From an archaeon (lineage in GTDB: Archaea > Iainarchaeota > Iainarchaeia > Iainarchaeales > JAAZKV01), in assembly GCA_041653195.1 (NCBI GenBank), contig JBAZFU010000001.1, positions 70,545 through 134,544 on the forward strand: a stretch of DNA of 64,000 nucleotides, in the 5' to 3' direction. The translations under genes and the position numbers were made by a program. The notes beneath the pieces are model-generated. The model was given only the letters and a program-made list of their open reading frames with translations. It made no database searches and was not told the origin of the DNA. Below, in pieces: positions 1-64,000 of this stretch. Every line of letters starts with the position of its first letter. The first letter of the stretch is position 1.

Positions 1-179
1 TTGCCGAAGAAATTTTTTCCTTCTCCGCGTTTTCCAAAATCTTTTTTTCAGTATGCGCGACGGCTTTTTTTATTCCATCGATTTTTCTGCGCGCGAGCTT
101 CGCTTTTTCAAAATACTCTGAAGCATTTTTATCAACTGACTTATTCAAATCAATTTCAATCAAATCTTTTTCCATCAAA

Positions 180-728
180 TCAATCCATGCCAGTTTTCTT
201 ACGCATGATTTCAATTATTGAATCGGTTCGTGAACCGCGCTTAAAAGTCGGCTCGGTCATGTAAAAGACCTGCCTGTCTTTCACAACATCATAATAATTC
301 GGAATTTTTTTCACATAACGTTCCTGTAAATTTTTGTGGTAGGATTCAACGTCCGAATAAAACTGGGAACTCACAACATTAAAGTTGCCCGAACCCATTA
401 TGGAGTACAGCGCATAAACATGCGGATCATTTTCAGCCGCTTTGAGATATTGCTCCACAAGCTCTTGTTTCGAAAAATCCAACTGCAAAAGCTCAACAGC
501 CTCAAGTTTATAACCAAGTTTCCAAAATGCAATTTTTGGGCCATAGCCGAGCAAAATTCCTTCCTTCTTCAAAAAATCAAGAGAGGCTTTAATGGTCGCC
601 AAGTGATACTTTGTTTTAGCCTTAAGCCTACGAAGATTTGGCTGAACAGAATTACTCTCGAGCAAGCCTTTCAAAATGTCAAGCCTTATTGAATCATCCA
701 CCCTCATTTTCTGTGCCACAAAAAACAC
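180..728 (-). CDS. hypothetical protein with N-terminal winged-helix/HTH-like region (possible transcription regulator)
   Basis: 182-aa ORF; N-terminal DSIRLDILKGLLESNSVQPNLRRLKAK segment resembles an HTH; no strong family motif recognised. Confidence 0.35.
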   Translation of the reverse strand: MFFVAQKMRVDDSIRLDILKGLLESNSVQPNLRRLKAKTKYHLATIKASLDFLKKEGILLGYGPKIAFWKLGYKLEAVELLQLDFSKQELVEQYLKAAENDPHVYALYSIMGSGNFNVVSSQFYSDVESYHKNLQERYVKKIPNYYDVVKDRQVFYMTEPTFKRGSRTDSIIEIMRKKTGMD

Positions 729-1054
729 CTCAAAAAAGAAGCGATTCTAACAAAAAACCGCATTAATATCAAAATATTACACAATAACCTATTTAAATGT
801 GTTTTTTAGCACATAAAAAGCCGATTAATACTTATTAAGAATAAGTGGCGTATTATGTCATAGTTTTATGGAGGGGGTTTATCTAAAAGGGATAACGCTG
901 AAAAAATTGGAAAGCTGATTGGGGTTATTGGAGAGGCTCACCAGGATCTCTAATTTTTTTTGTCTTCCAGTAACCCGCCAGTCAGCCGAATAAATAAACT
1001 TTAACGAACACTATTTTAGTCTCAGATAACTGTCTTGGGAGTTGTGTAAAAAAA

Positions 1055-3337
1055 TTAGTTTAGTTTTGAGTTCATTTCCTCTTCTTCTTCCAGCTCATTC
1101 AAAAGATCTTCAGAAACCGATTTCGCTTTTCTTTTCAAAACTTTTTTTTGCTTTGCCGTTTTCATGTTGACGGGTTTAACCACGATTCCGGAAATCGCCG
1201 AATCTTTTTTTTCAAAAACTTTTTCAACAGCACTTTTTTCAATCTTCCCAACCGCTTTTTCCACAGAATCTTTTTGTAAAGAGTTTTTCGTCAAAATTTT
1301 TTCTCTCGCTTCTTTCTTCTTGCCCCAATCCTTTTTAGTAACACAAGTCATTGTTAAACACATTTTGTAAGAAAACCTGTTGTTTCTTACCTTTATAATC
1401 GGTGCGCCGCACTCTGGGCAAGTGTCTGCAGTAGTTGTTACTGTCCCTTTCTGCGGAAGAGGAAAAGAATTATTACACCGCGGATATTCGCTGCACCCCA
1501 CAAATCGTTTTCCAGATTTTCCCTGCCTTATTACAAGCTGGCCGTTTTCACATTTTGAACATTTGCCGACAACAGAACTGAAACGCAACGCATTTCTCAA
1601 CTCACCCCCCACAGTATCTTTTTCCTTAAAAAGCAAATCCATTATTTTTCGTAAATAATTCCCGGACGCAGTTACAACTTCCTCACGCGTTTTCTTTCCT
1701 GCCGCAATTTCATCCATTTCTTTTTCAAGACTGGAAGTCATTTCCGGTTTGGTTACAAGCGAGCAGTGTTTCTCCAAAGAATCAATAACTGAAAAAGCAA
1801 CTTTGCTTGGCTCAATACTGCTTCCTCCGACAAGATAGCGTCGAGAATAAAGTTTTTGAATAATTGCAGGCCTCGTGGATTTTGTTCCAAGATTATTTTC
1901 CTCCATTAACTTTATGAGAGACCCTTGACTGTAACGCGCAGGAGGTTCTGTTTCCTTTCCAAGCAATTCAACATTCTCAATTTTAACGCTATTGCCAACT
2001 TCAAGTTTTGGAAGCAAAACTTCCGATAACTTGCTGTAAGGATAAAATGCCTTCCACCCTGCAAAAATAATAGTTTGACCCCGGGCGACAAAAGGCTCGC
2101 CCTCCGCATCCAAAACAACATTCAAATTTTCAGTTTGCGCATCATCCGAAAGAGTTGCAAAAAAACGCCTTGTAATAAGTTCATAAATTCTCCAATCATC
2201 CGCAATCAGCATTTCCTTTTGAACCGCGGAAACAGGATGAATCGGAGGATGATCTTTGGTCTCTTTTCCCGCCGAAGGTGTCAAAATTTTTTTTTCAAGA
2301 ATTTTTAATGCATCGCGCTCAAATTCATGCACCGACACAAGCCTGTTCAAAATCTCACGCAAATCAAGATTCTTTGGATAAACACAATTATCCGTGCGCG
2401 GATAGGAAGTGAAACCGCGTTGATAAAGAGCTTCTGCAACATTCATAGCTTTCCCTGCAGAAAACCCGATTGCAGTTGCGGCACGCAAAAATTCTGTCGT
2501 ATTAAAAGGAACCGGTTTTTTTAAGGTGCGAGTTTTCTTTTCAACATTTTTAACAATAGCACTTTTGGGCTTTTTTGAAAAAACCTTTTTAGCTTTTTCC
2601 TCATTCCAAAACTTTCCTTCCGCATGAGAAGCCAAAAATTTTTGTTTATCCTTTTCACAATGCGCTAAAATCTCCCAATATTTTTTTGATTTAAAAGCAA
2701 GACGTTCTTTCTCCCTGTCCACAATGAGAGCAAGTGTCGGAGTTTGAACACGCCCAACACTCAAAAACTCTTTTCCAAGTTGACCCGAAATGAGCGAAAC
2801 AAATCTTGTAAGCACCGCACCCCACATCAAATCAATTTCACGTCTGGCGTCGGCAGAATAAGCAAAATTATAATCAAATTTCTCGAGCGAATCAAAAGAC
2901 TTCGTTATATCCTCTTTTATTATTGCCGAAAAATAGGCGCGCTCAACTTTTATTTTCCCATTAGTTTCTTTCGCATAATTCAAGGCTTCCAAACCGATTG
3001 ATTCGCCTTCGCGATCAGCATCCGTTGCAACAATAATCCTTTCCGCATCAGGCGCTGAATCTCGAATGCAAGAAATTATCGCCTCTTCGGTAGGAGAATA
3101 AAGTATTTCAGCGTCAATCAATTTCCTTACATCCGTACCAATCCAGTTTGAGTACTGTGAAGGAAATTCAACATCCGAAATGTGACCTCTCAAAGGAATT
3201 AAGCGAATATCATTTCCTTTCCACTCAAACTCAAACACTTTTGCGCCGGAAATGTTTTTGTTCGAAACTTTTCCATCTGCAAGAAGTTCGGCGATTCTCT
3301 CGCCCGCAATAGCCTTTTCGGAAATAATAAGGTCCAT
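1055..3337 (-). CDS. topA: DNA topoisomerase type IA (topoisomerase I/III) with C-terminal zinc-ribbon repeats
   Basis: 760-aa ORF; Toprim motif IIVATDADREGE near N-terminus; C-terminal CxxC...CxxC zinc ribbons (CSKCENG, CSEYPRC, CPECGAP). Confidence 0.8.
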   Translation of the reverse strand: MDLIISEKAIAGERIAELLADGKVSNKNISGAKVFEFEWKGNDIRLIPLRGHISDVEFPSQYSNWIGTDVRKLIDAEILYSPTEEAIISCIRDSAPDAERIIVATDADREGESIGLEALNYAKETNGKIKVERAYFSAIIKEDITKSFDSLEKFDYNFAYSADARREIDLMWGAVLTRFVSLISGQLGKEFLSVGRVQTPTLALIVDREKERLAFKSKKYWEILAHCEKDKQKFLASHAEGKFWNEEKAKKVFSKKPKSAIVKNVEKKTRTLKKPVPFNTTEFLRAATAIGFSAGKAMNVAEALYQRGFTSYPRTDNCVYPKNLDLREILNRLVSVHEFERDALKILEKKILTPSAGKETKDHPPIHPVSAVQKEMLIADDWRIYELITRRFFATLSDDAQTENLNVVLDAEGEPFVARGQTIIFAGWKAFYPYSKLSEVLLPKLEVGNSVKIENVELLGKETEPPARYSQGSLIKLMEENNLGTKSTRPAIIQKLYSRRYLVGGSSIEPSKVAFSVIDSLEKHCSLVTKPEMTSSLEKEMDEIAAGKKTREEVVTASGNYLRKIMDLLFKEKDTVGGELRNALRFSSVVGKCSKCENGQLVIRQGKSGKRFVGCSEYPRCNNSFPLPQKGTVTTTADTCPECGAPIIKVRNNRFSYKMCLTMTCVTKKDWGKKKEAREKILTKNSLQKDSVEKAVGKIEKSAVEKVFEKKDSAISGIVVKPVNMKTAKQKKVLKRKAKSVSEDLLNELEEEEEMNSKLN

Positions 3338-3433
3338 TAAAAAAAGAAATGCTTAGAAAACAATTAAAAATCCAAAACACTGTTCAGACAATCAACGAAA
3401 AAATAATACTTCCAAAAATAGCTGACTCTGAAC

Positions 3434-3907
3434 TTACAATTTATTTTGCAATGGCATGCTTGGAAGCGTGCGAGACTGTTTCTGCTCAGCCATAACAACC
3501 ATTGTTTTCAAATCAATCACGCCATCAATAAGCCCCAATTGATTTATGAACTTTTCAGCACTTTCCAAATTCGGAACAATAATTTTCGCAATTAAATTAT
3601 ACTCGCCGAGAACCTGATAAAGCTCAAGCACAAAATCCATCGCGGCAAGTTTTCTTAGAACGTCTTTCTGTTTTGAAGTTTCAGTGCGCATCTGCACAAA
3701 AATCGGGTTCTCATAACCAAGTGCCTTATAATTTAAGTCCACAGAAATAGATTGAATCACTCTTTTTCGCTTCAATGATTCGACCCTTTTTTTTATTGCA
3801 ACATCAGTGAGTTTTGTTTCACGGGCAATCGCCGAAAAAGAAGCCCTGCCGTCCAACAGAAGTGCTTTGAGAATAATATTATCTATTTTGTCAAGTGACG
3901 CTGCCAA
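3434..3907 (-). CDS. Lrp/AsnC family transcriptional regulator
   Basis: 157 aa; N-terminal HTH (ILKALLLDGRASFSAIARETKLTDVAIKKRVESL) followed by RAM-like domain. Confidence 0.8.
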   Translation of the reverse strand: MAASLDKIDNIILKALLLDGRASFSAIARETKLTDVAIKKRVESLKRKRVIQSISVDLNYKALGYENPIFVQMRTETSKQKDVLRKLAAMDFVLELYQVLGEYNLIAKIIVPNLESAEKFINQLGLIDGVIDLKTMVVMAEQKQSRTLPSMPLQNKL

Positions 3908-4037
3908 CTAAAAACACCTTAAAAGTTCAAAAAACGAAACAACTTATTAAACAACTAAACCCAATAACTATTTAAGGTTTGCTTTTCGAAGAAAATTTGA
4001 GAAAAGCAAGTCGCCTATTCGAAAAATTTGCGACACA

Positions 4038-4048
4038 TTTATATATAT
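4038..4048 (+). promoter_or_regulatory. TATA-box-like element (TTTATATATAT) about 25 nt upstream of ATG at 4068 (leaderless arrangement)
   Basis: AT-rich TATA-like motif with archaeal spacing to the first ATG of the downstream ORF. Confidence 0.35.
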
Positions 4049-4067
4049 CAAAGAATAAGTTTTCTGC

Positions 4068-4370
4068 ATGCCAGTGAAAAAACCAACTAACAATCTAATG
4101 CACAGATTCTGGAAAAAACTTTCCGGAAGAAGCTCCGTGAACGCAAACTTGACTAGCAGATACAGCCGCGCTGGCAGCGTTGACCTTTATCAAGCTAGAC
4201 CAACCCAAGTTTTATACGCGGTTAAACCCGATGCACACGCGAGACCGATAAGACAGGACAAAAAAACTGCGCACGACAGACCACGCGTCAAATACTTTGC
4301 CGCAGAAGAAAAAAAAGTTTTGCGCGCCAGAAGCAGAAAAAGAAGAGCACGATTTTTAAAAATGAACTAA
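4068..4370 (+). CDS. small highly basic hypothetical protein (alternatively a structured ncRNA; region is GC-enriched)
   Basis: 100-aa ORF starting at the predicted TSS; Arg/Lys-rich; local GC content clearly above the flanks, so a spurious ORF over an RNA gene cannot be excluded. Confidence 0.25.
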   Translation: MPVKKPTNNLMHRFWKKLSGRSSVNANLTSRYSRAGSVDLYQARPTQVLYAVKPDAHARPIRQDKKTAHDRPRVKYFAAEEKKVLRARSRKRRARFLKMN

Positions 4371-4383
4371 TGAAACAAAATTT

Positions 4384-5262
4384 TTATAATTTTCCGCCGA
4401 AATTTTTTTCCCTGAGCCTTGTTGCATTGATCTTCATGGGCTTTGGAGCAGGAATGGCCTTTGATTGATAATATTCGACACTCCTTAGAAGATCTGATTT
4501 CATAATGTAAGAATAGGATTTCATTTGCTCAATTAGCGGGAGCAATAGAACGAGAACAATTACAAGTGAAACAAAATTTCCAGGAAATCCTGCAAGATCC
4601 AAGCCAAATTCTATGAAAAAAATTATTGCAAGAATAAAAGATCCTATTAAAACAGCAGATATTGCAAGGAGCGGCTGAGCTAAAACGAAACCTATGCTCT
4701 CGCCGATTCCAAACGATATTGAATCCTCGTCTAAAACAATACTTTGAGGAACATACATTAACACAAAAGCAACTATCAAATCAATTGCTGCAATAATTGA
4801 AAGGCTTATCCCGAATTGAAGCCCCAAAACAGAAAGAATGTAAAACAATATTGCAAGCCCCAAATAAAACAAAAATATTTTTAGGGAGGAACCGCGCAAC
4901 AATTCGTTCCAATATTCGTCTAGTGACATGTGCTGCACGTCCCTTCTCACAGAGTAAATTGTAAGGGAAACAAAAAAAGAAAAGAAATACAAAAAAACAA
5001 GTCCAACAAGCAAAGCGCCCAAAACCGAAACTGAAGAACTGTAACTCAAAAAAACAGTCCCTGAAGCAATATAAAAATCCTGAAACAAGACAAAAATAAA
5101 AACAAAAACAAGCAGAAGAAGATAACTAACCGCGACCTTTATATTTGCCGAATATTCCTCAGCAGTCTTTTTTAAGACGAGCCCAAGCATCTCAAACATA
5201 ATCGAATTATGAACTAAATATTTAAAAACCAAAAGCAATAGCGCAAACCCGAAAAAAATCAT
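4384..5262 (-). CDS. polytopic membrane protein, function unknown
   Basis: 292 aa; multiple hydrophobic helices throughout. Confidence 0.5.
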   Translation of the reverse strand: MIFFGFALLLLVFKYLVHNSIMFEMLGLVLKKTAEEYSANIKVAVSYLLLLVFVFIFVLFQDFYIASGTVFLSYSSSVSVLGALLVGLVFLYFFSFFVSLTIYSVRRDVQHMSLDEYWNELLRGSSLKIFLFYLGLAILFYILSVLGLQFGISLSIIAAIDLIVAFVLMYVPQSIVLDEDSISFGIGESIGFVLAQPLLAISAVLIGSFILAIIFFIEFGLDLAGFPGNFVSLVIVLVLLLPLIEQMKSYSYIMKSDLLRSVEYYQSKAIPAPKPMKINATRLREKNFGGKL

Positions 5263-5264
5263 TA

Positions 5265-6533
5265 CTAAATTGAAATTATTTCCCCGTCAAAAAAATTCGA
5301 ATGCGCCCTGTTCATTCTCACCCTGATAAACTCCCCAAACCGCCCTTTTACTAAAACCGGGCGATAATTCTGGGTGCGGGCGGTGAAAAAGCCGTTATTC
5401 GCCATTTCAGAAACAAACGCCTCAAATTCCTTTCCAATTAATAACTTGTTTTTTTCCAAAAACAATTTCTTACAAAAAGCAGAAATTTTACGACTGCGGG
5501 ATTTCTTCTCCAACTCGCAAACTTGTCCACCCATTTTAACCGCCGCAGTCCCAAGACGCTTACCATAACGCGAAATATTTACCACGTCAGGTTTTGCTTT
5601 CACAAGAAGGGAAAGCGTATCTTCAAAATCTTTCTGCGTTTCTCCAGGAAACCCCACAATAATATCTGTAGAAATAGTTATGCTCGGACAGGCACCCCTA
5701 GCAAGCCGAACACATTCCAAAAAATCACTCCTCGAATATTTTCTGCCCATCGCCTTCAAAATTTTATCGGAACCGCTTTGAACCGGCAAATGAAGAAATT
5801 TGTAAAGATGCTTATTTTTGAATAGGGGAAGTAATTGTCGGTGAACTTTTTTGAAATTATTCGGATTCATCATTCCCAAACGAATAAAATAATTTCCATC
5901 AGTTTGCAACAATTTTTTAAGCAACTTTGGAAGAGAAGATTTTCGATCAAATCCATAACAACCCGAATCCTGTGCAGTTAACCAAATCTCTCCAGAAACT
6001 TTTACTTCTCTTTCAAAGGCTTTCACTATTTCATTTTCTGAATAAGAACGCAACTCTCCGCGGGCAATTTTTGTGATGCAATAAGTACAATTTCCAACGC
6101 ACCCTGTTGACAATGGAATTATAGAAATATTATCCTTGCAATTAATGCTTTTTATTTTCGGAGAAAAACTTTGATTTTTTAGAGAAAGCGCTTTACAAAG
6201 AGATTCAAGATGCGTATTTAAAACAATGATTTTTTTTGAAATTTTTTTTATTTCCTCGCCCCTCGCGGCGGAAAGGCAGCCGAAAGCAACAAGTTTAGAA
6301 TTATTCTTTTTTTCCGCAAACAATTTTCTTATTCTGGAAAGCATTCTCTGTTCAGTTGTCAATTTTACCGCACAAGTGTTGATTACAACAATATCTGCTT
6401 TTTTGAAATCATCGACCAGTTGAAAACAATTTTTTTCAAGAAATCCCTGCAACTTTTCAGTTTCAGAAATATTAAGCGCACAACCGTACCCCTCAACATA
6501 AGCCGATGTTTTTTTTGCCGAATTTTTTGACAT
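5265..6533 (-). CDS. MiaB-like radical-SAM tRNA methylthiotransferase (MTTase domain, radical SAM, TRAM)
   Basis: 422 aa; N-terminal MTTase domain; CxxxCxxC (CVGNCTYC); IVGFPGETQKDFEDTLSLL motif; C-terminal TRAM-like region. Confidence 0.8.
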   Translation of the reverse strand: MSKNSAKKTSAYVEGYGCALNISETEKLQGFLEKNCFQLVDDFKKADIVVINTCAVKLTTEQRMLSRIRKLFAEKKNNSKLVAFGCLSAARGEEIKKISKKIIVLNTHLESLCKALSLKNQSFSPKIKSINCKDNISIIPLSTGCVGNCTYCITKIARGELRSYSENEIVKAFEREVKVSGEIWLTAQDSGCYGFDRKSSLPKLLKKLLQTDGNYFIRLGMMNPNNFKKVHRQLLPLFKNKHLYKFLHLPVQSGSDKILKAMGRKYSRSDFLECVRLARGACPSITISTDIIVGFPGETQKDFEDTLSLLVKAKPDVVNISRYGKRLGTAAVKMGGQVCELEKKSRSRKISAFCKKLFLEKNKLLIGKEFEAFVSEMANNGFFTARTQNYRPVLVKGRFGEFIRVRMNRAHSNFFDGEIISI

Positions 6534-6607
6534 AACAAAAAAGTTGAAGATAAGGATTAAAGCACTATTGAAATCACGTTTTTTCAGAACTAAAAACGCA
6601 GCTTAAA

Positions 6608-7273
6608 TTATTTTGCTTCTTTCCTTTTATCGTAAAAACCGAAAAGAAAAAACGGTATCCATGCAGCCATTGCACCGAGCATAAACTCCAAATACATGCT
6701 CTTTCTAAGCTCCGGCCAATAATTCACCGCGAGAAACTGCTTCACTTCGGTCGTTTGCCCGCTCTGCGCCTGCTGCAAATATTCCTGATTAATCGCACTA
6801 ACATCCTTTGAACAAGAATTCTCGTTAAAACAAAAATAAACCGCCACATTTATCCCATTACTCTGAGAAATAAGCGCCGCATTATTCCCGTAATACCAAT
6901 ATAAATTTACCAAATAACCCAAATAAAGCGCCACAACAAGCAAAACGAAAAAAATTATTGAAGACGCAAGTTTCGTATCAAAATACTCGTTAAACCATTT
7001 TATCGCAAAATAACACAGAATAAATCCCGCAACAGGGGCGAAAAAATACATTATCGAAACCCAATTATCATAGGGAAAAAGCGAACCTATTATCGGAACG
7101 TTTCTCAAGCCGTCCAGAGTGCCCGAGGAGATGCATGTTCCGCCGGAAAAAATGTTTGTGCATGCGCCGCCGATAAACCACAAAAGCGCATAAGAAATGA
7201 AAAACCACAAAAGAACCATTACAAGAAAAAATTTTTCCTTACTTTCCGAAGCCACCAAACCCACTTCCGCCAA
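6608..7273 (-). CDS. membrane protein, function unknown
   Basis: 221 aa; several predicted TM helices. Confidence 0.45.
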   Translation of the reverse strand: MAEVGLVASESKEKFFLVMVLLWFFISYALLWFIGGACTNIFSGGTCISSGTLDGLRNVPIIGSLFPYDNWVSIMYFFAPVAGFILCYFAIKWFNEYFDTKLASSIIFFVLLVVALYLGYLVNLYWYYGNNAALISQSNGINVAVYFCFNENSCSKDVSAINQEYLQQAQSGQTTEVKQFLAVNYWPELRKSMYLEFMLGAMAAWIPFFLFGFYDKRKEAK

Positions 7274-7379
7274 ATCACTTAATTTCGTTTAAGAAAAATG
7301 TCCGATAATATGCTTTTAATCTTTACTCAGCGCTCATTTCTCAGAAGCAATGAAGCTTCCGCAAAGGAACTGATTTTAC

Positions 7380-8342
7380 ATGCAAAACGAAATTCCCTGG
7401 GTTGAAAAGTACAGGCCGAATTCACTGGACGAAGTAATGGGCCACAAAGAAATAACCTCGAGGCTAAAAAGCTACGTGAAACAAAGAAACCTGCCGAACA
7501 TGCTTTTTTCAGGACCTGCAGGAAACGGAAAAACAAGCTCGGCGATAGCACTAGCAAGAGAACTTTTCGGAAAAAATATGGGAATGAATTTTTTAGAGTT
7601 GAATGCAAGCGATGAAAGAGGAATTGATGTAGTAAGAAACACAATAAAAGATTTTGCAAGAACACTCGCGTTCGATTCTGATTTCAAAATAATATTTTTA
7701 GACGAATGCGATGCGCTCACAGGCGACGCGCAACAGGCACTACGAAGAACCATGGAAAAATATACAAAAACCTGCAGATTCTGTCTCTCGTGCAATTACT
7801 CCTCAAAAATAATCGAACCGATACAATCAAGGTGCGTAATATATCGCTTCAAGCCGCTAAACCCCGAAGACATTTCAAATCAAATGGAATTCATTGCAAA
7901 AAAAGAAGGACTCACAATAGATGAAGGTGCAAAAAAAGCGGTCAATTACGTTTGCCAAGGCGATTTAAGAAAAGCAATAAACATTTTACAAGGCGCCTCA
8001 TCCACAGGAAAAAAAATAACCGAAGATATAATTTACAACGTTTCAAGCAGAGCAAAACCCGAAGAAATAAAAGAAATGATACTTCTGGCATTGCAGGCAA
8101 AATTTTTAGAGGCAAGAAAAAAACTTGACGCGCTAATGTACGAACAGGGAATGAGCGGCGAAGATGTTCTGCTACAACTATACAGGGAAACCATGGCACT
8201 TGAAGAAAAAGACCTTTCCGACAAAGCAAAAATAGAACTTGTTGACACCATCGGAGAATACGACTTCAGAATCGTTGAGGGCGCAAACGAAAGAGTTCAG
8301 TTAGAAGCGCTGCTGGCACAATTCATGAAATACAAAAAGTAA
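7380..8342 (+). CDS. rfcS: replication factor C small subunit
   Basis: 320 aa; Walker A GPAGNGKTS; DEAD-like LDECDAL; SRC motif (EPIQSRC); typical archaeal RFC-S length. Confidence 0.9.
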   Translation: MQNEIPWVEKYRPNSLDEVMGHKEITSRLKSYVKQRNLPNMLFSGPAGNGKTSSAIALARELFGKNMGMNFLELNASDERGIDVVRNTIKDFARTLAFDSDFKIIFLDECDALTGDAQQALRRTMEKYTKTCRFCLSCNYSSKIIEPIQSRCVIYRFKPLNPEDISNQMEFIAKKEGLTIDEGAKKAVNYVCQGDLRKAINILQGASSTGKKITEDIIYNVSSRAKPEEIKEMILLALQAKFLEARKKLDALMYEQGMSGEDVLLQLYRETMALEEKDLSDKAKIELVDTIGEYDFRIVEGANERVQLEALLAQFMKYKK

Positions 8343-8408
8343 ATAACTATGCTTGAACGCCAACGAAAAGAAATATAATCAACAAGTCTGTAAATATCTT
8401 CGAAACTC

Positions 8409-8819
8409 ATGAATCATCCATCCAAACCCGCAAGAAAACCCATTCTTCTTGATAGACACGACTTGATAAGATTAGGCGATATCGCTGAAAAAAGAACAGG
8501 AAGATTTGCATTGGCTGTGCGTCCAGTTCTTGCTGTCCGCGCCCAAGAAATTTACGGAACAAAAATGTTTGAAAAAAAAGTGTGCCACGAAATAATCAAA
8601 AGAATCGTTGATCAGACGACACTCAACCCGATTCAAAAATCCCAATTATACAGGTATCTTTTGCGAGAAACTCCTATAAAACTCAGTAAAGAAAAAATCA
8701 AAGCCTCCCGTGAAAAAATTGCAAAAATTGTCGGAGGAAAAGAAAAATTAGCGAAACTATTGAAAAAAATCAACGATGCACTCGAAAAAAACAGTGAAAA
8801 TATCAATGCACAAATTTAA
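8409..8819 (+). CDS. hypothetical protein
   Basis: 136-aa ORF with plausible codon usage; no recognised motif. Confidence 0.4.
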   Translation: MNHPSKPARKPILLDRHDLIRLGDIAEKRTGRFALAVRPVLAVRAQEIYGTKMFEKKVCHEIIKRIVDQTTLNPIQKSQLYRYLLRETPIKLSKEKIKASREKIAKIVGGKEKLAKLLKKINDALEKNSENINAQI

Positions 8820-8860
8820 TGCGCTCAAAAAAATATTCAAACGACTAAACAAAATTCAAT

Positions 8861-10093
8861 CTAAAACCACTCACTAATTCGCTTCTGTTCCTTAAAATGC
8901 TTCAACAAAACCGATTTCTTTTTATAATTTGCAATTGGAACCATCAACTTCTTTGAAAGAAACTCAAGCGCGAGCTCAATATTCGAAAATTCCAGAGGCT
9001 TTTGCTTCAGAGCAGCGCGAACATTCTCACGAATCTGCCACACTCCAAGCGGAACCGCGTACCCGCTTCCGATTTCCCTGAAAACGATTGCCGCCGCCTG
9101 TTTTTTTTCCTTAACCAAATACTCTGCAATCGCCAGCCGTGCCGCAAAATAAGCGCCCTCGGTTTCTTCAGGATAGCCTTTCAAACCAGAATTCAATTCG
9201 TAATCTGCCCCAATATTAATTTCCTTTGCATCAGGCGTCCAAACCCCCCCGGGCATCCAGGTTTCGAGCTGCTCGAAGGACCACGGAAAAGGCAGAAGCA
9301 TTATCCAAAAATTATTATCCAAATAATTCGAGTGAAACAATTTGAAAGAATCTATTATCGGTTTTTGCCGAATTTCTTCATTAACAAAATACTTTGAAAT
9401 GTTCGAATCGACAGCGGTTATTGCCCAGCGCGTCGGCACAAGCTTTCTATTTTTTTTTACCCCAAGAGAACCGCTTGACAAAACCTTTGAAAGCGAAGAA
9501 ACAGGAATTCCGTCCCGAAACAATTCAACTAATGCGACCGAAGATTTAGCATCAGTATCAAAATAAAAATTATCAATTTTTTTTGAAATTTTCGGGTTGC
9601 CGGAAATTTTCATGCTTTCCAGCTTTGCCGAGGGCCCCATCGGCGCGGAAAAAGAATCAAACGAAGTTTCCATGCGCGGCGTATCCGCCAGCGACAACTC
9701 CAAATCAAGCGAGCCAGAAGACATTGTTATTTCCTGAAAATCGCGCAACTCATAATTTGGATCCTTTGCCGAATTAACCGGCATTGTTTTGTAGGAACGA
9801 AGAAGAGATTCGCGAAAAGAAATAATTTTTTCCTGAGGAAGGCCGTACCACTGCTCAGGCATATCACTTATTCCACTAACTTCATCCGGAACGGAGGAAA
9901 GGGGCGCAACAGAAACCTTCGGATAATTTTTCCACGAAACAAAAAAACCGGGCGGGGTAACGCCCTCAAAATCATTGTCCCTTATCGAGGAATTTATATT
10001 AAACCGCTTTGACTGCCTCTCGAGTATCGGGCAACTTTCAAGGCCGCACAAAAGCTTCCCCTTACATTTTATACAGAGCCCTGGCGAAATCAT
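8861..10093 (-). CDS. NreA-like (DUF650/DUF651) putative DNA repair protein
   Basis: 410 aa; N-terminal CxxC...CGxxxCP zinc-binding start typical of archaeal Nre family; sits beside RFC. Confidence 0.4.
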   Translation of the reverse strand: MISPGLCIKCKGKLLCGLESCPILERQSKRFNINSSIRDNDFEGVTPPGFFVSWKNYPKVSVAPLSSVPDEVSGISDMPEQWYGLPQEKIISFRESLLRSYKTMPVNSAKDPNYELRDFQEITMSSGSLDLELSLADTPRMETSFDSFSAPMGPSAKLESMKISGNPKISKKIDNFYFDTDAKSSVALVELFRDGIPVSSLSKVLSSGSLGVKKNRKLVPTRWAITAVDSNISKYFVNEEIRQKPIIDSFKLFHSNYLDNNFWIMLLPFPWSFEQLETWMPGGVWTPDAKEINIGADYELNSGLKGYPEETEGAYFAARLAIAEYLVKEKKQAAAIVFREIGSGYAVPLGVWQIRENVRAALKQKPLEFSNIELALEFLSKKLMVPIANYKKKSVLLKHFKEQKRISEWF

Positions 10094-10517
10094 GAATTAA
10101 TTACGATTAAAAAGAAACAAAAACATTACCCGCACACCGTGCCGGTCACACAAAACGGCAAATCCTCAAAAAAAACATTTATATTCAGTTAGGTCACAAC
10201 CAATCAGTTATGCCTTTCAGAGACCTTGCAGCGGAAATAAGGAATAGACCGCAAAAACCCCGCATTCGAAATCCGGAAAGCGAAAAAAAAATAATTGACG
10301 CAAGCGGTCCGAGCATGAGCGAAGCAATTTCGAGGACTGTAACCCCTGGAAAAAGCTGGAAGGAATGCCGAAACCTCAGAATGGACGGCGACAACGCACT
10401 CTGCAGAGAATTTGTTTCAAAATGCGGCAGAGAAAAATGCGGACGAATAAAGTAACTCTCTTATTTCTAAAAGAACACGCCGCACAATATTATCGCTAAA
10501 GGCACCACAGTAGTAAT

Positions 10518-10527
10518 AAATATATAA
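10518..10527 (+). promoter_or_regulatory. TATA-box-like element upstream of pilus ATPase (leaderless spacing)
   Basis: AAATATATAA centred about 25 nt before ATG 10548. Confidence 0.35.
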
Positions 10528-10547
10528 TTAGACATTTTATCTATTGC

Positions 10548-12362
10548 ATGGCCGAAGAATACCTGAACCAATTGATGAAACAATTAAAGGAAAAAAGCGA
10601 ACCAGAGACGGAAAACGAAAAAATTCCCGACGCAGGCGTTAAACTTTCCGGAACAAAAAAAATAAGCCAAATAGAAGAGGAAATAATTGTCTCGGAAAAA
10701 AATGCCGACGAATCTTTTGTGAGAGCCCCCACCTATTCCGCAGAAACCGTCGAAAGCGAAGCGGAAGAAAAACAAAAAATTATGCCTGCACAGAGAATGA
10801 GTGCAAATGATGCCCTCTCTCCGCTAAAAAAAGAAATCAGTGAAGGAAGCGAACCAATACCCGACGCCGCGGAAAAAACGACTGCCGAAAAAGAAGTGGA
10901 AAAAAGTCAAAAAATAGAACTAAAGTCCTATGGAAAAGTAAAAATATTCAGGATACCGGAAAAACCGTTGCCGTACTACTTCATCCCGACTCCGCGCCCA
11001 ACCTCTGCAGAAAGAAAAATAATAAACACAATAAAAGAGGCAACAACAAGACTAATATCAATTGCGCCTTACAAAGTGCGCGACCCCGAACAAAGAAGAA
11101 TAGTTTACAAACAAAAAATAATCGAAATACTAAAAAACAGCCCTTCGCTCAAAGTGCCCGAAAGCAGAATAAATTTTTACGCCGAAGCCGTGGTAAGAGA
11201 AATGGTCGGATACGGAATAATTGACGACTTGATAAAGGACGACCAACTCGAAGAAATAATGGTAATCGGACCGAAACAACCCATCTACGTTTTCCACAGA
11301 GAATTCGAAATGATGAGCACCAACATAGAATTCTTTTCAGAACAAGAAATAGAGGACTTGGTAAACAAAATCGCAAGAGAAGTAGGAAGAAGAGTTGATG
11401 TTTCAGCGCCGCTACTTGATGCAAGACTTCCCGACGGAAGCAGAGTAAACGCAACAATACCTCCCGCGTCAATAAGCGGAGGAACACTCACAATAAGAAA
11501 ATTCAAGGCAGACCCCTACTCAATAATTGATTTAATAAAAATAGGAACTATTTCAAGCGAAGCGGCAGCATTCCTCTGGCTCTGCGTAGAAGGAATGAAT
11601 GTAAAACCGGCGAACATACTGATTTCGGGAGGAACCGGATCCGGAAAAACAACACTATTAAATATTTTAACCGCATTCGTTCCGGAAAGAGAAAGAGTAA
11701 TTACAATCGAAGACACTGCAGAATTAAGTTTGCCGCTAAAACACTGGATAAGAATGGAAGCAAGACCGCCCGGATTGGAAGGAACAGGCGAATTGAAAAT
11801 GGATATTCTTACAAAAAACTCTCTCCGAATGAGACCTGACAGAATAATTGTCGGAGAAGTAAGGCACGAAGAAGCATTCACGCTTTTCACCGCACTTAAC
11901 ACCGGCCACGACGGATGCATGGGAACGGTTCACGCAAACAGCCCACAGGAAACAATAATCAGGGTAACAAACCCGCCGATGAATGTCCCAAAAATAATGC
12001 TCAGCGGATTAGACATGATAATAATAGAACACAGACTGCACGACAGAAAAAAAGGAACAATAAGAAGGATAACCGAAATGGCGGAAGTTTACAACGCGCT
12101 TGAAGGGGACCCAAAAACAGAAACGATTTACAAATGGGACCCTGTAAAAGACTCGCTTGAAAGAACACTTGTAAACAGCAAGTATGTTAACAATCTCCAA
12201 ATATTCAGCGGACTAAACAAAGAACAAATCAACGCCGAAATAAACATAAGAAAAACTTTTTTAGACGAACTCACAAAACAAAATATTCGAAGCATTTTAG
12301 CCGTTTCATCAGCAACAAAAAAATTCTTGGAAAAAAGAGCCGAAGCGAGTGATTTGAAATGA
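10548..12362 (+). CDS. type IV filament assembly ATPase (TadA/FlaI/VirB11 superfamily)
   Basis: 604 aa; Walker A GGTGSGKTT; T2SS-E-like core; acidic N-terminal extension; followed by platform and pilin genes. Confidence 0.85.
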   Translation: MAEEYLNQLMKQLKEKSEPETENEKIPDAGVKLSGTKKISQIEEEIIVSEKNADESFVRAPTYSAETVESEAEEKQKIMPAQRMSANDALSPLKKEISEGSEPIPDAAEKTTAEKEVEKSQKIELKSYGKVKIFRIPEKPLPYYFIPTPRPTSAERKIINTIKEATTRLISIAPYKVRDPEQRRIVYKQKIIEILKNSPSLKVPESRINFYAEAVVREMVGYGIIDDLIKDDQLEEIMVIGPKQPIYVFHREFEMMSTNIEFFSEQEIEDLVNKIAREVGRRVDVSAPLLDARLPDGSRVNATIPPASISGGTLTIRKFKADPYSIIDLIKIGTISSEAAAFLWLCVEGMNVKPANILISGGTGSGKTTLLNILTAFVPERERVITIEDTAELSLPLKHWIRMEARPPGLEGTGELKMDILTKNSLRMRPDRIIVGEVRHEEAFTLFTALNTGHDGCMGTVHANSPQETIIRVTNPPMNVPKIMLSGLDMIIIEHRLHDRKKGTIRRITEMAEVYNALEGDPKTETIYKWDPVKDSLERTLVNSKYVNNLQIFSGLNKEQINAEINIRKTFLDELTKQNIRSILAVSSATKKFLEKRAEASDLK

Positions 12363-13465
12363 GCGGACTTGAACAGGGAAACTATTCAATAGACAAGGAA
12401 GAAGTGGACAGAATAGTCGAAGGAATGAAAAAAAAATACCAAGAAGAAGGAATGCACTTTGAAGAAGTTTCAGAAAACCTGCGCGAACTAAGAGGAATAA
12501 TTTCAGAAGAATCTTATTCAAAAATAGACATAGAAAGCGAATCGGATGTGGAAAACTTTGATTCCAAAGCAATGCAATTCTTCGGAAACCTTTACCTAAA
12601 AACAAGAGGAATACTCAAACCTATACAGGAATCACTCAAAAAACTCCCGTCAAACAAAGAACTGAGCTATTACCTCTACTCCGCAAATATGCAATACTCG
12701 TCAAACCAATATTTGGCAATATCAAGTGCGGTCGGGCTGCTCGCCGGCCTAATCATATTCGCATCAATATTATTAGTCGGAGCAATACTGCTAAGCCCGC
12801 TAATAGCAATACTTGCATTCCCCATGGCAATGTTTGCCGGAATAATCGCAACGGTAATAACCCTCATAATCCCAAAACAAAAGGCAACTGCAAGAGGCGA
12901 TGCGTGCTCGGTTGAACTGCCATTCGCTTTAAGACACATGGCAACCGAACTCAAAGCAGGAATCGGACTATACAAAACAATACAAGCTGTTGCGGCAGCG
13001 AATTACGGAGTGCTAAGCGAAGAATTTGCAAGAACAATAAATGAAATAGAAGAAGGAACAGACACAAGCCTCGCGCTCAGACACCTCGCACTAAGAACAC
13101 AAAGCAGACCGCTAAAAACTGCAATAATGCACATAATAAGAGCGATGAGAATCGGCGGAAACCTTTCAAATATAATAAATGAAATCGCAAACGATGTCTC
13201 GGAAGACCTGCGAAACAGAATAAACGCATTCTCCCAAAAAATGAATCTATTCTCGGTAATATTCATCTTCATCGGAATAGTTATGCCTGTAGGAATAACA
13301 ATACTCGGCGCAATAAGAAACTCGCCAATAACGAGCGGCGGACAGGAACTGTTTAGTGCGATTCCGCTCACACCTCCAATAATGATAATATTTTACTTAG
13401 TCGCAATGCCATCACTATTCATAATGCTAAATTTTATGATTTATGTAATGCAACCAAAAATGTGA
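12359..13465 (+). CDS. T2SSF-domain membrane platform protein (TadB-like, single domain)
   Basis: 368 aa; polytopic; 4-nt overlap with ATPase gene; one T2SSF-like cytoplasmic domain (EFARTINEIEEGTDTSLALRHLA). Confidence 0.7.
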   Translation: MSGLEQGNYSIDKEEVDRIVEGMKKKYQEEGMHFEEVSENLRELRGIISEESYSKIDIESESDVENFDSKAMQFFGNLYLKTRGILKPIQESLKKLPSNKELSYYLYSANMQYSSNQYLAISSAVGLLAGLIIFASILLVGAILLSPLIAILAFPMAMFAGIIATVITLIIPKQKATARGDACSVELPFALRHMATELKAGIGLYKTIQAVAAANYGVLSEEFARTINEIEEGTDTSLALRHLALRTQSRPLKTAIMHIIRAMRIGGNLSNIINEIANDVSEDLRNRINAFSQKMNLFSVIFIFIGIVMPVGITILGAIRNSPITSGGQELFSAIPLTPPIMIIFYLVAMPSLFIMLNFMIYVMQPKM

Positions 13466-14391
13466 AACAAAAAAGGGATGTTATGAATTTAGTAGAAGAA
13501 TATACATCATGGATAGAATTCAGCAGAATACCAATAAAGGCACCCGTGTGGGTTGCGATGTCAATAATAGTTGCAGGCCTTGTAGGAGGACTTTCTCTTG
13601 TAATGACCTTCATTATACTTCATGAAGTAACACTGCTTCCGGTAGCATTCGCAATAGCAACACTGGTATTACTCCTCGGCTACCCTTACATGAAAACCGA
13701 ATCCATAATAGACTCTATCGAAAAAAATTTCAGCGACGCACTCAAACAAATGGCAGACACTCTAAAAGCAGGAGACACTTATGAAAGCGCGCTACGCGAA
13801 GTAGCGAATGCGGAATATGGAAGACTCTCGGAAGAAATGGACTCCGCACTCAGAAGACTGGAAGAAGGAGAAAATCTTGAAACATCACTAACAGGCTTCG
13901 CTGAAAAAGTAAATTCAAAACTTGTTAGAAGAACAATGACAATAATACTTGATTCTATAAGAACCGGGGCAAGCCTCGCGGACATACTTGACGAAATATC
14001 CGATGATGTACGAGCCATAGAAAGAATAAAAGAAGAAAGAAAATCAAACACCACAATGCAATTCATGTTCATGGCGCTGGCGGGCGGATTAATAGCCCCT
14101 GCAATATTCGGCGAAGTAAACAGCGTGATGACGATATTTTCAAAAGTTTCACTAAAAATGCTTGCAACAAGCCAACTCGAAGCAAGCCAACAGGTTACAA
14201 ACTTAATATTGCTATTAATACAATCCTATTTGATAATTGAGGTTGTAGCATCAGGCGCAATGATGTCAATAATAAGAGAAGGAAAGTTGAACAAAAGCGT
14301 TATATATATCCCACTCCTATTATTGCTTGCTTTCATAGCATACTACGCCACTAGAGCGGGAACTGCCGCACTAATAGGGAGCGCAGTGTGA
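13462..14391 (+). CDS. T2SSF-domain membrane platform protein (TadC-like, single domain)
   Basis: 309 aa; paralog of the preceding gene (YGRLSEEMDSALRRLEEGENLETSL); 4-nt overlap. Confidence 0.7.
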   Translation: MKQKRDVMNLVEEYTSWIEFSRIPIKAPVWVAMSIIVAGLVGGLSLVMTFIILHEVTLLPVAFAIATLVLLLGYPYMKTESIIDSIEKNFSDALKQMADTLKAGDTYESALREVANAEYGRLSEEMDSALRRLEEGENLETSLTGFAEKVNSKLVRRTMTIILDSIRTGASLADILDEISDDVRAIERIKEERKSNTTMQFMFMALAGGLIAPAIFGEVNSVMTIFSKVSLKMLATSQLEASQQVTNLILLLIQSYLIIEVVASGAMMSIIREGKLNKSVIYIPLLLLLAFIAYYATRAGTAALIGSAV

Positions 14392-14435
14392 TTTAATACA
14401 AAAAATAGTTTTAAAAAAATCAGAGGATTGAGAAA

Positions 14436-14576
14436 ATGGAAGAAAGAGCACAAATAAATTTAGAGTACCTGTTAATAATCGCGGGAGCAGTAGTAGTAGC
14501 AACCACTGTGGGATTGTTCATAAAACAAAGCGCGTCCGCAATAACAAGTTCCGCTCAAGAACAGGCACAGAACTAA
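14436..14576 (+). CDS. small Flp/Epd-like pilin (46 aa), class III signal peptide
   Basis: Not in ORF track (<60 aa). MEERAQINLEYLLIIAGAVVVATTVGLF...; GAGG RBS 8 nt upstream; Q-x-x-x-EY motif followed by a hydrophobic helix. Confidence 0.6.
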   Translation: MEERAQINLEYLLIIAGAVVVATTVGLFIKQSASAITSSAQEQAQN

Positions 14577-14680
14577 AAAAACCACGTATTCTTATTTGGA
14601 AAAAAAATCCAAAACATTTAAAAACCAGAAAAACCTTATAGCTCCAGAATTATTCTTACAACCAAAAAGGAGGTTTACAA

Positions 14681-14944
14681 ATGAAAGGAAGAGGACAAGG
14701 ATCGCTGGAGTACCTGCTCATAATCGGAGCAGCACTAATAATCGCGATAATTGTAATTGCAGTAGTAACCGGACTTGGTTCAAACAATGCTCCACCAACA
14801 AGTGATGTTCAGGCACAAGCCGATGTTGGAAAATGCCTAAACAATTGTTGTGAATTTGGAATAAATTCTGATAAAAACTGTGAAACAATAAATCCTGCTG
14901 CATGCCAATTGCCAGACAATAACAGCAACTGGAAGGGCTGTTAA
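14681..14944 (+). CDS. class III signal-peptide pilin with Cys-rich C-terminal module
   Basis: 87 aa; MKGRGQGSLEYLLIIGAALIIAIIVIAVV; AAAGGAGG RBS; C-terminus has 6 Cys including the CLNNCC motif. Confidence 0.7.
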   Translation: MKGRGQGSLEYLLIIGAALIIAIIVIAVVTGLGSNNAPPTSDVQAQADVGKCLNNCCEFGINSDKNCETINPAACQLPDNNSNWKGC

Positions 14945-15099
14945 AAAAAATATTCTATTTCGGGATGACGCCCAAGAATAAGCATTTTTGGGCGCCATTT
15001 CTAATTTTTTTAAATTTTCAACCATAAATATTTTCCAATTTTTTATCCCGATTGCATTAAGGCAAATGTTTAAAAACTAGAAAAGCGTTATAGAACACA

Positions 15100-15591
15100 A
15101 TGGACAAACGCGGACAAGGCGCACTAGAGTACCTGCTCATAATCGGAGCAGCGCTGGTAATTGCAATAATAGTTATTTCTGTAATAGTTTTGACTGGGAC
15201 ATCTACTGACACAAGCGCCTCAACATCAAGTGCAGCAAACAAGTTGGACCAAACGAACTGTCTAAACGACTGCTGCTACAAAAGCAAAACAAGCGACCAA
15301 AACTGCGAAACAATACTTTCAAATTACTGCGCAATACCTCCTGCAAGCAGCGACGACTCGAATACTTACAAATATGAAAACTATTACAAGGAATGCGTTC
15401 CGAATTTCGTGAGAGGGGGCGATATAGCAAAATGTACTGCCACTATAAGCGGGTGCTGCTACAATGCTCCAACAACCGATAAAAACTGCGACTTAATAAT
15501 TCCAAGCGTTTGTATAGGTCCGACAAATTGCGCGGATTTGCCGACACAACCAGAAATAGACGCGTGCGACGCCAGATACCAAGGCTGCTAA
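15100..15591 (+). CDS. class III signal-peptide pilin with large Cys-rich C-terminal domain
   Basis: 163 aa; MDKRGQGALEYLLIIGAALVIAIIVISV; 16 Cys; shares the CLNDCC motif with neighbours. Confidence 0.7.
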   Translation: MDKRGQGALEYLLIIGAALVIAIIVISVIVLTGTSTDTSASTSSAANKLDQTNCLNDCCYKSKTSDQNCETILSNYCAIPPASSDDSNTYKYENYYKECVPNFVRGGDIAKCTATISGCCYNAPTTDKNCDLIIPSVCIGPTNCADLPTQPEIDACDARYQGC

Positions 15592-15689
15592 CATTAGGCT
15601 TAAATTATTCTTTCTGCAACAGAAACTATTTTTGTTTGCACCAAAACCATAAACACAATCTTTAAATACCTGAATGAATTATTATTAGC

Positions 15690-16046
15690 ATGGAAAAATC
15701 AAAACGCGGACAAGGTGCAATAGAGTACCTGCTTCTTCTAGCTGCAGGAGTAATAGTAGTTGCAGTAGTGATGATATTTTTAATTAACTCAACAACCGTT
15801 GGAAAAGAAAGCGGTTGCGCCGGTTTAAACACGTATTTGTGCGACAACTTAGACTCTAATACCGAGACCTGCGCATGCTATACCGGAAATGCAAACGGCT
15901 ACTGGTCAAGTTTGGATTGTAATACCAGTGTCTGCAAAGGACAACAAGCTTCTGTGTGCTGCAATAAGGACTGTACAGAACTCAACAGCAAGTGGAAGGA
16001 TACGAACAGCCAGTTAGGACCAACAAGTCCAAAACTTTGCGGATAA
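15690..16046 (+). CDS. class III signal-peptide pilin with Cys-rich C-terminal domain
   Basis: 118 aa; MEKSKRGQGAIEYLLLLAAGVIVVAVV; 10 Cys. Confidence 0.7.
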   Translation: MEKSKRGQGAIEYLLLLAAGVIVVAVVMIFLINSTTVGKESGCAGLNTYLCDNLDSNTETCACYTGNANGYWSSLDCNTSVCKGQQASVCCNKDCTELNSKWKDTNSQLGPTSPKLCG

Positions 16047-16065
16047 AAAAAACCAAGTGTCAAAA

Positions 16066-16243
16066 AATGTTTGAAGAAGAAAGAGCGCAAGTTTCTTTCG
16101 AATACCTACTCACAGCAGTCTTTGGAATAATGCTCGCGATAAGCGCCGCAATAATCATAGAAACTCTAAGAGAAATCGCATTGCGTGCACAGGCAGACAT
16201 ACTAACCACAAGAGAAGAAGTAATCACGAATATAATGGAATAA
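16066..16243 (+). CDS. small Flp/Epd-like pilin (59 aa)
   Basis: ATG at 16066 inside the longer ORF 15992..16243; MFEEERAQVSFEYLLTAVFGIMLAISAAII; paralog of the 14436 gene (ERAQxxxEYLL). Confidence 0.55.
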
Positions 16244-16317
16244 AATTTTCAAATCAAAAACTTGCTGCAAAATAAATGGTTTTTTAAACACAAAAAACAA
16301 TCTCTTATTGAATCAAA

Positions 16318-17439
16318 ATGTTTCTAGCACTTCCAATAATCGCCTCGATAATTGGGCTTCTGGGCGCGACCTACACGGACCTTAAAGAAAGAATAGTGCC
16401 AAACAAGCTGAATTACGGGCTGGCAATTACGGGAATATTATTATATTCTGCGCAAAGCGTAATCGAATCAAACGCGACCCCTGTTCTTTATTCAATTGGG
16501 GGGCTCGCCGCAGGATTCGTATTCGGATGGGCCCTGTGGAAAATCGGAGTATTTGCCGGAGGAGACGTAAAATTATTTGCCGGACTCGGAGCACTTAACC
16601 CAGTAACCCCCTTCATCGCACAAACGCTTCTGCCTATTCAAATTTCTTATATTCAAATTCCTTTCATTTTTCCGATAACTCTTTTCATAAATTCATTAGT
16701 AGCATTCCTTCCATACGGACTAATAGTATTGCTTTACAAATTATCAAAAAACAAAAAATTTCAAAAAAAAATAGCAGCCGAAATGCTTACAAAAACAAAA
16801 CAAGCAATACACCTCGCTCTTTTTTCCGCCGCAACCTATACCATACTGACAGCCCTTTCAATAAACCCGATTATTTCAATCGCCATCGTAATAATTTGGA
16901 GCCTTACTAGAAACCTCAAAAAAATAATCACTGCAATTGCTTCAATAGCGGCAATTTCACTAAATTTTTCTGTATTTGGACAGGCTTTTGTAGCAATCGC
17001 CATTGTGACTGTAATACTTTACGGAATAATCAAACTGCTTTTTTCATTAAGACCGCTGTTATCAAAAGAAGTTTTGATTACTCGCCTTGAAGAGGGAATG
17101 ATTCCTGCAGACACTTTTGTGAAAAAAGACGGCAAAATAATAATTGCTGAAAAAATTTCGTTCAAACAAATAATTAAATACGCGAAAACACAAAAGATAA
17201 GTGAAATGGTAAAAGAATTCTCCTTACAGAAAAAGGAAATTATTTCTGCAAACAGGGCCAGGGGGCTCACTTTGAAAGAAATTGCAATTGTAAAAAAATT
17301 TGCAAAAGAAGGAAAAATGCCAAAAAAAATAACCATAAAAGAATCGATGCCATTTGTTCCGACAATGATGCTCGGTTACCTGCTCTGCATGGCCGCAGGA
17401 GACTTTATAATAATGACTTTGCTGAAGGTGATTTTTTGA
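16318..17439 (+). CDS. A24-family prepilin/preflagellin peptidase (PibD/FlaK/EppA-like) with C-terminal extension
   Basis: 373 aa; catalytic-Asp motifs TYTDLKERIVPN and FAGGDVKLFAGLGA; polytopic membrane protein. Confidence 0.75.
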   Translation: MFLALPIIASIIGLLGATYTDLKERIVPNKLNYGLAITGILLYSAQSVIESNATPVLYSIGGLAAGFVFGWALWKIGVFAGGDVKLFAGLGALNPVTPFIAQTLLPIQISYIQIPFIFPITLFINSLVAFLPYGLIVLLYKLSKNKKFQKKIAAEMLTKTKQAIHLALFSAATYTILTALSINPIISIAIVIIWSLTRNLKKIITAIASIAAISLNFSVFGQAFVAIAIVTVILYGIIKLLFSLRPLLSKEVLITRLEEGMIPADTFVKKDGKIIIAEKISFKQIIKYAKTQKISEMVKEFSLQKKEIISANRARGLTLKEIAIVKKFAKEGKMPKKITIKESMPFVPTMMLGYLLCMAAGDFIIMTLLKVIF

Positions 17440-17897
17440 AACGCGGACAAACATCAATCGAGTTCATAATAATAATTTTGATAGTTGTGTTGTTTGTAAT
17501 AACTACTACAAAGCCGCTGATTGAAAACGCCAAAGGGATAACTGAGGACATTGTAAATATTACAAGAGCAAACAGCGAAACAAAACGAATTGCCAATGCC
17601 GCAACGGAAATATCTCTAATGGGCGTCAGTTCAAAAAAAACAATCGAAGTTTCTATTCCTGCAAAAGCAACACTGCACTGCTACCAAGACAAAAATGTCG
17701 GATTTACTGTTGAATTACAAGTTCCGCCTTATCCAAAAGACTGCAATAACGGGATATGCGACAAAAATATTCTAACGCCAACATCATTCAACGGCAGTTC
17801 GCCAATTTCGTGCAATTCGCAATTCGAAAATATAAAAGGTCAAAAAACGATAGTAATTGAAAAGGACGATGAATCAAAAATTTCAATACACCCGTAA
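17436..17897 (+). CDS. class III signal-peptide (pilin-like) protein
   Basis: 153 aa; MKRGQTSIEFIIIILIVVLFVI; 4-nt overlap with peptidase gene. Confidence 0.6.
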   Translation: MKRGQTSIEFIIIILIVVLFVITTTKPLIENAKGITEDIVNITRANSETKRIANAATEISLMGVSSKKTIEVSIPAKATLHCYQDKNVGFTVELQVPPYPKDCNNGICDKNILTPTSFNGSSPISCNSQFENIKGQKTIVIEKDDESKISIHP

Positions 17898-17920
17898 AAA
17901 GAAAACTAAAAGGGCAAAAA

Positions 17921-18271
17921 ATGAAACAAAAGGGACAAACAAATTTCGAGGCGCTGATACTGCTTCTACTGGTAATAAGCTCCGCAATATTCATATCCGC
18001 GCTTTACTTTCAAACCCATGACATCACAATTGCAACGGCCATTGCAAGAAATGATATTTTAAAACAACTCAATTCAATCGATGAACAGATTGAGATAGAA
18101 AGCGTAAAAGTAACTGTGAATTCGTTAAAAGACGCAAATATAAATATTAAAACTTCTCCAGAAACCGTTTATTCATCGAATCTTGATTCGGAAAAACTCG
18201 CGGAAACCGCTGCAAAAATAAAATCCGACACCTCATTCAATCACATACTAATTAAAATTAACGACAACTAG
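17921..18271 (+). CDS. class III signal-peptide (pilin-like) protein
   Basis: 116 aa; MKQKGQTNFEALILLLLVISSAIFI. Confidence 0.6.
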   Translation: MKQKGQTNFEALILLLLVISSAIFISALYFQTHDITIATAIARNDILKQLNSIDEQIEIESVKVTVNSLKDANINIKTSPETVYSSNLDSEKLAETAAKIKSDTSFNHILIKINDN

Positions 18272-18364
18272 AGCCCCTTGCATTTTCCGCCCGCCACGTT
18301 TTTCTGTTTCGTTAAGCGACGAAAAAAACACCTTGTTTTTATTCCTGCAAAAAAAATCCTTTTA

Positions 18365-18703
18365 ATGAATGAACAAAATCTTGCACGAATATGTCTTGCA
18401 ATAAGCGCAACCGGAATAATTCTGTTTATAATTTTCTATGCGCCCGAATTTGAAGAAAAAAGCATAAAAGAGATGCTTGAATCGGATGCGGAAAAAACAG
18501 GAATTATTTTCGGCAGAGTGGATTACGTAATAAAAAATACGCCGTCAACAAGCTTTATCCTAAACGACGGAAGCACAATTCTAATTTATTTTCCAAAACA
18601 AACAGAACTCAAAAAAAATGATTTCGTAAAAGTTTATGGAACAACGCAGGAATACGGCGATCAGAATGAAATATACGCTTACAAACTGGTCGTGGAAAAA
18701 TGA
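18365..18703 (+). CDS. membrane-anchored OB-fold-like small protein
   Basis: ATG at 18365 (MNEQNLARICLAISATGIILFII); single N-terminal TM helix then a beta-rich roughly 85-aa domain. Confidence 0.45.
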   Translation: MNEQNLARICLAISATGIILFIIFYAPEFEEKSIKEMLESDAEKTGIIFGRVDYVIKNTPSTSFILNDGSTILIYFPKQTELKKNDFVKVYGTTQEYGDQNEIYAYKLVVEK

Positions 18704-19863
18704 TAATTATCTTTTGTTTCCTCGGAATAATTGCAGGAATAATTGCGGGCTTAACGCCGGGATTGCATGCCAACAATATTGCAATAATCGCTTTGACAAG
18801 CCCGTTTTTCGGAGAGGATTTTGCGGCGTTTATACTTAGCATGTGCATCGTGCAAACATTTGTCGATTTTGTTCCCACAATTTTTTTAGGCGCACCGGAC
18901 ACGGAAACATTTGAGGGCGTACTTCCCGGCCATGCAATGCTTCTTGAAGGCAAAGGGATGGAAGCAATCTGCCTAACTGTATTTGGCGGAATAATTGCCA
19001 TAACTTTTAGCACATTATTAATCCCATTTTTCTTTATTTTTATCACACAAAACAGCGAAGCGATAGTTACGGCAACGCCCCCCGTCCTGGCTTTCGCAAT
19101 ACTTATTTTTGTCCTAAGCGAAGAAACCCGAAATAAAAAAATAGCCGCGATATTCACAATAATTTGCGCCGGAACACAAGGATTACTTTTCAGAAACCAA
19201 ATATTTCCGCTGATTACTGGGTATTTTGGCATTCCTACTATTGCATATGCGCTGCAAAAACAAACCTGTCAAAAGATTCAGTCTAAAGAGGTTAAAATAG
19301 AAAAAACCGGATTGCGAGAGGGAATTTGGGGAGTAATCGGCGGTTCAATAGTTGCACTCTTGCCGGGAATAGGAAGCAATGTTGCAGCACGAATAATACG
19401 CACATTCACAACAAAAATAAAACGAACAAATTATTTGGTTTTGATAGGAAGCGCCAACACTTCAAACTTTTTTTTCTCATACATAGTGCTTTTCGCCCTT
19501 TCAAAAGCAAGAAACGGGGCAATGATAGTCCTTAAAGAAAAAATATTCTTCACGAACTATGCGCTTCTACTCGGCACCATAATAATGATTTTCGCCGGAG
19601 GAATTGGCGGAATGGCCACAATATTTCTTGCAAAAAGCGCAATAGGCTTTTTTAATGAAAAAAGAACACAAATTCTTTCAATATTTACTCTCGCACTCAT
19701 GATAATTCTCGTAGGCTTTTTCAATGGGCCGAGTGGATTAATCGCACTGGTTTTTTCGAGTGCGCTTGGATTTTTCGTAATATTCAAAAAAATAAAAAGA
19801 AGCAGTTGCATGGCTTCAATAATCATTCCCGCAATGCTTTTCTACACATTCACCCTAATTTAA
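18700..19863 (+). CDS. TctA-family (DUF112) membrane protein
   Basis: 387 aa; GLTPGLHANN motif at N-terminus; 10 or more TM helices; 4-nt overlap with upstream gene. Confidence 0.6.
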   Translation: MIIIFCFLGIIAGIIAGLTPGLHANNIAIIALTSPFFGEDFAAFILSMCIVQTFVDFVPTIFLGAPDTETFEGVLPGHAMLLEGKGMEAICLTVFGGIIAITFSTLLIPFFFIFITQNSEAIVTATPPVLAFAILIFVLSEETRNKKIAAIFTIICAGTQGLLFRNQIFPLITGYFGIPTIAYALQKQTCQKIQSKEVKIEKTGLREGIWGVIGGSIVALLPGIGSNVAARIIRTFTTKIKRTNYLVLIGSANTSNFFFSYIVLFALSKARNGAMIVLKEKIFFTNYALLLGTIIMIFAGGIGGMATIFLAKSAIGFFNEKRTQILSIFTLALMIILVGFFNGPSGLIALVFSSALGFFVIFKKIKRSSCMASIIIPAMLFYTFTLI

Positions 19864-19865
19864 GG

Positions 19866-20243
19866 ATGGGTTGGAAAATAAAAAAAAATGTAATTGAAGC
19901 CATTATGGCCGCCTCAAAAGCCGCCTACCCAAATGAATTTGTTACATTACTTAGCGGAAGCGAAAAAGAAAAAATAGTTGATGAATATGCGATGTTGCCT
20001 GGAGACAGCGGGCCAACATTTGCTACGGTCGGCGGATGGGGCCTTGACGCCTACCCTGTAGACGAAAAATTAATAGGAAGCGCGCATTCTCATCCTTCCA
20101 ATTCAAATTTGCCAAGCATAGCGGACAAAAAATTCTTCAAGCAATACTTCTTAAACACCATAATTTGCGCCCCCTTTGAGATTCAAAATTTTGCTTTTTA
20201 CAACGCAAACGGGGAAAAAATAGGGGTTGAAATCATTGAATAG
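19866..20243 (+). CDS. JAMM/MPN-domain metalloprotease
   Basis: ATG at 19866; JAMM motif E...HSHPSNSNLPSIAD (H-x-H-x7-S-x2-D); about 125 aa. Confidence 0.7.
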   Translation: MGWKIKKNVIEAIMAASKAAYPNEFVTLLSGSEKEKIVDEYAMLPGDSGPTFATVGGWGLDAYPVDEKLIGSAHSHPSNSNLPSIADKKFFKQYFLNTIICAPFEIQNFAFYNANGEKIGVEIIE

Positions 20244-20277
20244 CAAGTTTAAAAAAAACAAAAAGCATTATCTCTGC

Positions 20278-20709
20278 ATGAAAAAAGGGCAGGTCAGCAT
20301 GGATTTCATGATTGCGGCGTTAATCGCAATAATTACAATCGGTTCCTTCCTAATAGTTGTTGAAAATTTTCGCGACGATTACGAAAAAATGTTTGTACAA
20401 AATCAACTCAAACAAATTTCTTCCAAAATAAGCTCTTTTGCAACCTCTTCCCAGGGAATGAATGGAACACAATTCAGAGTTGAAACACGACTTCCAAAAG
20501 TAATCTACAAAAACAGCACAATTCTTCCAACAATAAAATTTAATGACGCGCACACAAACGTGGACGTTAATGTTACAATAACAACCGCTTCCTCGGAAGG
20601 TTCAAAAAGCGAAATTCTAAGTTCAACAGCGTATTTCACAATTCCAGAAAACGCTAACATTGACATAAATCAACAAACATACCAATGGGTGGTAATAACA
20701 CGTGAATAA
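20278..20709 (+). CDS. class III signal-peptide (pilin-like) protein
   Basis: Internal ATG 20278; MKKGQVSMDFMIAALIAIITIGSFLIVV. Confidence 0.55.
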   Translation: MKKGQVSMDFMIAALIAIITIGSFLIVVENFRDDYEKMFVQNQLKQISSKISSFATSSQGMNGTQFRVETRLPKVIYKNSTILPTIKFNDAHTNVDVNVTITTASSEGSKSEILSSTAYFTIPENANIDINQQTYQWVVITRE

Positions 20710-21748
20710 AGGACAAATAACTACGATTGACTTCCTAATTTCAATGGCCCTTGTAATTTTCTGCGTTGGGGCAATAATGGGTTTTGCAGAACTTCAAACC
20801 TACAAAATAAAATCCGAAATAAAAGAAAACGCTCTCGTGGAAAAAGCGGACGCCGCACTCATAGTTCTTGCAAGCGGGACTGAGACGGGCTGCCTTTTGG
20901 GCGATCATAATCTTGCATATTCTTTCAATACAAGCGTTGCGAATATGAGCGACGCGGAATTAAAAAAAATATTTGGAATAGGCGCAAACGAAGATTATAA
21001 TCTCGAACTTAAAGTTGGAGAAACCACAATAATTAGCGAACAATTGAACGGAAAAAATATTATTGCGACCGATATAAACCTGCTCGTCTGCAATAATCCA
21101 AATATAAGCGGGCCAATAAGTCTTTGGCGCCTAAACAATAACACAAACGACAGCAATATCCAAACAATGAACAATCTGTTAAGCAACACTGCGAATTGGG
21201 TTACTGGAAAAGACGGCAACGCGTTAAAGTTCAATGGCGCAAACGATTATGCTGAAAAACCCAATGCATCAAAGTTGCCTCTTGGCAATGGCGCAAGAAC
21301 AATTGCACTGTGGATAAAACCAAAAATAGTTGGAACTGACCAAGGGATTATAGGCTACGGCAACAGCGGCGAAGTTTTTGCAATAATAATAAGCGCGAAT
21401 AAATGGGCACTCTTCACAGGCACAAATACTTCAACATTTGGCAACCCGATAATTACCGAAAAATGGTATCAGATTGTTTTAACATACGGGGGCGGGAACG
21501 ATGTGAACACATATGTTAACGGAGAATTTAAACAAACTGTTTCTCTCGGCGGCATTCCATTGAACACTGCCAACTCCAATTTGACAATTGGGAGATTTAC
21601 TACAAGCACTGACAAATATTTCAACGGAACACTAGACGAAATCAGCATTTGGAGCAGGGCTCTAAGCCAAGAAGAAATAAGGACACTTTATCTTGCAAAT
21701 TTGTACGAAGTAACGCGCGAAAAGGCAGTTTTAAAGGTGAGCGGATGA
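20702..21748 (+). CDS. pilin-like protein with C-terminal LamG/concanavalin-A-like lectin domain
   Basis: 348 aa; MNKGQITTIDFLISMALVIFCVGAIMGF; LamG signatures (LWRLNNNTND, NGANDYAEKPNASKLPLGNGARTIALWIKP, YQIVLTYGGGNDVNTYVNGEF, NGTLDEISIWSRALSQEEI). Confidence 0.7.
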   Translation: MNKGQITTIDFLISMALVIFCVGAIMGFAELQTYKIKSEIKENALVEKADAALIVLASGTETGCLLGDHNLAYSFNTSVANMSDAELKKIFGIGANEDYNLELKVGETTIISEQLNGKNIIATDINLLVCNNPNISGPISLWRLNNNTNDSNIQTMNNLLSNTANWVTGKDGNALKFNGANDYAEKPNASKLPLGNGARTIALWIKPKIVGTDQGIIGYGNSGEVFAIIISANKWALFTGTNTSTFGNPIITEKWYQIVLTYGGGNDVNTYVNGEFKQTVSLGGIPLNTANSNLTIGRFTTSTDKYFNGTLDEISIWSRALSQEEIRTLYLANLYEVTREKAVLKVSG

Positions 21749-22029
21749 AAAAAAACTGCGGATTCATATTTTCAGCAGAAGCACTGATTTCGATAGCATT
21801 GCTTATTGTAGCAGCAACAATCATAATCAATGCTTCGCAAAGCGCCGATAACTACCAGAAAAACTTTTTCAAACAGCGCGCCGAAAACGATGCTGCAATG
21901 GGAGTTTATTTCAATGATTCTAACAAAATTCCAACAGGTTTAGAGAATAATATTTCCTGCAAAAAAATCACCGATTACAATTCAGATGCAAAAGTTTTTG
22001 AAAAAGAATTTTGTGAGGGTGCGCAATGA
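21745..22029 (+). CDS. pilin-like small protein (class III signal peptide-like N-terminus)
   Basis: ATG 21745 overlapping the stop of the LamG pilin (ATGA); MKKNCGFIFSAEALISIALLIVAATIII. Confidence 0.5.
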   Translation: MKKNCGFIFSAEALISIALLIVAATIIINASQSADNYQKNFFKQRAENDAAMGVYFNDSNKIPTGLENNISCKKITDYNSDAKVFEKEFCEGAQ

Positions 22030-22427
22030 AAAAAAACTTTAACAGGGGCTTCGCATCAGTACTCGCAATACTGGCAGTGTTCACCGTTGCAATAATCTTA
22101 TTGAATCGGAGTTATCAGGAAACAAGTTCGCCAGATTTCAAAGGCAACTTTTCCGAAACAGCACTCTTCCTAACGACCTACGAGCTTAGCATTGAACGGG
22201 CAATCTCAGACTGCGACCCAATCAGAAATACTAACACTTGTTTAACAGACTATAATGATCAAATAATCGCCTCAAGCGCGCCAAAAAATACTCATTGCCG
22301 AACATTTTTCTCAGATGAAGCGAACAACAGAATCCGAATAATACTTGACTGCACTACACTCGTCGAAGACGACAAATCAATAGTTTTTAGAAATCAATTC
22401 AGAAAAACGTTTTTCATAACCAGATAG
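22026..22427 (+). CDS. pilin-like small protein
   Basis: 133 aa; MKKNFNRGFASVLAILAVFTVAIILL; ATGA overlap with previous gene. Confidence 0.5.
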   Translation: MKKNFNRGFASVLAILAVFTVAIILLNRSYQETSSPDFKGNFSETALFLTTYELSIERAISDCDPIRNTNTCLTDYNDQIIASSAPKNTHCRTFFSDEANNRIRIILDCTTLVEDDKSIVFRNQFRKTFFITR

Positions 22428-22467
22428 GCTGAATAAAAAAAAACAGACAATTTTAGTTATTTTAATA

Positions 22468-22479
22468 GTTTTAAAACAC
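22468..22479 (+). promoter_or_regulatory. TATA-box-like element upstream of ABCE1 (leaderless spacing)
   Basis: AGTTTTAAAACA centred about 26 nt before ATG 22500. Confidence 0.3.
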
Positions 22480-22499
22480 TTTTCCTTCGTGTTTAGTTT

Positions 22500-24257
22500 A
22501 TGAACTCGAAAAAAAGGATTGCTGCAATCGATTACGATAAATGCAACCATGAGAAGTGCGGCAATTATTTGTGCGAAAAACTCTGCCCTGTGAACCGCAC
22601 CGGAAAAAAATGCATAACTTACGAAAAAGGAGAAAAACCAAAAATTTCGGAAGAATTATGCATAGGCTGTGAAATTTGCCAAAACAGGTGCCCCTTCGAA
22701 GCAATAAGCATAGTCAACATAAACTTTGATTTGGGCGAACCGACACATTCATTCGGCGAGAACAATTTCAGGCTCCACGGCTTGCCTCTTCCAAAAGAAA
22801 AAAATGTGATGGGGCTTGTTGGAAGAAACGGAATTGGAAAAACCACTTCGCTAAAAATCCTTTCAGGAGAAATAATTCCAAATTTTGGAGATGAAGAGAC
22901 TGAAAAGGAAAAAGTGATAATGCATTATAAGGGGAAGGATGCTCAAAAATTTTTTAAAAAACTTTACTCTGAAAAAGGGTTCACAACGGCAGTTAAACCC
23001 CAAAACATAGAAAAAATAAAAACAAGCGGAAAAGTAATCGACCTTTTAAAAAAAATTGCGCCGGAAGAAAAAGTCCGCGAAACGGCGAAAAAACTAAAAA
23101 TTGAAGAAATACTTGAAAGAGATTCAAGCAGCCTTTCGGGCGGAGAATTTCAAAAGATAGCTATTGCCGCAACAGGACTCAAAGAAGCGAACCTTTACTT
23201 CTTCGACGAACCAACTTCCTTTTTAGATATTCGAGAAAGATTAAGGGTTGCAGAATACATAAGAAAATTAGCAGAAAAATCAGAAGTAATAGTTGTTGAA
23301 CACGACTTGATACTGCTCGATTATCTAAGCGATTACATTTATCTCATGTACGGAAAACCCGGCGTCTACGGATTTATCTCCCAATTGAAAACAACAAGAG
23401 AGGGAATAAATTCCTACCTTGAAGGTTACTCAAAAGAGGAAAATTATCGCTTCAGAGGATATGAAATAAATTTTTTCGGACACGGCGGAGAAGAAAGAAA
23501 GAAAAGCGGTGAAACTATTATAAGCTGGCCCACCATCGAAAAAAAACTTGGAAACTTCAAATTAAAAGTAAAAGAAAACTCTGTGAAAAAAAACGAAGTA
23601 ATAGGAATAGTCGGACCAAACGGAATAGGAAAAACAACGCTGATGAAAATTTTAGCGGGCGAACTAAGCCCCGATAACACTTCGCTTGAAACAAGGGTAA
23701 AAATATCCTACAAACCGCAATATCTGTCATATTCAGGAGAAAAAAAAGTTGCCGATTTATTTGAGAATGCAGATTTTGAAAAAGTGCGGGCGGAACTATT
23801 AAAACCACTTGAACTCGAATCTTTGCTTGAAAAAAAAGCGAAAAATCTTTCCGGCGGAGAGACGCAACGGCTCTCAATCGCGCTTTGCCTAAACAAAAAA
23901 GCCGACATATACCTGCTCGACGAGCCGTCAGCATACCTTGACATCGAACAAAGACTATCCGTCGCAAAAGTAATCAAAACCCAAATGGATGTAAAAGACT
24001 GTTCAGCAATTGTAATTGATCACGACCTGACATTCATTGATTACATAAGCGACAAGCTAATTGTTTTCACAGGAGAACCATCCATAGAGGGAATGGCAGA
24101 CGGCCCATTTTCCATGCGTGAAGGAATGAACAAACTACTGACCTATTTGGGAATAACCGTTAGACGGGACAAAGACACTAAAAGACCCAGAATAAACAAA
24201 ATCGGTTCGGTGCTGGATAGGGAACAGAAACAAAAAGGCGAATACTATTACGCATAA
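22500..24257 (+). CDS. abcE1: ABCE1 (RNase L inhibitor) ribosome-recycling ATPase
   Basis: 585 aa; N-terminal 2x[4Fe-4S] ferredoxin cysteines (CNHEKCGNYLCEKLCP, CIGCEICQNRCP); two ABC domains (GRNGIGKTT / GPNGIGKTT; LSGGE signatures). Confidence 0.9.
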   Translation: MNSKKRIAAIDYDKCNHEKCGNYLCEKLCPVNRTGKKCITYEKGEKPKISEELCIGCEICQNRCPFEAISIVNINFDLGEPTHSFGENNFRLHGLPLPKEKNVMGLVGRNGIGKTTSLKILSGEIIPNFGDEETEKEKVIMHYKGKDAQKFFKKLYSEKGFTTAVKPQNIEKIKTSGKVIDLLKKIAPEEKVRETAKKLKIEEILERDSSSLSGGEFQKIAIAATGLKEANLYFFDEPTSFLDIRERLRVAEYIRKLAEKSEVIVVEHDLILLDYLSDYIYLMYGKPGVYGFISQLKTTREGINSYLEGYSKEENYRFRGYEINFFGHGGEERKKSGETIISWPTIEKKLGNFKLKVKENSVKKNEVIGIVGPNGIGKTTLMKILAGELSPDNTSLETRVKISYKPQYLSYSGEKKVADLFENADFEKVRAELLKPLELESLLEKKAKNLSGGETQRLSIALCLNKKADIYLLDEPSAYLDIEQRLSVAKVIKTQMDVKDCSAIVIDHDLTFIDYISDKLIVFTGEPSIEGMADGPFSMREGMNKLLTYLGITVRRDKDTKRPRINKIGSVLDREQKQKGEYYYA

Positions 24258-24287
24258 AATGAATCGACAACGGGAAAAAAATAATGC

Positions 24288-24686
24288 CTACGAAAAAAGC
24301 GCTCTTCTGGAGGAAGGCGCTAACATTCCAGGCTTTATTTTTTTCATGAAAAAATATTTGAACTCCGAATGCTCATCACCCACCAAAACTTTTCCTTTTA
24401 TCTTGCATGAAAATACCATCAACAAAAACTTTCCCTTTGCCCCGTTAAAAGTGACAGCATAGGGCGCTACTTTTTCAAGCCTCAAGGCGAAACACTTGCA
24501 ACAAATTTCTTCCAAAATTTCTCTTGTAATAGCACTGTTAAAATCCTCCCCGAATTCAACTTTTCCGCCCGGAAGCTGCCACTTTCCGACAAAATTTTTG
24601 TTATTTTTGCTGCGTTTCAAAAGAAGAATTTTTCCGCGCGAATCCTTTATTATCGCTTCAACCAGAGCTATTTTTCTGCTGACCAT
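24288..24686 (-). CDS. NUDIX hydrolase
   Basis: Start moved to the internal ATG at 24686; Nudix box GGKVEFGEDFNSAITREILEEI. Confidence 0.65.
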   Translation of the reverse strand: MVSRKIALVEAIIKDSRGKILLLKRSKNNKNFVGKWQLPGGKVEFGEDFNSAITREILEEICCKCFALRLEKVAPYAVTFNGAKGKFLLMVFSCKIKGKVLVGDEHSEFKYFFMKKIKPGMLAPSSRRALFS

Positions 24687-24737
24687 TGAAATAGATAAGC
24701 TGAAAGGCTTTATAACTTTTTTTGAGACAATTAAATT

Positions 24738-25772
24738 ATGCGAATAATAAAAATAGACCAGAAAAACGGCGAAATAAGGGTTATTCCACAAACCATGGAT
24801 GACCTCTGGCACTTGGAAAAAATAATTGAGAAAGGCGACATCGCAATTGGAAAAACCGACAGAAAAATAAAACCTAAAAACGAGGGCGAAAAAGCGGAGA
24901 GAAAAACAATCTTCGTCGAAATACTTATCGAAGAGGTTCGATTCCAAGAATTCAGCGAAAACTTAAAAATAAACGGAATAATAATTGCAGGAAAACCGGA
25001 AGAACTAATAGAACTAAAAAGTTACCAAAGCCTCGACATAAAACCCGGGGACTTCGTAACTATAAGAAAAAAATCTCTAAAAAAATGGCACATTGAAAGA
25101 CTTTTTAGCGCGGAAAGGGCGAGTGCTGAAGCAACCCTTCTTGTTGCACTAATGGACGATGAAGAATGCGAACTCGCATTCGTAAACCAGTTTTCACTAA
25201 ACATAAAAGCGAAAATACTTTCAAAAAAACAGGGAAAAATGTTCAAAGAAGAAAAAAGCCCCTACTTCGAAGAAGTACTCGCCAAAATAATCGACCTAAA
25301 ACCAAAAAAAATTTTGATCGCGGGACCGGGCTTCACCAGAGACAATTTTAGAAAGTTCATCGAAAACAAAAAAATAAAAAATGCCCCGAAAATATTTGTG
25401 GAAAGCACAAACTCCATAGGCGAACCGGGTTTCAGAGAACTGCTCGCAAGCGGAAAAATAGCTGCACTTGAAAAAGAACTGCAAATTGCAATCGAAACAA
25501 AACTGATCGAAGAATTTCTTGAAAAAATTTCAAAAGGGCTTGCGGAATATGGGCCGGAAAAAGTGCAGGAAATGCTAAAAATTGGCGCTGCCGAAAAAAT
25601 GCTTATCAGTGAAAAATATTTACTGGAAAATAGAAAAAAATGCGAAAATTTGATGGACGCTGCGGAAAAAAATGGAAGCGAAATTCATATAATATCCTCA
25701 AAAAATCCGAATGAAAAGCAAATACACGGATTCGGAGGAATCGTTGTCACCCTCAGATACAAAATGGAATAG
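24738..25772 (+). CDS. pelA: Pelota/Dom34 mRNA surveillance protein
   Basis: 344 aa; MRIIKIDQKNGEIRVIPQTMDDLWHLEKII N-terminus typical of archaeal Pelota; eRF1-like domains 2/3. Confidence 0.85.
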   Translation: MRIIKIDQKNGEIRVIPQTMDDLWHLEKIIEKGDIAIGKTDRKIKPKNEGEKAERKTIFVEILIEEVRFQEFSENLKINGIIIAGKPEELIELKSYQSLDIKPGDFVTIRKKSLKKWHIERLFSAERASAEATLLVALMDDEECELAFVNQFSLNIKAKILSKKQGKMFKEEKSPYFEEVLAKIIDLKPKKILIAGPGFTRDNFRKFIENKKIKNAPKIFVESTNSIGEPGFRELLASGKIAALEKELQIAIETKLIEEFLEKISKGLAEYGPEKVQEMLKIGAAEKMLISEKYLLENRKKCENLMDAAEKNGSEIHIISSKNPNEKQIHGFGGIVVTLRYKME

Positions 25773-25792
25773 CAAGAAAGAAAACTCGCAAA

Positions 25793-26152
25793 CTAAAAAG
25801 TTCTAATCCCGTCGCCGGCAATAACAATAAACTCATACTTTGCGTCCGCGTCTTTTAATGCGGCCAAAAGAGCAAGATGCTCTTTTCCGGAACCGGAAAT
25901 AATTGAAACTTTTATATTTCCTTTTGGAAGATTTTTTTTAATCTCCTCTTTTATAACATCAAAACCTGCCCTGTTGTTAACCATTACCCAGTTGGCCTGC
26001 TTATCGGTTTTAAAATTTTCTTTACCCCACTCATTCGAAATCAAAACAACTTCTTCAAATTGCTTTTCATCAATAAGACGCTTGACATGCCCCCATGTGC
26101 CTTTTCCGATTCCCAAAACCGCTATTAAAGAGTCACCCATAAAAATCAACAA
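25793..26152 (-). CDS. hypothetical Rossmann-like small protein
   Basis: 119 aa; glycine-rich GxGxG-like start (LGIGKGTWGH); no confident family. Confidence 0.35.
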   Translation of the reverse strand: MLIFMGDSLIAVLGIGKGTWGHVKRLIDEKQFEEVVLISNEWGKENFKTDKQANWVMVNNRAGFDVIKEEIKKNLPKGNIKVSIISGSGKEHLALLAALKDADAKYEFIVIAGDGIRTF

Positions 26153-26278
26153 ATCTTTTCAAATTCAACCCGATTCACGCAAAAATTTTTGAACCCGACA
26201 AAAATTATTGAAAAAATAACAATTAAAAAACAACCGCAAAAAAAAGTAATTTATACATAACTGTTTTTTGTTGAAATG

Positions 26279-27874
26279 TCAAACTAATTTCTTCGAAACA
26301 TAATGCCCGTCATTTTTGTAACCAAAATTTTTCCTATAATACTCCTTAACCCCCAAACCTGAAATGACCACTATTTTGTTAGAATCAAATCTTTCTTTGG
26401 CGATTTTTTCAGCTTCGAACATTAATTTTTTTCCAACTCCGCGATGTTGCGTACTTTTATCGCTTCTTTTTCCCAGAGGAAGAGCTTTTCCATAGACATG
26501 CAATTCGCGAACCAAGGCTGTTTTTGATCCAATTTCTTTTCTAAACGGCTCAAATGGTTTTCTAAGCCGAATAAATCCGAATAAATCATTTTTTGATTCA
26601 AATGAAACAAAAGCCTCTTCTCCTTTGCTTGCCCCGTAAAATTCCGCTTTTATTTTTGCATCCGAAAAATTTGTTTTCCCATCCCGCTGCCTCAGGCCGG
26701 CCTCTCTGCAACGAATGCAATTGCATTTCATTCCGTGCGCACGAAGTTCCTCCTGCACAAGCTGCCTCAAATTAGTTTTACTAACTCCTGCTGAAATAAT
26801 GTTTCCGGGAATATCTCGATTAACGCGCATAACTCTTACCCAATTTGGAAGCTCTGATTTTAGTTGAGCCAGAAGCTTAGCCGCTTCAGTTTCTTCCATC
26901 GGAGAAAAATTTCCCCCCTTCCAATCATCATACAATTTTGTCCCTTTAATTACAAGACACGGATAAAATTTTACCATATCCGGCTTAAACCCATCCTCGG
27001 AAAATATTTTTCGAAAATTTTTTAGATCACGAGAATAACTGCTGCCAGGCAAACCCGGCATTAAATGATAAAGGACCTTGAAGGCAGAATCCTTCAGCAT
27101 GCGCGTAGACTCCACAACATCAGAAACCGAGTGGCCGCGATTAATTTTTTTATAAATTTCATCATCAGGGTTTTGAACGCCCAACTCAACACGCGTCCCG
27201 CCAAGAGAAAGCATCCTGTCAATTTCGTCTTTTCCGCACAAATCGGGCCTGGTTTCAAAGGTAATTCCAATCACTCTGCGTTTAGAAGTTTCAGCTTTTC
27301 GAAAAGAATCTGAAATATTTTTTGACTTTGAACCAAAAACCGCATCAACTGACTTTTTCACAACAGAAGTTTGTGCAGTTTTTGGCATCGCGGTAAAAGA
27401 ACTTCCTTGAAAAATCAACTCGATTTTTTCGGCAAAATTGCCAGTGGCATCAAGCTGCTGAATCCTATTCGAAACAATTTTGTAAGGATCATAATTGAGG
27501 CGTTGCGCACGCAAAGCACTGGGTTCAAATCCGGTATAAGACTTCGGAGATTCCCTGCCACCTAATGATGAAGGACAATAAGAACATTTTCCCGGACAGG
27601 GAAAGGGCTTAAGCATCACAGCCACTACCTGCACTCCTGAAAGGGCCCTGGTCGGTTTTATTGAAAGCAAAGAAAGCACTTTTTTTGAAGGCTTTTTTGA
27701 ACAAGAAAGCACAAAAGGGTTTGACGGCATCTCGCTTAATCCCAGACACTTGCTCCAAAAGAACCTTCTCAATGCGAGCTGGCGATGAGAAGAAATTTTT
27801 CCTGAACCGATTTCCCTCAAAATTTTTTTCGCAAAAACTCTGTCCCTATCTGAATTTGTTTTTTTGAAACCCAT
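26279..27874 (-). CDS. elp3: Elp3-like tRNA uridine(34) carboxymethyl/acetyltransferase (radical SAM + GNAT)
   Basis: 531 aa; radical-SAM CPGKCSYCPS; C-terminal GNAT motif QHRGVGKKLMFEAEKIA. Confidence 0.85.
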   Translation of the reverse strand: MGFKKTNSDRDRVFAKKILREIGSGKISSHRQLALRRFFWSKCLGLSEMPSNPFVLSCSKKPSKKVLSLLSIKPTRALSGVQVVAVMLKPFPCPGKCSYCPSSLGGRESPKSYTGFEPSALRAQRLNYDPYKIVSNRIQQLDATGNFAEKIELIFQGSSFTAMPKTAQTSVVKKSVDAVFGSKSKNISDSFRKAETSKRRVIGITFETRPDLCGKDEIDRMLSLGGTRVELGVQNPDDEIYKKINRGHSVSDVVESTRMLKDSAFKVLYHLMPGLPGSSYSRDLKNFRKIFSEDGFKPDMVKFYPCLVIKGTKLYDDWKGGNFSPMEETEAAKLLAQLKSELPNWVRVMRVNRDIPGNIISAGVSKTNLRQLVQEELRAHGMKCNCIRCREAGLRQRDGKTNFSDAKIKAEFYGASKGEEAFVSFESKNDLFGFIRLRKPFEPFRKEIGSKTALVRELHVYGKALPLGKRSDKSTQHRGVGKKLMFEAEKIAKERFDSNKIVVISGLGVKEYYRKNFGYKNDGHYVSKKLV

Positions 27875-27898
27875 AAAAATTAGTTTGAATAAATGTAA

Positions 27899-28681
27899 TT
27901 AAAAAAGCAAGGAAAGCAAACTATTCAAAAGATAACTTGGAAAAAGCGAAAAAGAATAAAAAGGAAGCCCATAAAAAGCAGAATTAAATTTGCTGAAAAT
28001 TGTAGGCAAAACATTTATCGAAGAATTAAACACACTTGATTTGTTGGAATAATCCACAATAAAATCAAACTGCCTTTTGCCCTGAACGGGCGCGTTAACT
28101 AAAAGCAACTCTATCTTCGAAGACCTTTTTGGGACCAAAACATCTGCTTTAGAAAACCATTCCTTTGAAAGTGAAGAAGACACCGAAAAAACAGCGTCAA
28201 CATCAGACTTGTTAACAAAAACAAATTCATAACCGGCTGGAGAATTTGCATAAGTTGTTTTTGAAAACCCATTCATCGAAGTCGAAAGTAATTCATTTTC
28301 AACCAAAAAATAAACATTCGCAATGTCTTTTTCGCCGGAAGAACCTGCTTTTAAAAATTCTATTGAAAGCGCGTTCCTCCAATTAACCTCTTCCTTCGGG
28401 ACAGTTATGAAAATTTTAAATGCCTCCAATTCCTCCGTTACAACAAAAGAATATTCTTCCGGGAGCGCGGTCAACAAATTAACTTCCGAATATTTGCCAT
28501 TCTCTTTTGAAAAAATAAGCTCAAGAGTGCCGCCCGGATAAACTTTTCCAACTAAATCATCCCCTTCAAGGACCTTCGACTCCGGTTCAATAAGCCTAAC
28601 GGCGAAAACATTGGAAGCCGCCAAAATCACAAAGAGAAAAACCGAAAACAGCGCAAGAGACTTTTTAAACATTACAACCAC
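27899..28681 (-). CDS. secreted/membrane-anchored hypothetical protein
   Basis: 260 aa; N-terminal signal peptide/TM and C-terminal hydrophobic segment. Confidence 0.45.
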   Translation of the reverse strand: MVVMFKKSLALFSVFLFVILAASNVFAVRLIEPESKVLEGDDLVGKVYPGGTLELIFSKENGKYSEVNLLTALPEEYSFVVTEELEAFKIFITVPKEEVNWRNALSIEFLKAGSSGEKDIANVYFLVENELLSTSMNGFSKTTYANSPAGYEFVFVNKSDVDAVFSVSSSLSKEWFSKADVLVPKRSSKIELLLVNAPVQGKRQFDFIVDYSNKSSVFNSSINVLPTIFSKFNSAFYGLPFYSFSLFPSYLLNSLLSLLF

Positions 28682-28723
28682 TTATTTGAATAATTAACAG
28701 CTAATAATAAAAAGGTTGGTTTT

Positions 28724-29323
28724 ATGAAAAACGCTGGCGAAGAAAGCAGATTCAAAATGACAAAAACACATCACCGAGAAACCTTCGAAAAGTCTCTAAG
28801 GGAAGGAAAAATGGACAAGGACTTCATCCCCCTCTGCAAGTACGTTGCAAAAACAAAAAACTATTTCACATCAAGCGGATGCGCAGGAAGAATCGCCCTT
28901 GTCGCTCTCGACGAGGAAGAAACAAAAAAAGAAAGCGCGTTCTATAGGAAATGGCACAGAAAAGTAAGTGAAAAAGAAGTAATTGAGGCGGTAAAAAAAT
29001 TTGAAGGAAAAATTCTGTGGTTCAAGCAGGAACCGCTGATACTGCATATCGGTGCAGGAACTCTTGAAAATGCGAAAAAAATATTGTCTGCATCGGAACG
29101 GGCGGGAATAAAACGAGCCGGAATAAAAGTCGCAAAAGAGGGAAAATTTATTATTGAAATGGTCGGCACACAAAACATAAATGCACCAATAAAAGAAAAC
29201 GGAAAAATGCTTGCAAACGAAGAGTTTTTGAAATACCTGGTGAAAAAAGCAAACCAAAAGTTTTTGAAAAATCTTGAAACCATTAAAAAATTCGAAAAAG
29301 AATTTAAAAAAAATTTAAAATAA
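28724..29323 (+). CDS. taw3: TYW3/Taw3-like tRNA wyosine-derivative methyltransferase
   Basis: 199 aa; SSGCAGRI motif resembling the TYW3 S(S/G)C(S/A)GR signature; true start may be an internal Met. Confidence 0.5.
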   Translation: MKNAGEESRFKMTKTHHRETFEKSLREGKMDKDFIPLCKYVAKTKNYFTSSGCAGRIALVALDEEETKKESAFYRKWHRKVSEKEVIEAVKKFEGKILWFKQEPLILHIGAGTLENAKKILSASERAGIKRAGIKVAKEGKFIIEMVGTQNINAPIKENGKMLANEEFLKYLVKKANQKFLKNLETIKKFEKEFKKNLK

Positions 29324-29373
29324 TCAAAAAATGCACGCGATTTATTCAATGCCAAAAAAATATTTGAAAAAAA

Positions 29374-30912
29374 TCAGCTGAAATGCTTTGAAACAAGCGA
29401 AAGCACCTTATTCGGTTGGAAATAATAGTCCTGAATAACTTCAAGAACCTCTTCCGGCTTTCTTATTTTCTTTTCAAACATCCACTCAAGAATTTTTTGG
29501 CGCATCAAAATTTCCTGCTTTAACTCGTTTTTTGAAATCGCGTTGGAGTTGGCCATCTTCTCAATTATGCCGCTGGGCAAATCCGTTTTCTTGACAACAT
29601 TCGCAGTTTTATCCCACTCAAAAATATTCGCAAGCAAAACCCTGCTCTCCATCCTAGAAACTTCTGCAACCTCTAAAACATTTCTCTGCATTCCACCACT
29701 GCCCGAATGGTGTCTGCCAAGCACAACAATTAAATCGATGAGCGGGAGGAGCGCCTGAGGAACAGACATTGGAGGCTCCTGCAAACGAATAATAGCTTCT
29801 CGAGCATCATTAGCATGAATTGTCCCCATAACCCCATCATGACCGGTATCCATCGCAATAAACATTGTAAGCGCTTCATTGCCCCTAACTTCCCCCACAA
29901 GTATCCTGTCCGGACGCATTCTCAAAGAATTCTTTAACAAATCATTCATCGAAACTTCTTCATCAACAGAACTTCTTGCTTCCAAAGGAACCCAATTCTT
30001 TCTATCCAAAAGAGAAAGCTCTAAAGTGTCTTCAATTGAAACAATTCTATTATTTATTCGAATAAAATTAGCTAAAACATTAAGGAAAGTAGTTTTTCCT
30101 GTTGCAGTTCCTCCAGTTATCAAAATATTTGCAGGAGAAACATCGAACCCGTCAACCATTGCCCACAAAAAAGCTGCTAACTCGAAATTAAGAGTTCCGG
30201 ATTCAATCAAATCAATAACTGTAAGCGGAATAGGCGAAAATTTTCTTATTGTCAAAGAAATTCCACGCGGAGAAACATCACTAAAAGTCGCATTGACCCT
30301 GCTCCCGTCCGGCAAGCGCGCATCAAGCAAAGGGCTCTTCGAATCAAATTTTTTCCCGACACTTGAAGCAACTCTTTGAAGAATCACTCCAAAAGATTTT
30401 TCATCAATGGCCATGCTCGCCTTGCACATACCATACTGCTTATGAAAAACAAAAACATTATCCATCCCGTTAACCATCAGCTCTTCCAACGAATCATCCA
30501 ACAAAAAAAAAGCAAACTGCTTCAAACCAATAGAATTTTGAAGAACAACGCCTGCAAAAAGTTCCTTGTTGGAAACAAAATTTATTTGATTGAGGCATTT
30601 CACCAGTGCATTGAAAAGATCAGAAAAAACTTTATTTGAAGGAAGCTTCTCAAGAAGCGAATTTATTTCAACAATAGAAATTACTTCCTCCCTGAACGCT
30701 GTCGAAAATTCTTCGCCCGCACCTTCAAAATCGGAAAGTTCCTTAAATGAAGCTTTTCTTTGAATTACTCTTTCAAGCAAATCCATGAAAGCCTGCTCCG
30801 CTCCGGCAAAAGGCATCTGCGCAACTTCGTAAAAATTCTGAGGAAACCCCTCATAAACATCCCCAAACGGAGAAGAGGAAAGCTTTTTCCCTTTAGATTC
30901 GTTAAGAGTCAT
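29374..30912 (-). CDS. second type IV filament/secretion ATPase (PilB/FlaI/TadA superfamily), orphan
   Basis: 512 aa; Walker A GGTATGKTTFLN; RMRPDRILVGEVRGNEA box; paralog of the 10548 ATPase but no neighbouring platform or pilin genes. Confidence 0.8.
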   Translation of the reverse strand: MTLNESKGKKLSSSPFGDVYEGFPQNFYEVAQMPFAGAEQAFMDLLERVIQRKASFKELSDFEGAGEEFSTAFREEVISIVEINSLLEKLPSNKVFSDLFNALVKCLNQINFVSNKELFAGVVLQNSIGLKQFAFFLLDDSLEELMVNGMDNVFVFHKQYGMCKASMAIDEKSFGVILQRVASSVGKKFDSKSPLLDARLPDGSRVNATFSDVSPRGISLTIRKFSPIPLTVIDLIESGTLNFELAAFLWAMVDGFDVSPANILITGGTATGKTTFLNVLANFIRINNRIVSIEDTLELSLLDRKNWVPLEARSSVDEEVSMNDLLKNSLRMRPDRILVGEVRGNEALTMFIAMDTGHDGVMGTIHANDAREAIIRLQEPPMSVPQALLPLIDLIVVLGRHHSGSGGMQRNVLEVAEVSRMESRVLLANIFEWDKTANVVKKTDLPSGIIEKMANSNAISKNELKQEILMRQKILEWMFEKKIRKPEEVLEVIQDYYFQPNKVLSLVSKHFS

Positions 30913-30977
30913 AAAAACGTCGCTTATATATAAGGAAAAGTAGTATAATAATTTTAGTCTTATAAAAAAGTGGTAAC

Positions 30978-32342
30978 ATGAAACCGCTATACGAAAAAAT
31001 ACTCAAAAAAATTACTCCTGCAAAAAAGGAACTCGAAAAAGAAAAGCTACTTGTAGAAAAAATAAGAAAAAAAATTGAAAATATTGATGGAAAACATTCT
31101 CACGTCGAATGGTGCGGAAGCAGCGCGCGCGGAACACACCTTCTCGGAGACAGGGATATTGATCTATTCGTGATGTTTGACCAAAAAATTTCAGATGCCG
31201 AACTTGAAAAAGAAGGACTGCGAATTGGAAAAGCGGTTTTCAGGGGAAAAAAATGGAAAAAGGCTTATTCCCAGCATCCGTACATACGCGGAGTGTTTGA
31301 AGGATTTGATGTAGAAGTAGTTCCAAGCTATATTGTCGAGCACGGCCATTTGAAAAAAAGCGCGGTGGACAGGACTCCTTTCCACAACAGGTATTTGCTC
31401 AAAAGATTAAATGAAAAAAATCAGAAAGAAGTGAGATTGCTAAAACAATTCATGAAAGGAATTGGCGCGTACGGCGCGGACCTAAAAAACAATGCTTTGC
31501 CAGGATATGGAATCGAACTGCTCGTAATAACTTACGGGGCATTTGAAAATGCGCTAAAACAAATTTCGAACTGGCAACCGGGAAAAATAATTTCATTCGG
31601 CGCGGACGAAAAAATCGCGAAAGAAAATTTCAAAGGAGCGCCGCTAATAATAGTAGACCCTGTGGATGAAAACAGAAATGTCGCATCTGCGCTTTCACTC
31701 GAACAATTTAATAGAATGATTCTTGCCGCAAAACTTTTCCTAAAAAAACCTTCAGAAAAATTCTTTTTCAGCGCGAAAACGAAAAAATGGGCAAAAGGAA
31801 AAATTGCAAAAATGCTCAAAAAAACTGAACTAATCGCGGTTAAAGGAAAATTTCCGACCACGATCCTTCCGGATCTTGTCTGGGGGCAATTGGCACGCTT
31901 CGAAAAAAAAATTTCAACACATTTTAAGGAAAACGATTTTTCAATTATGAGAAGCACACACTGGAGCGACGAAAAAAACGTTTTCTTTATTTTTGAACTT
32001 GAATCGCTTAGGCTTCAAAAAGCCAAAAAAATAATTGGCCCTTTCGCAAGCGACGCGGAAAATTCAAAAAAGTTTTTGGAAAAGAAAAGAAAAATACTTT
32101 CAGGGCCGCGCATTGAAAAGGGGCGGCTTGTGCTTGAAATCGAGCGGAGCGAAAACGAAATTCATGCTAAAAAAATTCTTGAAAAGTTTTTGAAAAAAAG
32201 CAAGTGCGAGGAAAAATCAGGAATAAGGATTTGCATTAAAAGCGCAAAAGTTTTGGCGGAAAAGGATTTGCTCCGCGAATACAAAGGAAAATTCGCAGAA
32301 TATTTGACGACTTATTTGAGCGGAAAAGAAGTTTTTGAATAA
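30978..32342 (+). CDS. cca: archaeal class I CCA-adding tRNA nucleotidyltransferase
   Basis: 454 aa; GSSARGTHLLGDRDIDLFVMF nucleotidyltransferase motif. Confidence 0.85.
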   Translation: MKPLYEKILKKITPAKKELEKEKLLVEKIRKKIENIDGKHSHVEWCGSSARGTHLLGDRDIDLFVMFDQKISDAELEKEGLRIGKAVFRGKKWKKAYSQHPYIRGVFEGFDVEVVPSYIVEHGHLKKSAVDRTPFHNRYLLKRLNEKNQKEVRLLKQFMKGIGAYGADLKNNALPGYGIELLVITYGAFENALKQISNWQPGKIISFGADEKIAKENFKGAPLIIVDPVDENRNVASALSLEQFNRMILAAKLFLKKPSEKFFFSAKTKKWAKGKIAKMLKKTELIAVKGKFPTTILPDLVWGQLARFEKKISTHFKENDFSIMRSTHWSDEKNVFFIFELESLRLQKAKKIIGPFASDAENSKKFLEKKRKILSGPRIEKGRLVLEIERSENEIHAKKILEKFLKKSKCEEKSGIRICIKSAKVLAEKDLLREYKGKFAEYLTTYLSGKEVFE

Positions 32343-32378
32343 AATTCATCTTGTTTGCCAAATAAAAAAAGCAGCTAA

Positions 32379-32672
32379 TTATGATAAGGTGCCAACAACA
32401 AAGAGTATAATTGCGAGAACAAATATGATTCCAATCACTATAAAGAAATACACGGATTTTTCGTATCCTGTTTGCTTTGCTTTTTCGATAATATTGCATA
32501 AAAATATTGCATAAATCACTCCTATAATTATAAGGAAAAAAACTGTATAACCCAAAACCCCAAGCCAAACCTGTCCATCTGAATTAATTGGCAGATAACG
32601 AACAGCAAGTGAACCACAAAAACCGGCTACTGAAAAAAGTGCAGCCAATGCAATAGAAGTGCTATCAACCAT
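32379..32672 (-). CDS. small membrane protein
   Basis: 97 aa; three hydrophobic helices. Confidence 0.4.
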   Translation of the reverse strand: MVDSTSIALAALFSVAGFCGSLAVRYLPINSDGQVWLGVLGYTVFFLIIIGVIYAIFLCNIIEKAKQTGYEKSVYFFIVIGIIFVLAIILFVVGTLS

Positions 32673-32789
32673 GAATTAATAACTTCTTTTCTGTTTATAT
32701 ATTTTGGTTATTAGGTTCCTATCTAAATAACAGTTGATTTTATGCTGTAAAAAACATAGATTTTTAACAAGTTTAAATGGCTTATTTTT

Positions 32790-33059
32790 ATGGAATTACT
32801 AAAAATTAGTTTTATTGTTTTACTGATTTTTGTGCTTTTTTCTCTTTTTGGTTGCACAGCATTAAATCAATTAAACCCAAACCTTGAGAAAAAAGAAACT
32901 GATATTCCTACAACAAGCATTAAAAACATAGGAAAGACGTTGGGTTCAGATATTTCTGACGCTGAAGCGGTTATGAGTTGCATTGATATTTGCAAACCTA
33001 ACGCAGTAGACAGCGCCGACTATTCGGGTAAAACAATTGCCTGTTGGTGCGAGAAATAG
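32790..33059 (+). CDS. small secreted Cys-containing lipoprotein-like protein
   Basis: 89 aa; signal peptide ending in lipobox-like LFGC followed by TALNQLNPN; paralogous leader to gene 35489. Confidence 0.5.
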   Translation: MELLKISFIVLLIFVLFSLFGCTALNQLNPNLEKKETDIPTTSIKNIGKTLGSDISDAEAVMSCIDICKPNAVDSADYSGKTIACWCEK

Positions 33060-33171
33060 CTTTTTCAACCATCTTTTGACAAAAAATGATAAGTCAATAA
33101 AATCAACCACAAGTGCCAAAATCTGCAAGAAGCCCCAAACAACCGATTATATGCCAAAGCCCATTATCAAA

Positions 33172-33200
33172 CGGGCTCTGGGGGAATCGAACCCCCTGCT
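33172..33200 (-). pseudogene. orphan tRNA 3'-fragment (T-arm + acceptor 3' strand) immediately downstream of tRNA-Ala
   Basis: Minus strand reads GGGGGTTCGATTCCCCCAGAGCCCG (T-stem/loop/stem + 7-nt acceptor strand + discriminator); no matching 5' half nearby. Confidence 0.4.
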
Positions 33201-33209
33201 ATTTTTTAA

Positions 33210-33282
33210 TGGACCGTGGGGGATTCGCACCCCCGACCACGCCGTTGCGAACGGCGGATCATAACTGCTAGACCAACGGCCC
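33210..33282 (-). tRNA. tRNA-Ala (anticodon CGC)
   Basis: Manual fold: acceptor GGGCCGT/ACGGTCC with G3:U70; anticodon stem CGCCG/CGGCG, loop TTCGCAA; T-arm GGGGG-TGCGAAT-CCCCC; 73 nt. Confidence 0.8.
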
Positions 33283-34410
33283 TGGCAATATCTTACCTGT
33301 TTCGCAGAACTCTTTATATTTGTTTAGAATTCTTGGGTTGCTACTGCCAATTAGTTCAAACCACTTGTGTGTGTTTTCTATGCCTCTAACACTTACACTT
33401 TCCGCATGAACAAATGCCTTAATTCCCTGTTTCAAAAGTATTTCTTTTATTTGATTTCGCAAAACTGGGCTGTAAGAACAAATTGTCACATAAGGATACC
33501 TGAATCGCTCATCCTTTCTTGCATTCATGTGACCATCTGTATCAAGCAAACCTCTAATCACAAAATTCAAGTTCTCAGTTTTAAGGCTTAAAAAATTATT
33601 CGAGATTCCGAAATCTTTTGGCTTTCCATTTGTATGATAACCATTGCTTAAAAGCCATTCATAAAATAGCCTACTGCTGAATTGAAGACGCACTGAATTA
33701 TCTTTACGAAAAAATATTGCCGGCTTAATTGGGAAATACTTTCTAATTATCGCATCAAGATACTTAACGTATTCTACGTCTTTTTTTGCGTTCCCAACAA
33801 TTGCCCCGTGATAAACATATTGCCCAGAGCTTTTTGAAAAATATTTCCCACAATGGCCATCGCCCAGCATTGCCCCAAATAATTCACACAATTCTGGATT
33901 TGCAATATCGGGAAAACCGTCATAAGTTTCCCAAGTTATTTTCTTCTTACAAGACCTAACTTTTTTTAGGTGCTTTCTAAACCCGCTTTCCCCCAAACAC
34001 TTTTTCATAGTTCTTATTGAATTTGTTCCGCCTTTTTTGGCGCCCCAATTATTTGGCAAAAAATTTATCTGTTTTAAAAATTCAAATTTTTGTTCAGTAG
34101 GCAAATAATTCAATAACCCGAAGAAAACTCTCGAAGGAAAAGTTATTTCGCCTCGCCTTATTCTCTTGAGACCTGTATTTCCAATGTTGAATTCTTTAAG
34201 CCATTCATTCCAAGAAACATACTTCTGAGAAGCTTTCGCAAGAGCAAATAACTTTCTCGGATTTGGAATTCGGACTCTCCGGTCGCTTTTATCCTCTTCC
34301 ATTTCAGATTTTTGTTTTTCTTCGTTTTTAACCGCATCGGAGCTTTCATGCCAGTCATTCATCAAAATCACCCTCCGAAAAGTTTTCCAAAATCCAGAGT
34401 TCCCTTCCAT
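33268..34410 (-). CDS. HTH + double-motif LAGLIDADG homing-endonuclease-like protein (paralog 1)
   Basis: 380 aa; LAGLIDADG motifs FGAMLGDGH and GLLDTDGHM; N-terminal HTH-like region; stop codon lies 15 nt inside tRNA-Ala 5' end. Confidence 0.65.
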   Translation of the reverse strand: MEGNSGFWKTFRRVILMNDWHESSDAVKNEEKQKSEMEEDKSDRRVRIPNPRKLFALAKASQKYVSWNEWLKEFNIGNTGLKRIRRGEITFPSRVFFGLLNYLPTEQKFEFLKQINFLPNNWGAKKGGTNSIRTMKKCLGESGFRKHLKKVRSCKKKITWETYDGFPDIANPELCELFGAMLGDGHCGKYFSKSSGQYVYHGAIVGNAKKDVEYVKYLDAIIRKYFPIKPAIFFRKDNSVRLQFSSRLFYEWLLSNGYHTNGKPKDFGISNNFLSLKTENLNFVIRGLLDTDGHMNARKDERFRYPYVTICSYSPVLRNQIKEILLKQGIKAFVHAESVSVRGIENTHKWFELIGSSNPRILNKYKEFCETGKILPGPLV

Positions 34411-34549
34411 CGAGTTCTACTGAATTTTCAGCCAGTTCTTTGACTGACTGAAATTCTTCCCGAGTGGGAAATTCAAATTCAAAATTCATACAAAAATCGC
34501 CTCCGTTAAAATTTTTTTTCTGGAGACTTTTGGAAGGCTTTTGAGGCAT
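34355..34549 (-). CDS. small acidic hypothetical protein (uncertain)
   Basis: 64-aa ORF overlapping start of the LAGLIDADG gene in another frame; could be spurious. Confidence 0.2.
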   Translation of the reverse strand: MPQKPSKSLQKKNFNGGDFCMNFEFEFPTREEFQSVKELAENSVELDGRELWILENFSEGDFDE

Positions 34550-34683
34550 TAAACCCTTTAGCCGAAGGCGACCCGCTCAAAAGCGGGTAAAGGTTTAAGC
34601 CGAAAAAGCCGAAGTCGAAAGAAAAAAATTAGGAGGCGATTTCAACGAGAATTTTGAACTCAAAAATTAGAAAAGTGGTGTGG

Positions 34684-35190
34684 TCAAAACTCCGCCTCAT
34701 CAATTTCAACATCGATAAGCTTTTCATTGTCATCGCCGAAAACAAATTTGCCCACAATCTTTTTCCCGCACAAAATCATTGGCAACCAGTGCTTATCGTC
34801 CTGCCACATTTTATCAAAAGGAATATTTTTCACATGCGTCCAAACGGGTTTCATTTCCTCGCTTTCCTTCGGCTCACCTTCCCAATCGCGCACCAAAAAA
34901 ACATGCACGACCTGATCCCAATGCCACTTTTTATCTTCTGGAATTGACGGAAAAATAAATGTCAGTTCGCCCATCCGTTCAATTGATTCAGGGTAAGTGT
35001 TCACGCCGGATTCTTCCCACAACTCGCGGATAATGGCTTCCTCAATCGTTTCACCAGGTTCGACCTTTCCGCCGAAACCGTTCAATTTTCCGCTCCCGAA
35101 GCCGCGCTTCTTCATTCCGAGAAGAACGAATTCCACCGGATCCTCTTTCACAAGAAAACAGAGAGTCGCCTGCTTCAATTTTTTTTCCAT
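34684..35190 (-). CDS. NUDIX hydrolase (MutT-like)
   Basis: 168 aa; Nudix box GGKVEPGETIEEAIIRELWEESGV. Confidence 0.7.
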   Translation of the reverse strand: MEKKLKQATLCFLVKEDPVEFVLLGMKKRGFGSGKLNGFGGKVEPGETIEEAIIRELWEESGVNTYPESIERMGELTFIFPSIPEDKKWHWDQVVHVFLVRDWEGEPKESEEMKPVWTHVKNIPFDKMWQDDKHWLPMILCGKKIVGKFVFGDDNEKLIDVEIDEAEF

Positions 35191-35236
35191 ACTAATTTCA
35201 CAAGAAATACTGAAAACAAGCCTTTTTTAGATTTTG

Positions 35237-35267
35237 GTTTTCGCCGGCCTTTTGGAAAAAGGCCGAA
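35237..35267 (-). repeat. hairpin + GGCGAAAAC repeat unit (tRNA-trailer/intron module family)
   Basis: Minus strand: TTCGGCCTTTTTCCAAAAGGCCGGCGAAAAC directly after the tRNA 3'-exon fragment. Confidence 0.6.
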
Positions 35268-35301
35268 TGCAGCCGCCGGGATTTGAACCCGGGTCATAGC
35301 C
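35268..35301 (-). pseudogene. tRNA 3' exon remnant (positions 39-73; acceptor strand CGGCTGC) preceded by intron-like sequence ending AATTAG
   Basis: Minus: GGCTA-TGAC-CCGGG-TTCAAAT-CCCGG-CGGCTGC-A; upstream is an intron-like module as in the tRNA-Gly introns; no 5' exon within about 200 nt. Confidence 0.4.
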
Positions 35302-35310
35302 TAATTCCAT

Positions 35311-35389
35311 TTTTCGCTAATTTTCGCCAACCTTTTCGAAAAAGGTTGTTCGCCGGCCTTTTTTTTAAAAAGGCCGAATGCGACCGCTG
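35311..35389 (-). repeat. two tandem hairpin-repeat units plus tRNA-Gly(GCC) 3'-end-like 13-mer
   Basis: Minus: CAGCGGTCGCATTCGGCCTTTTTAAAAAAAAGGCCGGCGAAC + AACCTTTTTCGAAAAGGTTGGCGAAAAT; mirrors tRNA-Gly(GCC) 3' end + trailer at 58856-58897. Confidence 0.55.
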
Positions 35390-35488
35390 TACAGCTACCA
35401 AAAAAGTTGTATCGCCCTCCACCTTTGTTAGACTTTTAACCTAACTTAAATGCTACAAAAGTAGCATGTAAAGAGATATAAAAATATA

Positions 35489-36091
35489 ATGCGCCATCAG
35501 AATCGTATGAAAAACAAAGTATTGCTAACAACCTTATTTTTGCTAGTGATTACTCTTTTAGGTTGCACAGAATTAAATCAACTTAACCAAAACACAGAAA
35601 GTGACAATAATAATACTGTTGAAATAAATTTGTTCGAAAAATATGAATCCAACAACCCATTCAAAGTGGATCAAGAATATTTATCTTATTGCGAGTCGCT
35701 TTCGACACCAGATAAACAATACGCTTGTAAAACCAATTCTGCCAAAGGCCCGCAATATTGTGAATTTACCAATGCCCAAAAAGAAAAAGAGAATTGTATT
35801 CTAAGTTCAATCAAAAATAGCAACTTTGTGCTTTTAGGAGACGAAAGATACACCAATTTTCACTATTATTGGTACTTAAAGTACCTTGAAGATGTTGAAG
35901 ATGTGCAGTCAAAACAGAAATTTTATCAAGAGTTTATGATTTGCGACTACATTGATAATAATGGCCAAAAAGACACCTGTTTAACTTGGCTTTTTAATAA
36001 AAATCAGGCTTTTGTTCCTTATGATGATGACCCAAACTTTATTGAAGCAAGACAGGTCTTTGTGGAAAATTATATAAAAAAAAATAATTGA
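35489..36091 (+). CDS. secreted Cys-containing lipoprotein-like protein
   Basis: 200 aa; signal peptide LLVITLLGCTELNQLNQN near-identical to gene 32790 leader; 8 Cys in mature part. Confidence 0.55.
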   Translation: MRHQNRMKNKVLLTTLFLLVITLLGCTELNQLNQNTESDNNNTVEINLFEKYESNNPFKVDQEYLSYCESLSTPDKQYACKTNSAKGPQYCEFTNAQKEKENCILSSIKNSNFVLLGDERYTNFHYYWYLKYLEDVEDVQSKQKFYQEFMICDYIDNNGQKDTCLTWLFNKNQAFVPYDDDPNFIEARQVFVENYIKKNN

Positions 36092-36222
36092 TAATAACTA
36101 AAAATAACACTTAACTGAAATGAACATAAAAAATTTTTAATATGAAAAGAATATGGTTTCAAGGACATTTAGAATACAAAAAACCAATGAACGGAAAAAA
36201 AAACAGTTAAAGAGGCGATTCT

Positions 36223-36384
36223 ATGTTTTCAAATAAAAATGCAGGCATAACCTATATTGTTCTAGCATTTGTCCTTTTGAGTTTGCTTTTTTTGAACATC
36301 ATAAATGTTGATAGCATGACTGTGCTTGGAACAACTATGACTATCATTGGAATTGGAATTATGTTCTTGCTGCAAAAAAAGTAG
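36223..36384 (+). CDS. small two-helix membrane protein (53 aa)
   Basis: Not in ORF track; AAAGAGGCG RBS 6 nt upstream of ATG 36223; MFSNKNAGITYIVLAFVLLSLLFLNII... Confidence 0.35.
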   Translation: MFSNKNAGITYIVLAFVLLSLLFLNIINVDSMTVLGTTMTIIGIGIMFLLQKK

Positions 36385-36405
36385 GGCAATACAACATTTT
36401 TCGTC

Positions 36406-36418
36406 AATGCGACCGCTG
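36406..36418 (+). repeat. 13-bp direct repeat AATGCGACCGCTG (second copy; first at 35377-35389)
   Basis: Exact 13/13 match to 35377-35389; reverse complement resembles tRNA-Gly(GCC) 3' end + trailer (CGGCGGTCGCATT). Confidence 0.5.
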
Positions 36419-36546
36419 GGACTCTTTTACTTTTGGTTGCTGGTTTGTGGCTGGTTGTTTTTAGTGGAATGTATTCACACAGGTTCTACTTGGCTTACCT
36501 TGCCTTTCATTCAAATCAGCCCCTGATAAAACACAATTCTTGTGTT

Positions 36547-37329
36547 CTAAAAATCACGTATTTTTAATAATTCATCAACTTTTTTGAACCATTTAATATC
36601 TTCACTACTTAGTTTCATTTTTTTTGAGTCTTTTTTTAACCTATTAAGCATTTTATGAATATCTTCCTGAAAAGCAGATCTATCTTTTTCAGGATAGAAT
36701 TTGGCATACCTTATGCGCATTTCTACAGAATAAACAAATTTAAGCACTCCTGACCAATATGTGACCAAAGGTCTATCGCCATCCATGCTAATATCCATAG
36801 AACCTTTTCGCAGAGGAAGCTTAGTTCTTTCAATAATCCATTTATTCGCTTGAGCCAAAAGAAGCAAATCATAATCTAAATCAATCAAAGAATACAAATG
36901 AAGCTCTTTATCATTTTTTAAAGGAAAAAGAAAAATTCGCCACTTATCTTCCTCCGAATCTTTAAATACTCCATAACTGAAAGAATGAGTAAGTTTTCTG
37001 ATTATTTTCTTTTCATTTTTATCATACGCAACGAATGCGTTTAATCCAAGATATGGGTTAATATATCCAAGGAACCCCGAATTTTCTCCAATAATCATTT
37101 GGGTATTAATTAATACCGATACCACATCTTCTGCTATTTTTTGAACTTGTTCTTTGGCAGACTCTTTTGAATATAACACATTTAACGAAACATTAATCCA
37201 TTCAAAATTTAGGTCCGGGGCAACAATTTTTATGGCTTCTTCATTTTTTTCTAATTTTGGGTCATCCAAATTATTTGTTTTTTTGAAAAAATCAAATGCG
37301 CCCATTAAATCAACTCCTTTTTGTGCCAT
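36547..37329 (-). CDS. hypothetical protein
   Basis: 260-aa ORF; no recognisable motif; lies between the LAGLIDADG paralog/tRNA-Gly and the repeat cassette. Confidence 0.45.
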   Translation of the reverse strand: MAQKGVDLMGAFDFFKKTNNLDDPKLEKNEEAIKIVAPDLNFEWINVSLNVLYSKESAKEQVQKIAEDVVSVLINTQMIIGENSGFLGYINPYLGLNAFVAYDKNEKKIIRKLTHSFSYGVFKDSEEDKWRIFLFPLKNDKELHLYSLIDLDYDLLLLAQANKWIIERTKLPLRKGSMDISMDGDRPLVTYWSGVLKFVYSVEMRIRYAKFYPEKDRSAFQEDIHKMLNRLKKDSKKMKLSSEDIKWFKKVDELLKIRDF

Positions 37330-38374
37330 TATGCGGCTTACGGGAATTGAACCCGTTCATCCACCTTGGGAAGGTGGAATCATACCAGTAGACCAAAGCC
37401 GCTTTGAATGGTTCTTCAACTTGCAAGCCAGTTATTTCACTCCAAATACATTCCTTTAATGGAATTTCCCCCGTTTCAATGAAATACTTGTAGCGCATAA
37501 TATTTTTAGGGTTTGCACAACCCACCAACGTTAAGAACCGATGCACTTCCTCTTGCCTTTGAATTCTCACATTAACATCACTTTTTGAAGGAGCGAATCC
37601 AATTTGCCAGAGCATTTGATAAAGATTTGACCTTATTTGAGGAGAATCAGTTTGAAATTCTATTATTAATCTTTTATACTTTTTCTGTTTTTGATAAATT
37701 CCCCCATCTGTGTCCAAAAGCCCTCTCAACGCACCATAAATATATACGTCTTTTTCAAAAATCCATCGTGGAAGAGATACCTTATTTTTTATTTTATCTC
37801 CCAAAACAAGCGAGTTTTTGAGCAAAAATTTTACTAACTCTGTTGAGTTTACTTTCAATTGCATCGCGTTTGAATTTTTTAACCGAAATATCTTAGAGCT
37901 CAAACCAAAAAGCTGCTTAATCATATTTTGCAAATATTTGTAATGTTCAATTTCATAAAAATTGCCAGTTATTGTAAGTGTTTTCGAATCAATATGCCCA
38001 TCGCCCAGAATTACTCCGAAAAGCTCCGCTAATTTTTCACTTTTCTCAGGCACTTTAATATTCTTTTTATTTTTACCGCCACCCAATTCCTGCCCCCAGT
38101 TTTTGGCAAGGGTTTTTTCCACCCACTTTTTTCTAATCACAACCCAACTTTCAAAAGGGTGTTTTGCTAAAAGCCTTTTTGCATAGCTCAGCGGAATCGT
38201 AGTGCGTTCTTTTCTCCAATCTATTCTAATAGTGTGTTCTGACAAATTCAACTCTTTTGCTAAAGCAATCCATGTCAAGCCGCTTTTTTTCTTAATCTGT
38301 TCAATAAACTTTCTTTGCAATCCTTTCTTGAACTTGACTCGTTCTTCCCTGATTAGTTCGCCAACTTTCCTCAT
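37310..38374 (-). CDS. HTH + double-motif LAGLIDADG homing-endonuclease-like protein (paralog 2)
   Basis: Start taken at Met61 (ATG 38374) of ORF 37310..38554; motifs FGVILGDGH and GLLDTDGGI; N-terminal region aligns with paralog 1; reading frame continues through the whole tRNA-Gly(CCC) before the stop. Confidence 0.6.
   Translation of the reverse strand: MRKVGELIREERVKFKKGLQRKFIEQIKKKSGLTWIALAKELNLSEHTIRIDWRKERTTIPLSYAKRLLAKHPFESWVVIRKKWVEKTLAKNWGQELGGGKNKKNIKVPEKSEKLAELFGVILGDGHIDSKTLTITGNFYEIEHYKYLQNMIKQLFGLSSKIFRLKNSNAMQLKVNSTELVKFLLKNSLVLGDKIKNKVSLPRWIFEKDVYIYGALRGLLDTDGGIYQKQKKYKRLIIEFQTDSPQIRSNLYQMLWQIGFAPSKSDVNVRIQRQEEVHRFLTLVGCANPKNIMRYKYFIETGEIPLKECIWSEITGLQVEEPFKAALVYWYDSTFPRWMNGFNSRKPHNGTKRS
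37332..37402 (-). tRNA. tRNA-Gly (anticodon CCC)
   Basis: Manual fold: acceptor GCGGCTT/AAGCCGC; anticodon stem CCACC/GGTGG, loop TTCCCAA; T-arm ACGGG-TTCAATT-CCCGT; 71 nt. Confidence 0.8.
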
Positions 38375-38470
38375 AAGAAAATATTTTTGTGCGAATTTTA
38401 TATTTGCTTCTGGACTGCCGTGCCGGTGACCGGCCAAATTTGTAAAATGATCACAAAAAGAGCAAATAAA

Positions 38471-38502
38471 GGAATTGAACCCTACCACTAGACTACGGCT
38501 GC
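38471..38502 (-). pseudogene. internally deleted tRNA-like fragment (acceptor 5' strand GCAGCCG + D-arm fused to T-arm-like GGGTTCAATTCC)
   Basis: Minus: GCAGCCGTAGTCTAGTGGTAGGGTTCAATTCC; 5' strand complementary to the acceptor 3' strand of fragment 35268-35301; T-arm identical to the tRNA-Gly(CCC) T-arm. Confidence 0.4.
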
Positions 38503-38514
38503 AAAATAAATTCC

Positions 38515-39225
38515 TTAAATTTTTTCCCAATAATATATCGAAACCCACAAGCAATACGGGGAAGGGGTAAACGCCCTCTCCGGCGGCTTAATCTCCCTAA
38601 AGCCATCCGGCACTTTTAGTGAGGGATTGCGTTCCTGCGTATTGAACAAAAATCTTCCGCCCTTTTTTAAAACTTTTGAAATTCCAGAAATCGCTTTCTT
38701 TTGGTCATAGGCATGCTCAACTCCAAGAGTGGAACAAACAAAATCAAGGGACTCCGGAGCAAAATACTTTGATATTTTTGACGCTTCCATAACCCGCCAC
38801 CTAATTTTGCCGCTGTTCTTCCAAGTTTTCCAAACTGGACTTCTTTTCAAGCCGGTAACTGAAAGATTTATTTTTCCGCCAATTTTTTCATACAAATCGT
38901 TTGCCAAACGCCCTGTTCCGCCACCAACCTCCAACACATTCAACCCGCCCCCGTTTTTTGCTGAAACTTTTTTTATTTCATGAAAAAGATCCACTCCAAA
39001 AAACATTTGCGAATCCCTTAAGGAAAGATTAAACGAACCGTTCCACCCCAACGTACTGTCCAATTGCCTTGCTTCCCTATGGCAGATTGCGAGCCTTTTC
39101 CTGACTTTCCAATCCTCAGTAATTGCGCCATATAACCCTTTGCCTGGAAATCTTCGCTTGGAATTCTCTTCGGCAACACGCGTCAATCTTGCCCTTTCAA
39201 TAGGGCTAATTTTTTTAACCACCAT
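38515..39225 (-). CDS. class I SAM-dependent methyltransferase
   Basis: 236 aa; motif I LNVLEVGGGTGRLANDL. Confidence 0.7.
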   Translation of the reverse strand: MVVKKISPIERARLTRVAEENSKRRFPGKGLYGAITEDWKVRKRLAICHREARQLDSTLGWNGSFNLSLRDSQMFFGVDLFHEIKKVSAKNGGGLNVLEVGGGTGRLANDLYEKIGGKINLSVTGLKRSPVWKTWKNSGKIRWRVMEASKISKYFAPESLDFVCSTLGVEHAYDQKKAISGISKVLKKGGRFLFNTQERNPSLKVPDGFREIKPPERAFTPSPYCLWVSIYYWEKI

Positions 39226-39238
39226 AAAACCACCAAAG

Positions 39239-39310
39239 CGGGCCCGGAGGGAATCGAACCCCCATCTCGAGATCCGAAGTCTCGCCGGTTATCCATTGCC
39301 ACACGGGCCC
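39239..39310 (-). tRNA. tRNA-Arg (anticodon UCG)
   Basis: Manual fold: acceptor GGGCCCG/CGGGCCC; anticodon stem CGAGA/TCTCG, loop CTTCGGA; T-arm GGGGG-TTCGATT-CCCTC; 72 nt; D-stem weak. Confidence 0.7.
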
Positions 39311-39460
39311 TTGAAATAATTATTTAACGCAATCATTTAATAATTCTGGCAAAAGACAGGTTTCAGATGCCGACTGGCCGAACAGCCGGCGAGAAGGCTT
39401 ATTAAAGCTTTCTTCCAAGAAAATCATTAAAGTTTTTTGAAAACTTTATTGGTGAGCAAA

Positions 39461-39616
39461 ATGAAAAAATGCGGAACATGCAGCAAAACTGTAACAAGCG
39501 AATACATAGAATTCAAATGCCCAAGTTGCGGCAAAAGCAACGTCATAAGGTGCGGGCACTGCAAAGAAACGGCAAAAACATACACCTGCGGCGAATGCGG
39601 ATTCACAGGCCCTTAA
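39461..39616 (+). CDS. Zn-ribbon protein (4 CxxC pairs), typical neighbour of aEF-1beta
   Basis: Not in ORF track (51 aa): MKKCGTCSKTVTSEYIEFKCPSCGKSNVIRCGHCKETAKTYTCGECGFTGP. Confidence 0.55.
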   Translation: MKKCGTCSKTVTSEYIEFKCPSCGKSNVIRCGHCKETAKTYTCGECGFTGP

Positions 39617-39647
39617 ACAAAAACTTGCTTTTTAGCGGTGAATAAAA

Positions 39648-39905
39648 ATGGGAAACGCATTAGTCATATTCAAAATATTTACCGATCCTGAAAACATGGA
39701 CTCTGTTGAGCAGGAACTCAGAAAAATTACTGCGGGCGCATTCAAAGACTTGAAAAGAGAACCTGTAGGATTCGGAATCGAAGTAATAAGGGTAGGGTAC
39801 ATGGTCCCGGATAAAGTGGACGGAGTAATGGAAAAACTTGAAACTGCTGTTAGGGCCGTCAAGGGAATAAACGAAGTTGAAGTGGACGGCGTAACCCTTC
39901 TATAA
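39648..39905 (+). CDS. ef1b: translation elongation factor aEF-1 beta
   Basis: 85 aa; archaeal EF-1beta length and pattern (…EPVGFGIEVIRVGYMVPDKVDGV…INEVEVDGVTLL). Confidence 0.8.
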   Translation: MGNALVIFKIFTDPENMDSVEQELRKITAGAFKDLKREPVGFGIEVIRVGYMVPDKVDGVMEKLETAVRAVKGINEVEVDGVTLL

Positions 39906-39982
39906 ACCAATCACTATAAGTGCTTCGAGCGGCACAACCCTGAGATAGCTTTTTTATTGCTTTTTAACCCCAATTCTTCCGA

Positions 39983-42022
39983 ATGATAAAATCAATAACA
40001 CTTGAAAACTGGCGCACGCACAAAAAAAGCGAATTCGAATTCGAAAAAGGAACCAATGTTATAGTCGGAATAATGGGCTCTGGAAAGAGCTCGGTTATAA
40101 ACGCGATGAGTTACGCGCTTTTCGGAACTTTTCCGGCATTGCAAAGCAAACAGGTGAGCCTCGGCGAAATAATAATGGCGCGACCGAACAAATGCGAAAC
40201 CGCAAAAATAAGCCTCTGTTTCGAATATGGGGGAAAAGAATACAAAATAGAACGAGAAATTTCCGAAACGAAAACGAATTACGCGAAACTGTTTGAAGGC
40301 GGAAAACTAATTGCGGGCCCGAAACAAAAAGATGCTAACGAAGGAATCGAAAAAATACTCGGAATAGATTATGAATTGTTTAGCAGAGCGATTTATGCCG
40401 AACAAAACGAAATCGACTTTTTCCTCAAATTGAGCCCGCGGGACAGAAAACAAAAATTCGACGACCTGCTCGGAATAGAAAAATACGAGACTGCGAGAAA
40501 AAACGCGGTTTCTTTGCAAAACCAGCTCTCAAAATCCGGAAAAGAAATGAACGAATTCCTAAAAGAACAGAAAAAAACGGTTTCGCCAAAAGAAGAGGCG
40601 GAACTCGTAAAAAAAATCGCTGAGGAGAAAAAAGCGGCGGAGGAATTTGAAAAAAAAATGGCTGAAACGAAAAAAGAAGCGGCAGAAATTGAAAAAAAAG
40701 TTGCGGAGGAAGAAGAAAAAGAAAAAGAACACAAACTATATTCAGACCTCCTGATAAAAACGAACTCGAAACTAGAAACGCTCAAAGAACAAATAGAGAA
40801 AAGCAAAATCATTTCTCTGAAAGAAATCGAGAGAAAATCAGAGAACGCGGGAAAGGAACTTAAGGAAAAAGAAAGCAAATTGAAAAGATGCGAAAAAGAA
40901 ATAGAAAAAACAGAAAAAGAATACAAAAAATGCGCGGAAGAAACGAAAGTACTTGAATACAAAAAAGAAAAACTCGAAAAAGAATTAAAAGAAATAGGAA
41001 CACTCGAAGGAAAATGCCCCACATGCAAAAGAGAGTTAACGCAGGAGTGCAAAAAAGGCCTCGAAAAAGAAATAAAAGAAAAATTAACCGAAACTGTTGC
41101 GGAAGAAAGAAAAATTGAAAAACTGGCGGAAGAAGCGAATGCGAAACTCGAAAAAGAAAAAAAATTGAGGAGGGCTTGCGAGGATGAAATAAAAAAAATG
41201 CAAAGGGAATGCTACGAACTTGAGGCAAAGCAAAAAAATGCGAAAGAAGCCGAAGAAAAAATAAAACAATTCGAGGCGCTCAAAAAAGAGCCTGAAAACT
41301 TGGAAAAGGAAATAAAAAAAATCGGATTTGAAAAACAAAAATTGGAAAAACTTCGGAAAGAATTGTTTGAAAAAAAATCAGACGCGAATGTTATTGGGGA
41401 AAAAATATCATCAAAAAAAGAGTTAACGGCGAATTACAAGAGTGAATTAAAAAAAATAGCCGAAACGAAAAAACTATTCGAGGAAACCGAAAAACGAATA
41501 CAAAAAACAGAGAAAGCCGCGGAAACACTTGGAGTGTTCGGCAACTGCCTCATCGCGACACAGAACGAATTGAGGGAATCGCTAATAGAAACAATAAACG
41601 ACGCGACCTCAAGCATCTGGCAAAAAATATACCCTTACGAGGATTACGTCGATGCAAAACTTTCTGTTGAGGAAAACGGCTACGAGTTAAGAGTGCTTAC
41701 GCGGAACGGCGAATGGGTGAGAGTAGAAGGAATACTTTCTGGCGGAGAAAGAAGCGCTGCCGCAATATGCATAAGGATAGCGTTCGCGCTCGTACTCACA
41801 AAAAAACTTTCAATGCTGATACTGGATGAGCCGACCCACAACCTCGACACTAACGCGGTTGAAAAACTCGGGAAAATGCTTCGCGACGATTTGCCGAAAA
41901 TAATCGAACAAATATTTGTGATAACTCACGACAAACAGCTGGAGAACGCGGCATCCGGAAAAATTTATCTGCTCAAAAGAAATAAAGCGGCTGACGAAGC
42001 GACGAGAATAGAAAAAATTTGA
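39983..42022 (+). CDS. rad50: Rad50 DNA double-strand-break repair ATPase
   Basis: 679 aa; N-terminal Walker A GIMGSGKSS; long K/E-rich coiled coil with zinc-hook CPTC; C-terminal signature LSGGERSAAAI and D-loop LILDEPTHNLD. Confidence 0.85.
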   Translation: MIKSITLENWRTHKKSEFEFEKGTNVIVGIMGSGKSSVINAMSYALFGTFPALQSKQVSLGEIIMARPNKCETAKISLCFEYGGKEYKIEREISETKTNYAKLFEGGKLIAGPKQKDANEGIEKILGIDYELFSRAIYAEQNEIDFFLKLSPRDRKQKFDDLLGIEKYETARKNAVSLQNQLSKSGKEMNEFLKEQKKTVSPKEEAELVKKIAEEKKAAEEFEKKMAETKKEAAEIEKKVAEEEEKEKEHKLYSDLLIKTNSKLETLKEQIEKSKIISLKEIERKSENAGKELKEKESKLKRCEKEIEKTEKEYKKCAEETKVLEYKKEKLEKELKEIGTLEGKCPTCKRELTQECKKGLEKEIKEKLTETVAEERKIEKLAEEANAKLEKEKKLRRACEDEIKKMQRECYELEAKQKNAKEAEEKIKQFEALKKEPENLEKEIKKIGFEKQKLEKLRKELFEKKSDANVIGEKISSKKELTANYKSELKKIAETKKLFEETEKRIQKTEKAAETLGVFGNCLIATQNELRESLIETINDATSSIWQKIYPYEDYVDAKLSVEENGYELRVLTRNGEWVRVEGILSGGERSAAAICIRIAFALVLTKKLSMLILDEPTHNLDTNAVEKLGKMLRDDLPKIIEQIFVITHDKQLENAASGKIYLLKRNKAADEATRIEKI

Positions 42023-42057
42023 ACCAAAAAAACAACTAAAAAATAAGAACAATTGCT

Positions 42058-42252
42058 TTACTGTTTTTCTTTTTTAGCAACGAGCCTGGTAATATAACCT
42101 GCAACAATGTTTCTGCTCGATTTTGAAAGCCCGAGTTCCATTGTGTCCAAAAACTTTTTGTTCTTCTCGTGGCTAGCCCCGAGAGAATCTGGAAATTCTT
42201 TCAACAAAACCTCTGACCTATATTTTAAAGATTTCAAAACAGATTTACCCAT
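42058..42252 (-). CDS. rps17e: ribosomal protein eS17
   Basis: 64 aa; C-terminal RNIVAGYITRLVAKK resembles the eS17 NKIAGYVTHLMKR signature. Confidence 0.55.
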   Translation of the reverse strand: MGKSVLKSLKYRSEVLLKEFPDSLGASHEKNKKFLDTMELGLSKSSRNIVAGYITRLVAKKEKQ

Positions 42253-42269
42253 TAAAAACCACCAAAAAA

Positions 42270-42527
42270 TTATTCCAAATCAATTACTTTCATTTTCCCA
42301 TTAGGGTATTTTCTTAAAACACTTAATGGCAAAACGTGGTCCGAATATTCTTTTTCAGAAACCTCAAGCATTGTCATTTCCTTTGTGCCCTTAACAAGCG
42401 GCGGCGCACCCAGAGAAAGCTGAAGGCTCCTTGCGGAGAGAACTCTAGTAACCTCAAAACGCGTTAGTCTGACCAATAGCTCACCAATAAGCAATAGGTT
42501 CAAAGGAAGCTTTAAAAACGTAATCAA
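42270..42527 (-). CDS. hypothetical small protein
   Basis: 85-aa ORF; no motif. Confidence 0.3.
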   Translation of the reverse strand: MITFLKLPLNLLLIGELLVRLTRFEVTRVLSARSLQLSLGAPPLVKGTKEMTMLEVSEKEYSDHVLPLSVLRKYPNGKMKVIDLE

Positions 42528-42552
42528 AAAACGAAAAAAAGGAAAAAACGAA

Positions 42553-44055
42553 TCAAGCCCAAATGGATTGCCTGCCGGAAAGCCTTTTACCCGAAGAAAA
42601 GTCCTTAACGACCGGCTGGGGAAGGGAAAGCTCCTCCGAAAAGCCCTTTACAAGCGAAAGCGAAGAAAAACCCTTAACGAAAGCCCCCTTCTGGTCAGCA
42701 TACAAAACCCTATAGCCCCTCTTTTCGGAAAACTCGCGGAATTTGCTCACAGTGGATTCCTGTATGGCAGAAATGGATGCGGCCGTTTCGTGGGAAAAAA
42801 ACTTCGAATTGAGGTTCATCAACTGAAAAGGCACTTCCGCCAAAATACTTTCAATAACACCCATTTGGGAAAGAGAAAACCAATAAACCGAATCACCCTT
42901 AACAAACAAAGAATCCGAGCCCTTACTAATATTCCTGCCAAGCAAAGAAATTTCTGAAAGTACCGAAGAAAGTTCCTTGGAAAAAGAACTTTCATTTTTT
43001 TTGCAGAACCAGCTAAGAGAATGATTTTTCCCGAGAGAAACCTTTTCGTCCGAAAGAAGGCGTTTCGCGTCGCTCACAGGAACCAATTCTTTCTGACCCT
43101 TAAAGAAAGGCCCGATTGGAGGCGCTTTCAAAAAAAATTCTTTCTTCTTTTGCTCCCTCGTGAGTTTCAAAGGTTTTGATTCGTGAAAACTGGCGGAAAA
43201 ACTTTTAGAGGAACTCTCGAAAAAAAAGCCGTCCTCAAGGAAAGAAACTTCAATCAGGGAATCTGGGTAAAGGTTCGAGTCGTCAATCGTAACCGGCTGG
43301 CAACAATCACAATTCTTTGTTTCCACGCCGATGTTAAAAAAATTTTTTGTGAACAAACGGGCCCAAACGGGAGAAAAATCTATTTCGGAAACATCGCCGT
43401 AATAACCAAGCGGCGCGAATTCACGCGCAACAAAAAATTCCCCCCTTTCTCTGAAAGAAAACTGCTGGCCGGTTTTGAAATAAAAATTCTCCAAAAAACT
43501 TTCCGCAATATCCTTGGGCGAGGAAGGAATATTCTCCATTTTTATCGAGAGGGCTCTTGAAATTGCCGCTCTTTTTAACAGCGCGAGAGTTTCACTCTCA
43601 CTAAGCCTCATCGCTTCGGAAAAAGGAACTTCCTTCGTAAGAAAAAAACCTATATCGGGAAAAAAGTTTTCAATCTTTTCTGGAATTTCACCGCTCAAAT
43701 CAAACTCGTCAAAAAATTTCCAGCCTTTGCTAAGCAAAAACTGCCTTTCAGGTTCAAGCAAAAGAGGTTTCTGCCCGAAAGAAACTGCGAGCGCTGTTGA
43801 AATTCTTTTTAACTCTGAAAAATCCGAGGACTCAATTTTTTTTAAATCACTTTTTGAAGAAATGCGAAATTTTTTTATGCCAAGGGAGAGCAGCAACTCT
43901 TCGATTTGGTTTTCCGAAAGCGCAGAAGAAAAACTAATGAAAGGAAAAAAGGCGAAGCGCTCAACCTCTTTCCCGCTTTCGCTGGAAAACTCTGCGAAAA
44001 TTTGCTGCTTGTCTCCGCTGTACGCTACATCTGTTAAGTAAGCGTGTGTTGGCAT
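42553..44055 (-). CDS. hypothetical 500-aa protein (Ser/Phe-rich) in the position usually taken by Mre11
   Basis: Long ORF with consistent codon usage; no phosphoesterase motifs (no GDxHD/GNHE); CDCC motif. Confidence 0.5.
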   Translation of the reverse strand: MPTHAYLTDVAYSGDKQQIFAEFSSESGKEVERFAFFPFISFSSALSENQIEELLLSLGIKKFRISSKSDLKKIESSDFSELKRISTALAVSFGQKPLLLEPERQFLLSKGWKFFDEFDLSGEIPEKIENFFPDIGFFLTKEVPFSEAMRLSESETLALLKRAAISRALSIKMENIPSSPKDIAESFLENFYFKTGQQFSFRERGEFFVAREFAPLGYYGDVSEIDFSPVWARLFTKNFFNIGVETKNCDCCQPVTIDDSNLYPDSLIEVSFLEDGFFFESSSKSFSASFHESKPLKLTREQKKKEFFLKAPPIGPFFKGQKELVPVSDAKRLLSDEKVSLGKNHSLSWFCKKNESSFSKELSSVLSEISLLGRNISKGSDSLFVKGDSVYWFSLSQMGVIESILAEVPFQLMNLNSKFFSHETAASISAIQESTVSKFREFSEKRGYRVLYADQKGAFVKGFSSLSLVKGFSEELSLPQPVVKDFSSGKRLSGRQSIWA

Positions 44056-44110
44056 GAAAACTGCTGTATTTTCTTTTGTTTAAAAGCGCTTTGAGGGTTC
44101 CATGCCGGTC

Positions 44111-44176
44111 AGCCTTCGGCCTTTTAAAAAAGGCCGGCGAAAAGGCTTCGCACCCCTAAAAGACTGGCGAAAAATT
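44111..44176 (+). repeat. free-standing copy of the hairpin + GGCGAAAAGGCTTCGCA module (intron-like repeat family)
   Basis: CGGCCTTTTAAAAAAGGCCGGCGAAAAGGCTTCGCACCCCTAAAAGACTGGCGAAAAA; near-identical to the first half of the tRNA-Gly(GCC) intron. Confidence 0.6.
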
Positions 44177-45778
44177 TTACAGAAACGAATCCGTTTCTGT
44201 TTCTGAGGCTTCTTCCGCGGCGGAAAACATTCTCGCCGCTTCCTCCAAAGAAAACTCGTGCTTGCTCGGCTGGGACTTGCGCATTCGAACTCTGAAAAAA
44301 GTCGGAGCATTAACCGCTTCGCCAAGGAGAAGCGCTTCGCCGACGCGGAGCGAAGAAACCAAATCCATGCTCGACTGGTCAAGGGCTTCGCTGCTCTCCG
44401 CAATATGCTTCAAATCATAAGGGTTCGTAATTCGGAGAATAACATTAGTGTTGCAGTTTGCAAGCGTAGTTGTGTCAAGGTGCTTTGGCCGCTGGGAAAT
44501 AATTACAAGCGACGCACCGAACTTTCTGCCCTCACGCGCAATGGTTCGCATAATTCCCTTTGCAATCGCATACTCTTCAGCCGTTTTTTCCGGAATAAAA
44601 TTATGCGCCTCTTCCAGGAAAAGCGCGAAAGGAGGAATCCCCCTTTTCAAGCGGCGATCCCTGAACAATTTATTCGCGAAATAAGCGACAATAATTTGTT
44701 TTTTGCGCTGAGAAATTATCCTACTCAAATCAATAACTGTGAGTTGGCCCTGCTTAACCAAATCCTGAATACTCGGATTATCGATTTTTGAAAACAAGTC
44801 AAGGTCCTCTAATTCGCCGACAGTAGCGAGAATAGTGGAAGCGGTTTTCTCATTCAAATCCGACTGCATTATTTCACTCTTAATCGCATTCAAATCGAAA
44901 GGACCAACACCGCTCTTCATTTCCGAAGAAAGCTTCGAAATTATTGAAGATAGTTCGCGCCTCTGAGGAGAAGAAAGCTTCGGAAGAATCATTGAAAGAA
45001 AACCAGAATCAAGTTTTGAAGCAGCAATTTTAACTTTAGATGCGTCAACTACACGCGTCTTGGAAGAAAAATCAACGTATTTTCCGGAATCTTTTTGCTG
45101 AACAGGTTCGCCGAAACAAGTGTACTCTCCGTGAATATCAAAAACGACGATTGCGATTTGGCCTTGTTCCTTTGTGCGCGACAAAATTTCTTCAATAAGA
45201 GAAGCGGCAAAAACTGATTTTCCCGCACCGCTCAAAGCGAGAACCGCCAAGTGCTTTTGAAGAAGACGGGAAAGATTCGGTGCAACATCAACATTGTGAA
45301 ACTGCATGCGCCCGAGCTTCAAACCATTATCGTCAAAACCTAAAAAATCTTTCAAGCGCGAATCTTCCGCAGCATAAACTTTTGTTCCTGGTGAGGGGGG
45401 GAAAGATGTGCGTTCAACAACAACTTTTCCTTCTGAATTTTTTTTGAAAACCCCGAGCGGACGCGCCTTTCCGAGCAAAAACTCCCACTCCGCAGTCGGA
45501 AACTTTCTTTCAAGCTCGTCGCCAATTTCCTTCACCGAATCTGGACGCTCAAAATACTTGTTCGTTTTCACAACATCATTAACGCGGCAAATCATTACTC
45601 CTTCCGAATAATCCAATTCCACAAACATTCCCTTGTGAACCTTTCCGTTATTCACAACAAAATCCATTATTGTGGGTGAGGGCCCTTCGAAAGTCGACAC
45701 AACCGTTCCTAAAACTTCTCTCTCGCCCCCAAAACTTTTCTCGACTTCCTTTGCACTTTCTTTTCCTTTAACAGCCAT
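44177..45778 (-). CDS. herA: HerA-like bipolar DNA helicase/ATPase
   Basis: 533 aa; Walker A LALSGAGKS; HerA-type HAS-barrel + FtsK-like ATPase pattern; beside a NurA-like gene. Confidence 0.75.
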   Translation of the reverse strand: MAVKGKESAKEVEKSFGGEREVLGTVVSTFEGPSPTIMDFVVNNGKVHKGMFVELDYSEGVMICRVNDVVKTNKYFERPDSVKEIGDELERKFPTAEWEFLLGKARPLGVFKKNSEGKVVVERTSFPPSPGTKVYAAEDSRLKDFLGFDDNGLKLGRMQFHNVDVAPNLSRLLQKHLAVLALSGAGKSVFAASLIEEILSRTKEQGQIAIVVFDIHGEYTCFGEPVQQKDSGKYVDFSSKTRVVDASKVKIAASKLDSGFLSMILPKLSSPQRRELSSIISKLSSEMKSGVGPFDLNAIKSEIMQSDLNEKTASTILATVGELEDLDLFSKIDNPSIQDLVKQGQLTVIDLSRIISQRKKQIIVAYFANKLFRDRRLKRGIPPFALFLEEAHNFIPEKTAEEYAIAKGIMRTIAREGRKFGASLVIISQRPKHLDTTTLANCNTNVILRITNPYDLKHIAESSEALDQSSMDLVSSLRVGEALLLGEAVNAPTFFRVRMRKSQPSKHEFSLEEAARMFSAAEEASETETDSFL

Positions 45779-45791
45779 AAAAATCCCCCTC

Positions 45792-46505
45792 TTATTTTTT
45801 GTTAAGCTCGCCTAAAATTTTGAAAATTTCGTCAAGCGAACCAATAACATAATCAGGTTTAACTCCGAAATGCTCGTTACGCACTCTTGAAAGCGAACGA
45901 ACAATTCTACAAGTGCGCATGCCGACGCTATTCGCTCCGAAAATGTCTGAACGAAGGCTGTCACCGACCATCAGGCACTCTTCAGGTTTTAGTTTCAAGC
46001 CATTTAGAACTGCGTTAAATGCGGCCTTATCAGGTTTAACTGCGCCGATTTCAAAACTATAAAAAATTGAATCAAAATACTTTCGGAAATTCAGTTTTTT
46101 TTCAACTTCCTTGGCTTTGAAACTTTCTGTATTTGAAAGAAGAACAACTTTGTAACCCTCGCTTCTCAACTTCAGCAAAGTTTTCTCTGCCTCTGGATAA
46201 AAATAAACTTTGTCAAAACGATTTGCCCAAACCTCGTAAAACGCTGATTCAAGAAACTCTTCGTCCATACCGGGAAAGGCTTTCAAAAAGCCCGCACGCA
46301 GAGTCTCAAGAGAATCAAATTTCCCAAGCTGTGCAGAGCGCTCGTAACGCTCAACAAATTCCTCAACAGGAAGACCATTCTTTTCTGTAAGCGACTTCAA
46401 ATGAACGAAATCAATTGTGGTGGGAACAATAGTTTCCCACAAATCAAAAATAACCGCCTTAATCATTTTTTCACCATCAAACAAATCTCCCAAAACAATT
46501 TTCAA
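45792..46505 (-). CDS. HAD-superfamily hydrolase
   Basis: 237 aa; motif I VIFDLWET; motif II LLSNTES; motif IV VGDSLRSDIFGANSVG. Confidence 0.65.
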   Translation of the reverse strand: MKIVLGDLFDGEKMIKAVIFDLWETIVPTTIDFVHLKSLTEKNGLPVEEFVERYERSAQLGKFDSLETLRAGFLKAFPGMDEEFLESAFYEVWANRFDKVYFYPEAEKTLLKLRSEGYKVVLLSNTESFKAKEVEKKLNFRKYFDSIFYSFEIGAVKPDKAAFNAVLNGLKLKPEECLMVGDSLRSDIFGANSVGMRTCRIVRSLSRVRNEHFGVKPDYVIGSLDEIFKILGELNKK

Positions 46506-46507
46506 AC

Positions 46508-47617
46508 CTACCCGAAAGGTCTCGCGTTCCTGCGGAGCATTACCTTTGTTCCGACCTTATCGATTAACTTCTCGTAAATAATATTAATTTCATTCGGAGT
46601 GAGACGCGCGCGCAAATCCGCTTCAATCAAAATGCTCGGATAAACGTATTCTTTGTGCAAACAGCTTAGCGAAAAGACTGTTTCAGAAATTTCGTCCGCG
46701 CATTTTTTCAAACCGTCGCCGGAATTTTTTTTGCAAATGAATTCGACGCGCAAAGGCTTATCATGCGCCGAGGCTTTCAAATAAAAAACAAAAATGCTCT
46801 CCGACCACTGCTTCGAATAATCCTTCAAAATCGCGTGATTATCAGTGTTTTTCGTGTAAGGAAAAGCGAAGGTGCGCTCGCCCTCATTCAAAAAATAATC
46901 AAGGAAAACAGAGTCAAAAGTTTTTTCTAACGTGCCACGCGAAACCGAAATTTTTGATTTCGGCAAAATTTCTTCGCGCATAATCTGATTAAACCGCGAA
47001 CCGCGGGAATCCTCAACACAAGAAATTAGAGTGCACGAATTTTTTTCAGCTGCGGAGTAAAGGCTTTGAAAACACTCCACAATAGAATGATAATCGGCAT
47101 TGATTTCGGATTCTTTGCGCGGCTTGTCCTGATACTGTGGAACAATAGAACCGTCAATAAAAAAATATTTCGGCTTAAATTTTTCAATAACCTCAATTGA
47201 AAGAGAAACTTCTTTCCTCAACCTTTCGAGAGAAGTACTCTGCCCCACTTCATCGTTTTCAAGGGAAGAGCGGAGCATAATCGGCTCGGGAAAAGAAACT
47301 ACTCTCGGCAAATAAGCGGAATTTTGCAACAATCCTTCCCTGTACTCAAAAACCACGCCCGCCGCTTTAATCAGCAAGAGGTCGAGAAAGGCGAGCTTCT
47401 TCGGAACGAAACCGGAATCAACGCCTGCAACGACAGCAGAAAGCTGAATTCTTTTAACAGGAACAACAACATTCTCAACAGAATCGGGCGCACCCTGAAT
47501 TTTTAGCGGAACTAATTTGCTGCTCAACGCCTCATGGAACGAGTGATACTGCTGAATGGCAGAAACAGCCCTATCCATAAAATCGTTGATGGCCATGAAG
47601 ACAGCCAATAAAAGCAA
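46508..47617 (-). CDS. nurA: NurA-like 5'-3' nuclease
   Basis: 369 aa; conserved IDGS motif (KYFFIDGSIVPQ); adjacent to herA. Confidence 0.55.
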   Translation of the reverse strand: MLLLAVFMAINDFMDRAVSAIQQYHSFHEALSSKLVPLKIQGAPDSVENVVVPVKRIQLSAVVAGVDSGFVPKKLAFLDLLLIKAAGVVFEYREGLLQNSAYLPRVVSFPEPIMLRSSLENDEVGQSTSLERLRKEVSLSIEVIEKFKPKYFFIDGSIVPQYQDKPRKESEINADYHSIVECFQSLYSAAEKNSCTLISCVEDSRGSRFNQIMREEILPKSKISVSRGTLEKTFDSVFLDYFLNEGERTFAFPYTKNTDNHAILKDYSKQWSESIFVFYLKASAHDKPLRVEFICKKNSGDGLKKCADEISETVFSLSCLHKEYVYPSILIEADLRARLTPNEINIIYEKLIDKVGTKVMLRRNARPFG

Positions 47618-47680
47618 AATAGAAAGAATTCTTTAATATAAAAAGGTTTTGAGAGCAACGTGCCGGTCGAAGAGCAATAG

Positions 47681-47710
47681 TTTTCGCCAGCCTTTTAGAA
47701 AAAGGCTGAA
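47681..47710 (-). repeat. hairpin + GGCGAAAAC unit immediately 3' of tRNA-Ala(GGC)
   Basis: Minus: TTCAGCCTTTTTCTAAAAGGCTGGCGAAAAC. Confidence 0.55.
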
Positions 47711-47781
47711 TGGACCCTGCGGGAATCGAACTCGCATCAAATCCATGCCATGGATCTAGCTTAACCATTAGCAGAAGGGCC
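47711..47781 (-). tRNA. tRNA-Ala (anticodon GGC)
   Basis: Manual fold: acceptor GGGCCCT/AGGGTCC with G3:U70; anticodon stem GATCC/GGATT, loop ATGGCAT; T-arm with one mismatch; 71 nt. Confidence 0.7.
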
Positions 47782-47895
47782 CTGCCACAAAAATAGTCTG
47801 AGAAAAACTATTAAAAAGAAACCAGAGACAAAACAAAACGGAAAAATGAAACCGAACCAAATCCTTTAAATACCTTCATATGAAGAATAATTCAT

Positions 47896-48216
47896 ATGAA
47901 AGTTGATTCATTTGAACACACATGCGGGCTTAATTGCTTCGAAGTTCTTGGCAACAAACTCAGAGTTTCAATAATAAAATCGCTTATAAAGAAGCCGAAA
48001 ACCGTTCAGCAATTATGCAAAGAGCTGGGAAAGGAACAAAGCGCGGTGAGCCATGCACTTGCACAACTCAGAAAATGCAATTTTGTTGATTACAAAAGAA
48101 AAGGAAAAGAGAAAGAATATTTTCTGAAGAGCGGAATCTTCACCGAAAAAATGAACAAACCGCTTTTTGAAGCGATTGAGGAACACGCGAAAAAACACTG
48201 CGGAGCGAAAAAATAA
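47896..48216 (+). CDS. ArsR-family HTH transcriptional regulator
   Basis: 106 aa; wHTH (LRVSIIKSLIKKPKTVQQLCKELGKEQSAVSHALAQLRK). Confidence 0.65.
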   Translation: MKVDSFEHTCGLNCFEVLGNKLRVSIIKSLIKKPKTVQQLCKELGKEQSAVSHALAQLRKCNFVDYKRKGKEKEYFLKSGIFTEKMNKPLFEAIEEHAKKHCGAKK

Positions 48217-48246
48217 AAAAAGAAAAAATAAAAAAAGTGAGTTTAA

Positions 48247-49446
48247 ATGAAAAATGGAAAAACCAAAAAAGCAAAAGAAATTTACTTGGATTACAGCGCA
48301 ACAACTCCTGTGCGCGCGGAAGTGCTGAAAGAGGCACTGCCCTATTTTTCTGAAAAATACGGAAACCCGAGCAGTTTCCATTCGCGCGGACTTGAAGCGA
48401 AAAATGCGATTGAAAGCGCAAGAAAAAGAATCGCGAAAATTCTTGGCTGCGAAGAGGATGAAATAATTTTCTGCGGAAGCGGAACCGAAAGCATAAACTT
48501 GGCAATAAAAGGAATCGCATTCAGAGAAATGACTGCGGGAAAAAGAGGGCACTTCATTACGCAAAAAACAGAACACGAAGCGGTTCTGAAAACGATGAAA
48601 TGGCTCGAGAAGATTGGATTCAAAGTCACTTATTTAGATGTTGATAATGACGGATTGATTGATTTGGGAGAATTAACGCGGAGCATAAGAGAAGACACGC
48701 TGCTGGTTTCAATAATGTACGCGAACAACGAAGTCGGAACAATACAACCAATAAAACAAATAGCAGAAATCTGCCACTCGAAAGGAGTGCCTTTCCACAC
48801 AGACGCATGCCAGGCTTCCGAATATTTGGATTTGAATGTCAAAAGGCTTGGCGCAGATATGATGACGCTAAATGGAAGCAAAGTTTACTCGTTCAAAGGA
48901 ACAGGGCTGCTTTACAAGAAAAAAGAAATTGAAATCGAAGCACTAATACACGGCGGCGGACAGGAAAGCGGAGCAAGATCGGGAACGGAAAATGTTCCGG
49001 GAATAGTGGCGATGGCGAAAGCACTGGAAATCGCGGAGCATGAGAAAAAAAAAGAGTCAAAGCGCGTTGCGGGGCTGAGAGATTATTTTATTGAAAAAGT
49101 GGAAAAGGAAATTCCGAAAGCGAAGCTGAACGGCCACAGAACGAAGCGGCTGCCGAACAACGTTAACTTCTCTTTTATAGGAGTTGAGGGAGAAGGGCTG
49201 ATACTTTACATGAACGAAGAAGGAGTAAGGTTGAGCACGGGCTCCGCCTGCAGTTCAAAATCATTAAACCCGAGCCACGTGCTAACCGCGATGGGAATAT
49301 CGCACGGAACGGCGCACGGAAGCATAAGATTCTCGCTTGGAAAAGGAACTACAAAAAAAGATTTGGATTTCACGATTAAAAAATTAAAGGAAAAAGTAAA
49401 TTTTTTAAGAAAAATTTCTCCGGCTTGGCACGGAGTGGAAGAATAA
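48247..49446 (+). CDS. iscS: cysteine desulfurase (IscS/NifS family)
   Basis: 399 aa; class V aminotransferase; PLP-Lys region (NGSKVY); active-site Cys loop SACSS. Confidence 0.85.
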   Translation: MKNGKTKKAKEIYLDYSATTPVRAEVLKEALPYFSEKYGNPSSFHSRGLEAKNAIESARKRIAKILGCEEDEIIFCGSGTESINLAIKGIAFREMTAGKRGHFITQKTEHEAVLKTMKWLEKIGFKVTYLDVDNDGLIDLGELTRSIREDTLLVSIMYANNEVGTIQPIKQIAEICHSKGVPFHTDACQASEYLDLNVKRLGADMMTLNGSKVYSFKGTGLLYKKKEIEIEALIHGGGQESGARSGTENVPGIVAMAKALEIAEHEKKKESKRVAGLRDYFIEKVEKEIPKAKLNGHRTKRLPNNVNFSFIGVEGEGLILYMNEEGVRLSTGSACSSKSLNPSHVLTAMGISHGTAHGSIRFSLGKGTTKKDLDFTIKKLKEKVNFLRKISPAWHGVEE

Positions 49447-49457
49447 GGTGATGAAAA

Positions 49458-49889
49458 ATGAAAGTTGAAGGACAAGACTGGTTCTATTCGGAAACGGTCA
49501 AAGAACATTTCATGAAACCAAAAAATTTCATAAAAGACATGAAAGAAGTCGAAGGATTCGACGGATACGGAAAAACAGGAAACATGAAATGCGGCGACGT
49601 AATGGAAATGTGGATAAAAATTTCAAACGGAAAAATAAAAGGATGCAAGTGGAGAACATTCGGCTGCGCGAGTGCTATTGCGGCGACTTCAATGCTTTCA
49701 GTAATGGTAACGGAAAAAGGCGGAATGAAAATCGAAGATGCTTTGAAGATAACAGGAAACGACATAATGAAAAGGCTCGGGGGCTTGCCTGCAGTAAAAA
49801 TACACTGCTCGGTTTTGGGCGACCAGGCGCTAAGAGAAGCCGTGAAAGACTACGAGCAAAAGAATAAAAACAAAAAGAAGCTTAATTAA
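49458..49889 (+). CDS. iscU: IscU/NifU-like Fe-S cluster scaffold
   Basis: 143 aa; three conserved Cys (GCKWRTFGCASAIAATS … IHCSVLG). Confidence 0.85.
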   Translation: MKVEGQDWFYSETVKEHFMKPKNFIKDMKEVEGFDGYGKTGNMKCGDVMEMWIKISNGKIKGCKWRTFGCASAIAATSMLSVMVTEKGGMKIEDALKITGNDIMKRLGGLPAVKIHCSVLGDQALREAVKDYEQKNKNKKKLN

Positions 49890-49897
49890 ACGGAAAC

Positions 49898-50248
49898 GTG
49901 AAAACTATGGAACTCACACAATACATAATAGTAAACAACGGCCTGAAGATGCAAAAAGGAAAGATTGCAGCGCAATCGGCCCACGCATCGGTGCAAGTAC
50001 TCGAAAAAGTTGATTCGGAAATAATTGAAGAATGGAAAGCCGGCGGAATGAAAAAAATTGTTTTAAAAGTAAAAGACGAAACAGAACTGCTTGAATTATT
50101 TGAAAGAGCAAAAAGAGAATTGCCGTGCGCACTCATAAGGGACGCGGGACATACGCAGGTCGCGCCTGGCTCGAAAACATGCTTCGCGTGCGGACCCGTT
50201 GACGAATCGAAGGCCGCGAAATATTTCAAGCAACTGAAACTGCTTTAA
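49898..50248 (+). CDS. pth2: peptidyl-tRNA hydrolase Pth2
   Basis: 116 aa; archaeal PTH2 pattern (KMQKGKIAAQSAHAS … GPVDE). Confidence 0.8.
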   Translation: MKTMELTQYIIVNNGLKMQKGKIAAQSAHASVQVLEKVDSEIIEEWKAGGMKKIVLKVKDETELLELFERAKRELPCALIRDAGHTQVAPGSKTCFACGPVDESKAAKYFKQLKLL

Positions 50249-50272
50249 AAAAATAGCTGCATTAATTACTAT

Positions 50273-51043
50273 ATGAAAAAAAGCTTTACACAGCAAATAG
50301 ACATCCTCATACAGGAAAGCGACATACTACTCGAAATACTTGACTCAAGATTTCCGGACAAAACACGAAACGAAAAACTCGAAAAAAAAATACTCGGAAA
50401 AAGAAAAAAACTAATCGTCGTTCTGAATAAAGCGGACTTGCGGACAAAGGAAGAGCTCGAGGAAACAAAGCGACAGGTTTCATCGCAAATCAAAGCGCGA
50501 ATAGTTTTCATTTCGGCAAAAGACCGCGACGGAATAAACCTGCTAAAAAGAGAAATTGCGATTGCAAAAGGAAGCAACAAAACAGCAGTCATCGGACTAC
50601 TTGGCTACCCGAACTCGGGAAAAAGCACGCTAATAAACGCACTCGCTGGAGCCGGGAGGGCAAGGGTTCGCGTATCAAGAAAAGCCGGATTCACGCGCGG
50701 CTTGCAAAGAATAAAGGTTGAGGAAGGAATTTATTTGATAGATGCACCCGGAATAATTCCTATCGACAAGAAAGACGAATTTGATTTATTTTTGGTGAGT
50801 GCGAGAAACCCTAATCAGTTGAAGGATGTGGAAACAATCGCGATAAAAATGATTCAATTTCTCGGAAAGAAAAAACTATCGGAAAAATTCGGAATAAGCG
50901 AAAGCGAACTCGAAAAACTTGACGAAGAAGAAACACTCGAAGCGATTGCAATAAAAAAAAGCTGGCTCGCAACAGGCGGAAAAGGAAACGTTGAACGAGC
51001 GGCGAGAGAACTGCTCGAAATGTTCCAAAGGAATGAGATTTGA
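50273..51043 (+). CDS. circularly permuted ribosome-biogenesis GTPase (YlqF/RbgA-like)
   Basis: 256 aa; G4 (VVLNKADL) precedes G1 (GYPNSGKST) and G3 (DAPG). Confidence 0.7.
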   Translation: MKKSFTQQIDILIQESDILLEILDSRFPDKTRNEKLEKKILGKRKKLIVVLNKADLRTKEELEETKRQVSSQIKARIVFISAKDRDGINLLKREIAIAKGSNKTAVIGLLGYPNSGKSTLINALAGAGRARVRVSRKAGFTRGLQRIKVEEGIYLIDAPGIIPIDKKDEFDLFLVSARNPNQLKDVETIAIKMIQFLGKKKLSEKFGISESELEKLDEEETLEAIAIKKSWLATGGKGNVERAARELLEMFQRNEI

Positions 51044-51062
51044 AAAAACAGTTAAAAAAAAT

Positions 51063-52157
51063 TTAAACAAACCCGAATAAAACAACTATTCCAAGTGCGA
51101 GCATAACCAATCCTGCAACAAGGTGCAACTTCCTCAAATTATTCTCTTTCCACTTTGAAGCCGAATCCACATTCGCGAATCCGAAATAAAGAAGCAAAGT
51201 AATTGCAATCAACGGCAAAACAAAAAACATGTTATAAAGCAACAAAATCGGTATTGCCGAAAGGAAAGTTGCGCGCTCCGCGAGCAATCCCAAAATAAAA
51301 ATATAAGGCCCGCCGGTGCAAGGCAATTCAAAAAGGCAAACCGCGAAACCCATAACGAAGGCACCGAACGGAGAAGTTACTGTGCCAAGCATTTTCTTCA
51401 AAGTCGGACGCCAACTCCGCGGAATTTCCATAACAAACCCTCCGCCCCCATACCAAAAATAATCCTTAATATTCGCCAAGCCGACTAAAATCGCCAACGC
51501 CCCGACAAGTTTGTAAAACAAATAAGAAACTCCTGAAATTTGAATTGCGGAAAATAATCCAAGCCCGAACAAAAAATAAGAAATATAAATTGAAATTGTG
51601 AATGCGATTCCGGCTTTTAACGCCCTCTTTTTCCCGCCCGAAGCAACCAAGGCACCAAACAAAATCAAAAGAACTGCAATCGCACAAGGATTAATCGAAT
51701 CAACTATTGCGGCACCGATAATTGTCATGAGCGAGAGTGTTCCGATATCATTAGAAGAGCCCCCTGCATGCGAAGCAATAATACTCTCAATATTCGGGCA
51801 CGAAGTGTTTTTGTCCGAAAGCAGGCGCGACTCAAAATCATTCATTATTTTAGAATCGCCGACAAAGTAATCATTTCCGAAAAAAACTACCGGGACGCCG
51901 CGTTCATTTGAGGGCACGCCAAAAGCGTCAAAATAATCGTTAAACAAAGAAGCATTGCTTTTATTGCCGTAAATTTCGAATTTCTCAACTCTCAGCCAAG
52001 AATACTTCGATTCAAGAGAGGAAAGAAAGGGTTCTACTTTTGCGCAATGCACACAACCGTTTCCGTAAAAAAAATAAGCGCACGCCGAATCTGCAAAAGA
52101 ATAAGAAACTAAAAAAATAAGAAAAATTGCAAAAACAAAATTTCTTTCGAAGCGCAA
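51063..52157 (-). CDS. thioredoxin-like domain fused to DsbD/CcdA-type transmembrane thiol-disulfide transporter
   Basis: 364 aa; CVHC thioredoxin motif; C-terminal polytopic domain with paired Cys (… CLFELPCTGGPY). Confidence 0.65.
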   Translation of the reverse strand: MRFERNFVFAIFLIFLVSYSFADSACAYFFYGNGCVHCAKVEPFLSSLESKYSWLRVEKFEIYGNKSNASLFNDYFDAFGVPSNERGVPVVFFGNDYFVGDSKIMNDFESRLLSDKNTSCPNIESIIASHAGGSSNDIGTLSLMTIIGAAIVDSINPCAIAVLLILFGALVASGGKKRALKAGIAFTISIYISYFLFGLGLFSAIQISGVSYLFYKLVGALAILVGLANIKDYFWYGGGGFVMEIPRSWRPTLKKMLGTVTSPFGAFVMGFAVCLFELPCTGGPYIFILGLLAERATFLSAIPILLLYNMFFVLPLIAITLLLYFGFANVDSASKWKENNLRKLHLVAGLVMLALGIVVLFGFV

Positions 52158-52172
52158 AAAAACACCTTAAAA

Positions 52173-52472
52173 CTATTTCCTATGAAACTTGAAGCTCCCG
52201 CCCTCAATCCTTATCGCTTTTCCGTTAACAATTGCATCGGCAATTTTTTTTCTCGCCGAAATAACGAGACGATGAAAAGTCGGCTGGGAAATGCCCATTT
52301 TTTTCGCCGCTTCGCCCTGCTCGAATTCCAAAAGATCTTTTAGGCGCACCGCCTCAAATTCCTCAACAAAAAGAACAACCTCTTCGAGTTCCGTAAGCCT
52401 AATGCCCGCCGGCTTGAAGTAATCAACAGTCGGCTCGAAGCCGACGCGCCTGCAAATCCTAGGTCTTGGCAT
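52173..52472 (-). CDS. DUF134 (UPF0251) family putative DNA-binding protein
   Basis: 99 aa; MPRPRICRRV N-terminus characteristic of DUF134. Confidence 0.7.
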   Translation of the reverse strand: MPRPRICRRVGFEPTVDYFKPAGIRLTELEEVVLFVEEFEAVRLKDLLEFEQGEAAKKMGISQPTFHRLVISARKKIADAIVNGKAIRIEGGSFKFHRK

Positions 52473-52544
52473 AAAAAAGCACTAACGAATAATTATTCAC
52501 AACCATATTTAAATATTATTTGAAAGGGCTGCGAGCCCTTCCAA

Positions 52545-52787
52545 TTATTTCAATTCTTTTAATTTTTTCTTGATGGCTTCCTTTTCGGCTTCGAGTTCTT
52601 TCAAATTCGATTCAAGAATTTTTTTCTCATCAATTTCAGTTAAGGCATCGCTTTCCGCAAACCTGTAACCTAAGCCTCTTCCGAAGCCCCTGCCGAAACC
52701 GCGTTTAAATCCGCAGCCGCACGGGCCCAAGCCCCTTCCAGTCATCGGACCAAATCCATTTGGTCCTTTTCCATTGTATCCTGGCAT
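52545..52787 (-). CDS. DUF5320-like small Gly/Arg-rich protein
   Basis: 80 aa; MPGYNGKGPNGFGPMTGRGLGPCGCG N-terminus, coiled-coil tail. Confidence 0.5.
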   Translation of the reverse strand: MPGYNGKGPNGFGPMTGRGLGPCGCGFKRGFGRGFGRGLGYRFAESDALTEIDEKKILESNLKELEAEKEAIKKKLKELK

Positions 52788-52842
52788 AAAATATCACCTC
52801 TTTATTTATTTTTTTATTAACTTCAATGTTTTTGAAATCTAA

Positions 52843-52935
52843 TTATTTTTTTCTTTTTGGCTTCGGGCAGTTTCCCAACCCTCTGCCCGTTCTTTTGCCC
52901 TTTCCTCTCGGGCCTGTTCCGTCTCTATTTGGCAT
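52843..52935 (-). CDS. DUF5320-like micro-protein (30 aa)
   Basis: Not in ORF track; MPNRDGTGPRGKGKRTGRGLGNCPKPKRKK; paralogous N-terminus to 52545 gene. Confidence 0.3.
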   Translation of the reverse strand: MPNRDGTGPRGKGKRTGRGLGNCPKPKRKK

Positions 52936-53285
52936 AAAATTACCTCCCTTAAACTATTCTTGTTCTGAATTCTTATTCAAAACATAATGAATACTTATTC
53001 ATAACCTTTTAAAAAGGTTCCGCCGAACGAAAAAATCCGCGAAAATACTGAAAACAAAGGAGTTAAAGCTGAGAAACATTCTCAATAATCTTCTTCAACA
53101 AAACTTTCTTCTTAATCGATTTTTCCTTAGAAAGACGCATTTTCAGCTCGTCCAAAATATCGTCGTTTGAAAGCTTCATAAAAACCAATTCCTCAAAAAT
53201 CAACCGTTTAAAACCAAGCTCTGTTAGAAAAAATTTGGAATGAATTGTTTTTAAAGAAATACTACAAACAAAACTTAACAAACTT

Positions 53286-53666
53286 TCAACAAATATTTCT
53301 GACTTCGCATTTGCCATCATTGCATTCTGGAACCATTTTACACAAAAAATTATTGAGCTGTGACGCACATTCAACCTGACTTAGCCATTGCCTGGATTTG
53401 ATAAAATTTTCTATCTTTGGCGCCTCAGCCCTATTAACGTAATTTAAAACACAACAATCTGGAACCGACACGACATTTAGCCTAACACAATCATCGTTCG
53501 TATCGCAATAATTTGCTTTTTCAATTTTACCGCACATCTCAATCATTGCCAAATCTTCCATATTCATTAACAATCTTTCCAAAAATTTTAAATTCACTGC
53601 CAACATTAATGCAATTACAAAAATAACAATTATTACGAGAACAAATATTTTGCGCATAACCCTCAA
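53286..53666 (-). CDS. small secreted Cys-rich protein
   Basis: 126 aa; N-terminal signal peptide; 9 Cys; overlaps alternative ORF 53063..53374 (lower confidence). Confidence 0.4.
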   Translation of the reverse strand: MRVMRKIFVLVIIVIFVIALMLAVNLKFLERLLMNMEDLAMIEMCGKIEKANYCDTNDDCVRLNVVSVPDCCVLNYVNRAEAPKIENFIKSRQWLSQVECASQLNNFLCKMVPECNDGKCEVRNIC

Positions 53667-54094
53667 CCCTTAACAAGCTTCAACTGCGACTGCGAACCCA
53701 AAATTACGCCCAAATCAACACCTTTAAGTTTCGCTTCGTGCAAAGAAATCATGTAATTTTTACCTGCTTTGTGAAAAGCATCGGCGCGGACAAAAAGCCA
53801 GCCGGCATTAGGAACCTTCCATGCGATAAAAAACTCGGCGCCCGCGGTTTCAGCCCAGCCAACTTCCTCAGCCATATTGATGTGAGGGATTGCAAGGTGA
53901 TTACCTTTCCAGGCTTTGCATTCAAAGGCGATAATGCGCCCCTTTTTGAGAGCAATAACATCCGGGCACGGAAGAGGATTTACTCCCGAGCCTGCGACAC
54001 GCGTAACGGCGAAGCCCGCGCGAAAAAGCTCTTTAATGAGCTCTCTTTCGGCATTTGCACCCTTATTGTAGTGAGTCATTCGAAATCGCTCCAA
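53663..54094 (-). CDS. hjc: Holliday junction resolvase Hjc
   Basis: 143 aa; KGANAERELIKELFRAGFAVTRVAGSG … PDVIALKKGRIIAFECKA matches Hjc catalytic core. Confidence 0.8.
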   Translation of the reverse strand: MERFRMTHYNKGANAERELIKELFRAGFAVTRVAGSGVNPLPCPDVIALKKGRIIAFECKAWKGNHLAIPHINMAEEVGWAETAGAEFFIAWKVPNAGWLFVRADAFHKAGKNYMISLHEAKLKGVDLGVILGSQSQLKLVKG

Positions 54095-54147
54095 ACGGAT
54101 AAATTTATATACACTTTACTGGGAAGGTTTTTTATACATAGGCAGAA

Positions 54148-54420
54148 TTGTTTGTGTTTAAAGTGGAAACAATAATAAGTTTGAGAGTCTCGGCAGGCAG
54201 AAGAAAATTCTCCATGCACTGGGACGATGAAAAAAAAGTTTTGTTTATCGAAACTAAAGAAAAGGCTTTGAAAGGAAAAGCCAATATTGAAATTTTGAAA
54301 GAAACGAAAAAATTCTTCAAAACTGAAACAAGGATTGTTTCCGGCGAAAAAAACAAAAACAAAATAATAAAAGTAATGACCTCGAAAGAAGAGGTTATGA
54401 AAAAACTTATTCCAAACTAA
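54148..54420 (+). CDS. hypothetical small basic protein
   Basis: 90-aa ORF; no motif. Confidence 0.3.
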   Translation: MFVFKVETIISLRVSAGRRKFSMHWDDEKKVLFIETKEKALKGKANIEILKETKKFFKTETRIVSGEKNKNKIIKVMTSKEEVMKKLIPN

Positions 54421-54560
54421 TTCTGCAAATGCAAAAAACTGTGGCGCAAAATGAGTTAATTCAGAATAGCGCTACAAGTTCCAAAAATAAAAAGAATGCA
54501 AAAAAAATTGCAATACAAAAATAAGAGCGAAAAATATTCGCAAAAAGGAGATGATTAGCA

Positions 54561-55994
54561 ATGGCAAAAACATATTTAGGAACAGTAAAATACGAAATAC
54601 AAGCAAGCTACGAAGTTGAGGGAGTAGTTGAAAAACCCGACATAGTCGGAGCAATATTCGGACAATCTGAGGGCTTACTCGGAGAAGACATGGACCTCAA
54701 AGAATTACAGCAAAACGGAAAAATCGGAAGAATAGAAATCACTGTAAAAAAAGGAAAGGGAACAACCGAAGGAGAAATAATAATTCCGAGCTCGCTTGAC
54801 AGAGTAAAAACAAGTATACTCGCCGCGGCCATGGAAACCGTTGAAAAGGTTGGACCGTGCGGAGCAAAAGTGAAGGTGAACAAAATAACCGACACGAGAA
54901 AAGAAAAACGAGAACAAATAACCGACAGGGCACAGCAATTGCTCAAACAAATGATGAAATTTGAGGGCGCGGAAAGCGGCGAGCTGGCGGAAACAATCAA
55001 AGCAGGAGTGAGAACCGAAAAAATTGTGAACATAGACGGAATGGCTGCGGGCCCGGATGTCGAGGAAAGCGATTCAATAATAGTTGTTGAAGGAAGAGCA
55101 GATGTTCTAAAACTTTTGAGCTACGGAATAAAGACCGCGATTGAAATGAACGGAAGCAATATTTCAAAAGCACTCATCGAACTGTGCAAATCAAAGAATG
55201 TAACAGTTCTAACCGACGGAGATAGGGGCGGAGAACTCAACGCAAAAAAACTTGCGCAACTAACAAAAGTTGATTTCATTGCAAGCGCGCCAGACGGAAA
55301 AGAAGTTGAGGAACTAACGCAAAAAGAAATTTTGCAGGCATTGAAAAAAAGAAGACCCGCTTCAGAAACACCCGGAAGAGAGTTCGTTCCACGCAGAGAA
55401 GAAAGACACGAAAATTATTCTAGACCATACGAACAAAGGTATCCGCAGCGAAGCGGATATGGAGAAAGAAATCCGCAGGGCTACCATGACCGAAGAGATA
55501 ACGCGCCTCGCTATGATGATCGAAGAAACAGCTATGACAGGCCATTTCGTTCGGACAGATTTGGAGAAAACAGAAACGGGCCAAGGCAGTTTGATAACCG
55601 CGACCGAAGACCAAGATTTGATGACAGAGGAGAAAGACCTCAATTCAACGACAGATTCAGAAACAATTACTACGAACAAAGAGAAGCGCCAAGATACGAA
55701 GTAAGAGAAGAAATTCCTGCGGAAATACTGGCACTCAAAAAAGATCTTGAATCTCTAAAGGGAAAAGTAAAGGCAAGGTTCCTTGACGAAAAGAAAAAGA
55801 AAATAAAAGACGTTGCAGTAAAGGAAATGCTTGAAACGCTAAAAAAAAGCAAGAAAAAGGTCGACACAGTAATATTCGACGGAATAATCACTCAAAGAGT
55901 AATTGATGCTGCAGAAGAAAAAGGCGTCAAAAATGTTGTGGGCGTAAAAAAAGCCGGCATAACTTTGAAAACTGCGAAAGCATACTCACTGTAA
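54561..55994 (+). CDS. dnaG: archaeal DnaG-like primase (Toprim) with Arg/Asp-rich low-complexity insert
   Basis: 477 aa; archaeal DnaG N-terminus (MAKTYLGTVKYEIQASYEVEGVVEKPDIVGAIFGQSEGLLG); Toprim IIVVEGRADV; about 110-aa RDxR-rich insert. Confidence 0.8.
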   Translation: MAKTYLGTVKYEIQASYEVEGVVEKPDIVGAIFGQSEGLLGEDMDLKELQQNGKIGRIEITVKKGKGTTEGEIIIPSSLDRVKTSILAAAMETVEKVGPCGAKVKVNKITDTRKEKREQITDRAQQLLKQMMKFEGAESGELAETIKAGVRTEKIVNIDGMAAGPDVEESDSIIVVEGRADVLKLLSYGIKTAIEMNGSNISKALIELCKSKNVTVLTDGDRGGELNAKKLAQLTKVDFIASAPDGKEVEELTQKEILQALKKRRPASETPGREFVPRREERHENYSRPYEQRYPQRSGYGERNPQGYHDRRDNAPRYDDRRNSYDRPFRSDRFGENRNGPRQFDNRDRRPRFDDRGERPQFNDRFRNNYYEQREAPRYEVREEIPAEILALKKDLESLKGKVKARFLDEKKKKIKDVAVKEMLETLKKSKKKVDTVIFDGIITQRVIDAAEEKGVKNVVGVKKAGITLKTAKAYSL

Positions 55995-56071
55995 AAGCGT
56001 TAGCTAACGCGAGTTAAAAAAAAATAGAAAATTGGAAAGGAAAGCTCATTTGCTTTCCCTTTCAAAAAAAA

Positions 56072-56539
56072 TTATTTTCGCCTTCTTTTAGCAAAGCTCG
56101 ATTCCAAAGTAACTTGTTCTATAGGAATCACTATTGAAGGATTAGCCCACGCAAACAAGCCGATCAAAAGCGCGATAGCCCATACAAAAAACTGGCTAAT
56201 CGGGCCTATGAGAGCCGTCCAAAACTGCCTCTGAGTAAGCGGAGAATAATCTCCCTGCACCTGCGCACCAGTCATCTGGAAAAGAGTATTCCTGCAATCC
56301 TGATACCTCAGTTCAGCAGAAATATAATCAGGATTTCCAAGCATTTGCAAATCCCTGACACCCGAAGACTCTACACAAGTATTAAAATTTTTGAGAGAAT
56401 TCCACGAATCGAACATTACTGCTCCACCCCTGATAAGCATCAGGACTGAAAGCACGATTAGGAAAGCCCCCAAAAGTCTCGGCAGCTGAGCATCCTTAGA
56501 GCCAATACGCAAAAAAACCATTTGTCTCAAAAGAATCAC
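56072..56539 (-). CDS. membrane protein, function unknown
   Basis: 155 aa; 3-4 TM helices. Confidence 0.4.
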   Translation of the reverse strand: MILLRQMVFLRIGSKDAQLPRLLGAFLIVLSVLMLIRGGAVMFDSWNSLKNFNTCVESSGVRDLQMLGNPDYISAELRYQDCRNTLFQMTGAQVQGDYSPLTQRQFWTALIGPISQFFVWAIALLIGLFAWANPSIVIPIEQVTLESSFAKRRRK

Positions 56540-56733
56540 CTAAACCTAATAAGAAAACCTACTATTTAAACCTTCGTTTCGACAAAAAACTCGCCCCTGC
56601 AAAATGCGGAGACGCATATCAAGGTTTAAAAAAACAGCGCAACAGTTTCTCTTTTGTGTGCAGAAATCCCAAAAGGGAGCTGCATCGAGCAGTAGCGAAG
56701 ATGCTGCCCGCATGCCAACTGGGCGTGACAGTT

Positions 56734-56805
56734 GGGCCGGTGGTCTAGCGGTATGACATCACCCTTACAAGGTGAGAGTCGTCGGTTCGAATCCGACTCG
56801 GCCCA
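56734..56805 (+). tRNA. tRNA-Val (anticodon UAC)
   Basis: Manual fold: acceptor GGGCCGG/TCGGCCC; anticodon stem TCACC/GGTGA, loop CTTACAA; T-arm GTCGG-TTCGAAT-CCGAC; 72 nt. Confidence 0.8.
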
Positions 56806-56875
56806 TTAATTTTTTTAATTTTTTCAAAATGAGAGCGTTTTTATATATCATTAATACAATCTATTTGTCTTCAAA

Positions 56876-58660
56876 ATGAAAAAAGCCTTTCTAATTCTAA
56901 CTGCGCTTGTTCTAATTGTCACAGCTGTGCCAATTGTTTCGGCTGCGGACGACGAAAACACTTTTTATCCCACAACAATCGGGGAAATGACTGCACTAGT
57001 AAGGATTCATGGTTGGGGAACCGTAAGCGGATTAGAAGAGGGAGAAGATGCGAAATTACAAATTCTTACATTTCAAGAATCAGAAATACAACACTCAAAA
57101 ATAATAAAAGAAGCGCTTTACATAAACGCACAAACAGTAATGGCAGAAAGAGTCGTCGACGAATTCGGAAACAATTACGCGAGATTTTCAATAAACGAAA
57201 ACGGAAATTTCACTTACGAATTAATCGCAGAAGTAACAAGAAAATCTTTAATATATGCGCTGGATGACTACAACATAAGCGATGCGAACTTATCAGACAA
57301 GGAAAAACTTTATTTGAAACAAAGCAACAAAATAGAAAGCGATTCAAGTGAAATAAAAACCGTTGCGATGAATAAGCTCCAAACCAACAGCTTTATTGAT
57401 TCACTTAATGAAACAGTTGCGTGGGTGAATAGCTATGTGAAATATGCAGAGGGCGATGACTTTTACAAATATTACACTTCACAAAAATCCGCGCTTGAAA
57501 CGCTGTTCAATAAAGAAGGCGTGTGTGACGAATTCGCGAACTTGGCAGCAGCCATACTGCGCGCCAAAGGCATTCCTGCACAAGTAATAATTGGAATAAC
57601 TTTCGACGGACAAGCGTGGGGAAATCATGCATGGATTTCGGTCAGAAACAGCAAAGGCGAGTGGATATCATCCGACCCAACTTTCAGGGAAGCGGGTTTT
57701 GTGGACGCCACACATATAAGACTGGGCACATACAGCGACGTCACGTTGTCCTTGGCAAAAGCATTCTACCCATCAACCGCAAAAATATCCTTCTACACCC
57801 AAACAATACCTGATGTTCAAATATTAAGCAAAAAATATTTTGACGCGGTTGAAGCAAGCATTGAAGACTCAAAAAAAATAGAACTTAAAGAAAAAACTTG
57901 GAACAGCATCAAAGTAAAAGTAACAAACAAAACTACTGATGAAATCTTAGTTCCGGTTTCACTCCCAAGAAAATTTTCAAAACTTTACATCCATGAATCG
58001 AGTCAATCCGTTTTCTTAAAATCAAAAGAAACAAAAGAAATAGAATTTTTGATATATCCTGACCTGAACCTAAACAACCAGGTGGCAACCGCGTATCTGC
58101 GAGTAAACACTCTTTCGACACCGATTGAAAAAGAATTTACCGTAATTGAATCAAACCCCGTTGAAAACGGCAAAGTGCAGGTAAAAGATGTGACACCCAT
58201 AGTTACCGGAAAAAATCTTCAAGTAAATATTGAAATAGGAAATTACAAAATAAAAAATGCTGATGTTAACATAAAAATTTACGACGGGGCGCTTGATGAT
58301 GACTCGAAGGAAACACTCGAAACATTCCTGTACTCGGAAGATGAAACCACTCCTTACATAAACGAAATAAAAAAAGAAATAAAATCATTCAAAGAAGGCG
58401 CCTATAGCCTCCGAATAGAAACTCCTACCGAAATTTATCTCCAAGAAATACGCCCCTTGGAAATAAGCGGCGACAACTCAAATGAACCCGACAAAAATAC
58501 TGAACAAACCCCAACAATAACACAACAAATAACTCTGCCCGAACAAGAAACCATATTTGGATATATTACCTCTCACCCCGAAATACCTTTGGCAATTGTA
58601 TTATTCGGGATAGTTGCTGCATTACTAATTGTTGTCAGTCGGAACAAAAGATACATATAA
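56876..58660 (+). CDS. secreted transglutaminase-like cysteine protease superfamily protein with C-terminal membrane anchor
   Basis: 594 aa; signal peptide; Cys-His-Asp core (GVCDEFANLAAAI … GNHAWISV … SSDPT); C-terminal TM helix. Confidence 0.65.
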   Translation: MKKAFLILTALVLIVTAVPIVSAADDENTFYPTTIGEMTALVRIHGWGTVSGLEEGEDAKLQILTFQESEIQHSKIIKEALYINAQTVMAERVVDEFGNNYARFSINENGNFTYELIAEVTRKSLIYALDDYNISDANLSDKEKLYLKQSNKIESDSSEIKTVAMNKLQTNSFIDSLNETVAWVNSYVKYAEGDDFYKYYTSQKSALETLFNKEGVCDEFANLAAAILRAKGIPAQVIIGITFDGQAWGNHAWISVRNSKGEWISSDPTFREAGFVDATHIRLGTYSDVTLSLAKAFYPSTAKISFYTQTIPDVQILSKKYFDAVEASIEDSKKIELKEKTWNSIKVKVTNKTTDEILVPVSLPRKFSKLYIHESSQSVFLKSKETKEIEFLIYPDLNLNNQVATAYLRVNTLSTPIEKEFTVIESNPVENGKVQVKDVTPIVTGKNLQVNIEIGNYKIKNADVNIKIYDGALDDDSKETLETFLYSEDETTPYINEIKKEIKSFKEGAYSLRIETPTEIYLQEIRPLEISGDNSNEPDKNTEQTPTITQQITLPEQETIFGYITSHPEIPLAIVLFGIVAALLIVVSRNKRYI

Positions 58661-58692
58661 ACTTTTAAACAATACCAACTGAATTGTTTTAA

Positions 58693-58863
58693 CGCGACCG
58701 TAGTCTAACGGTTATGATTCAACCTTGCCAACAGCCTTTTAAAAAAGGCTGGCGAAAAGGCTTCGCAACGGCTTTTTGAGAAAAGACCGGCGAAAAAACG
58801 CAAACAAAAAATCAATAAAAAAGCAATTAGGTTGAGGACCGGGTCCAATTCCCGGCGGTCGCA
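58693..58863 (+). tRNA. tRNA-Gly (anticodon GCC) with 99-nt intron at 37/38
   Basis: 5' exon GCGACCG-TA-GTCT…CAACC-TTGCCA; 3' exon A-GGTTG-AGGA-CCGGG-TCCAATT-CCCGG-CGGTCGC-A; intron about 58731-58829 carries two hairpin-repeat units. Confidence 0.7.
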
Positions 58864-58897
58864 TTCGACCTTTCAGGAAAAGGCCGGCGAAAAAAGG
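58864..58897 (+). repeat. hairpin + GGCGAAAAAAGG unit in the tRNA-Gly(GCC) trailer
   Basis: TTCGACCTTTCAGGAAAAGGCCGGCGAAAAAAGG. Confidence 0.5.
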
Positions 58898-58904
58898 CGT
58901 TAAA

Positions 58905-59066
58905 TTGAAAAAAAAATTTGAAAAAGTTTGTCCAAAGTGCAAAAGTGAAAGCATAAAACAATGGCTGCCTCAAATAACAAATTCATGGGAATGCGGCAAC
59001 TGCGGAAACACAAACTTCTACCCTATCGAAATAAAAAAACAAAGCAACACAAAAGTGATTAAATGA
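58905..59066 (+). CDS. small Zn-ribbon protein (about 53 aa)
   Basis: Not in ORF track; putative TTG start; …KVCPKCKSESIKQWLPQITNSWECGNCGNTNFYPIEIKK…; stop overlaps ATG of the next gene. Confidence 0.4.
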   Translation: MKKKFEKVCPKCKSESIKQWLPQITNSWECGNCGNTNFYPIEIKKQSNTKVIK

Positions 59067-59725
59067 ACAAGAAAAGCATGCTGATAATTACAATAATAAT
59101 CGCTTCAGCGGCGATAGCGGCCATATCATACTCTGCCATGCCTGACCCGATGGCGACACACTGGGGAATAAACGGCGAACCGAACGGTTACTCCGACAAA
59201 TTCTTCGGAACCTTCCTGATGCCCGGAATAATATTCCTGATTACAGCGTTACTAATATTCATTCCAAAAATTGATCCGCTAAAAGAAAACATAAAAAAAT
59301 TTTACAGTTACTACGAAAATTTTGTAATTGTCATTATCGGATTCATGCTCCTCACCCAAATATTTATGCTTCTGTGGAATACGGGCATAAAAATTAATCC
59401 CTCAATCGCAATCCCCCTTGGAATCGGAGTGCTTTTTTACTATGCGGGAATAATGATGCAAAAAGCAAAAAGAAACTGGACAATCGGAATAAGGACGCCG
59501 TGGACGCTAAGCAGCGAAAAAGTCTGGGACAAGACCCATAGGCTCGGCGGCAGAATGTTCCGAGCCGCCGGAATAATATCCCTAATCGGGGCATTCATAC
59601 CCGCCTATTCCTTCTTTTTCATAATAGTGCCCGTGCTGTTATCTTCAGCCTGCCTGATAGTTTATTCCTATTTAGAATATAGAAAAGAAATGCGCAAAAG
59701 CAAAAATAGAAAAAAAAGAAAATAA
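59063..59725 (+). CDS. DUF1648/SdpI-like membrane protein
   Basis: 220 aa; N-terminal TM + HWGINGEPNGY motif typical of DUF1648; 4 more TM helices. Confidence 0.5.
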   Translation: MNKKSMLIITIIIASAAIAAISYSAMPDPMATHWGINGEPNGYSDKFFGTFLMPGIIFLITALLIFIPKIDPLKENIKKFYSYYENFVIVIIGFMLLTQIFMLLWNTGIKINPSIAIPLGIGVLFYYAGIMMQKAKRNWTIGIRTPWTLSSEKVWDKTHRLGGRMFRAAGIISLIGAFIPAYSFFFIIVPVLLSSACLIVYSYLEYRKEMRKSKNRKKRK

Positions 59726-59750
59726 AAAAATTTAGAAATAAACCAAACAA

Positions 59751-60710
59751 TTACTTTCTTCTTTTCTTAATCGCCTTCGATTTGCGAGCCGCTTTTGCAA
59801 AACGCTTTGAAGCGATTTTTCTGGGGTAGAGCACGCGCCATGAAAGTATTCTTCTTATCTTGTTAGAAGAATCCTGGTGTTTAACGGCTTGAGAGTATAA
59901 CCTGGTAACGGAAAAACAATAACCAACCACAAAAACAGAAACCCCGAACGCGGTTCCAAAAATTCTTGCAAATTCCAAATCACTCAATGTTGTCCCATCA
60001 AAAAAAGAGTGAAACCCCACCGATAAGAGAACTATATTCGCTATTGTCGATGCGAAAAAAGACGACACGGCGCACAAAAAAAACAAGAACACTAAAAGAA
60101 CACAAAAAGCAGAAAACAATCCTCCAAAACGCTGATGCGTCAAACTCCATGAACCCCTCAGTGCATCGCCTATTTTAGTTCCTCTGTTCAAAATAATAAG
60201 CGACGAAAACAAAAGTCGAACTGAATTATAAACTATGCATGACAAATAAATCGCCAAAAGAAAAATAAAAGATAAAACAACAACCCAAGATGAAACAACA
60301 GACAAAGTAATTACCGCCAAAAAAATTCCTACGAGAGAAAGAATTTGAATGCGCCTATAACGCCTGCTCATAGACCAAACAAATATGTACCAGAGCTCAA
60401 AAACCTGAAGAAAAAAAACATCCAGTATTTTGGAAACAGAAATTTTAACCGTTTGAAATCCGGCTGATTTGAGACAAAATCCTAACAAAAAAACTATTCC
60501 GACAAAAATTACTGCCTGTGCGATATAGTAAACATCATTAAAAATAGAAAAAACATTTTCTGAAACTACAAGATTTCCCCAAAAAATCGCGTCAACGCCC
60601 TGAATAAAAAAAACGGCCAAGAAAATCAAAAAGAAAAAAAGAAGGTAAACAAGAGCCTTGCCCTGAAAAACCCATCTATAAGTAGATTCTATTATTCCAT
60701 CATAATCCAT
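59751..60710 (-). CDS. polytopic membrane protein, function unknown
   Basis: 319 aa; 7 or more hydrophobic helices; basic C-terminal tail. Confidence 0.45.
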   Translation of the reverse strand: MDYDGIIESTYRWVFQGKALVYLLFFFLIFLAVFFIQGVDAIFWGNLVVSENVFSIFNDVYYIAQAVIFVGIVFLLGFCLKSAGFQTVKISVSKILDVFFLQVFELWYIFVWSMSRRYRRIQILSLVGIFLAVITLSVVSSWVVVLSFIFLLAIYLSCIVYNSVRLLFSSLIILNRGTKIGDALRGSWSLTHQRFGGLFSAFCVLLVFLFFLCAVSSFFASTIANIVLLSVGFHSFFDGTTLSDLEFARIFGTAFGVSVFVVGYCFSVTRLYSQAVKHQDSSNKIRRILSWRVLYPRKIASKRFAKAARKSKAIKKRRK

Positions 60711-60762
60711 TCTAAACTAATGCTTTTCTAGTTTTTAATAATTACTTTCTGAAAAAAAGCGC

Positions 60763-61401
60763 TCACTGAAGAACTTCATCCAAAAAAGGCTTTATTTGGG
60801 CAAAAACTTCGTCAACAGACTTATTCGCATCAATTATTTTTATATTTTCATTCGGCAAGAGCTTTGGCGCATCCAAAAAAAGTTTTCTCAAACCCGAAAT
60901 GAATTCTAATCCCCTGAACTTGTCAGATTCCTTTCTTTTCTCGGACTTTTCCGAATTCATGCGCCCATAAGCTTCCGCAGGTTCGACATCAAGAATGACT
61001 GCCAAATCCGGTGCCAAAAAATTTTTGTGCGCCGCAAAAACTTTCTCAAAGTCGTTGCCTTGCGCCGTTTGATACGCAATACTTGAATATTTGTAACGAT
61101 CACAAATCACTACAAAATTCTTTCCAAGCGCCGGCTTAACGATATTTTCAATATGCCACTCCCGATCCTTCACAAACAAATCAAAAATTTCTTCAGCCAA
61201 ATCCTCCGAAGACTTTTGTTTTTTGAAACACTCGCGAAGCTCTAAACCGTAGGGTCCGCGCGTCGGCTCATCAGTAATAAGAATATTATCAAATTTTTTG
61301 CTCTTATCGTAAATGTACTCAAAAGTTTTTTTTATCATCGTGCCTTTTCCACAGCCCGAAATTCCGTCAAAAGCAATAAAAATTCCTTTCCTTTCAACCA
61401 T
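60763..61401 (-). CDS. P-loop (d)NMP kinase, thymidylate-kinase-like paralog
   Basis: 212 aa; P-loop FDGISGCGKGT; dNK/Tmk-like fold features; tandem with tmk. Confidence 0.55.
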   Translation of the reverse strand: MVERKGIFIAFDGISGCGKGTMIKKTFEYIYDKSKKFDNILITDEPTRGPYGLELRECFKKQKSSEDLAEEIFDLFVKDREWHIENIVKPALGKNFVVICDRYKYSSIAYQTAQGNDFEKVFAAHKNFLAPDLAVILDVEPAEAYGRMNSEKSEKRKESDKFRGLEFISGLRKLFLDAPKLLPNENIKIIDANKSVDEVFAQIKPFLDEVLQ

Positions 61402-61423
61402 TAAATCGCCCGCAATATTTAAT

Positions 61424-62071
61424 CTATTTCTCCAAAACCTTTTTTACTTCCGCCCAAACCATTTCGTGAATCTCTTCAACTGAAAGCAGGGAATCGTTTT
61501 TAACGCAATTAATTTTACTCCATCCAAGATCGCCGATGTTTCTCTCATACTCCGAAAAAACATTTCTTTGAAAACTTTTATCCGACTCGTGCTGATCCAT
61601 TTTTTCAGCCCTCTTAGCCATTAATTTTTCCGCAAAGTTTGGTGAAACTGAAAGCACCAAAACCAAGTCTGGCACAGGAAGCCGCTCACATGCTTTAGAT
61701 ATCCATTTCCACAAAGAATCTTTTTCACTTTCTTTTGCAAGCGCGACCTGATAAGTGAGCGTCGAAGTGAAATACCTGCTCAATAAAACATTTTTCCCGC
61801 TTTTGAGCAAATTTTCAACCCTGCTTTTCGATTCATAAAAATCAGTCATATACAGAAGCGAAATAAACTCTGGCGGCAAATCCTCTTTTGCCCCAAATTT
61901 TCCGTCCAAATAATCATCAACAACTTTTCCAAAAGACTCGCCGTGCTTAGGAAAATGCATTTGCTCAACATGAAAGCCCTCACTTTGAATACGCTTAAAA
62001 AGAAGCTCCAATTGAGTCGATTTTCCGGACCCATCCGTGCCTTCCAAAACTATTAACTTTCCATCCATCAA
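61424..62071 (-). CDS. tmk: thymidylate kinase
   Basis: 215 aa; LIVLEGTDGSGKSTQ P-loop characteristic of dTMP kinase. Confidence 0.8.
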   Translation of the reverse strand: MMDGKLIVLEGTDGSGKSTQLELLFKRIQSEGFHVEQMHFPKHGESFGKVVDDYLDGKFGAKEDLPPEFISLLYMTDFYESKSRVENLLKSGKNVLLSRYFTSTLTYQVALAKESEKDSLWKWISKACERLPVPDLVLVLSVSPNFAEKLMAKRAEKMDQHESDKSFQRNVFSEYERNIGDLGWSKINCVKNDSLLSVEEIHEMVWAEVKKVLEK

Positions 62072-62215
62072 AACCGTTCAAAGAAAGGCACGAACCAATT
62101 AAAAATGGTTTTAGCGCACAAGCATGAATTTAAAAAAGAAACCAAATTTAAGTTAGTTAATTGAAAAAAAAGTGTCATCGCGGAGCGATGGCACGCGTAA
62201 CGCATATGCAATAGC

Positions 62216-62377
62216 GCGTCCGTGATGTAACGGTAGCATGAAAGCCTTCCACGGCCTTTTTCAAAGGCCGGCGAAAAGCACTGTCTTCGCTTTTGGCTCG
62301 ACAGAGCGTGCTTCGCAGGTTTTGTAAAAAAAAACTGGAGTTAGCTTTCCGTCGGGGTTCAAATCCCCGCGGGCGCA
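62216..62377 (+). tRNA. tRNA-Gly (anticodon UCC) with about 91-nt intron at 37/38
   Basis: 5' exon GCGTCCG-TG-ATGT…AAAGC-CTTCCA; 3' exon A-GCTTT-CCGT-CGGGG-TTCAAAT-CCCCG-CGGGCGC-A; intron about 62252-62342 starts with the hairpin-repeat module CGGCCTTTTTCAAAGGCCGGCGAAAAGC. Confidence 0.7.
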
Positions 62378-62380
62378 TTT

Positions 62381-63745
62381 TCATTCTTTTCTTTTTTTTA
62401 AAAACTCCTTAAAAGAATTATAATCATTTTCAATCAAACCATACTCTTCTTTTTTATTCGCGACTTCCATTAATGCGGGGTGAAGCGAAGGCTTCATGTT
62501 CAACAAGGATTCAATTTCTTCCGGAAATTTTGAAGGATGCGCGGTTTCAAGCGAAACAAATTTTTCGCCAGGAAAAGTGTCTTCTTTTTCTAAAAAAACT
62601 TCCAAACCCTTCCAAGCAACAGCGCCGTGAGGCTCAAGAAGCAACATATAATTTTTGTAAGCATTAATTATTGCTTCACGGGTTTCAGAATCCGAAACGC
62701 TAACAGCAAAAATTTCTTTCCTCAATTTCTCCATATTCGGAAGTTTTTCAATATTGCCGTTCTCATCCATTTTCCCAGTATACAAATCAATTAAGCGGGA
62801 AAGATTGCTCGGGTGACCGACATTCATCGCGTTCGAAATGCATCCTTTCGAAGGAACAATCTTCTCATACTTTCCCGTTTCAACAAATTTTGAGAACTCG
62901 TCGTTCTCATTCACCGCAACAACAAATCTTTTTACAGGCAAACCCATTCTCTGCGCAATGAGACCGCCGCACAAATCACCGAAATTTCCGGAAGGAACTG
63001 AAAAAACCACTTCTTCGCCTGGAGCGGTTGCAACGCGCGAGTACGCATAAAAGTAATAGACTGCCTGCGGAATGAGGCGCCCCAAATTAATTGAATTGGC
63101 TGAAGAAAAATTGTATAAGGTGTTCAAATCAGGGTCGACAAAAGCGCGTTTAACCATTGCCTGACAATCATCAAATTTTCCCTTAACAGCGAGAACAAAA
63201 ACATTTTTTCCGAGAGTAGTCATCTGTTTGCGCTGATTTGGAGTAACTTCTTTTTCCGGAAAAAGAACAATCACTTCAATATTATCCAAACCATAAAAAG
63301 CGTTTGCAACCGCGCTGCCGGTATCACCACTCGTTGCAACCAAAATTGTGAGTTTTCTCGCATCCTCGCGCATAAAATAATTCATTAAGCGGGCCATAGC
63401 GCGCGCAGCAAAATCCTTGAAAGAAGCGGTTGGGCCGCCATCCAAACGGAGCACGTAAGCTTCATGCGGAAAACCTTTAATCTTCTCAAGCGGGACAGAA
63501 AAATTGTAAGCATCCTTAACAATCGTCTCCAATTCTGCCGCAGGAATTTCATCCGCCAAAAATTTTGAAATAACTTCAAAAGCGATTTCATAATACTTCT
63601 TTTCTTTAAAGCCGAAAATTTCTTTCTGTGAAAATTGAGGAACGGATTCGGGCATGAACAGCCCTTTGTCCTCGGCAAGACCCTGCAAAAGAACATCCTT
63701 GAAAGAGGATTTCGAGGAAATGCCGTTCGTGCTATAATAATTCAT
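62381..63745 (-). CDS. thrC: threonine synthase
   Basis: 454 aa; PLP-binding Lys motif PTASFKDFAARAM; fold-type II PLP enzyme. Confidence 0.85.
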   Translation of the reverse strand: MNYYSTNGISSKSSFKDVLLQGLAEDKGLFMPESVPQFSQKEIFGFKEKKYYEIAFEVISKFLADEIPAAELETIVKDAYNFSVPLEKIKGFPHEAYVLRLDGGPTASFKDFAARAMARLMNYFMREDARKLTILVATSGDTGSAVANAFYGLDNIEVIVLFPEKEVTPNQRKQMTTLGKNVFVLAVKGKFDDCQAMVKRAFVDPDLNTLYNFSSANSINLGRLIPQAVYYFYAYSRVATAPGEEVVFSVPSGNFGDLCGGLIAQRMGLPVKRFVVAVNENDEFSKFVETGKYEKIVPSKGCISNAMNVGHPSNLSRLIDLYTGKMDENGNIEKLPNMEKLRKEIFAVSVSDSETREAIINAYKNYMLLLEPHGAVAWKGLEVFLEKEDTFPGEKFVSLETAHPSKFPEEIESLLNMKPSLHPALMEVANKKEEYGLIENDYNSFKEFLKKRKE

Positions 63746-64000
63746 GCTAAAACAAATTGGCGAGAAGCATATTTTTAACCATATGGCAGCAAAGCAAATT
63801 TATGGAAAAAAAATTAAAAGCCGGGCAGAAACTCGCACTCGAAAGGATTTACAGGCTCTTCGAACTCGCGGAAGAAGAAGAAAAAAAGTGCGAAGGAAAA
63901 CGCACAAAACGATATTTAAAACTCGCTTTTGAAATCGGAAAAAAACTAAATGTGCCCGTCCCAAAAGAATTGAAAAAAAAATTCTGCAAAAAGTGTTATT

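Follow-up and report, generated by a model that had tools for sequence, protein, structure and literature searches.

A LAGLIDADG endonuclease and tRNA-Gly(CCC) cassette probably inserted into an older tRNA-Gly(CCC) gene left as two relics in an Iainarchaeota genome

LAGLIDADG endonucleases encoded in introns and inteins work by homing, with highly conserved RNA or protein genes as targets. Free-standing endonuclease genes are found in phages, for example, seg and mob of T4-like phages, with SegB located in the T4 tRNA gene cluster; these genes adjoin their targets and spread by double-strand-break repair co-converting flanking markers. Group I introns bearing homing endonuclease genes are present in tRNA genes of Patescibacteria and Cyanobacteria (PMC13011429). 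Split tRNA genes are established for Nanoarchaeum equitans, and a tri-split tRNA-Gly for Caldivirga maquilingensis (PMC3218864, PMC10714607). For tRNA-Thr(GGU) of Caldiarchaeum subterraneum, the abstract of Sugahara et al. (2012; PMC3293823) describes a 5′ fragment lying 1.8 kb upstream of the complete tRNA with a mobile element in between, and the authors propose this locus as a model for the disruption of tRNA genes.

From a 64,000-nt stretch of the Iainarchaeota contig JBAZFU010000001.1 (in the following, the window), two orphan tRNA pieces with complementary acceptors had been deduced in a first-pass annotation. Both are indeed present on the minus strand, GCAGCCG and CGGCTGC being exact complements, and they bracket, as described there, a tRNA-Gly(CCC) gene, a LAGLIDADG reading frame and the 13-nt direct repeat CAGCGGTCGCATT (36406-36418 and 35377-35389). 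The features of the locus are, in direction of the minus strand:

38481 to 38502, minus strand: 5′ relic of an older tRNA-Gly(CCC) gene, with acceptor 5′ strand GCAGCCG, U8-A9 and D-arm to about position 23
38460 to 38482, minus strand: T-loop-like remnant GGGTTCAATTCC TTTATTTGCTC, immediately continuous with the 5′ relic
38396 to 38405, minus strand: TATA-like box AAATATAAAA, located 22-31 nt before the start codon of the LAGLIDADG gene
37310 to 38374, minus strand: LAGLIDADG endonuclease gene (paralog 2; Pfam LAGLIDADG_3, E=2.4e-8)
37332 to 37402, minus strand: inner tRNA-Gly(CCC), intact and intron-less, acceptor GCGGCTT/AAGCCGC (ARAGORN; Rfam, 60 bits)
36547 to 37329, minus strand: ORF260, in the lineage-specific stretch of about 2 kb between inner tRNA and 3′ relic
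36395 to 36421, minus strand: relic A, TCCCAGCGGTCGCA TT GACGAAAAATG, 3′ end of a GCGAC-type tRNA-Gly
35489 to 36384, plus strand: opposite-strand cargo between the CAGCGGTCGCATT repeats, with ORF200 and a 53-aa membrane ORF
35377 to 35398, minus strand: composite scar GTAGCTGTA + CAGCGGTCGCATT, a GCAGCYG-type tRNA 5′ end joined to relic B
35303 to 35376, minus strand: leader of the 3′ relic, alignable to the introns found in tRNA-Gly(GCC), tRNA-Gly(TCC) and in the inner tRNAs of related loci L103 and L132
35268 to 35302, minus strand: 3′ relic, exon 2 of the older tRNA-Gly(CCC), positions 38-73, with CGGCTGC and discriminator A
35236 to 35267, minus strand: trailer module TT-CGGCCTTTTTCCAAAAGGCCG-GCGAAAACC, a hairpin found after tRNA genes in this genome

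The locus resembles the Caldiarchaeum tRNA-Thr case in having a 5′ fragment and a complete tRNA of the same identity around an element. However, as far as can be deduced from the abstract (PMC3293823), the latter element encodes a DNA recombinase instead of a LAGLIDADG endonuclease, no matched 3′ relic is reported, no reading frame is fused to the tRNA, and the case represents a single population polymorphism, whereas the LAGLIDADG-tRNA family extends over many lineages of two domains. With archaeal rRNA-intron and intein enzymes (I-Tsp061I, PDB 2dch; V-ATPase intein domains), the window enzyme shares the fold family, two LAGLIDADG motifs and conserved acidic residues, but it bears an additional N-terminal HTH-like region of about 100 aa. 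Moreover, its gene is not part of an intron or intein removed from a host product but lies outside the mature tRNA, and it is a complete replacement tRNA, not splicing, that maintains host function. The seg and mob genes likewise sit beside and not inside their target genes, yet they encode GIY-YIG or HNH enzymes in phage genomes and are not known to leave duplicated gene ends or to overlap an adjacent tRNA. The same layout of 5′ tRNA piece, LAGLIDADG gene and complete tRNA, here with tRNA-Ser, is also found in CPR bacteria, where it was recognized by eye in about a dozen of 24 loci but by profile search in only 3 of 40. The group I introns likewise comprise tRNA-linked endonuclease genes, LAGLIDADG included, of the same ultra-small bacteria, but they are self-splicing and located at anticodon-loop positions 33-37 in the tRNAs for Asn, Asp, Arg and fMet (PMC13011429), while the tRNA-Ser-linked genes, which are not mentioned in that study, precede a complete intron-less tRNA. 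A description of the relic-flanked arrangement of LAGLIDADG gene and replacement tRNA was not found in the literature.

The 5′ piece (38502-38481) reads GCAGCCG TA GTCTAGTGGTAGG, corresponding to acceptor strand plus D-arm; it was aligned by nhmmer to positions 1-22 of a tRNA-Gly(CCC) profile and can be aligned to the intact GCAGCCG-type tRNAs of loci L091, L092, L094 and L122. The first-pass annotation had extended acceptor and D-arm to 38471, but the stretch 38480-38471 (GTTCAATTCC) belongs to the T-loop-like remnant, in which the GGTTCAATTCC motif (38471-38481) aligns with profile positions 49-60 (nhmmer). By eye, this remnant resembles the 3′ relic of L003 (GGGTTCAATTCCTATGCGTGCTGCA) and appears to be the decayed T-arm plus acceptor of another relic. 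The 3′ piece (35302-35268) comprises position 38 (A), anticodon-stem 3′ strand (GGCTA), a 4-nt variable loop (TGAC), T-arm (CCGGG TTCAAAT CCCGG), acceptor (CGGCTGC) and discriminator (A), and is identical to the intact tRNA of L092 at 29 of 35 positions (manual count from the alignment). It is the clean 3′ exon after an intron-like leader that had been annotated, although it begins one base earlier than the proposed 35301. Within the leader, a tRNA-trailer-type hairpin plus GGCGAA module (35376-35349) is followed by the remnant of a canonical (37/38) intron (35348-35303) ending in GGAATT; TTCC at positions 32-35 in an anticodon loop TTCCCAA would be the pairing partner of this GGAA. The AATTAG junction, previously ascribed to both intron-containing tRNA-Gly genes, is present in tRNA-Gly(GCC) (GCAATT followed by AGGTTG) but not in tRNA-Gly(TCC), which has AGTTAG.

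In the window, CGGCTGCA occurs at two places only, namely in both tRNA pieces on opposite strands. The 8-mer count by itself is not significant (1.44 expected); the acceptor match is nevertheless more than chance because of the tRNA features of both pieces, the matched 5′/3′ pieces around the orthologous gene pair in relatives, and the result that ARAGORN calls a tRNA-Gly(CCC) once 15 nt are supplied between the pieces. Reconstruction with the 74-nt leader yields a canonical intron, i(38,74). The status of the pieces as relics is well supported, and we consider it likely from these comparisons that they derive from an older tRNA-Gly(CCC) gene interrupted by a LAGLIDADG+tRNA cassette.

Comparison of the locus in related genomes, as suggested in the first-pass annotation, comprised about 130 loci (137 unique) and revealed in many relatives the same pair of matched relics flanking the LAGLIDADG+tRNA module. 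Conserved are about 1.2 kb of the intervening DNA, i.e., the LAGLIDADG gene and tRNA-Gly(CCC). The 72 homologues of the LAGLIDADG protein mostly have 328 aa, and nearly all members of this family overlap a complete tRNA-Gly(CCC) at its 5′ end, the endonuclease stop codon being located inside the tRNA in most loci (at nt 15 in 20 of 46 and at nt 10 in 9 of 46). Paralog 2 shows the family-typical 328 aa followed by a 26-aa read-through across the tRNA, since the usual D-loop stop codon is TAC in the window. A Gly(CCC) tRNA immediately downstream on the same strand was found in 49 of the 137 unique loci, and among homologues with at least about 42% identity, about 62 of 70 have a downstream same-strand Gly(CCC) with endonuclease-tRNA overlap. 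Both LAGLIDADG motif aspartates are invariant across 24 homologues and the PDB relatives are intein and intron LAGLIDADG homing endonucleases, by which the enzyme looks active. As TTTATATA is present in relatives at the corresponding place between 5′ relic and ATG, the TATA-like box is presumably the cassette promoter.

Profile searches detected 5′ relics in 11 of 31 upstream windows (0 of 28 controls) and 3′ relics in 13 of 37 downstream windows (1 of 36 controls). All 5′ relics found, including orthologues of the window's piece upstream of the LAGLIDADG gene, begin at tRNA position 1 and extend to positions 22-26, with their ends lying 42-46 nt upstream of the ATG. The 3′ relics of relatives lie within 30 nt after the inner tRNA and start variably between positions 31 and 53, but all reach the 3′ end; those of L003, L011, L103 and L132 are orthologous to the window's 3′ relic, which bears the GGAATT end of an intron. 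The relics of relatives are eroded to varying degrees. Their acceptor halves are matched per locus, with 75 of 77 positions paired in 13 loci representing 11 distinct pairs, and 0 of 20,000 permutations were as good. No match exists to the inner tRNA of the own locus. In the closest relatives L091, L092 and L094 (LAGLIDADG identity to the window 69% for L091, 66% for the others), an intact tRNA-Gly(CCC) with GCAGCCG/CGGCTGC acceptor is encoded, by which the interrupted gene can be identified, from sequence likeness, as a tRNA-Gly(CCC) of this type; hence, the intact tRNA-Gly(CCC) between the pieces would be its functional replacement. Between the window's outer pieces and the inner tRNA of L092 there is a match, and by eye, on sequence, the outer pieces of L013 and L016 resemble the inner tRNAs of L018 and L023, respectively. 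Such an exchange of roles between lineages, outer type in one and inner type in another, would be expected from serial replacement. A cassette-free allele was not found among the loci compared, and the only other assemblies of the organism are identical. Flanking genes vary from locus to locus. Endonuclease similarity roughly tracks taxonomy, which would fit long vertical residence as well as frequent transfer. The earlier proposal of one intron-containing tRNA gene torn apart by insertion is sustained with regard to the gene type and the DNA placed between its remnants, but not as a one-off event, as the module of about 1.2 kb lies between matched relics in many related archaea.

Perfectly complementary acceptors, recurrence of matched halves in relatives and an intron-type 3′ junction at the 3′ piece are also features of a split or giant-intron tRNA, whose pieces would be transcribed together or separately, paired via leader and trailer, cut at a bulge-helix-bulge (BHB) motif and ligated to a working tRNA. 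Split tRNAs indeed share with the window the separate pieces with complementary acceptors, tRNA-Gly and an archaeal host with BHB splicing. However, real split tRNAs sum to a complete tRNA and have complementary GC-rich leaders, while in the window positions 24-37, including the 5′ half of the anticodon arm, are nowhere encoded, middle-piece candidates are not above chance (4 matches versus 4.5 expected, none exact), and ARAGORN does not recognize a tRNA when the pieces are joined directly. An imperfect duplex of −18.3 kcal/mol that contains AATTCC/GGAATT can form between the 40 nt following the 5′ piece and the 40 nt preceding the 3′ piece, but a duplex at least as stable is obtained for 6.6% of the random window pairs and for 5% of the shuffles, so that pairing of leader and trailer does not exceed chance. 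In relatives, the outer pieces lack the anticodon arm, with the 3′ piece cut at variable points or lost, and no complete outer tRNA is present. Archaeal BHB splicing is absent from bacteria, and the presence of the layout in the latter argues for a DNA-level phenomenon. In addition, tRNA-Gly(GCC), tRNA-Gly(TCC) as well as tRNA-Gly(CCC) are all encoded intact in the window, an isoacceptor lying even between the pieces, which makes a fourth tRNA-Gly gene dispensable. Trans-splicing, already ranked lower in the first-pass annotation, is consequently extremely improbable.

Further tRNA-Gly debris in the region (GTAGCTGTA, plus CAGCGGTCGCA twice) makes it unprovable that both pieces stem from the same physical gene copy rather than from the same gene lineage. 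For the 3′ piece, a weaker local 5′ partner exists, GTAGCTG (35398-35392, two G-U pairs), which ARAGORN (intron mode) and Rfam use as acceptor of a pseudo-tRNA at 35268-35398 that remains sub-threshold in Rfam (23.9 bits versus a gathering score of 29). The 5′ piece on its own obtains no score from the Rfam tRNA model, E values up to 10 included. Given this stub, the 3′ relic may belong to a different copy than the distal 5′ relic. Accordingly, the two pieces might be unrelated relics, the 3′ exon and the stub GTAGCTGTA (35398-35390) forming a decayed, internally deleted intron-containing tRNA-Gly pseudogene and the distal 5′ piece going with the T-loop-like remnant (38482-38460), with perfect complementarity only from the common tRNA family. 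GYAGCYGTA is found exactly twice in the window, and T-arm-like sequence (profile positions 49-60) directly follows the 5′ piece. In L103, however, the endonuclease gene is preceded by a GCAG-type 5′ relic and the inner tRNA is followed by a CGGCTGC 3′ relic, in the order of the window's distal pair. Moreover, the stub, a GCAGCYG-type 5′ end with two C>T changes, continues directly into a 3′ end that belongs to another type of tRNA (CAGCGGTCGCA; relic B, from a GCGAC-type tRNA-Gly like relic A, which has one mismatch to the tRNA-Gly(GCC) 3′ end at 58853-58865). This composite takes the place held by the inner tRNA 3′ end (..GGTCGCA) in L003, L103 and L132 and has the look of a scar left when an earlier cassette was deleted. 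Unrelated origin is therefore regarded as unlikely, and would alter only the bookkeeping of copies, since the pieces would still be relics around LAGLIDADG-tRNA cassettes.

The relics are 85-100% identical between loci in which four-fold sites of the endonuclease genes are near saturation. This conservation exceeds simple neutral decay and could reflect selection on the relics or their repeated refreshment. Outer halves selected for an RNA- or DNA-level role might act as homology arms or recognition half-sites for the cassette, as promoter or terminator context of the endonuclease-tRNA transcript, or as a tRNA-like clamp guiding its processing or circularization. The fixed distance from 5′ relic to ATG in many loci, the retained acceptor pairing and the comparison of L096 with L100, where homology extends from the outer tRNA promoter to the 3′ relic end while the inner tRNAs differ, are in line with such a role. 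On the other hand, either relic was undetected in about two thirds of the respective windows, 3′ relics are truncated at many points with D-arms and T-stems often broken, and the window's 3′ relic is displaced by 2 kb with no sign of consequence, leaving selection a rather poor candidate.

The displacing DNA, about 2 kb with ORF260, two opposite-strand ORFs and repeats, is the only lineage-specific part between the pieces. ORF260 has no Pfam or PHROG match, and none of the related loci encodes a homologue of this protein, of ORF200 (35489-36091, with a signal-peptide/lipoprotein-like N-terminus) or of the 53-aa protein (36223-36384). A duplicate of the ORF200 5′ end is located at 32839-32882 (86% over 44 nt). 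As tRNA 3′-end direct repeats (CAGCGGTCGCATT twice) flank the 1-kb segment with the opposite-strand cargo, and with the recombinase-encoding element between 5′ fragment and full tRNA-Thr described for Caldiarchaeum in the abstract cited above (PMC3293823) as precedent, integration of a plasmid or virus into the tRNA gene, as by SSV- or pNOB8-type elements leaving att duplications, was also considered. However, no integrase or recombinase is encoded at 35.2-38.5 kb, att sites represent two copies of the same tRNA part instead of a 5′ piece and a 3′ piece at opposite sides, and the conserved partner over about 100 loci is the LAGLIDADG gene. Integrase-type integration is hence very unlikely for the locus, albeit it may apply to the small ORF200 segment.

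Returning to the interrupted tRNA-Gly(CCC) gene, the cassette, consisting of its own promoter, the endonuclease gene and a complete tRNA-Gly(CCC), the initial 10-15 nt of which double as end of the endonuclease reading frame, would have entered right after the D-arm. Decoding was probably taken over by the incoming tRNA, which left the interrupted gene free to decay. It lost the 5′ half of the anticodon arm, and what persists as non-functional relics are positions 1-23 at the 5′ end and, together with part of the canonical intron, positions 38-73 of the second exon. In the window's lineage, the locus was presumably struck repeatedly, an earlier GCGAC-type inner tRNA leaving only the CAGCGGTCGCA stubs, and inner tRNA and 3′ relic are now set apart by the unrelated cargo of about 2 kb. 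As mechanism we infer homing, with the LAGLIDADG enzyme itself driving insertion by cutting resident tRNA-Gly(CCC) genes around positions 25-31; repair would then copy the cassette, with left homology provided by the conserved D-arm region and with a right join that is illegitimate and variable. Classical homing yields neither duplication nor deletion of the kind seen in the window, and the proposed repair pathway is for that reason a construction. The arrangement itself is shared by dozens of related DPANN archaea of tiny size and, with tRNA-Ser in place of tRNA-Gly, by ultra-small bacteria (CPR).

The locus lies on the minus strand of the window and comprises the following features.

38502-38481, minus strand: 5' piece of a tRNA, GCAGCCG TA GTCTAGTGGTAGG, corresponding to the acceptor 5' strand, U8-A9 and a D-arm stopping at about position 23
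38482-38460, minus strand: GGGTTCAATTCCTTTATTTGCTC, T-loop-like with a decayed 3' end, fused to the 5' piece
38405-38396, minus strand: TATA-like box
38374-37310, minus strand: LAGLIDADG ORF
37402-37332, minus strand: intact tRNA-Gly(CCC), the inner tRNA
37329-36547, minus strand: ORF260
36418-36406 and 35389-35377: copies of CAGCGGTCGCATT bounding a 1-kb stretch with two opposite-strand ORFs
35376-35303, minus strand: 74-nt leader of the 3' exon
35302-35268, minus strand: 3' exon, A GGCTA TGAC CCGGG TTCAAAT CCCGG CGGCTGC A
End of the region: hairpin-plus-GGCGAAAA module, which trails tRNA genes in this genome

The acceptor strands of the two outer pieces, GCAGCCG and CGGCTGC, are exact complements, hence the pairing reported in the first-pass annotation is correct. 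A trans-spliced split tRNA, which that annotation had already regarded as the less likely reading, can be rejected. tRNA positions 24-37 are found in neither piece, so a full cloverleaf as in split tRNAs of the Nanoarchaeum or Caldivirga type is not encoded, and the joined pieces are not accepted as a tRNA by ARAGORN. A pattern search of the window for the middle piece of a tri-split tRNA (TAGCC+YTNCCA) gave nothing above chance. An imperfect, AT-rich duplex (-18.3 kcal/mol) is possible between the 5' piece's trailer and the 3' piece's leader, but shuffled sequences attain this energy in 5% and random window pairs in 6.6% of cases, and it was therefore not accepted as evidence of trans-splicing. 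Covariance scoring with the Rfam tRNA model fails entirely for the 5' piece, which is unscored at E ≤ 10, but not for the 3' piece, which reaches 23.9 bits (gathering score 29) only together with a weak local partner, GTAGCTG at 35398-35392, whose pairing includes two G-U pairs; the combination is a sub-threshold pseudo-tRNA also found in ARAGORN intron mode. Homology to intact orthologues, failed thresholds and missing essential parts characterize the pieces as tRNA pseudogene relics. In all, they probably represent relics around a LAGLIDADG+tRNA cassette and not a split tRNA.

Adding 15 nt between the pieces (AT, T, TAGCC, TTCCCA) results in a clean tRNA-Gly(CCC) in ARAGORN, and the same 15 nt plus the 74-nt leader give a tRNA-Gly(CCC) with a canonical intron, i(38,74). 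The leader end, GGAATT/A, resembles the introns of tRNA-Gly(GCC) and tRNA-Gly(TCC) as well as those in the inner tRNAs of two related loci, L103 and L132. The AATTAG junction previously ascribed to both intron-containing tRNA-Gly genes is present in Gly(GCC) (58694-58863), whereas Gly(TCC) (62216-62377) has AGTTAG. By base complementarity, the GGAATT end would pair with TTCC (positions 32-35) of a TTCCCAA loop, pointing to the anticodon CCC. In the present sequence, however, the 5' splice site is absent because the anticodon loop is missing, and the motif of a position 37/38 intron cannot form as its 5' partner is lacking. The window encodes intact copies of Gly(GCC), Gly(TCC) and Gly(CCC).

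Location of the endonuclease gene within an intron or intein was likewise dismissed, since the complete downstream tRNA is called without the endonuclease region and joining the outer pieces yields no tRNA. A true 1.1-kb endonuclease-bearing tRNA-Val intron was considered for the related locus L031 and discarded, as a second copy of the 5' exon follows the endonuclease gene. Integrase-type integration does not fit either, since the outer pieces are opposite ends of a tRNA and not repeats, and no integrase or recombinase gene was found in the 35.2-38.5 kb region; repeat character is confined to the inner 13-nt CAGCGGTCGCATT pair.

The ORF at 38374-37310 matches LAGLIDADG_3 (Pfam, 34.5 bits versus a cut-off of 22.5) and bears two motifs, ..LGDGH.. 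and ..LLDTDGG.., in a single chain, with D125 and D223 being invariant in 24 homologues. Its product is a member of the LAGLIDADG homing endonuclease family with predicted site-specific cleavage of element-free alleles, and the solved relatives (PDB) are homing endonucleases from inteins and introns. It groups with the LAGLIDADG enzymes of archaeal introns and inteins, whereas the window gene is outside any intron or intein. Most of the 72 database homologues have a length of exactly 328 aa and show 47-73% identity; the core is 28% identical to a second copy in the window (34410-33268). The window sequence is identical in a JGI contig and a Logan contig, and in the search for variants lacking the insertion, the two assemblies besides the window's own that carry the flanking methyltransferase were 100% identical to the window; no element-free allele of the locus was found. 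Only distant LAGLIDADG relatives (≤33% identity) were detected as viral cargo in IMG/VR. One of these distant relatives, L196 (IMGVR_UViG_3300035208_009193), resides on a 675-kb contig from the window's metagenome that is filed as viral and, given its size, could belong to a very large phage or to a cellular genome that was mis-binned.

Surroundings of homologues were inspected in individual assemblies, in one genome per species (80 loci) and in metagenomes (80 loci), covering DPANN archaea (Woese-, Pace-, Nano-, Micr-, Aenigm- and Iainarchaeota), CPR bacteria and Omnitrophota. Of 137 unique loci, 103 have a same-strand tRNA gene no more than about 200 nt from where the endonuclease match ends. 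Among homologues with at least about 42% identity, about 62 of 70 loci have Gly(CCC) as this tRNA, while more distant archaeal branches are associated with Val(TAC), Gln(TTG) and others, and the bacterial branch with Ser(GGA) or Ser(GCT). A restriction of the cassettes to tRNAs with CNN anticodons is contradicted by Val(TAC), Gln(TTG) and Ser(GGA). The endonuclease frame normally stops inside the tRNA, either at U8-A9-G10 or at TAA/TAG in the D-loop, with ends at tRNA nucleotide 15 in 20 and nucleotide 10 in 9 of 46 loci. The D-loop in the window reads TAC, so the frame spans the whole tRNA. The tRNA-Val(TAC) genes following distant homologues (L027, L029, L030, L031, L036 and L043) have an intron of about 30 nt in the D-loop/D-stem ending in ..AAAT/GAC, with two further introns in L031; several intron-bearing tRNA-Val(TAC) are wrongly labeled as Ala, Ile, Glu or Cys by ARAGORN.

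The first-pass annotation favored one ancestral tRNA gene torn apart by insertion or rearrangement. The tear is not a single event of this locus, as the module of promoter, endonuclease gene and complete tRNA lies between matched relics in many relatives. A profile of the inner tRNAs detected 5' pieces in 11/31 upstream windows (controls, 0/28) and 3' pieces in 13/37 downstream windows (controls, 1/36), so that about two thirds of the windows gave no relic. The 5' pieces always cover tRNA positions 1 to 22-26 and end 42-46 nt before the ATG, whereas the 3' pieces start anywhere in positions 31-53 and run to the discriminator. Accordingly, the left junction is fixed, with the break always after the D-arm, and the right junction is variable. 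Matched relics occur within 13 loci representing 11 distinct acceptor pairs, with 75 of 77 positions paired, and none of 20,000 permutations was as good; examples of the pairs are GCAGCCA/TGGCTGC, GCGCTAG/CTGGCGC, GCACCAG/CTGGTGC, GCGCCAT/ATGGCGC, GCGGTAA/TTACCGC and GCAGTCG/CGGCTGC. Relics do not pair with the acceptor of the inner tRNA. Searching for 5' relics by likeness to the inner tRNA of the same locus was less efficient than the profile search (only 18/94 above controls), as the outer tRNA of a locus is mostly not the same allele as the inner one. The conserved module resides inside the remains of another tRNA-Gly(CCC) gene, and these outer remains form no tRNA and are decaying.

The related loci L096 and L100 are homologous from the promoter of the outer tRNA to the last base of the 3' relic; their relics are identical at 21/24 and 18/18 positions and share the truncation point, whereas the inner tRNAs are different alleles (54/71), a pattern that could be due to cassette swapping between conserved arms or to selection on the relics. 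In L014 and L107, by contrast, the 3' relic is present in one locus and eroded to ..GGCGCATTTC in the other. The endonucleases are 75-77% identical within both locus pairs, and conservation of the relics exceeds the expectation from the saturated four-fold sites of the endonuclease genes. An acceptor-less second D-arm-like motif, TAGTTTAnnGGTAGnAT, occurs between TATA box and start codon, 5-25 nt before the LAGLIDADG ATG, in L009, L012, L013, L015, L019, L101, L106 and L133 and is absent from the window's own clade; it might represent an older 5' relic nested there, or else a candidate binding site of the enzyme for autoregulation. In the Pacearchaeota locus L039 (JAUYJY010000005.1), a 17-nt exact copy of the tRNA-Gln(TTG) 3' end, AATCCGGGCAGGGCTAT, preceded by an apparent T-loop intron remnant, is found about 70 nt after that tRNA and is another variant of the 3' relic.

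The closest endonuclease relatives of the window gene are in L091 (69% identity), L092 and L094 (both 66%), all having an intact inner tRNA-Gly(CCC) with acceptor GCAGCCG or GCAGCTG with CGGCTGC and the 3' end CCGGGTTCAATTCCCGGCGGCTGCA, to which the window pieces align. The sister loci L132, L103, L003 and L011 have a 3' relic, CGGCTGC-type or decayed, within 30 nt of the inner tRNA; L132 retains the GGAATT/AGG junction as in the window, and L103 shows, upstream of its endonuclease gene, a 5' relic reading GCAGTCG. The relic pair in the window is therefore the orthologue of those in the sister loci. The roughly 2 kb between inner tRNA and 3' relic in the window are lineage-specific, since the ORFs have no counterpart in any related locus. 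Likewise, counterparts of the flanking methyltransferase, ORF260, ORF200 and TM53 (a 53-aa membrane ORF) were not found in any fetched locus, and a NUDIX counterpart was seen in just a few loci whose LAGLIDADG relatives are distant, which is why conserved synteny was abandoned as a means of defining the ancestral empty site.

Directly before the leader of the 3' relic in the window is CAGCGGTCGCA, a place taken in L003, L103 and L132 by the 3' end of the inner tRNA (..GGTCGCA, GCGAC-type); judging from this position, CAGCGGTCGCA looks like a stub of an earlier inner tRNA. Copies of the stub lie on both sides of the ORF200 segment, and the stub is joined to another 5' stub, GTAGCTGTA, so that the locus records several rounds of replacement. 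Moreover, a type that is outer in one lineage serves as inner tRNA in another, as judged by eye from the resemblance of the L013 outer pieces to the L018 inner tRNA and of the L016 outer pieces to the L023 inner tRNA. ORF260 and ORF200 have no Pfam or PHROG assignment. Repeats of the ORF200 segment (35377-36421) extend past the 13-mer when allowing a 63-nt deletion (CAGCGGTCGCATT..G[A/C]CGAAAAATG), and the first 44 nt of the signal-peptide region of ORF200 show 86% identity to the start of the ORF at 32790-33059 (match at 32839-32882), which suggests a family of duplicated secreted-protein genes possibly moved by recombination at tRNA stubs.

The second LAGLIDADG gene of the window (33268-34410, minus strand) reads into tRNA-Ala(CGC) (33210-33282) with the stop codon TAG in the D-loop. 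This tRNA is followed by an orphan T-arm plus acceptor (33196-33169, GGGGG TTCGATT CCCCC AGAGCCC G) which is nearer to the 3' end of tRNA-Arg(TCG) (39238-39310) than to that of any Ala tRNA; a 5' partner GGGCTCT was not found above chance. The stretch 33169-34410 follows the same cassette logic with another tRNA. About 40 bacterial homologues (L032-L086 and L150-L170, 25-32% identity) are located directly upstream of a complete tRNA-Ser(GGA) or tRNA-Ser(GCT). By eye, about a dozen of 24 bacterial loci show a tRNA-Ser-like 5' piece (GGAGGxxT.GCATAGTGG..) that precedes the start codon by 30-50 nt, while the profile search confirmed such pieces in only 3 of 40. As bacteria do not possess BHB splicing, this argues for an architecture made at the DNA level.

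A further repeated module consists of a hairpin, CGGCC/CAGCC TTTT..AAAA GGCCG/GGCTG, followed by GCGAAAA (9 matches versus 0.9 expected). It is located directly 3' of tRNA genes (TT spacer), at canonical intron starts of tRNA-Gly(GCC) and tRNA-Gly(TCC) and at one intergenic site (35236-35267, 35349-35376, 44110-44170, 47683-47712, 58731-58800, 58864-58895 and 62252-62280). L103 and L132 also carry the module within the introns of their inner tRNAs. It may act as a terminator or processing signal, or may be a small mobile repeat.

A cut-and-copy mechanism is proposed, which would explain why the left junction is fixed, the right one varies and half of the anticodon arm is lost. The endonuclease would cut resident tRNA-Gly(CCC) genes near positions 25-31, and the broken left end would invade a donor by way of the conserved D-arm region in the donor's 5' relic. 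Repair synthesis would then copy the cassette including its tRNA, and the right end would be joined illegitimately. The host would stay viable without splicing through the cassette's own tRNA. Given the overlap of the two genes, an RNase P cut at the 5' end of the inner tRNA would remove the stop codon of the endonuclease mRNA, so that tRNA maturation and translation would compete. The LAGLIDADG+tRNA module may even be an active, self-complementing selfish mobile element of a kind not yet described, a reading we consider possible rather than probable, in which the endonuclease would destroy the resident tRNA gene and install a replacement in one stroke. Its lineages would then be specialized by tRNA: those of DPANN archaea on Gly(CCC), Ala(CGC), Val and Gln, those of CPR bacteria and Omnitrophota on Ser(GGA/GCT). 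Serial invasions would result in rapid turnover of tRNA alleles and nested tRNA halves. Endonuclease similarity broadly tracks taxonomy, and the data are as compatible with long residence and occasional replacement as with frequent transfer.

The nearest precedent is the tRNA-Thr locus of Caldiarchaeum, where a recombinase-bearing element lies between a 5' fragment and a complete tRNA (PMC3293823). Group I introns in tRNAs of Patescibacteria (PMC13011429) are distinct from the LAGLIDADG+tRNA module, and in a study on CPR rRNA, LAGLIDADG_3 proteins were noted only in 16S insertions (PMC11270868). In full-text literature searched at a coverage short of all journals, no account was found of a module of endonuclease and tRNA set within tRNA relics. 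The explanation brings to light a widespread variant of homing-endonuclease biology that has apparently not been described.

With these results, the apparent split tRNA of the window becomes ordinary gene debris, which guards against annotating a fourth tRNA-Gly or a suppressor 'tRNA-Stop' at this locus. The debris marks a conserved order of tRNA 5' piece, promoter, LAGLIDADG gene fused in frame to a complete tRNA, and tRNA 3' piece, and this architecture is present in about 100 loci of DPANN archaea and CPR bacteria. It also provides a set of natural enzymes with probable recognition of tRNA-gene sequences. If the process is endonuclease-driven, a mobile element would persist in an essential single-copy RNA gene without splicing by bringing a spare copy, which would also account for the large acceptor-stem differences in tRNA-Gly(CCC) between close relatives and would provide a mechanism for the long-debated origin of archaeal tRNA gene fragments. 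Should the module indeed be a selfish element, it would represent a concrete and testable route to fragmented and split tRNA genes.

Follow-up and report, generated by a model that had tools for sequence, protein, structure and literature searches.

The introns of two tRNA-Gly genes in the window analysed here, 64 kb of contig DNA from a tiny archaeon of the Iainarchaeota (Diapherotrites, DPANN), open with a common 32-nt cassette, which consists of a stem-loop of 9-10 bp (C-R-GCC-U4-5 / A4-5-GGC-Y-G) followed by GCGAAAA and begins one base past the 5' cut in both. As the cassette opens introns, is found behind other tRNA genes and has been retained in related species, it has the look of a reusable module of tRNA-processing signals, not of a jumping intron.

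Interrupted tRNA-Gly genes and their splice junctions

Both genes were located with ARAGORN in its intron-allowing mode (-i); neither was found in the default ARAGORN run or by Rfam at the gathering threshold, and tRNA-Gly(UCC) scored 43.7 bits against the Rfam tRNA model in permissive mode. The tRNA-Gly(GCC) gene (58694-58863, plus strand) contained exon 1 at 58694-58730, a 98-nt intron at 58731-58828 and exon 2 at 58829-58863, and the tRNA-Gly(UCC) gene (62216-62377, plus strand) contained exon 1 at 62216-62251, a 91-nt intron at 62252-62342 and exon 2 at 62343-62377, with both introns at 37/38. The introns started with ACAGCCTTTTAAAAAAGGCTGGCGAAAAGGCTTCGC in Gly(GCC) and CGGCCTTTTTCAAAGGCCGGCGAAAAGCAC...CTTCGC in Gly(UCC), and ended in GCAATT/A and GGAGTT/A, respectively. 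Beyond the 28-nt cassette they were 46% identical, which is about background, and the cassette is the only sequence common to both. The first-pass annotation had described introns of 90-100 nt at this site, which was correct, as were its coordinates for tRNA-Gly(UCC), while its start for tRNA-Gly(GCC), 58693, was one base early; it had also suggested folding the exon-intron junctions, and both gave predicted bulge-helix-bulge (BHB) motifs.

The BHB motif of Gly(GCC) was formed by the helix UUGC/GCAA with the bulges CA^A and UU^A, and that of Gly(UCC) by the helix CUUC/GGAG with the bulges CA^C and UU^A. In each, the 4-bp helix paired anticodon-loop bases 32-35 with the 3' end of the intron. 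The same order of anticodon stem, 3-nt 3' bulge, 4-bp helix, 3-nt 5' bulge and hairpin was observed in all six cassette-initiated introns compared (Gly-GCC and Gly-UCC of the window, the orthologs of both in the relative L243, Gly-UCC of the relative L244, and Thr-CGT of locus L140), among which the helix was maintained despite sequence variation (GGAG, GAAG, GTAG) and the bulge bases varied. The tRNA-Thr intron of L140, 36 nt in length, consisted exactly of A, the cassette, CGGG and AG (fold z = -3.75). A U/A hairpin 1-3 nt past the 5' cut also opened long, unrelated DPANN introns.

Archaeal tRNA introns are removed by the splicing endonuclease at the BHB motif (reviewed in PMC4090602), and relaxed splice motifs and the splicing enzymes of DPANN archaea have been described as well (PMC5829648). 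Like canonical introns, those of the window had two 3-nt bulges flanking a 4-bp helix, with the anticodon stem as the outer helix and exons yielding normal cloverleaf tRNAs. They differed in that the introns are long (81-105 nt), and in that a local stem-loop from a dispersed repeat family stands as the inner helix, whereas the classical h' is long-range. Because 8 to about 60 bases, unpaired or folded otherwise, separated the hairpin from the central helix, the predicted motif is not a strict hBHBh'. Judged by sequence, both tRNA-Gly genes are real, and protein-spliced (BHB) introns interrupt them at the canonical 37/38 site.

Cassette copies in the window and in other genomes

A covariance model run over the 64-kb window located nine strong copies, eight of them inside or at most 4 nt from tRNA genes or their relics. 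The Gly(GCC) intron contained the copy at 58729-58759 (plus strand, 47.5 bits), in which CAGCC-UUUU/AAAAAA-GGCUG is followed by GCGAAAA, and a degenerate second copy, CGGCUUUUUGAGAAAAGACCGGCGAAAAAA, at 58766-58797 (plus strand, 32 bits); another degenerate copy lay in the 3' trailer of this gene at 58863-58894 (A/TTC GACC TTTCAGGAAAA GGCC GGCGAAAA; plus strand, 29 bits). In Gly(UCC), the intron-opening copy (C GGCC UUUUU C AAA GGCC G GCGAAAA) was found at 62249-62278 (plus strand, 40.6 bits), and its GCGAA additionally paired with a downstream UUCGC. On the minus strand, the trailer of tRNA-Ala(GGC) (gene at 47711-47782) carried a copy at 47680-47711 (47.2 bits), in which the discriminator A is followed by TTC, a hairpin containing T5 and finally GGCGAAAA. 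Three further minus-strand copies belonged to the remains of a tRNA-Gly(CCC), one in the trailer of its relic 3' exon (35237-35268, 45.7 bits) and two in tandem as its former intron at 35320-35376 (35320-35351, 44.9 bits; 35352-35376, 26.7 bits). A free-standing copy at 44114-44176 (plus strand), with an intact unit at 44114-44144 (44.6 bits) and a degenerate one at 44148-44174 (9.9 bits), lay in the gap that separates a minus-strand HerA-like gene, whose stop is at 44177, from the following gene on that strand, which starts at 44055. Between two minus-strand ORFs, a hairpin-only variant (AACCTTTTAAAAAGGTT then CCGCCGAACGAAAA) was present at 53003-53033 (plus strand, 15 bits for the hairpin part only). 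Perfect hairpins of the cassette type numbered eight, against 1.5 expected from dinucleotide shuffles; GGCGAA followed on the matching strand in seven, and the eighth, at 53003, had the variant CGAAAA.

Cassettes in trailers began 0-4 nt past the discriminator base, and T5 or longer was present in 7/7 of them versus 15/63 other copies (Fisher p = 1.4e-4). Archaeal transcription terminators are oligo-T. The trailer copies resemble them in that the T5 starts a few bases past the tRNA 3' end (8 nt in the window), and differ in that the T run belongs to a conserved palindrome, which has a fixed tail and also occurs inside introns. At tRNA genes the cassettes were always in the tRNA sense, except for antisense intron copies at L034 and L199; for cassettes outside tRNA loci, no orientation bias relative to ORFs was found.

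Both Gly introns were found at the same position in the orthologous genes of Candidatus Iainarchaeum relatives (ThrC identity 76-85%), and are therefore old and vertically inherited. The exons of Gly(GCC) were identical in the Iainarchaeum ortholog, with a diverged intron, and those of Gly(UCC) were identical in L243 and L244. In these orthologous introns the cassette was kept with two-sided stem changes, AGCC/GGCT to GGCC/GGCC in Gly(GCC) of L243 and a GC to an AU pair in Gly(UCC) of L244; GGCGAAAA was kept too, and the rest of the intron had diverged. The degenerate second cassette of Gly(GCC) was not conserved in L243, and the trailer cassette was missing from the orthologous L243 trailer, which indicates an indel between the species. 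Within the 21 kb of L243, the two intron copies were the only cassette matches.

Covariation was assessed in 233 copies retrieved with a search pattern that left one stem position free. This position was Watson-Crick paired in 222 of the 233, with three pair types, and the outer C-G pair was present in 227. The cassette is widespread in DPANN genomes, in introns (L140, L034, L199), where it reached four units per intron and the tRNAs included Thr, Ser and Val types, directly past tRNA 3' ends (L082, L121, L130, L228), in leaders and in arrays of intergenic hairpins. Clostridia had a look-alike, for near-identical units of the hairpin and GCGAAAAC filled REP-like intergenic repeats, often at contig ends; we know of no such introns or such splicing in Clostridia.

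DNA-level turnover and a tRNA-Gly(CCC) relic

A recurrence of the Gly(GCC) intron, covering its first 70 nt, lay at 44116-44178, where 53 of 71 aligned positions matched with an 8-nt deletion. At 35268-35308 (minus strand), a relic of an intron-bearing tRNA-Gly(CCC) consisted of GGAATT, the last bases of the intron, and a 3' exon reading AGGCTA...CGGCTGCA (35268-35302), and was 79% similar to the 3' half plus trailer of Gly(GCC). Pairing of its GGAA with UUCC would imply the anticodon CCN. The relic matched the tRNA-Gly(CCC) of L130, an unrelated metagenome contig of 60% GC, in which the tRNA 3' end is likewise followed by three bases (CTC; TTC in the window) and then the cassette. The 5' flank of the tandem cassettes now reads ...GCGGTCGCA TTC, forming a trailer-type junction with the exact sequence of the tRNA-Gly(GCC) 3' end. 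The 35.3-kb relic is a chimera in which this junction is joined to an intron 3' end, and was called by ARAGORN as a 'tRNA-Stop(tta)' at 35268-35398 with a defective D arm. A 5' fragment of the old tRNA-Gly(CCC), GCAGCCGTAGTCTAGTGGTAGG, was found at 38481-38502 (minus strand); the L130 gene starts with a near-identical sequence, and the acceptor strand of the fragment was complementary to CGGCTGC in the relic exon. At L096, L125 and L171, tRNA 5' fragments were joined to the cassette at D-loop microhomology.

The older tRNA-Gly(CCC) appears to have been replaced by fusions of LAGLIDADG endonuclease genes with intronless tRNA genes, the LAGLIDADG homing endonuclease reading frame terminating within an intact tRNA. 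Sugahara et al. (2012, PMC3293823) reported a tRNA gene disrupted by a mobile element in Caldiarchaeum subterraneum. As in that archaeon, a 5' fragment of a tRNA is found 1-2 kb upstream of an intact gene for the same tRNA, with an enzyme gene between them, and recombination scatters tRNA fragments; unlike there, the intervening gene encodes a LAGLIDADG homing endonuclease instead of a DNA recombinase, and some of the junctions carry a hairpin cassette.

Duplication and recombination of cassettes at the DNA level can account for the free-standing copy as well as for the chimera at 35.3 kb. All of the further copies listed in the first-pass annotation were recovered as covariance-model matches. 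Its proposal of a repeat family, instead of an idiosyncratic pair of introns, was borne out; the family is tied to tRNA genes, with eight of the nine strong copies at tRNA genes or relics, and nine such copies for about 60 genes are not what a generic terminator after most genes would give. The proposed mobile or recombinogenic, intron-derived nature of the family was supported as to duplication and recombination by the 44.1-kb recurrence, the 35.3-kb chimera and the lack of the trailer copy in L243, but not as to derivation from introns, since the cassette also lies in trailers, leaders and intergenic arrays of many DPANN genomes and has a look-alike in Clostridia. Transposition of an intron between the two Gly genes was not supported, in view of the low identity outside the cassette and the orthologous sites in relatives.

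Origin and role of the cassette

Bacterial REP/BIME elements are short, imperfect extragenic palindromes in multiple copies with a conserved unpaired motif beside the stem. The cassette resembles them in occurring singly, in tandem or in arrays and in having a stem maintained by covariation, and it could be a selfish palindromic repeat (REP- or MITE-like) without an RNA-level role, which persists where it is harmless in introns, trailers and spacers, may be mobilised by a single-strand transposase that recognises hairpins, and is held near consensus by gene conversion. Such an origin, which we consider unlikely, is consistent with the dispersal over many DPANN lineages in both orientations, the intergenic arrays and the four-unit introns, as well as with the absent ORF-relative bias, the Clostridia repeats, the indel turnover of the trailer copy together with the intron segment duplicated at 44.1 kb, and the tRNA fragments fused at microhomology. 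However, the archaeal cassette is strongly and strand-specifically tied to tRNA genes and introns, unlike REP/BIME, and is placed exactly, 1 nt past the 5' splice site or 0-4 nt past the discriminator; orthologous copies survived where the surrounding intron diverged, trailer copies were enriched in T5, and neither target-site duplications nor terminal inverted repeats besides the hairpin were present. To our knowledge, no RAYT-type transposase is associated with the cassette, and neither this type nor any other transposase was found among the window ORFs scanned. Less probable again is the first-pass view of the cassette as the central part of a mobile intron, moving among tRNA genes and also landing elsewhere, to which the identical start (A37/ACAGCC UUUU...) in the non-orthologous Gly-GCC of the window and Thr-CGT of L140, the complete L140 intron of cassette plus 7 nt, and the intergenic recurrence at 44.1 kb would lend support. 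Transposition of introns among archaeal tRNA genes was proposed for Thermoproteales in 2010 work summarised in PMC4090602; as outlined in that summary, it resembles the present case in the related sequence in introns of different isoacceptors of one genome and in the presumed DNA-level spread, and differs from it in that here a 28-32-nt cassette instead of whole introns is in common, all introns are at the canonical site and orthologous between species, and the cassette is equally common in trailers and intergenic DNA. With introns conserved at orthologous positions no recent movement is visible; moreover, the Gly introns have only the cassette in common, the majority of copies elsewhere are not intronic, antisense copies occur within introns (L034, L199), and the 3' end of each intron is fitted to its own anticodon loop.

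It is improbable, and more so than transposition, that the cassette is a generic bidirectional terminator or insulator at gene ends with accidental copies in introns. T runs were indeed present on both strands (CCTTTT in each arm; TTTTCGCC antisense) and T5 in all trailer copies, the 44.1-kb array adjoined the HerA-like stop codon with four T runs within 60 nt on that strand, the 53003 variant lay 25-60 nt past an ORF stop, and palindromic T/A hairpin arrays occurred between genes of AT-rich DPANN contigs. Yet strong copies were few relative to genes and nearly all at tRNA loci, copies before starts were as frequent as those after stops, two essential tRNAs kept the cassette inside their introns, where it would be harmful for transcription to stop, and oligo-T termination needs neither the invariant GCGAAAA tail nor a covarying GC clamp. 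This single-stranded tail beside a covarying stem, the known RNA cleavage site 0-4 nt upstream of the hairpin in both tRNA contexts and the conservation in orthologous introns could instead reflect a protein-bound recognition element, or a small RNA released with a defined 5' end by tRNA processing, splicing freeing the intron copies and RNase Z the trailer copies. We regard this as the least probable reading, as no sequence was conserved past the tail and hence no guide or cargo is apparent, the cassette had no Rfam family match and no C/D boxes, many copies adjoin no processing site, and no candidate binding protein was found.

The comparisons place the cassette in an old and dispersed family of REP-like palindromes in DPANN non-coding DNA, and not among recently transposed introns. 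The explanation we prefer, to which we give about an even chance, is that this family serves as the h' helix in introns and as a terminator in trailers and undergoes turnover at the DNA level. Against it, the invariant GCGAAAA tail fits neither role, and the T4-T5 run within introns of essential tRNAs fits poorly with efficient termination by the same run in trailers. The 'compensatory' stem changes could alternatively be replacements among family variants by gene conversion, without selection on RNA structure. The absent orientation bias of the non-tRNA copies also counts against it, as do the near-identical repeats of Clostridia, in which such splicing is not known. On the preferred explanation, the cassette stem-loop would occupy the place of the intron-side helix (h') beside the 5' splice bulge of the pre-tRNA, where the hairpin, the 4-bp helix and the anticodon stem would frame the two 3-nt bulges for cutting by the splicing endonuclease. 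In trailers, the T5 arm would most likely act as an oligo-T transcription terminator. The cassette has been inherited vertically at some sites, and gained, lost, duplicated and recombined in DNA at others.

Introns and splice motifs of the two tRNA-Gly genes

Default ARAGORN and the Rfam gathering score recovered five intronless tRNAs in the window and missed both Gly genes, so that calling with introns allowed was required. ARAGORN -i assigned a 98-nt intron at position 37/38 to tRNA-Gly(GCC) (58694-58863) and a 91-nt intron at the same position to tRNA-Gly(UCC) (62216-62377), the latter also scoring 43.7 bits with the Rfam tRNA model in a permissive scan. The joined exons of both genes gave canonical cloverleaves, with the junction in the anticodon loop between bases 37 and 38. 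Both introns opened with the cassette, whose T/A hairpin with its GC clamp preceded GGCGAAAAG, and ended in GCAATT|A in Gly-GCC and GGAGTT|A in Gly-UCC. The first-pass annotation had described two Gly isoacceptors with long introns and a common intron start, and both points were confirmed.

The anticodon arms were laid out by hand and by script. In the Gly-GCC precursor, a 4-bp helix (UUGC/GCAA) was flanked by the bulges CA^A and UU^A, and in the Gly-UCC precursor a 4-bp helix (CUUC/GGAG) was flanked by CA^C and UU^A, with the anticodon stem outside in each case. The helix paired bases 32-35 with the four intron bases ahead of the last two, and the two 3-nt bulges were represented as C36, A37 and the first intron base on one side and UU^A38 on the other. 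Folding of the junctions therefore yielded in both precursors the bulge-helix-bulge (BHB) motif that the annotation had proposed to look for, and the intron ending ...A(A/G)TTA that it had reported as common to both is present and is accounted for by this layout of 4-bp helix and 3' bulge. The same layout was observed in four further cassette introns, those of both orthologs in the Iainarchaeum relative L243, of the ortholog in the relative L244 and of a tRNA-Thr(CGT) on the metagenome contig L140. The central helix was kept despite sequence change (GGAG, GAAG, GTAG), and the bulge bases were variable.

Pairing and fold analysis showed that a classical inner helix h' by long-range pairing was impossible in both Gly introns. 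The local 9-10-bp cassette hairpin started right after the 5' bulge, with a connector of 8 to ~60 nt behind it, and hairpin and connector together may form a putative relaxed splice motif; relaxed motifs and broad-specificity splicing endonucleases have been documented in DPANN (PMC5829648). The 36-nt intron of the L140 tRNA-Thr consisted of A, the hairpin, GCGAAAAA, CGGG and AG, and its pre-tRNA fold had a z of -3.75. Unrelated long introns of other DPANN contigs also carried a U/A hairpin 1-3 nt past the 5' cut. RNAalifold on the three Gly(UCC) orthologs confirmed the cassette hairpin only, the cloverleaf not being recovered.

The cassette in the window and in other genomes

Perfect hairpins of the cassette type numbered eight in the window, compared with 1.5 expected from dinucleotide shuffles, and the matching strand carried GGCGAA in seven of them and the variant CGAAAA in the eighth. 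A covariance model trained on 45 DPANN copies recovered nine strong copies, all located in 35.2-62.3 kb and all non-coding, eight of which were inside or at most 4 nt from tRNA genes or tRNA relics. Every further copy listed in the first-pass annotation was present in the window, and its observation is real and statistically solid. At the gathering threshold, Rfam 15 returned tRNA matches only for the window and 20 loci, with no family for the cassette; no credible cassette match came from permissive scans of the two intron regions, and no description of it was found in the literature searched.

The cassette pattern was then scanned in species-representative genomes and metagenomes. Most matches listed came from Clostridia (Oscillospiraceae, Ruminococcaceae and others), where they formed REP-like intergenic repeats with several hairpins. 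DPANN-type matches amounted to at least 13 in genomes and at least about 45 in metagenomes, and among the DPANN genome matches listed six were titled Iainarchaeum, one Pacearchaeota and one Woesearchaeota. The DPANN loci (443 kb) contained about 75 full-length matches, at least one third of which were less than 100 nt from a tRNA, with tRNA neighbourhoods making up ~2% of these loci. Across 233 copies, the stem base left free by the search pattern formed a Watson-Crick pair in 222, of three different types, and the outer stem pair was C-G in 227. Imperfect copies, whose G:U and A:C mismatches could separate RNA-level from DNA-level selection, were few. The cassette belongs to a broader family of palindromic repeats, in which it is a conserved member associated with tRNAs.

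Several arrangements with tRNA genes were observed among these loci. A sense cassette opened a canonical intron in L140, and an antisense cassette closed multi-hairpin introns in L034 and L199. The last two were Ser-type tRNA genes (L034 2605-2851, minus strand; L199 413-681, plus strand, labelled Val(aac) by ARAGORN) with canonical introns of 161 and 189 nt, in which three or four tandem U/A hairpins were each followed by GCCTTGGGAAA, the antisense cassette being the last unit. Sense cassettes lay 0-4 nt past the 3' ends of tRNA-Ile (L082), tRNA-Leu (L121), tRNA-Gly(CCC) (L130) and tRNA-Pro (L228), and further copies were found 1-85 nt away from other tRNAs. In L096, L125 and L171, a tRNA 5' fragment was joined to a cassette upstream of an intact tRNA. 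The fragments (L125 1376-1450; L171 1-140, minus strand; L096 1900-1990) were duplicates of the first 18-20 nt of the tRNA, ending at the D-loop AGC(A)GCC, with the intact tRNA 13-17 nt past the cassette and CAGCC common to the D-loop and the hairpin arm at the fusion junction.

Arrays of cassette-like hairpins were present in AT-rich contigs. The DPANN intergenic arrays at L192 9100-9233, L178 5450-5650 and L223 6100-6320 contained varied T/A hairpins with G..AAAA linkers, and in one AT-rich DPANN array a 29-nt tandem repeat, GAAACTTTTCAGTAAAAGTTTCTTTTGAT, reached the contig end. The Clostridial repeat, to which most loci belonged (L002-L120, L121-L242; for example L073 22-46 and 3258-3282), was very abundant, was often found at contig ends and had no Rfam family; its last unit, GCCGCCTTTTGAAAAAGGCGGGCGAAAACTTT, matched the archaeal cassette pattern exactly. 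These look-alikes were rejected as transposon ends, since ordinary genes (TatD, EF-G, HAD) lay between the inverted copies, which makes them REP-like spacers. The scan of viral contigs gave two matches, both with Clostridial-type flanks.

Inheritance of the introns and turnover of the tRNA loci

The window had a G+C content of 38-40% and encoded the archaeal-type proteins HerA and NurA, a Rad50-like ATPase and class-III-signal pilins. Its nearest relative with conserved gene order was the Candidatus Iainarchaeum (Diapherotrites, DPANN) MAG GCA_026397015.1, with a ThrC identity of 76%. The short-ORF cluster at 14435-17476 had a common N-terminal RGQG-xLEYLLIIG, the class III signal peptide that marks type IV pilin-like proteins in archaea. 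Threonine synthase (62381-63745, minus strand) was adjoined by two thymidylate-kinase paralogs in tandem (60763-62071, minus strand). Archaeal relatives aside, its best matches were bacterial enzymes at ~60% identity, for example from Bacteroidales, and this bacterial affinity suggests a horizontal acquisition.

Gene order around both Gly genes was the same in L243, whose introns of 105 and 96 nt occupied the same site in both genes, and the UCC intron was also present in L244 (81 nt; ThrC 85% identical). The exons of the window Gly genes and their orthologs were 100% identical. The cassette stem showed two-sided changes (GGCC/GGCC versus AGCC/GGCT) with GGCGAAAA unchanged, and the intron sequence outside the cassette was strongly diverged. 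On this evidence the introns are old and vertically inherited. The leader of tRNA-Gly(UCC) (62165-62215) contained a GC-rich hairpin, GTCATCGC GGA GCGATGGC, and ACGCATATGC directly before the gene was invariant in L243 and L244, with the next three bases nearly invariant, a conservation unusually strong for a leader.

The first-pass annotation had also read the repeats as a mobile or recombinogenic, intron-derived family with possible intron transposition between tRNA genes, and its mobile-intron reading was only partly right. Duplication and recombination of the cassette were evident, but transposition of the introns themselves was not. Outside the cassette, the two introns of the window agreed at 38 of 82 aligned positions, roughly the background level, so that they are not copies of one whole intron in different tRNA genes. 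The patchy presence among close relatives that would mark a recent gain was not seen in L243 or, for the UCC intron, in L244. The Gly(GCC) trailer cassette, just 3' of the gene, was absent in L243 and was the sole patchy copy, the introns being present at the same site. Whereas the transposed intron families of the Thermoproteales type are near-identical as whole introns, the window Gly introns were alike in the cassette only.

Turnover at the DNA level was observed at 44.1 and 35.3 kb. The opening 70 nt of the Gly(GCC) intron, comprising two units, recurred at 44116-44178 directly past the HerA-like stop codon, with 53 of 71 aligned positions matching and one 8-nt deletion. The adjacent stretch 44085-44117 was rejected as a decayed tRNA 3' end, as the same motif was found in the NurA promoter region. 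A motif, GACCGGCA(Y)G-N7-CTCAAA, was located just upstream of a TTTTAAA-type box at 44066-44108 and 47627-47670 (both minus strand). As it lay ahead of both NurA and a 500-aa ORF downstream of HerA, it may be a common regulator site of the repair cluster. On the minus strand at 35268-35398, two cassettes in tandem were followed by GGAATT, the 3' end of an intron, and by the 3' exon AGGCTA...CGGCTGCA. The sequence upstream of these cassettes, ...GCGGTCGCA TTC, was the junction of a tRNA-Gly(GCC) 3' end and its trailer and not a 5' exon. This chimera, which ARAGORN called 'tRNA-Stop(tta)', is what a trailer copy recombining with an intron copy would be expected to leave.

The 3' exon of the relic (35268-35302) and a 5' fragment at 38481-38502 (GCAGCCGTAGTCTAGTGGTAGG) had complementary acceptor strands, and both closely matched the tRNA-Gly(CCC) of the unrelated metagenome contig L130, trailer cassette included. 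The stretch between them (locus 37310-38502, minus strand) contained a LAGLIDADG gene whose reading frame ran into a tRNA-Gly(CCC) that lacked an intron and differed in its acceptor stem. A split tRNA was rejected for the two fragments, given that the 5' strand of the anticodon stem was absent and an intact replacement gene lay between them. In the locus 33172-34410 (minus strand), a paralogous LAGLIDADG ORF (28% identity, E = 7e-23) entered the 5' end of tRNA-Ala(CGC) (33210-33282), and the tRNA 3' remnant GCAGGGGGTTCGATTCCCCCAGAGCCCG was found at 33172-33199, 10 nt past this tRNA. The Gly-linked protein belonged to a 328-aa family of 72 clusters. Its gene reached ~15 nt into a tRNA-Gly(CCC) without an intron, both in the window and in all four other genomes examined (L245, L247, L249 and L250, around 4001-5085), with differing neighbouring genes. 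Remnants of older tRNAs flanked the loci of this family, and L096 1900-3230 had the same endonuclease-tRNA architecture with hairpin modules at its junctions. Judged from this arrangement, the unit looks like a mobile homing-endonuclease cassette carrying its own copy of the tRNA it replaces. A comparable but separate case is the Caldiarchaeum element (PMC3293823), which has a recombinase.

Class and possible roles of the cassette

The cassette shared with REP/BIME elements a short imperfect palindrome present in multiple non-coding copies, with its stem kept by covariation. A MITE would have terminal inverted repeats within a short target-site duplication, but no duplication was common to the flanks of about 70 copies, the hairpin being the only symmetry; the 18-bp direct repeat in L125 was the duplicated tRNA 5' end. 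REP elements go with a RAYT (Y1/HUH) transposase that recognises the hairpin and the motif beside it; no transposase was found among the 20 window ORFs scanned against Pfam. A terminator role fitted the trailer copies, all seven of which had T5 or longer, compared with 15 of 63 other copies (Fisher p = 1.4e-4). The T run of their 5' arm lay a few bases past the tRNA (8 nt for copies in the window), and the hallmark of an archaeal oligo-T terminator, five or more T soon past the presumed transcript end, applied to trailer copies only. The module is not a generic terminator after most genes: the window, with ~60 genes, has only eight perfect hairpins, six of them in or beside tRNA genes or relics. 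Comparison of copies with ORFs showed no preference elsewhere for sites after stop codons, and away from tRNAs no orientation bias (20 copies were sense and 17 antisense ahead of starts, 12 and 16 past stops). Three other readings were rejected: a C/D-box or k-turn tail, since neither box and no tandem GA pairs were visible by eye; a hammerhead (stem plus CGAAA), since the CUGANGA half was missing; and a TATA box or promoter formed by the T/A stem, since its loops often contained G or C and its distance from genes varied.

Judged by position, the cassette hairpin would occupy the place of the intron-side helix of the splice motif in introns, and the T run of its 5' arm would suit an oligo-T terminator in trailers. 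We give about even chances to a reusable structural cassette that serves as the h' hairpin in introns and as a T5 terminator after tRNAs and spreads in a REP-like manner. The T5 run within essential introns sits awkwardly with efficient termination, and the invariant GCGAAAA tail, the main unexplained feature, is accounted for by neither the h' nor the terminator role. It is conceivable, though improbable, that hairpin and GCGAAAA are instead the recognition site of a dedicated putative factor common to DPANN and Clostridia, and that an element inserting after position 37 gains a 6-nt tail complementary to the anticodon loop and so becomes a canonical intron. Candidates for such a factor would be a transposase or nuclease specific for hairpins in single-stranded DNA, or a protein of RNA processing. 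If this were true, the 36-nt intron of the L140 tRNA-Thr would be a minimal example of a cross-domain element turned intron.

These results bear on the origin and persistence of archaeal tRNA introns. Long canonical introns were built from a portable cassette which also flanks tRNA genes and fills DPANN intergenic DNA, and one tRNA-Thr intron was hardly more than the cassette itself. The cassette offers a defined element for endonuclease and termination assays. The endonuclease-plus-tRNA cassettes apparently replacing resident tRNA-Gly(CCC) genes bear on the idea that tRNA genes are protected by introns from attack at the DNA level, and the dispersed palindromic repeat provides a concrete, testable route to a spliceable intron.
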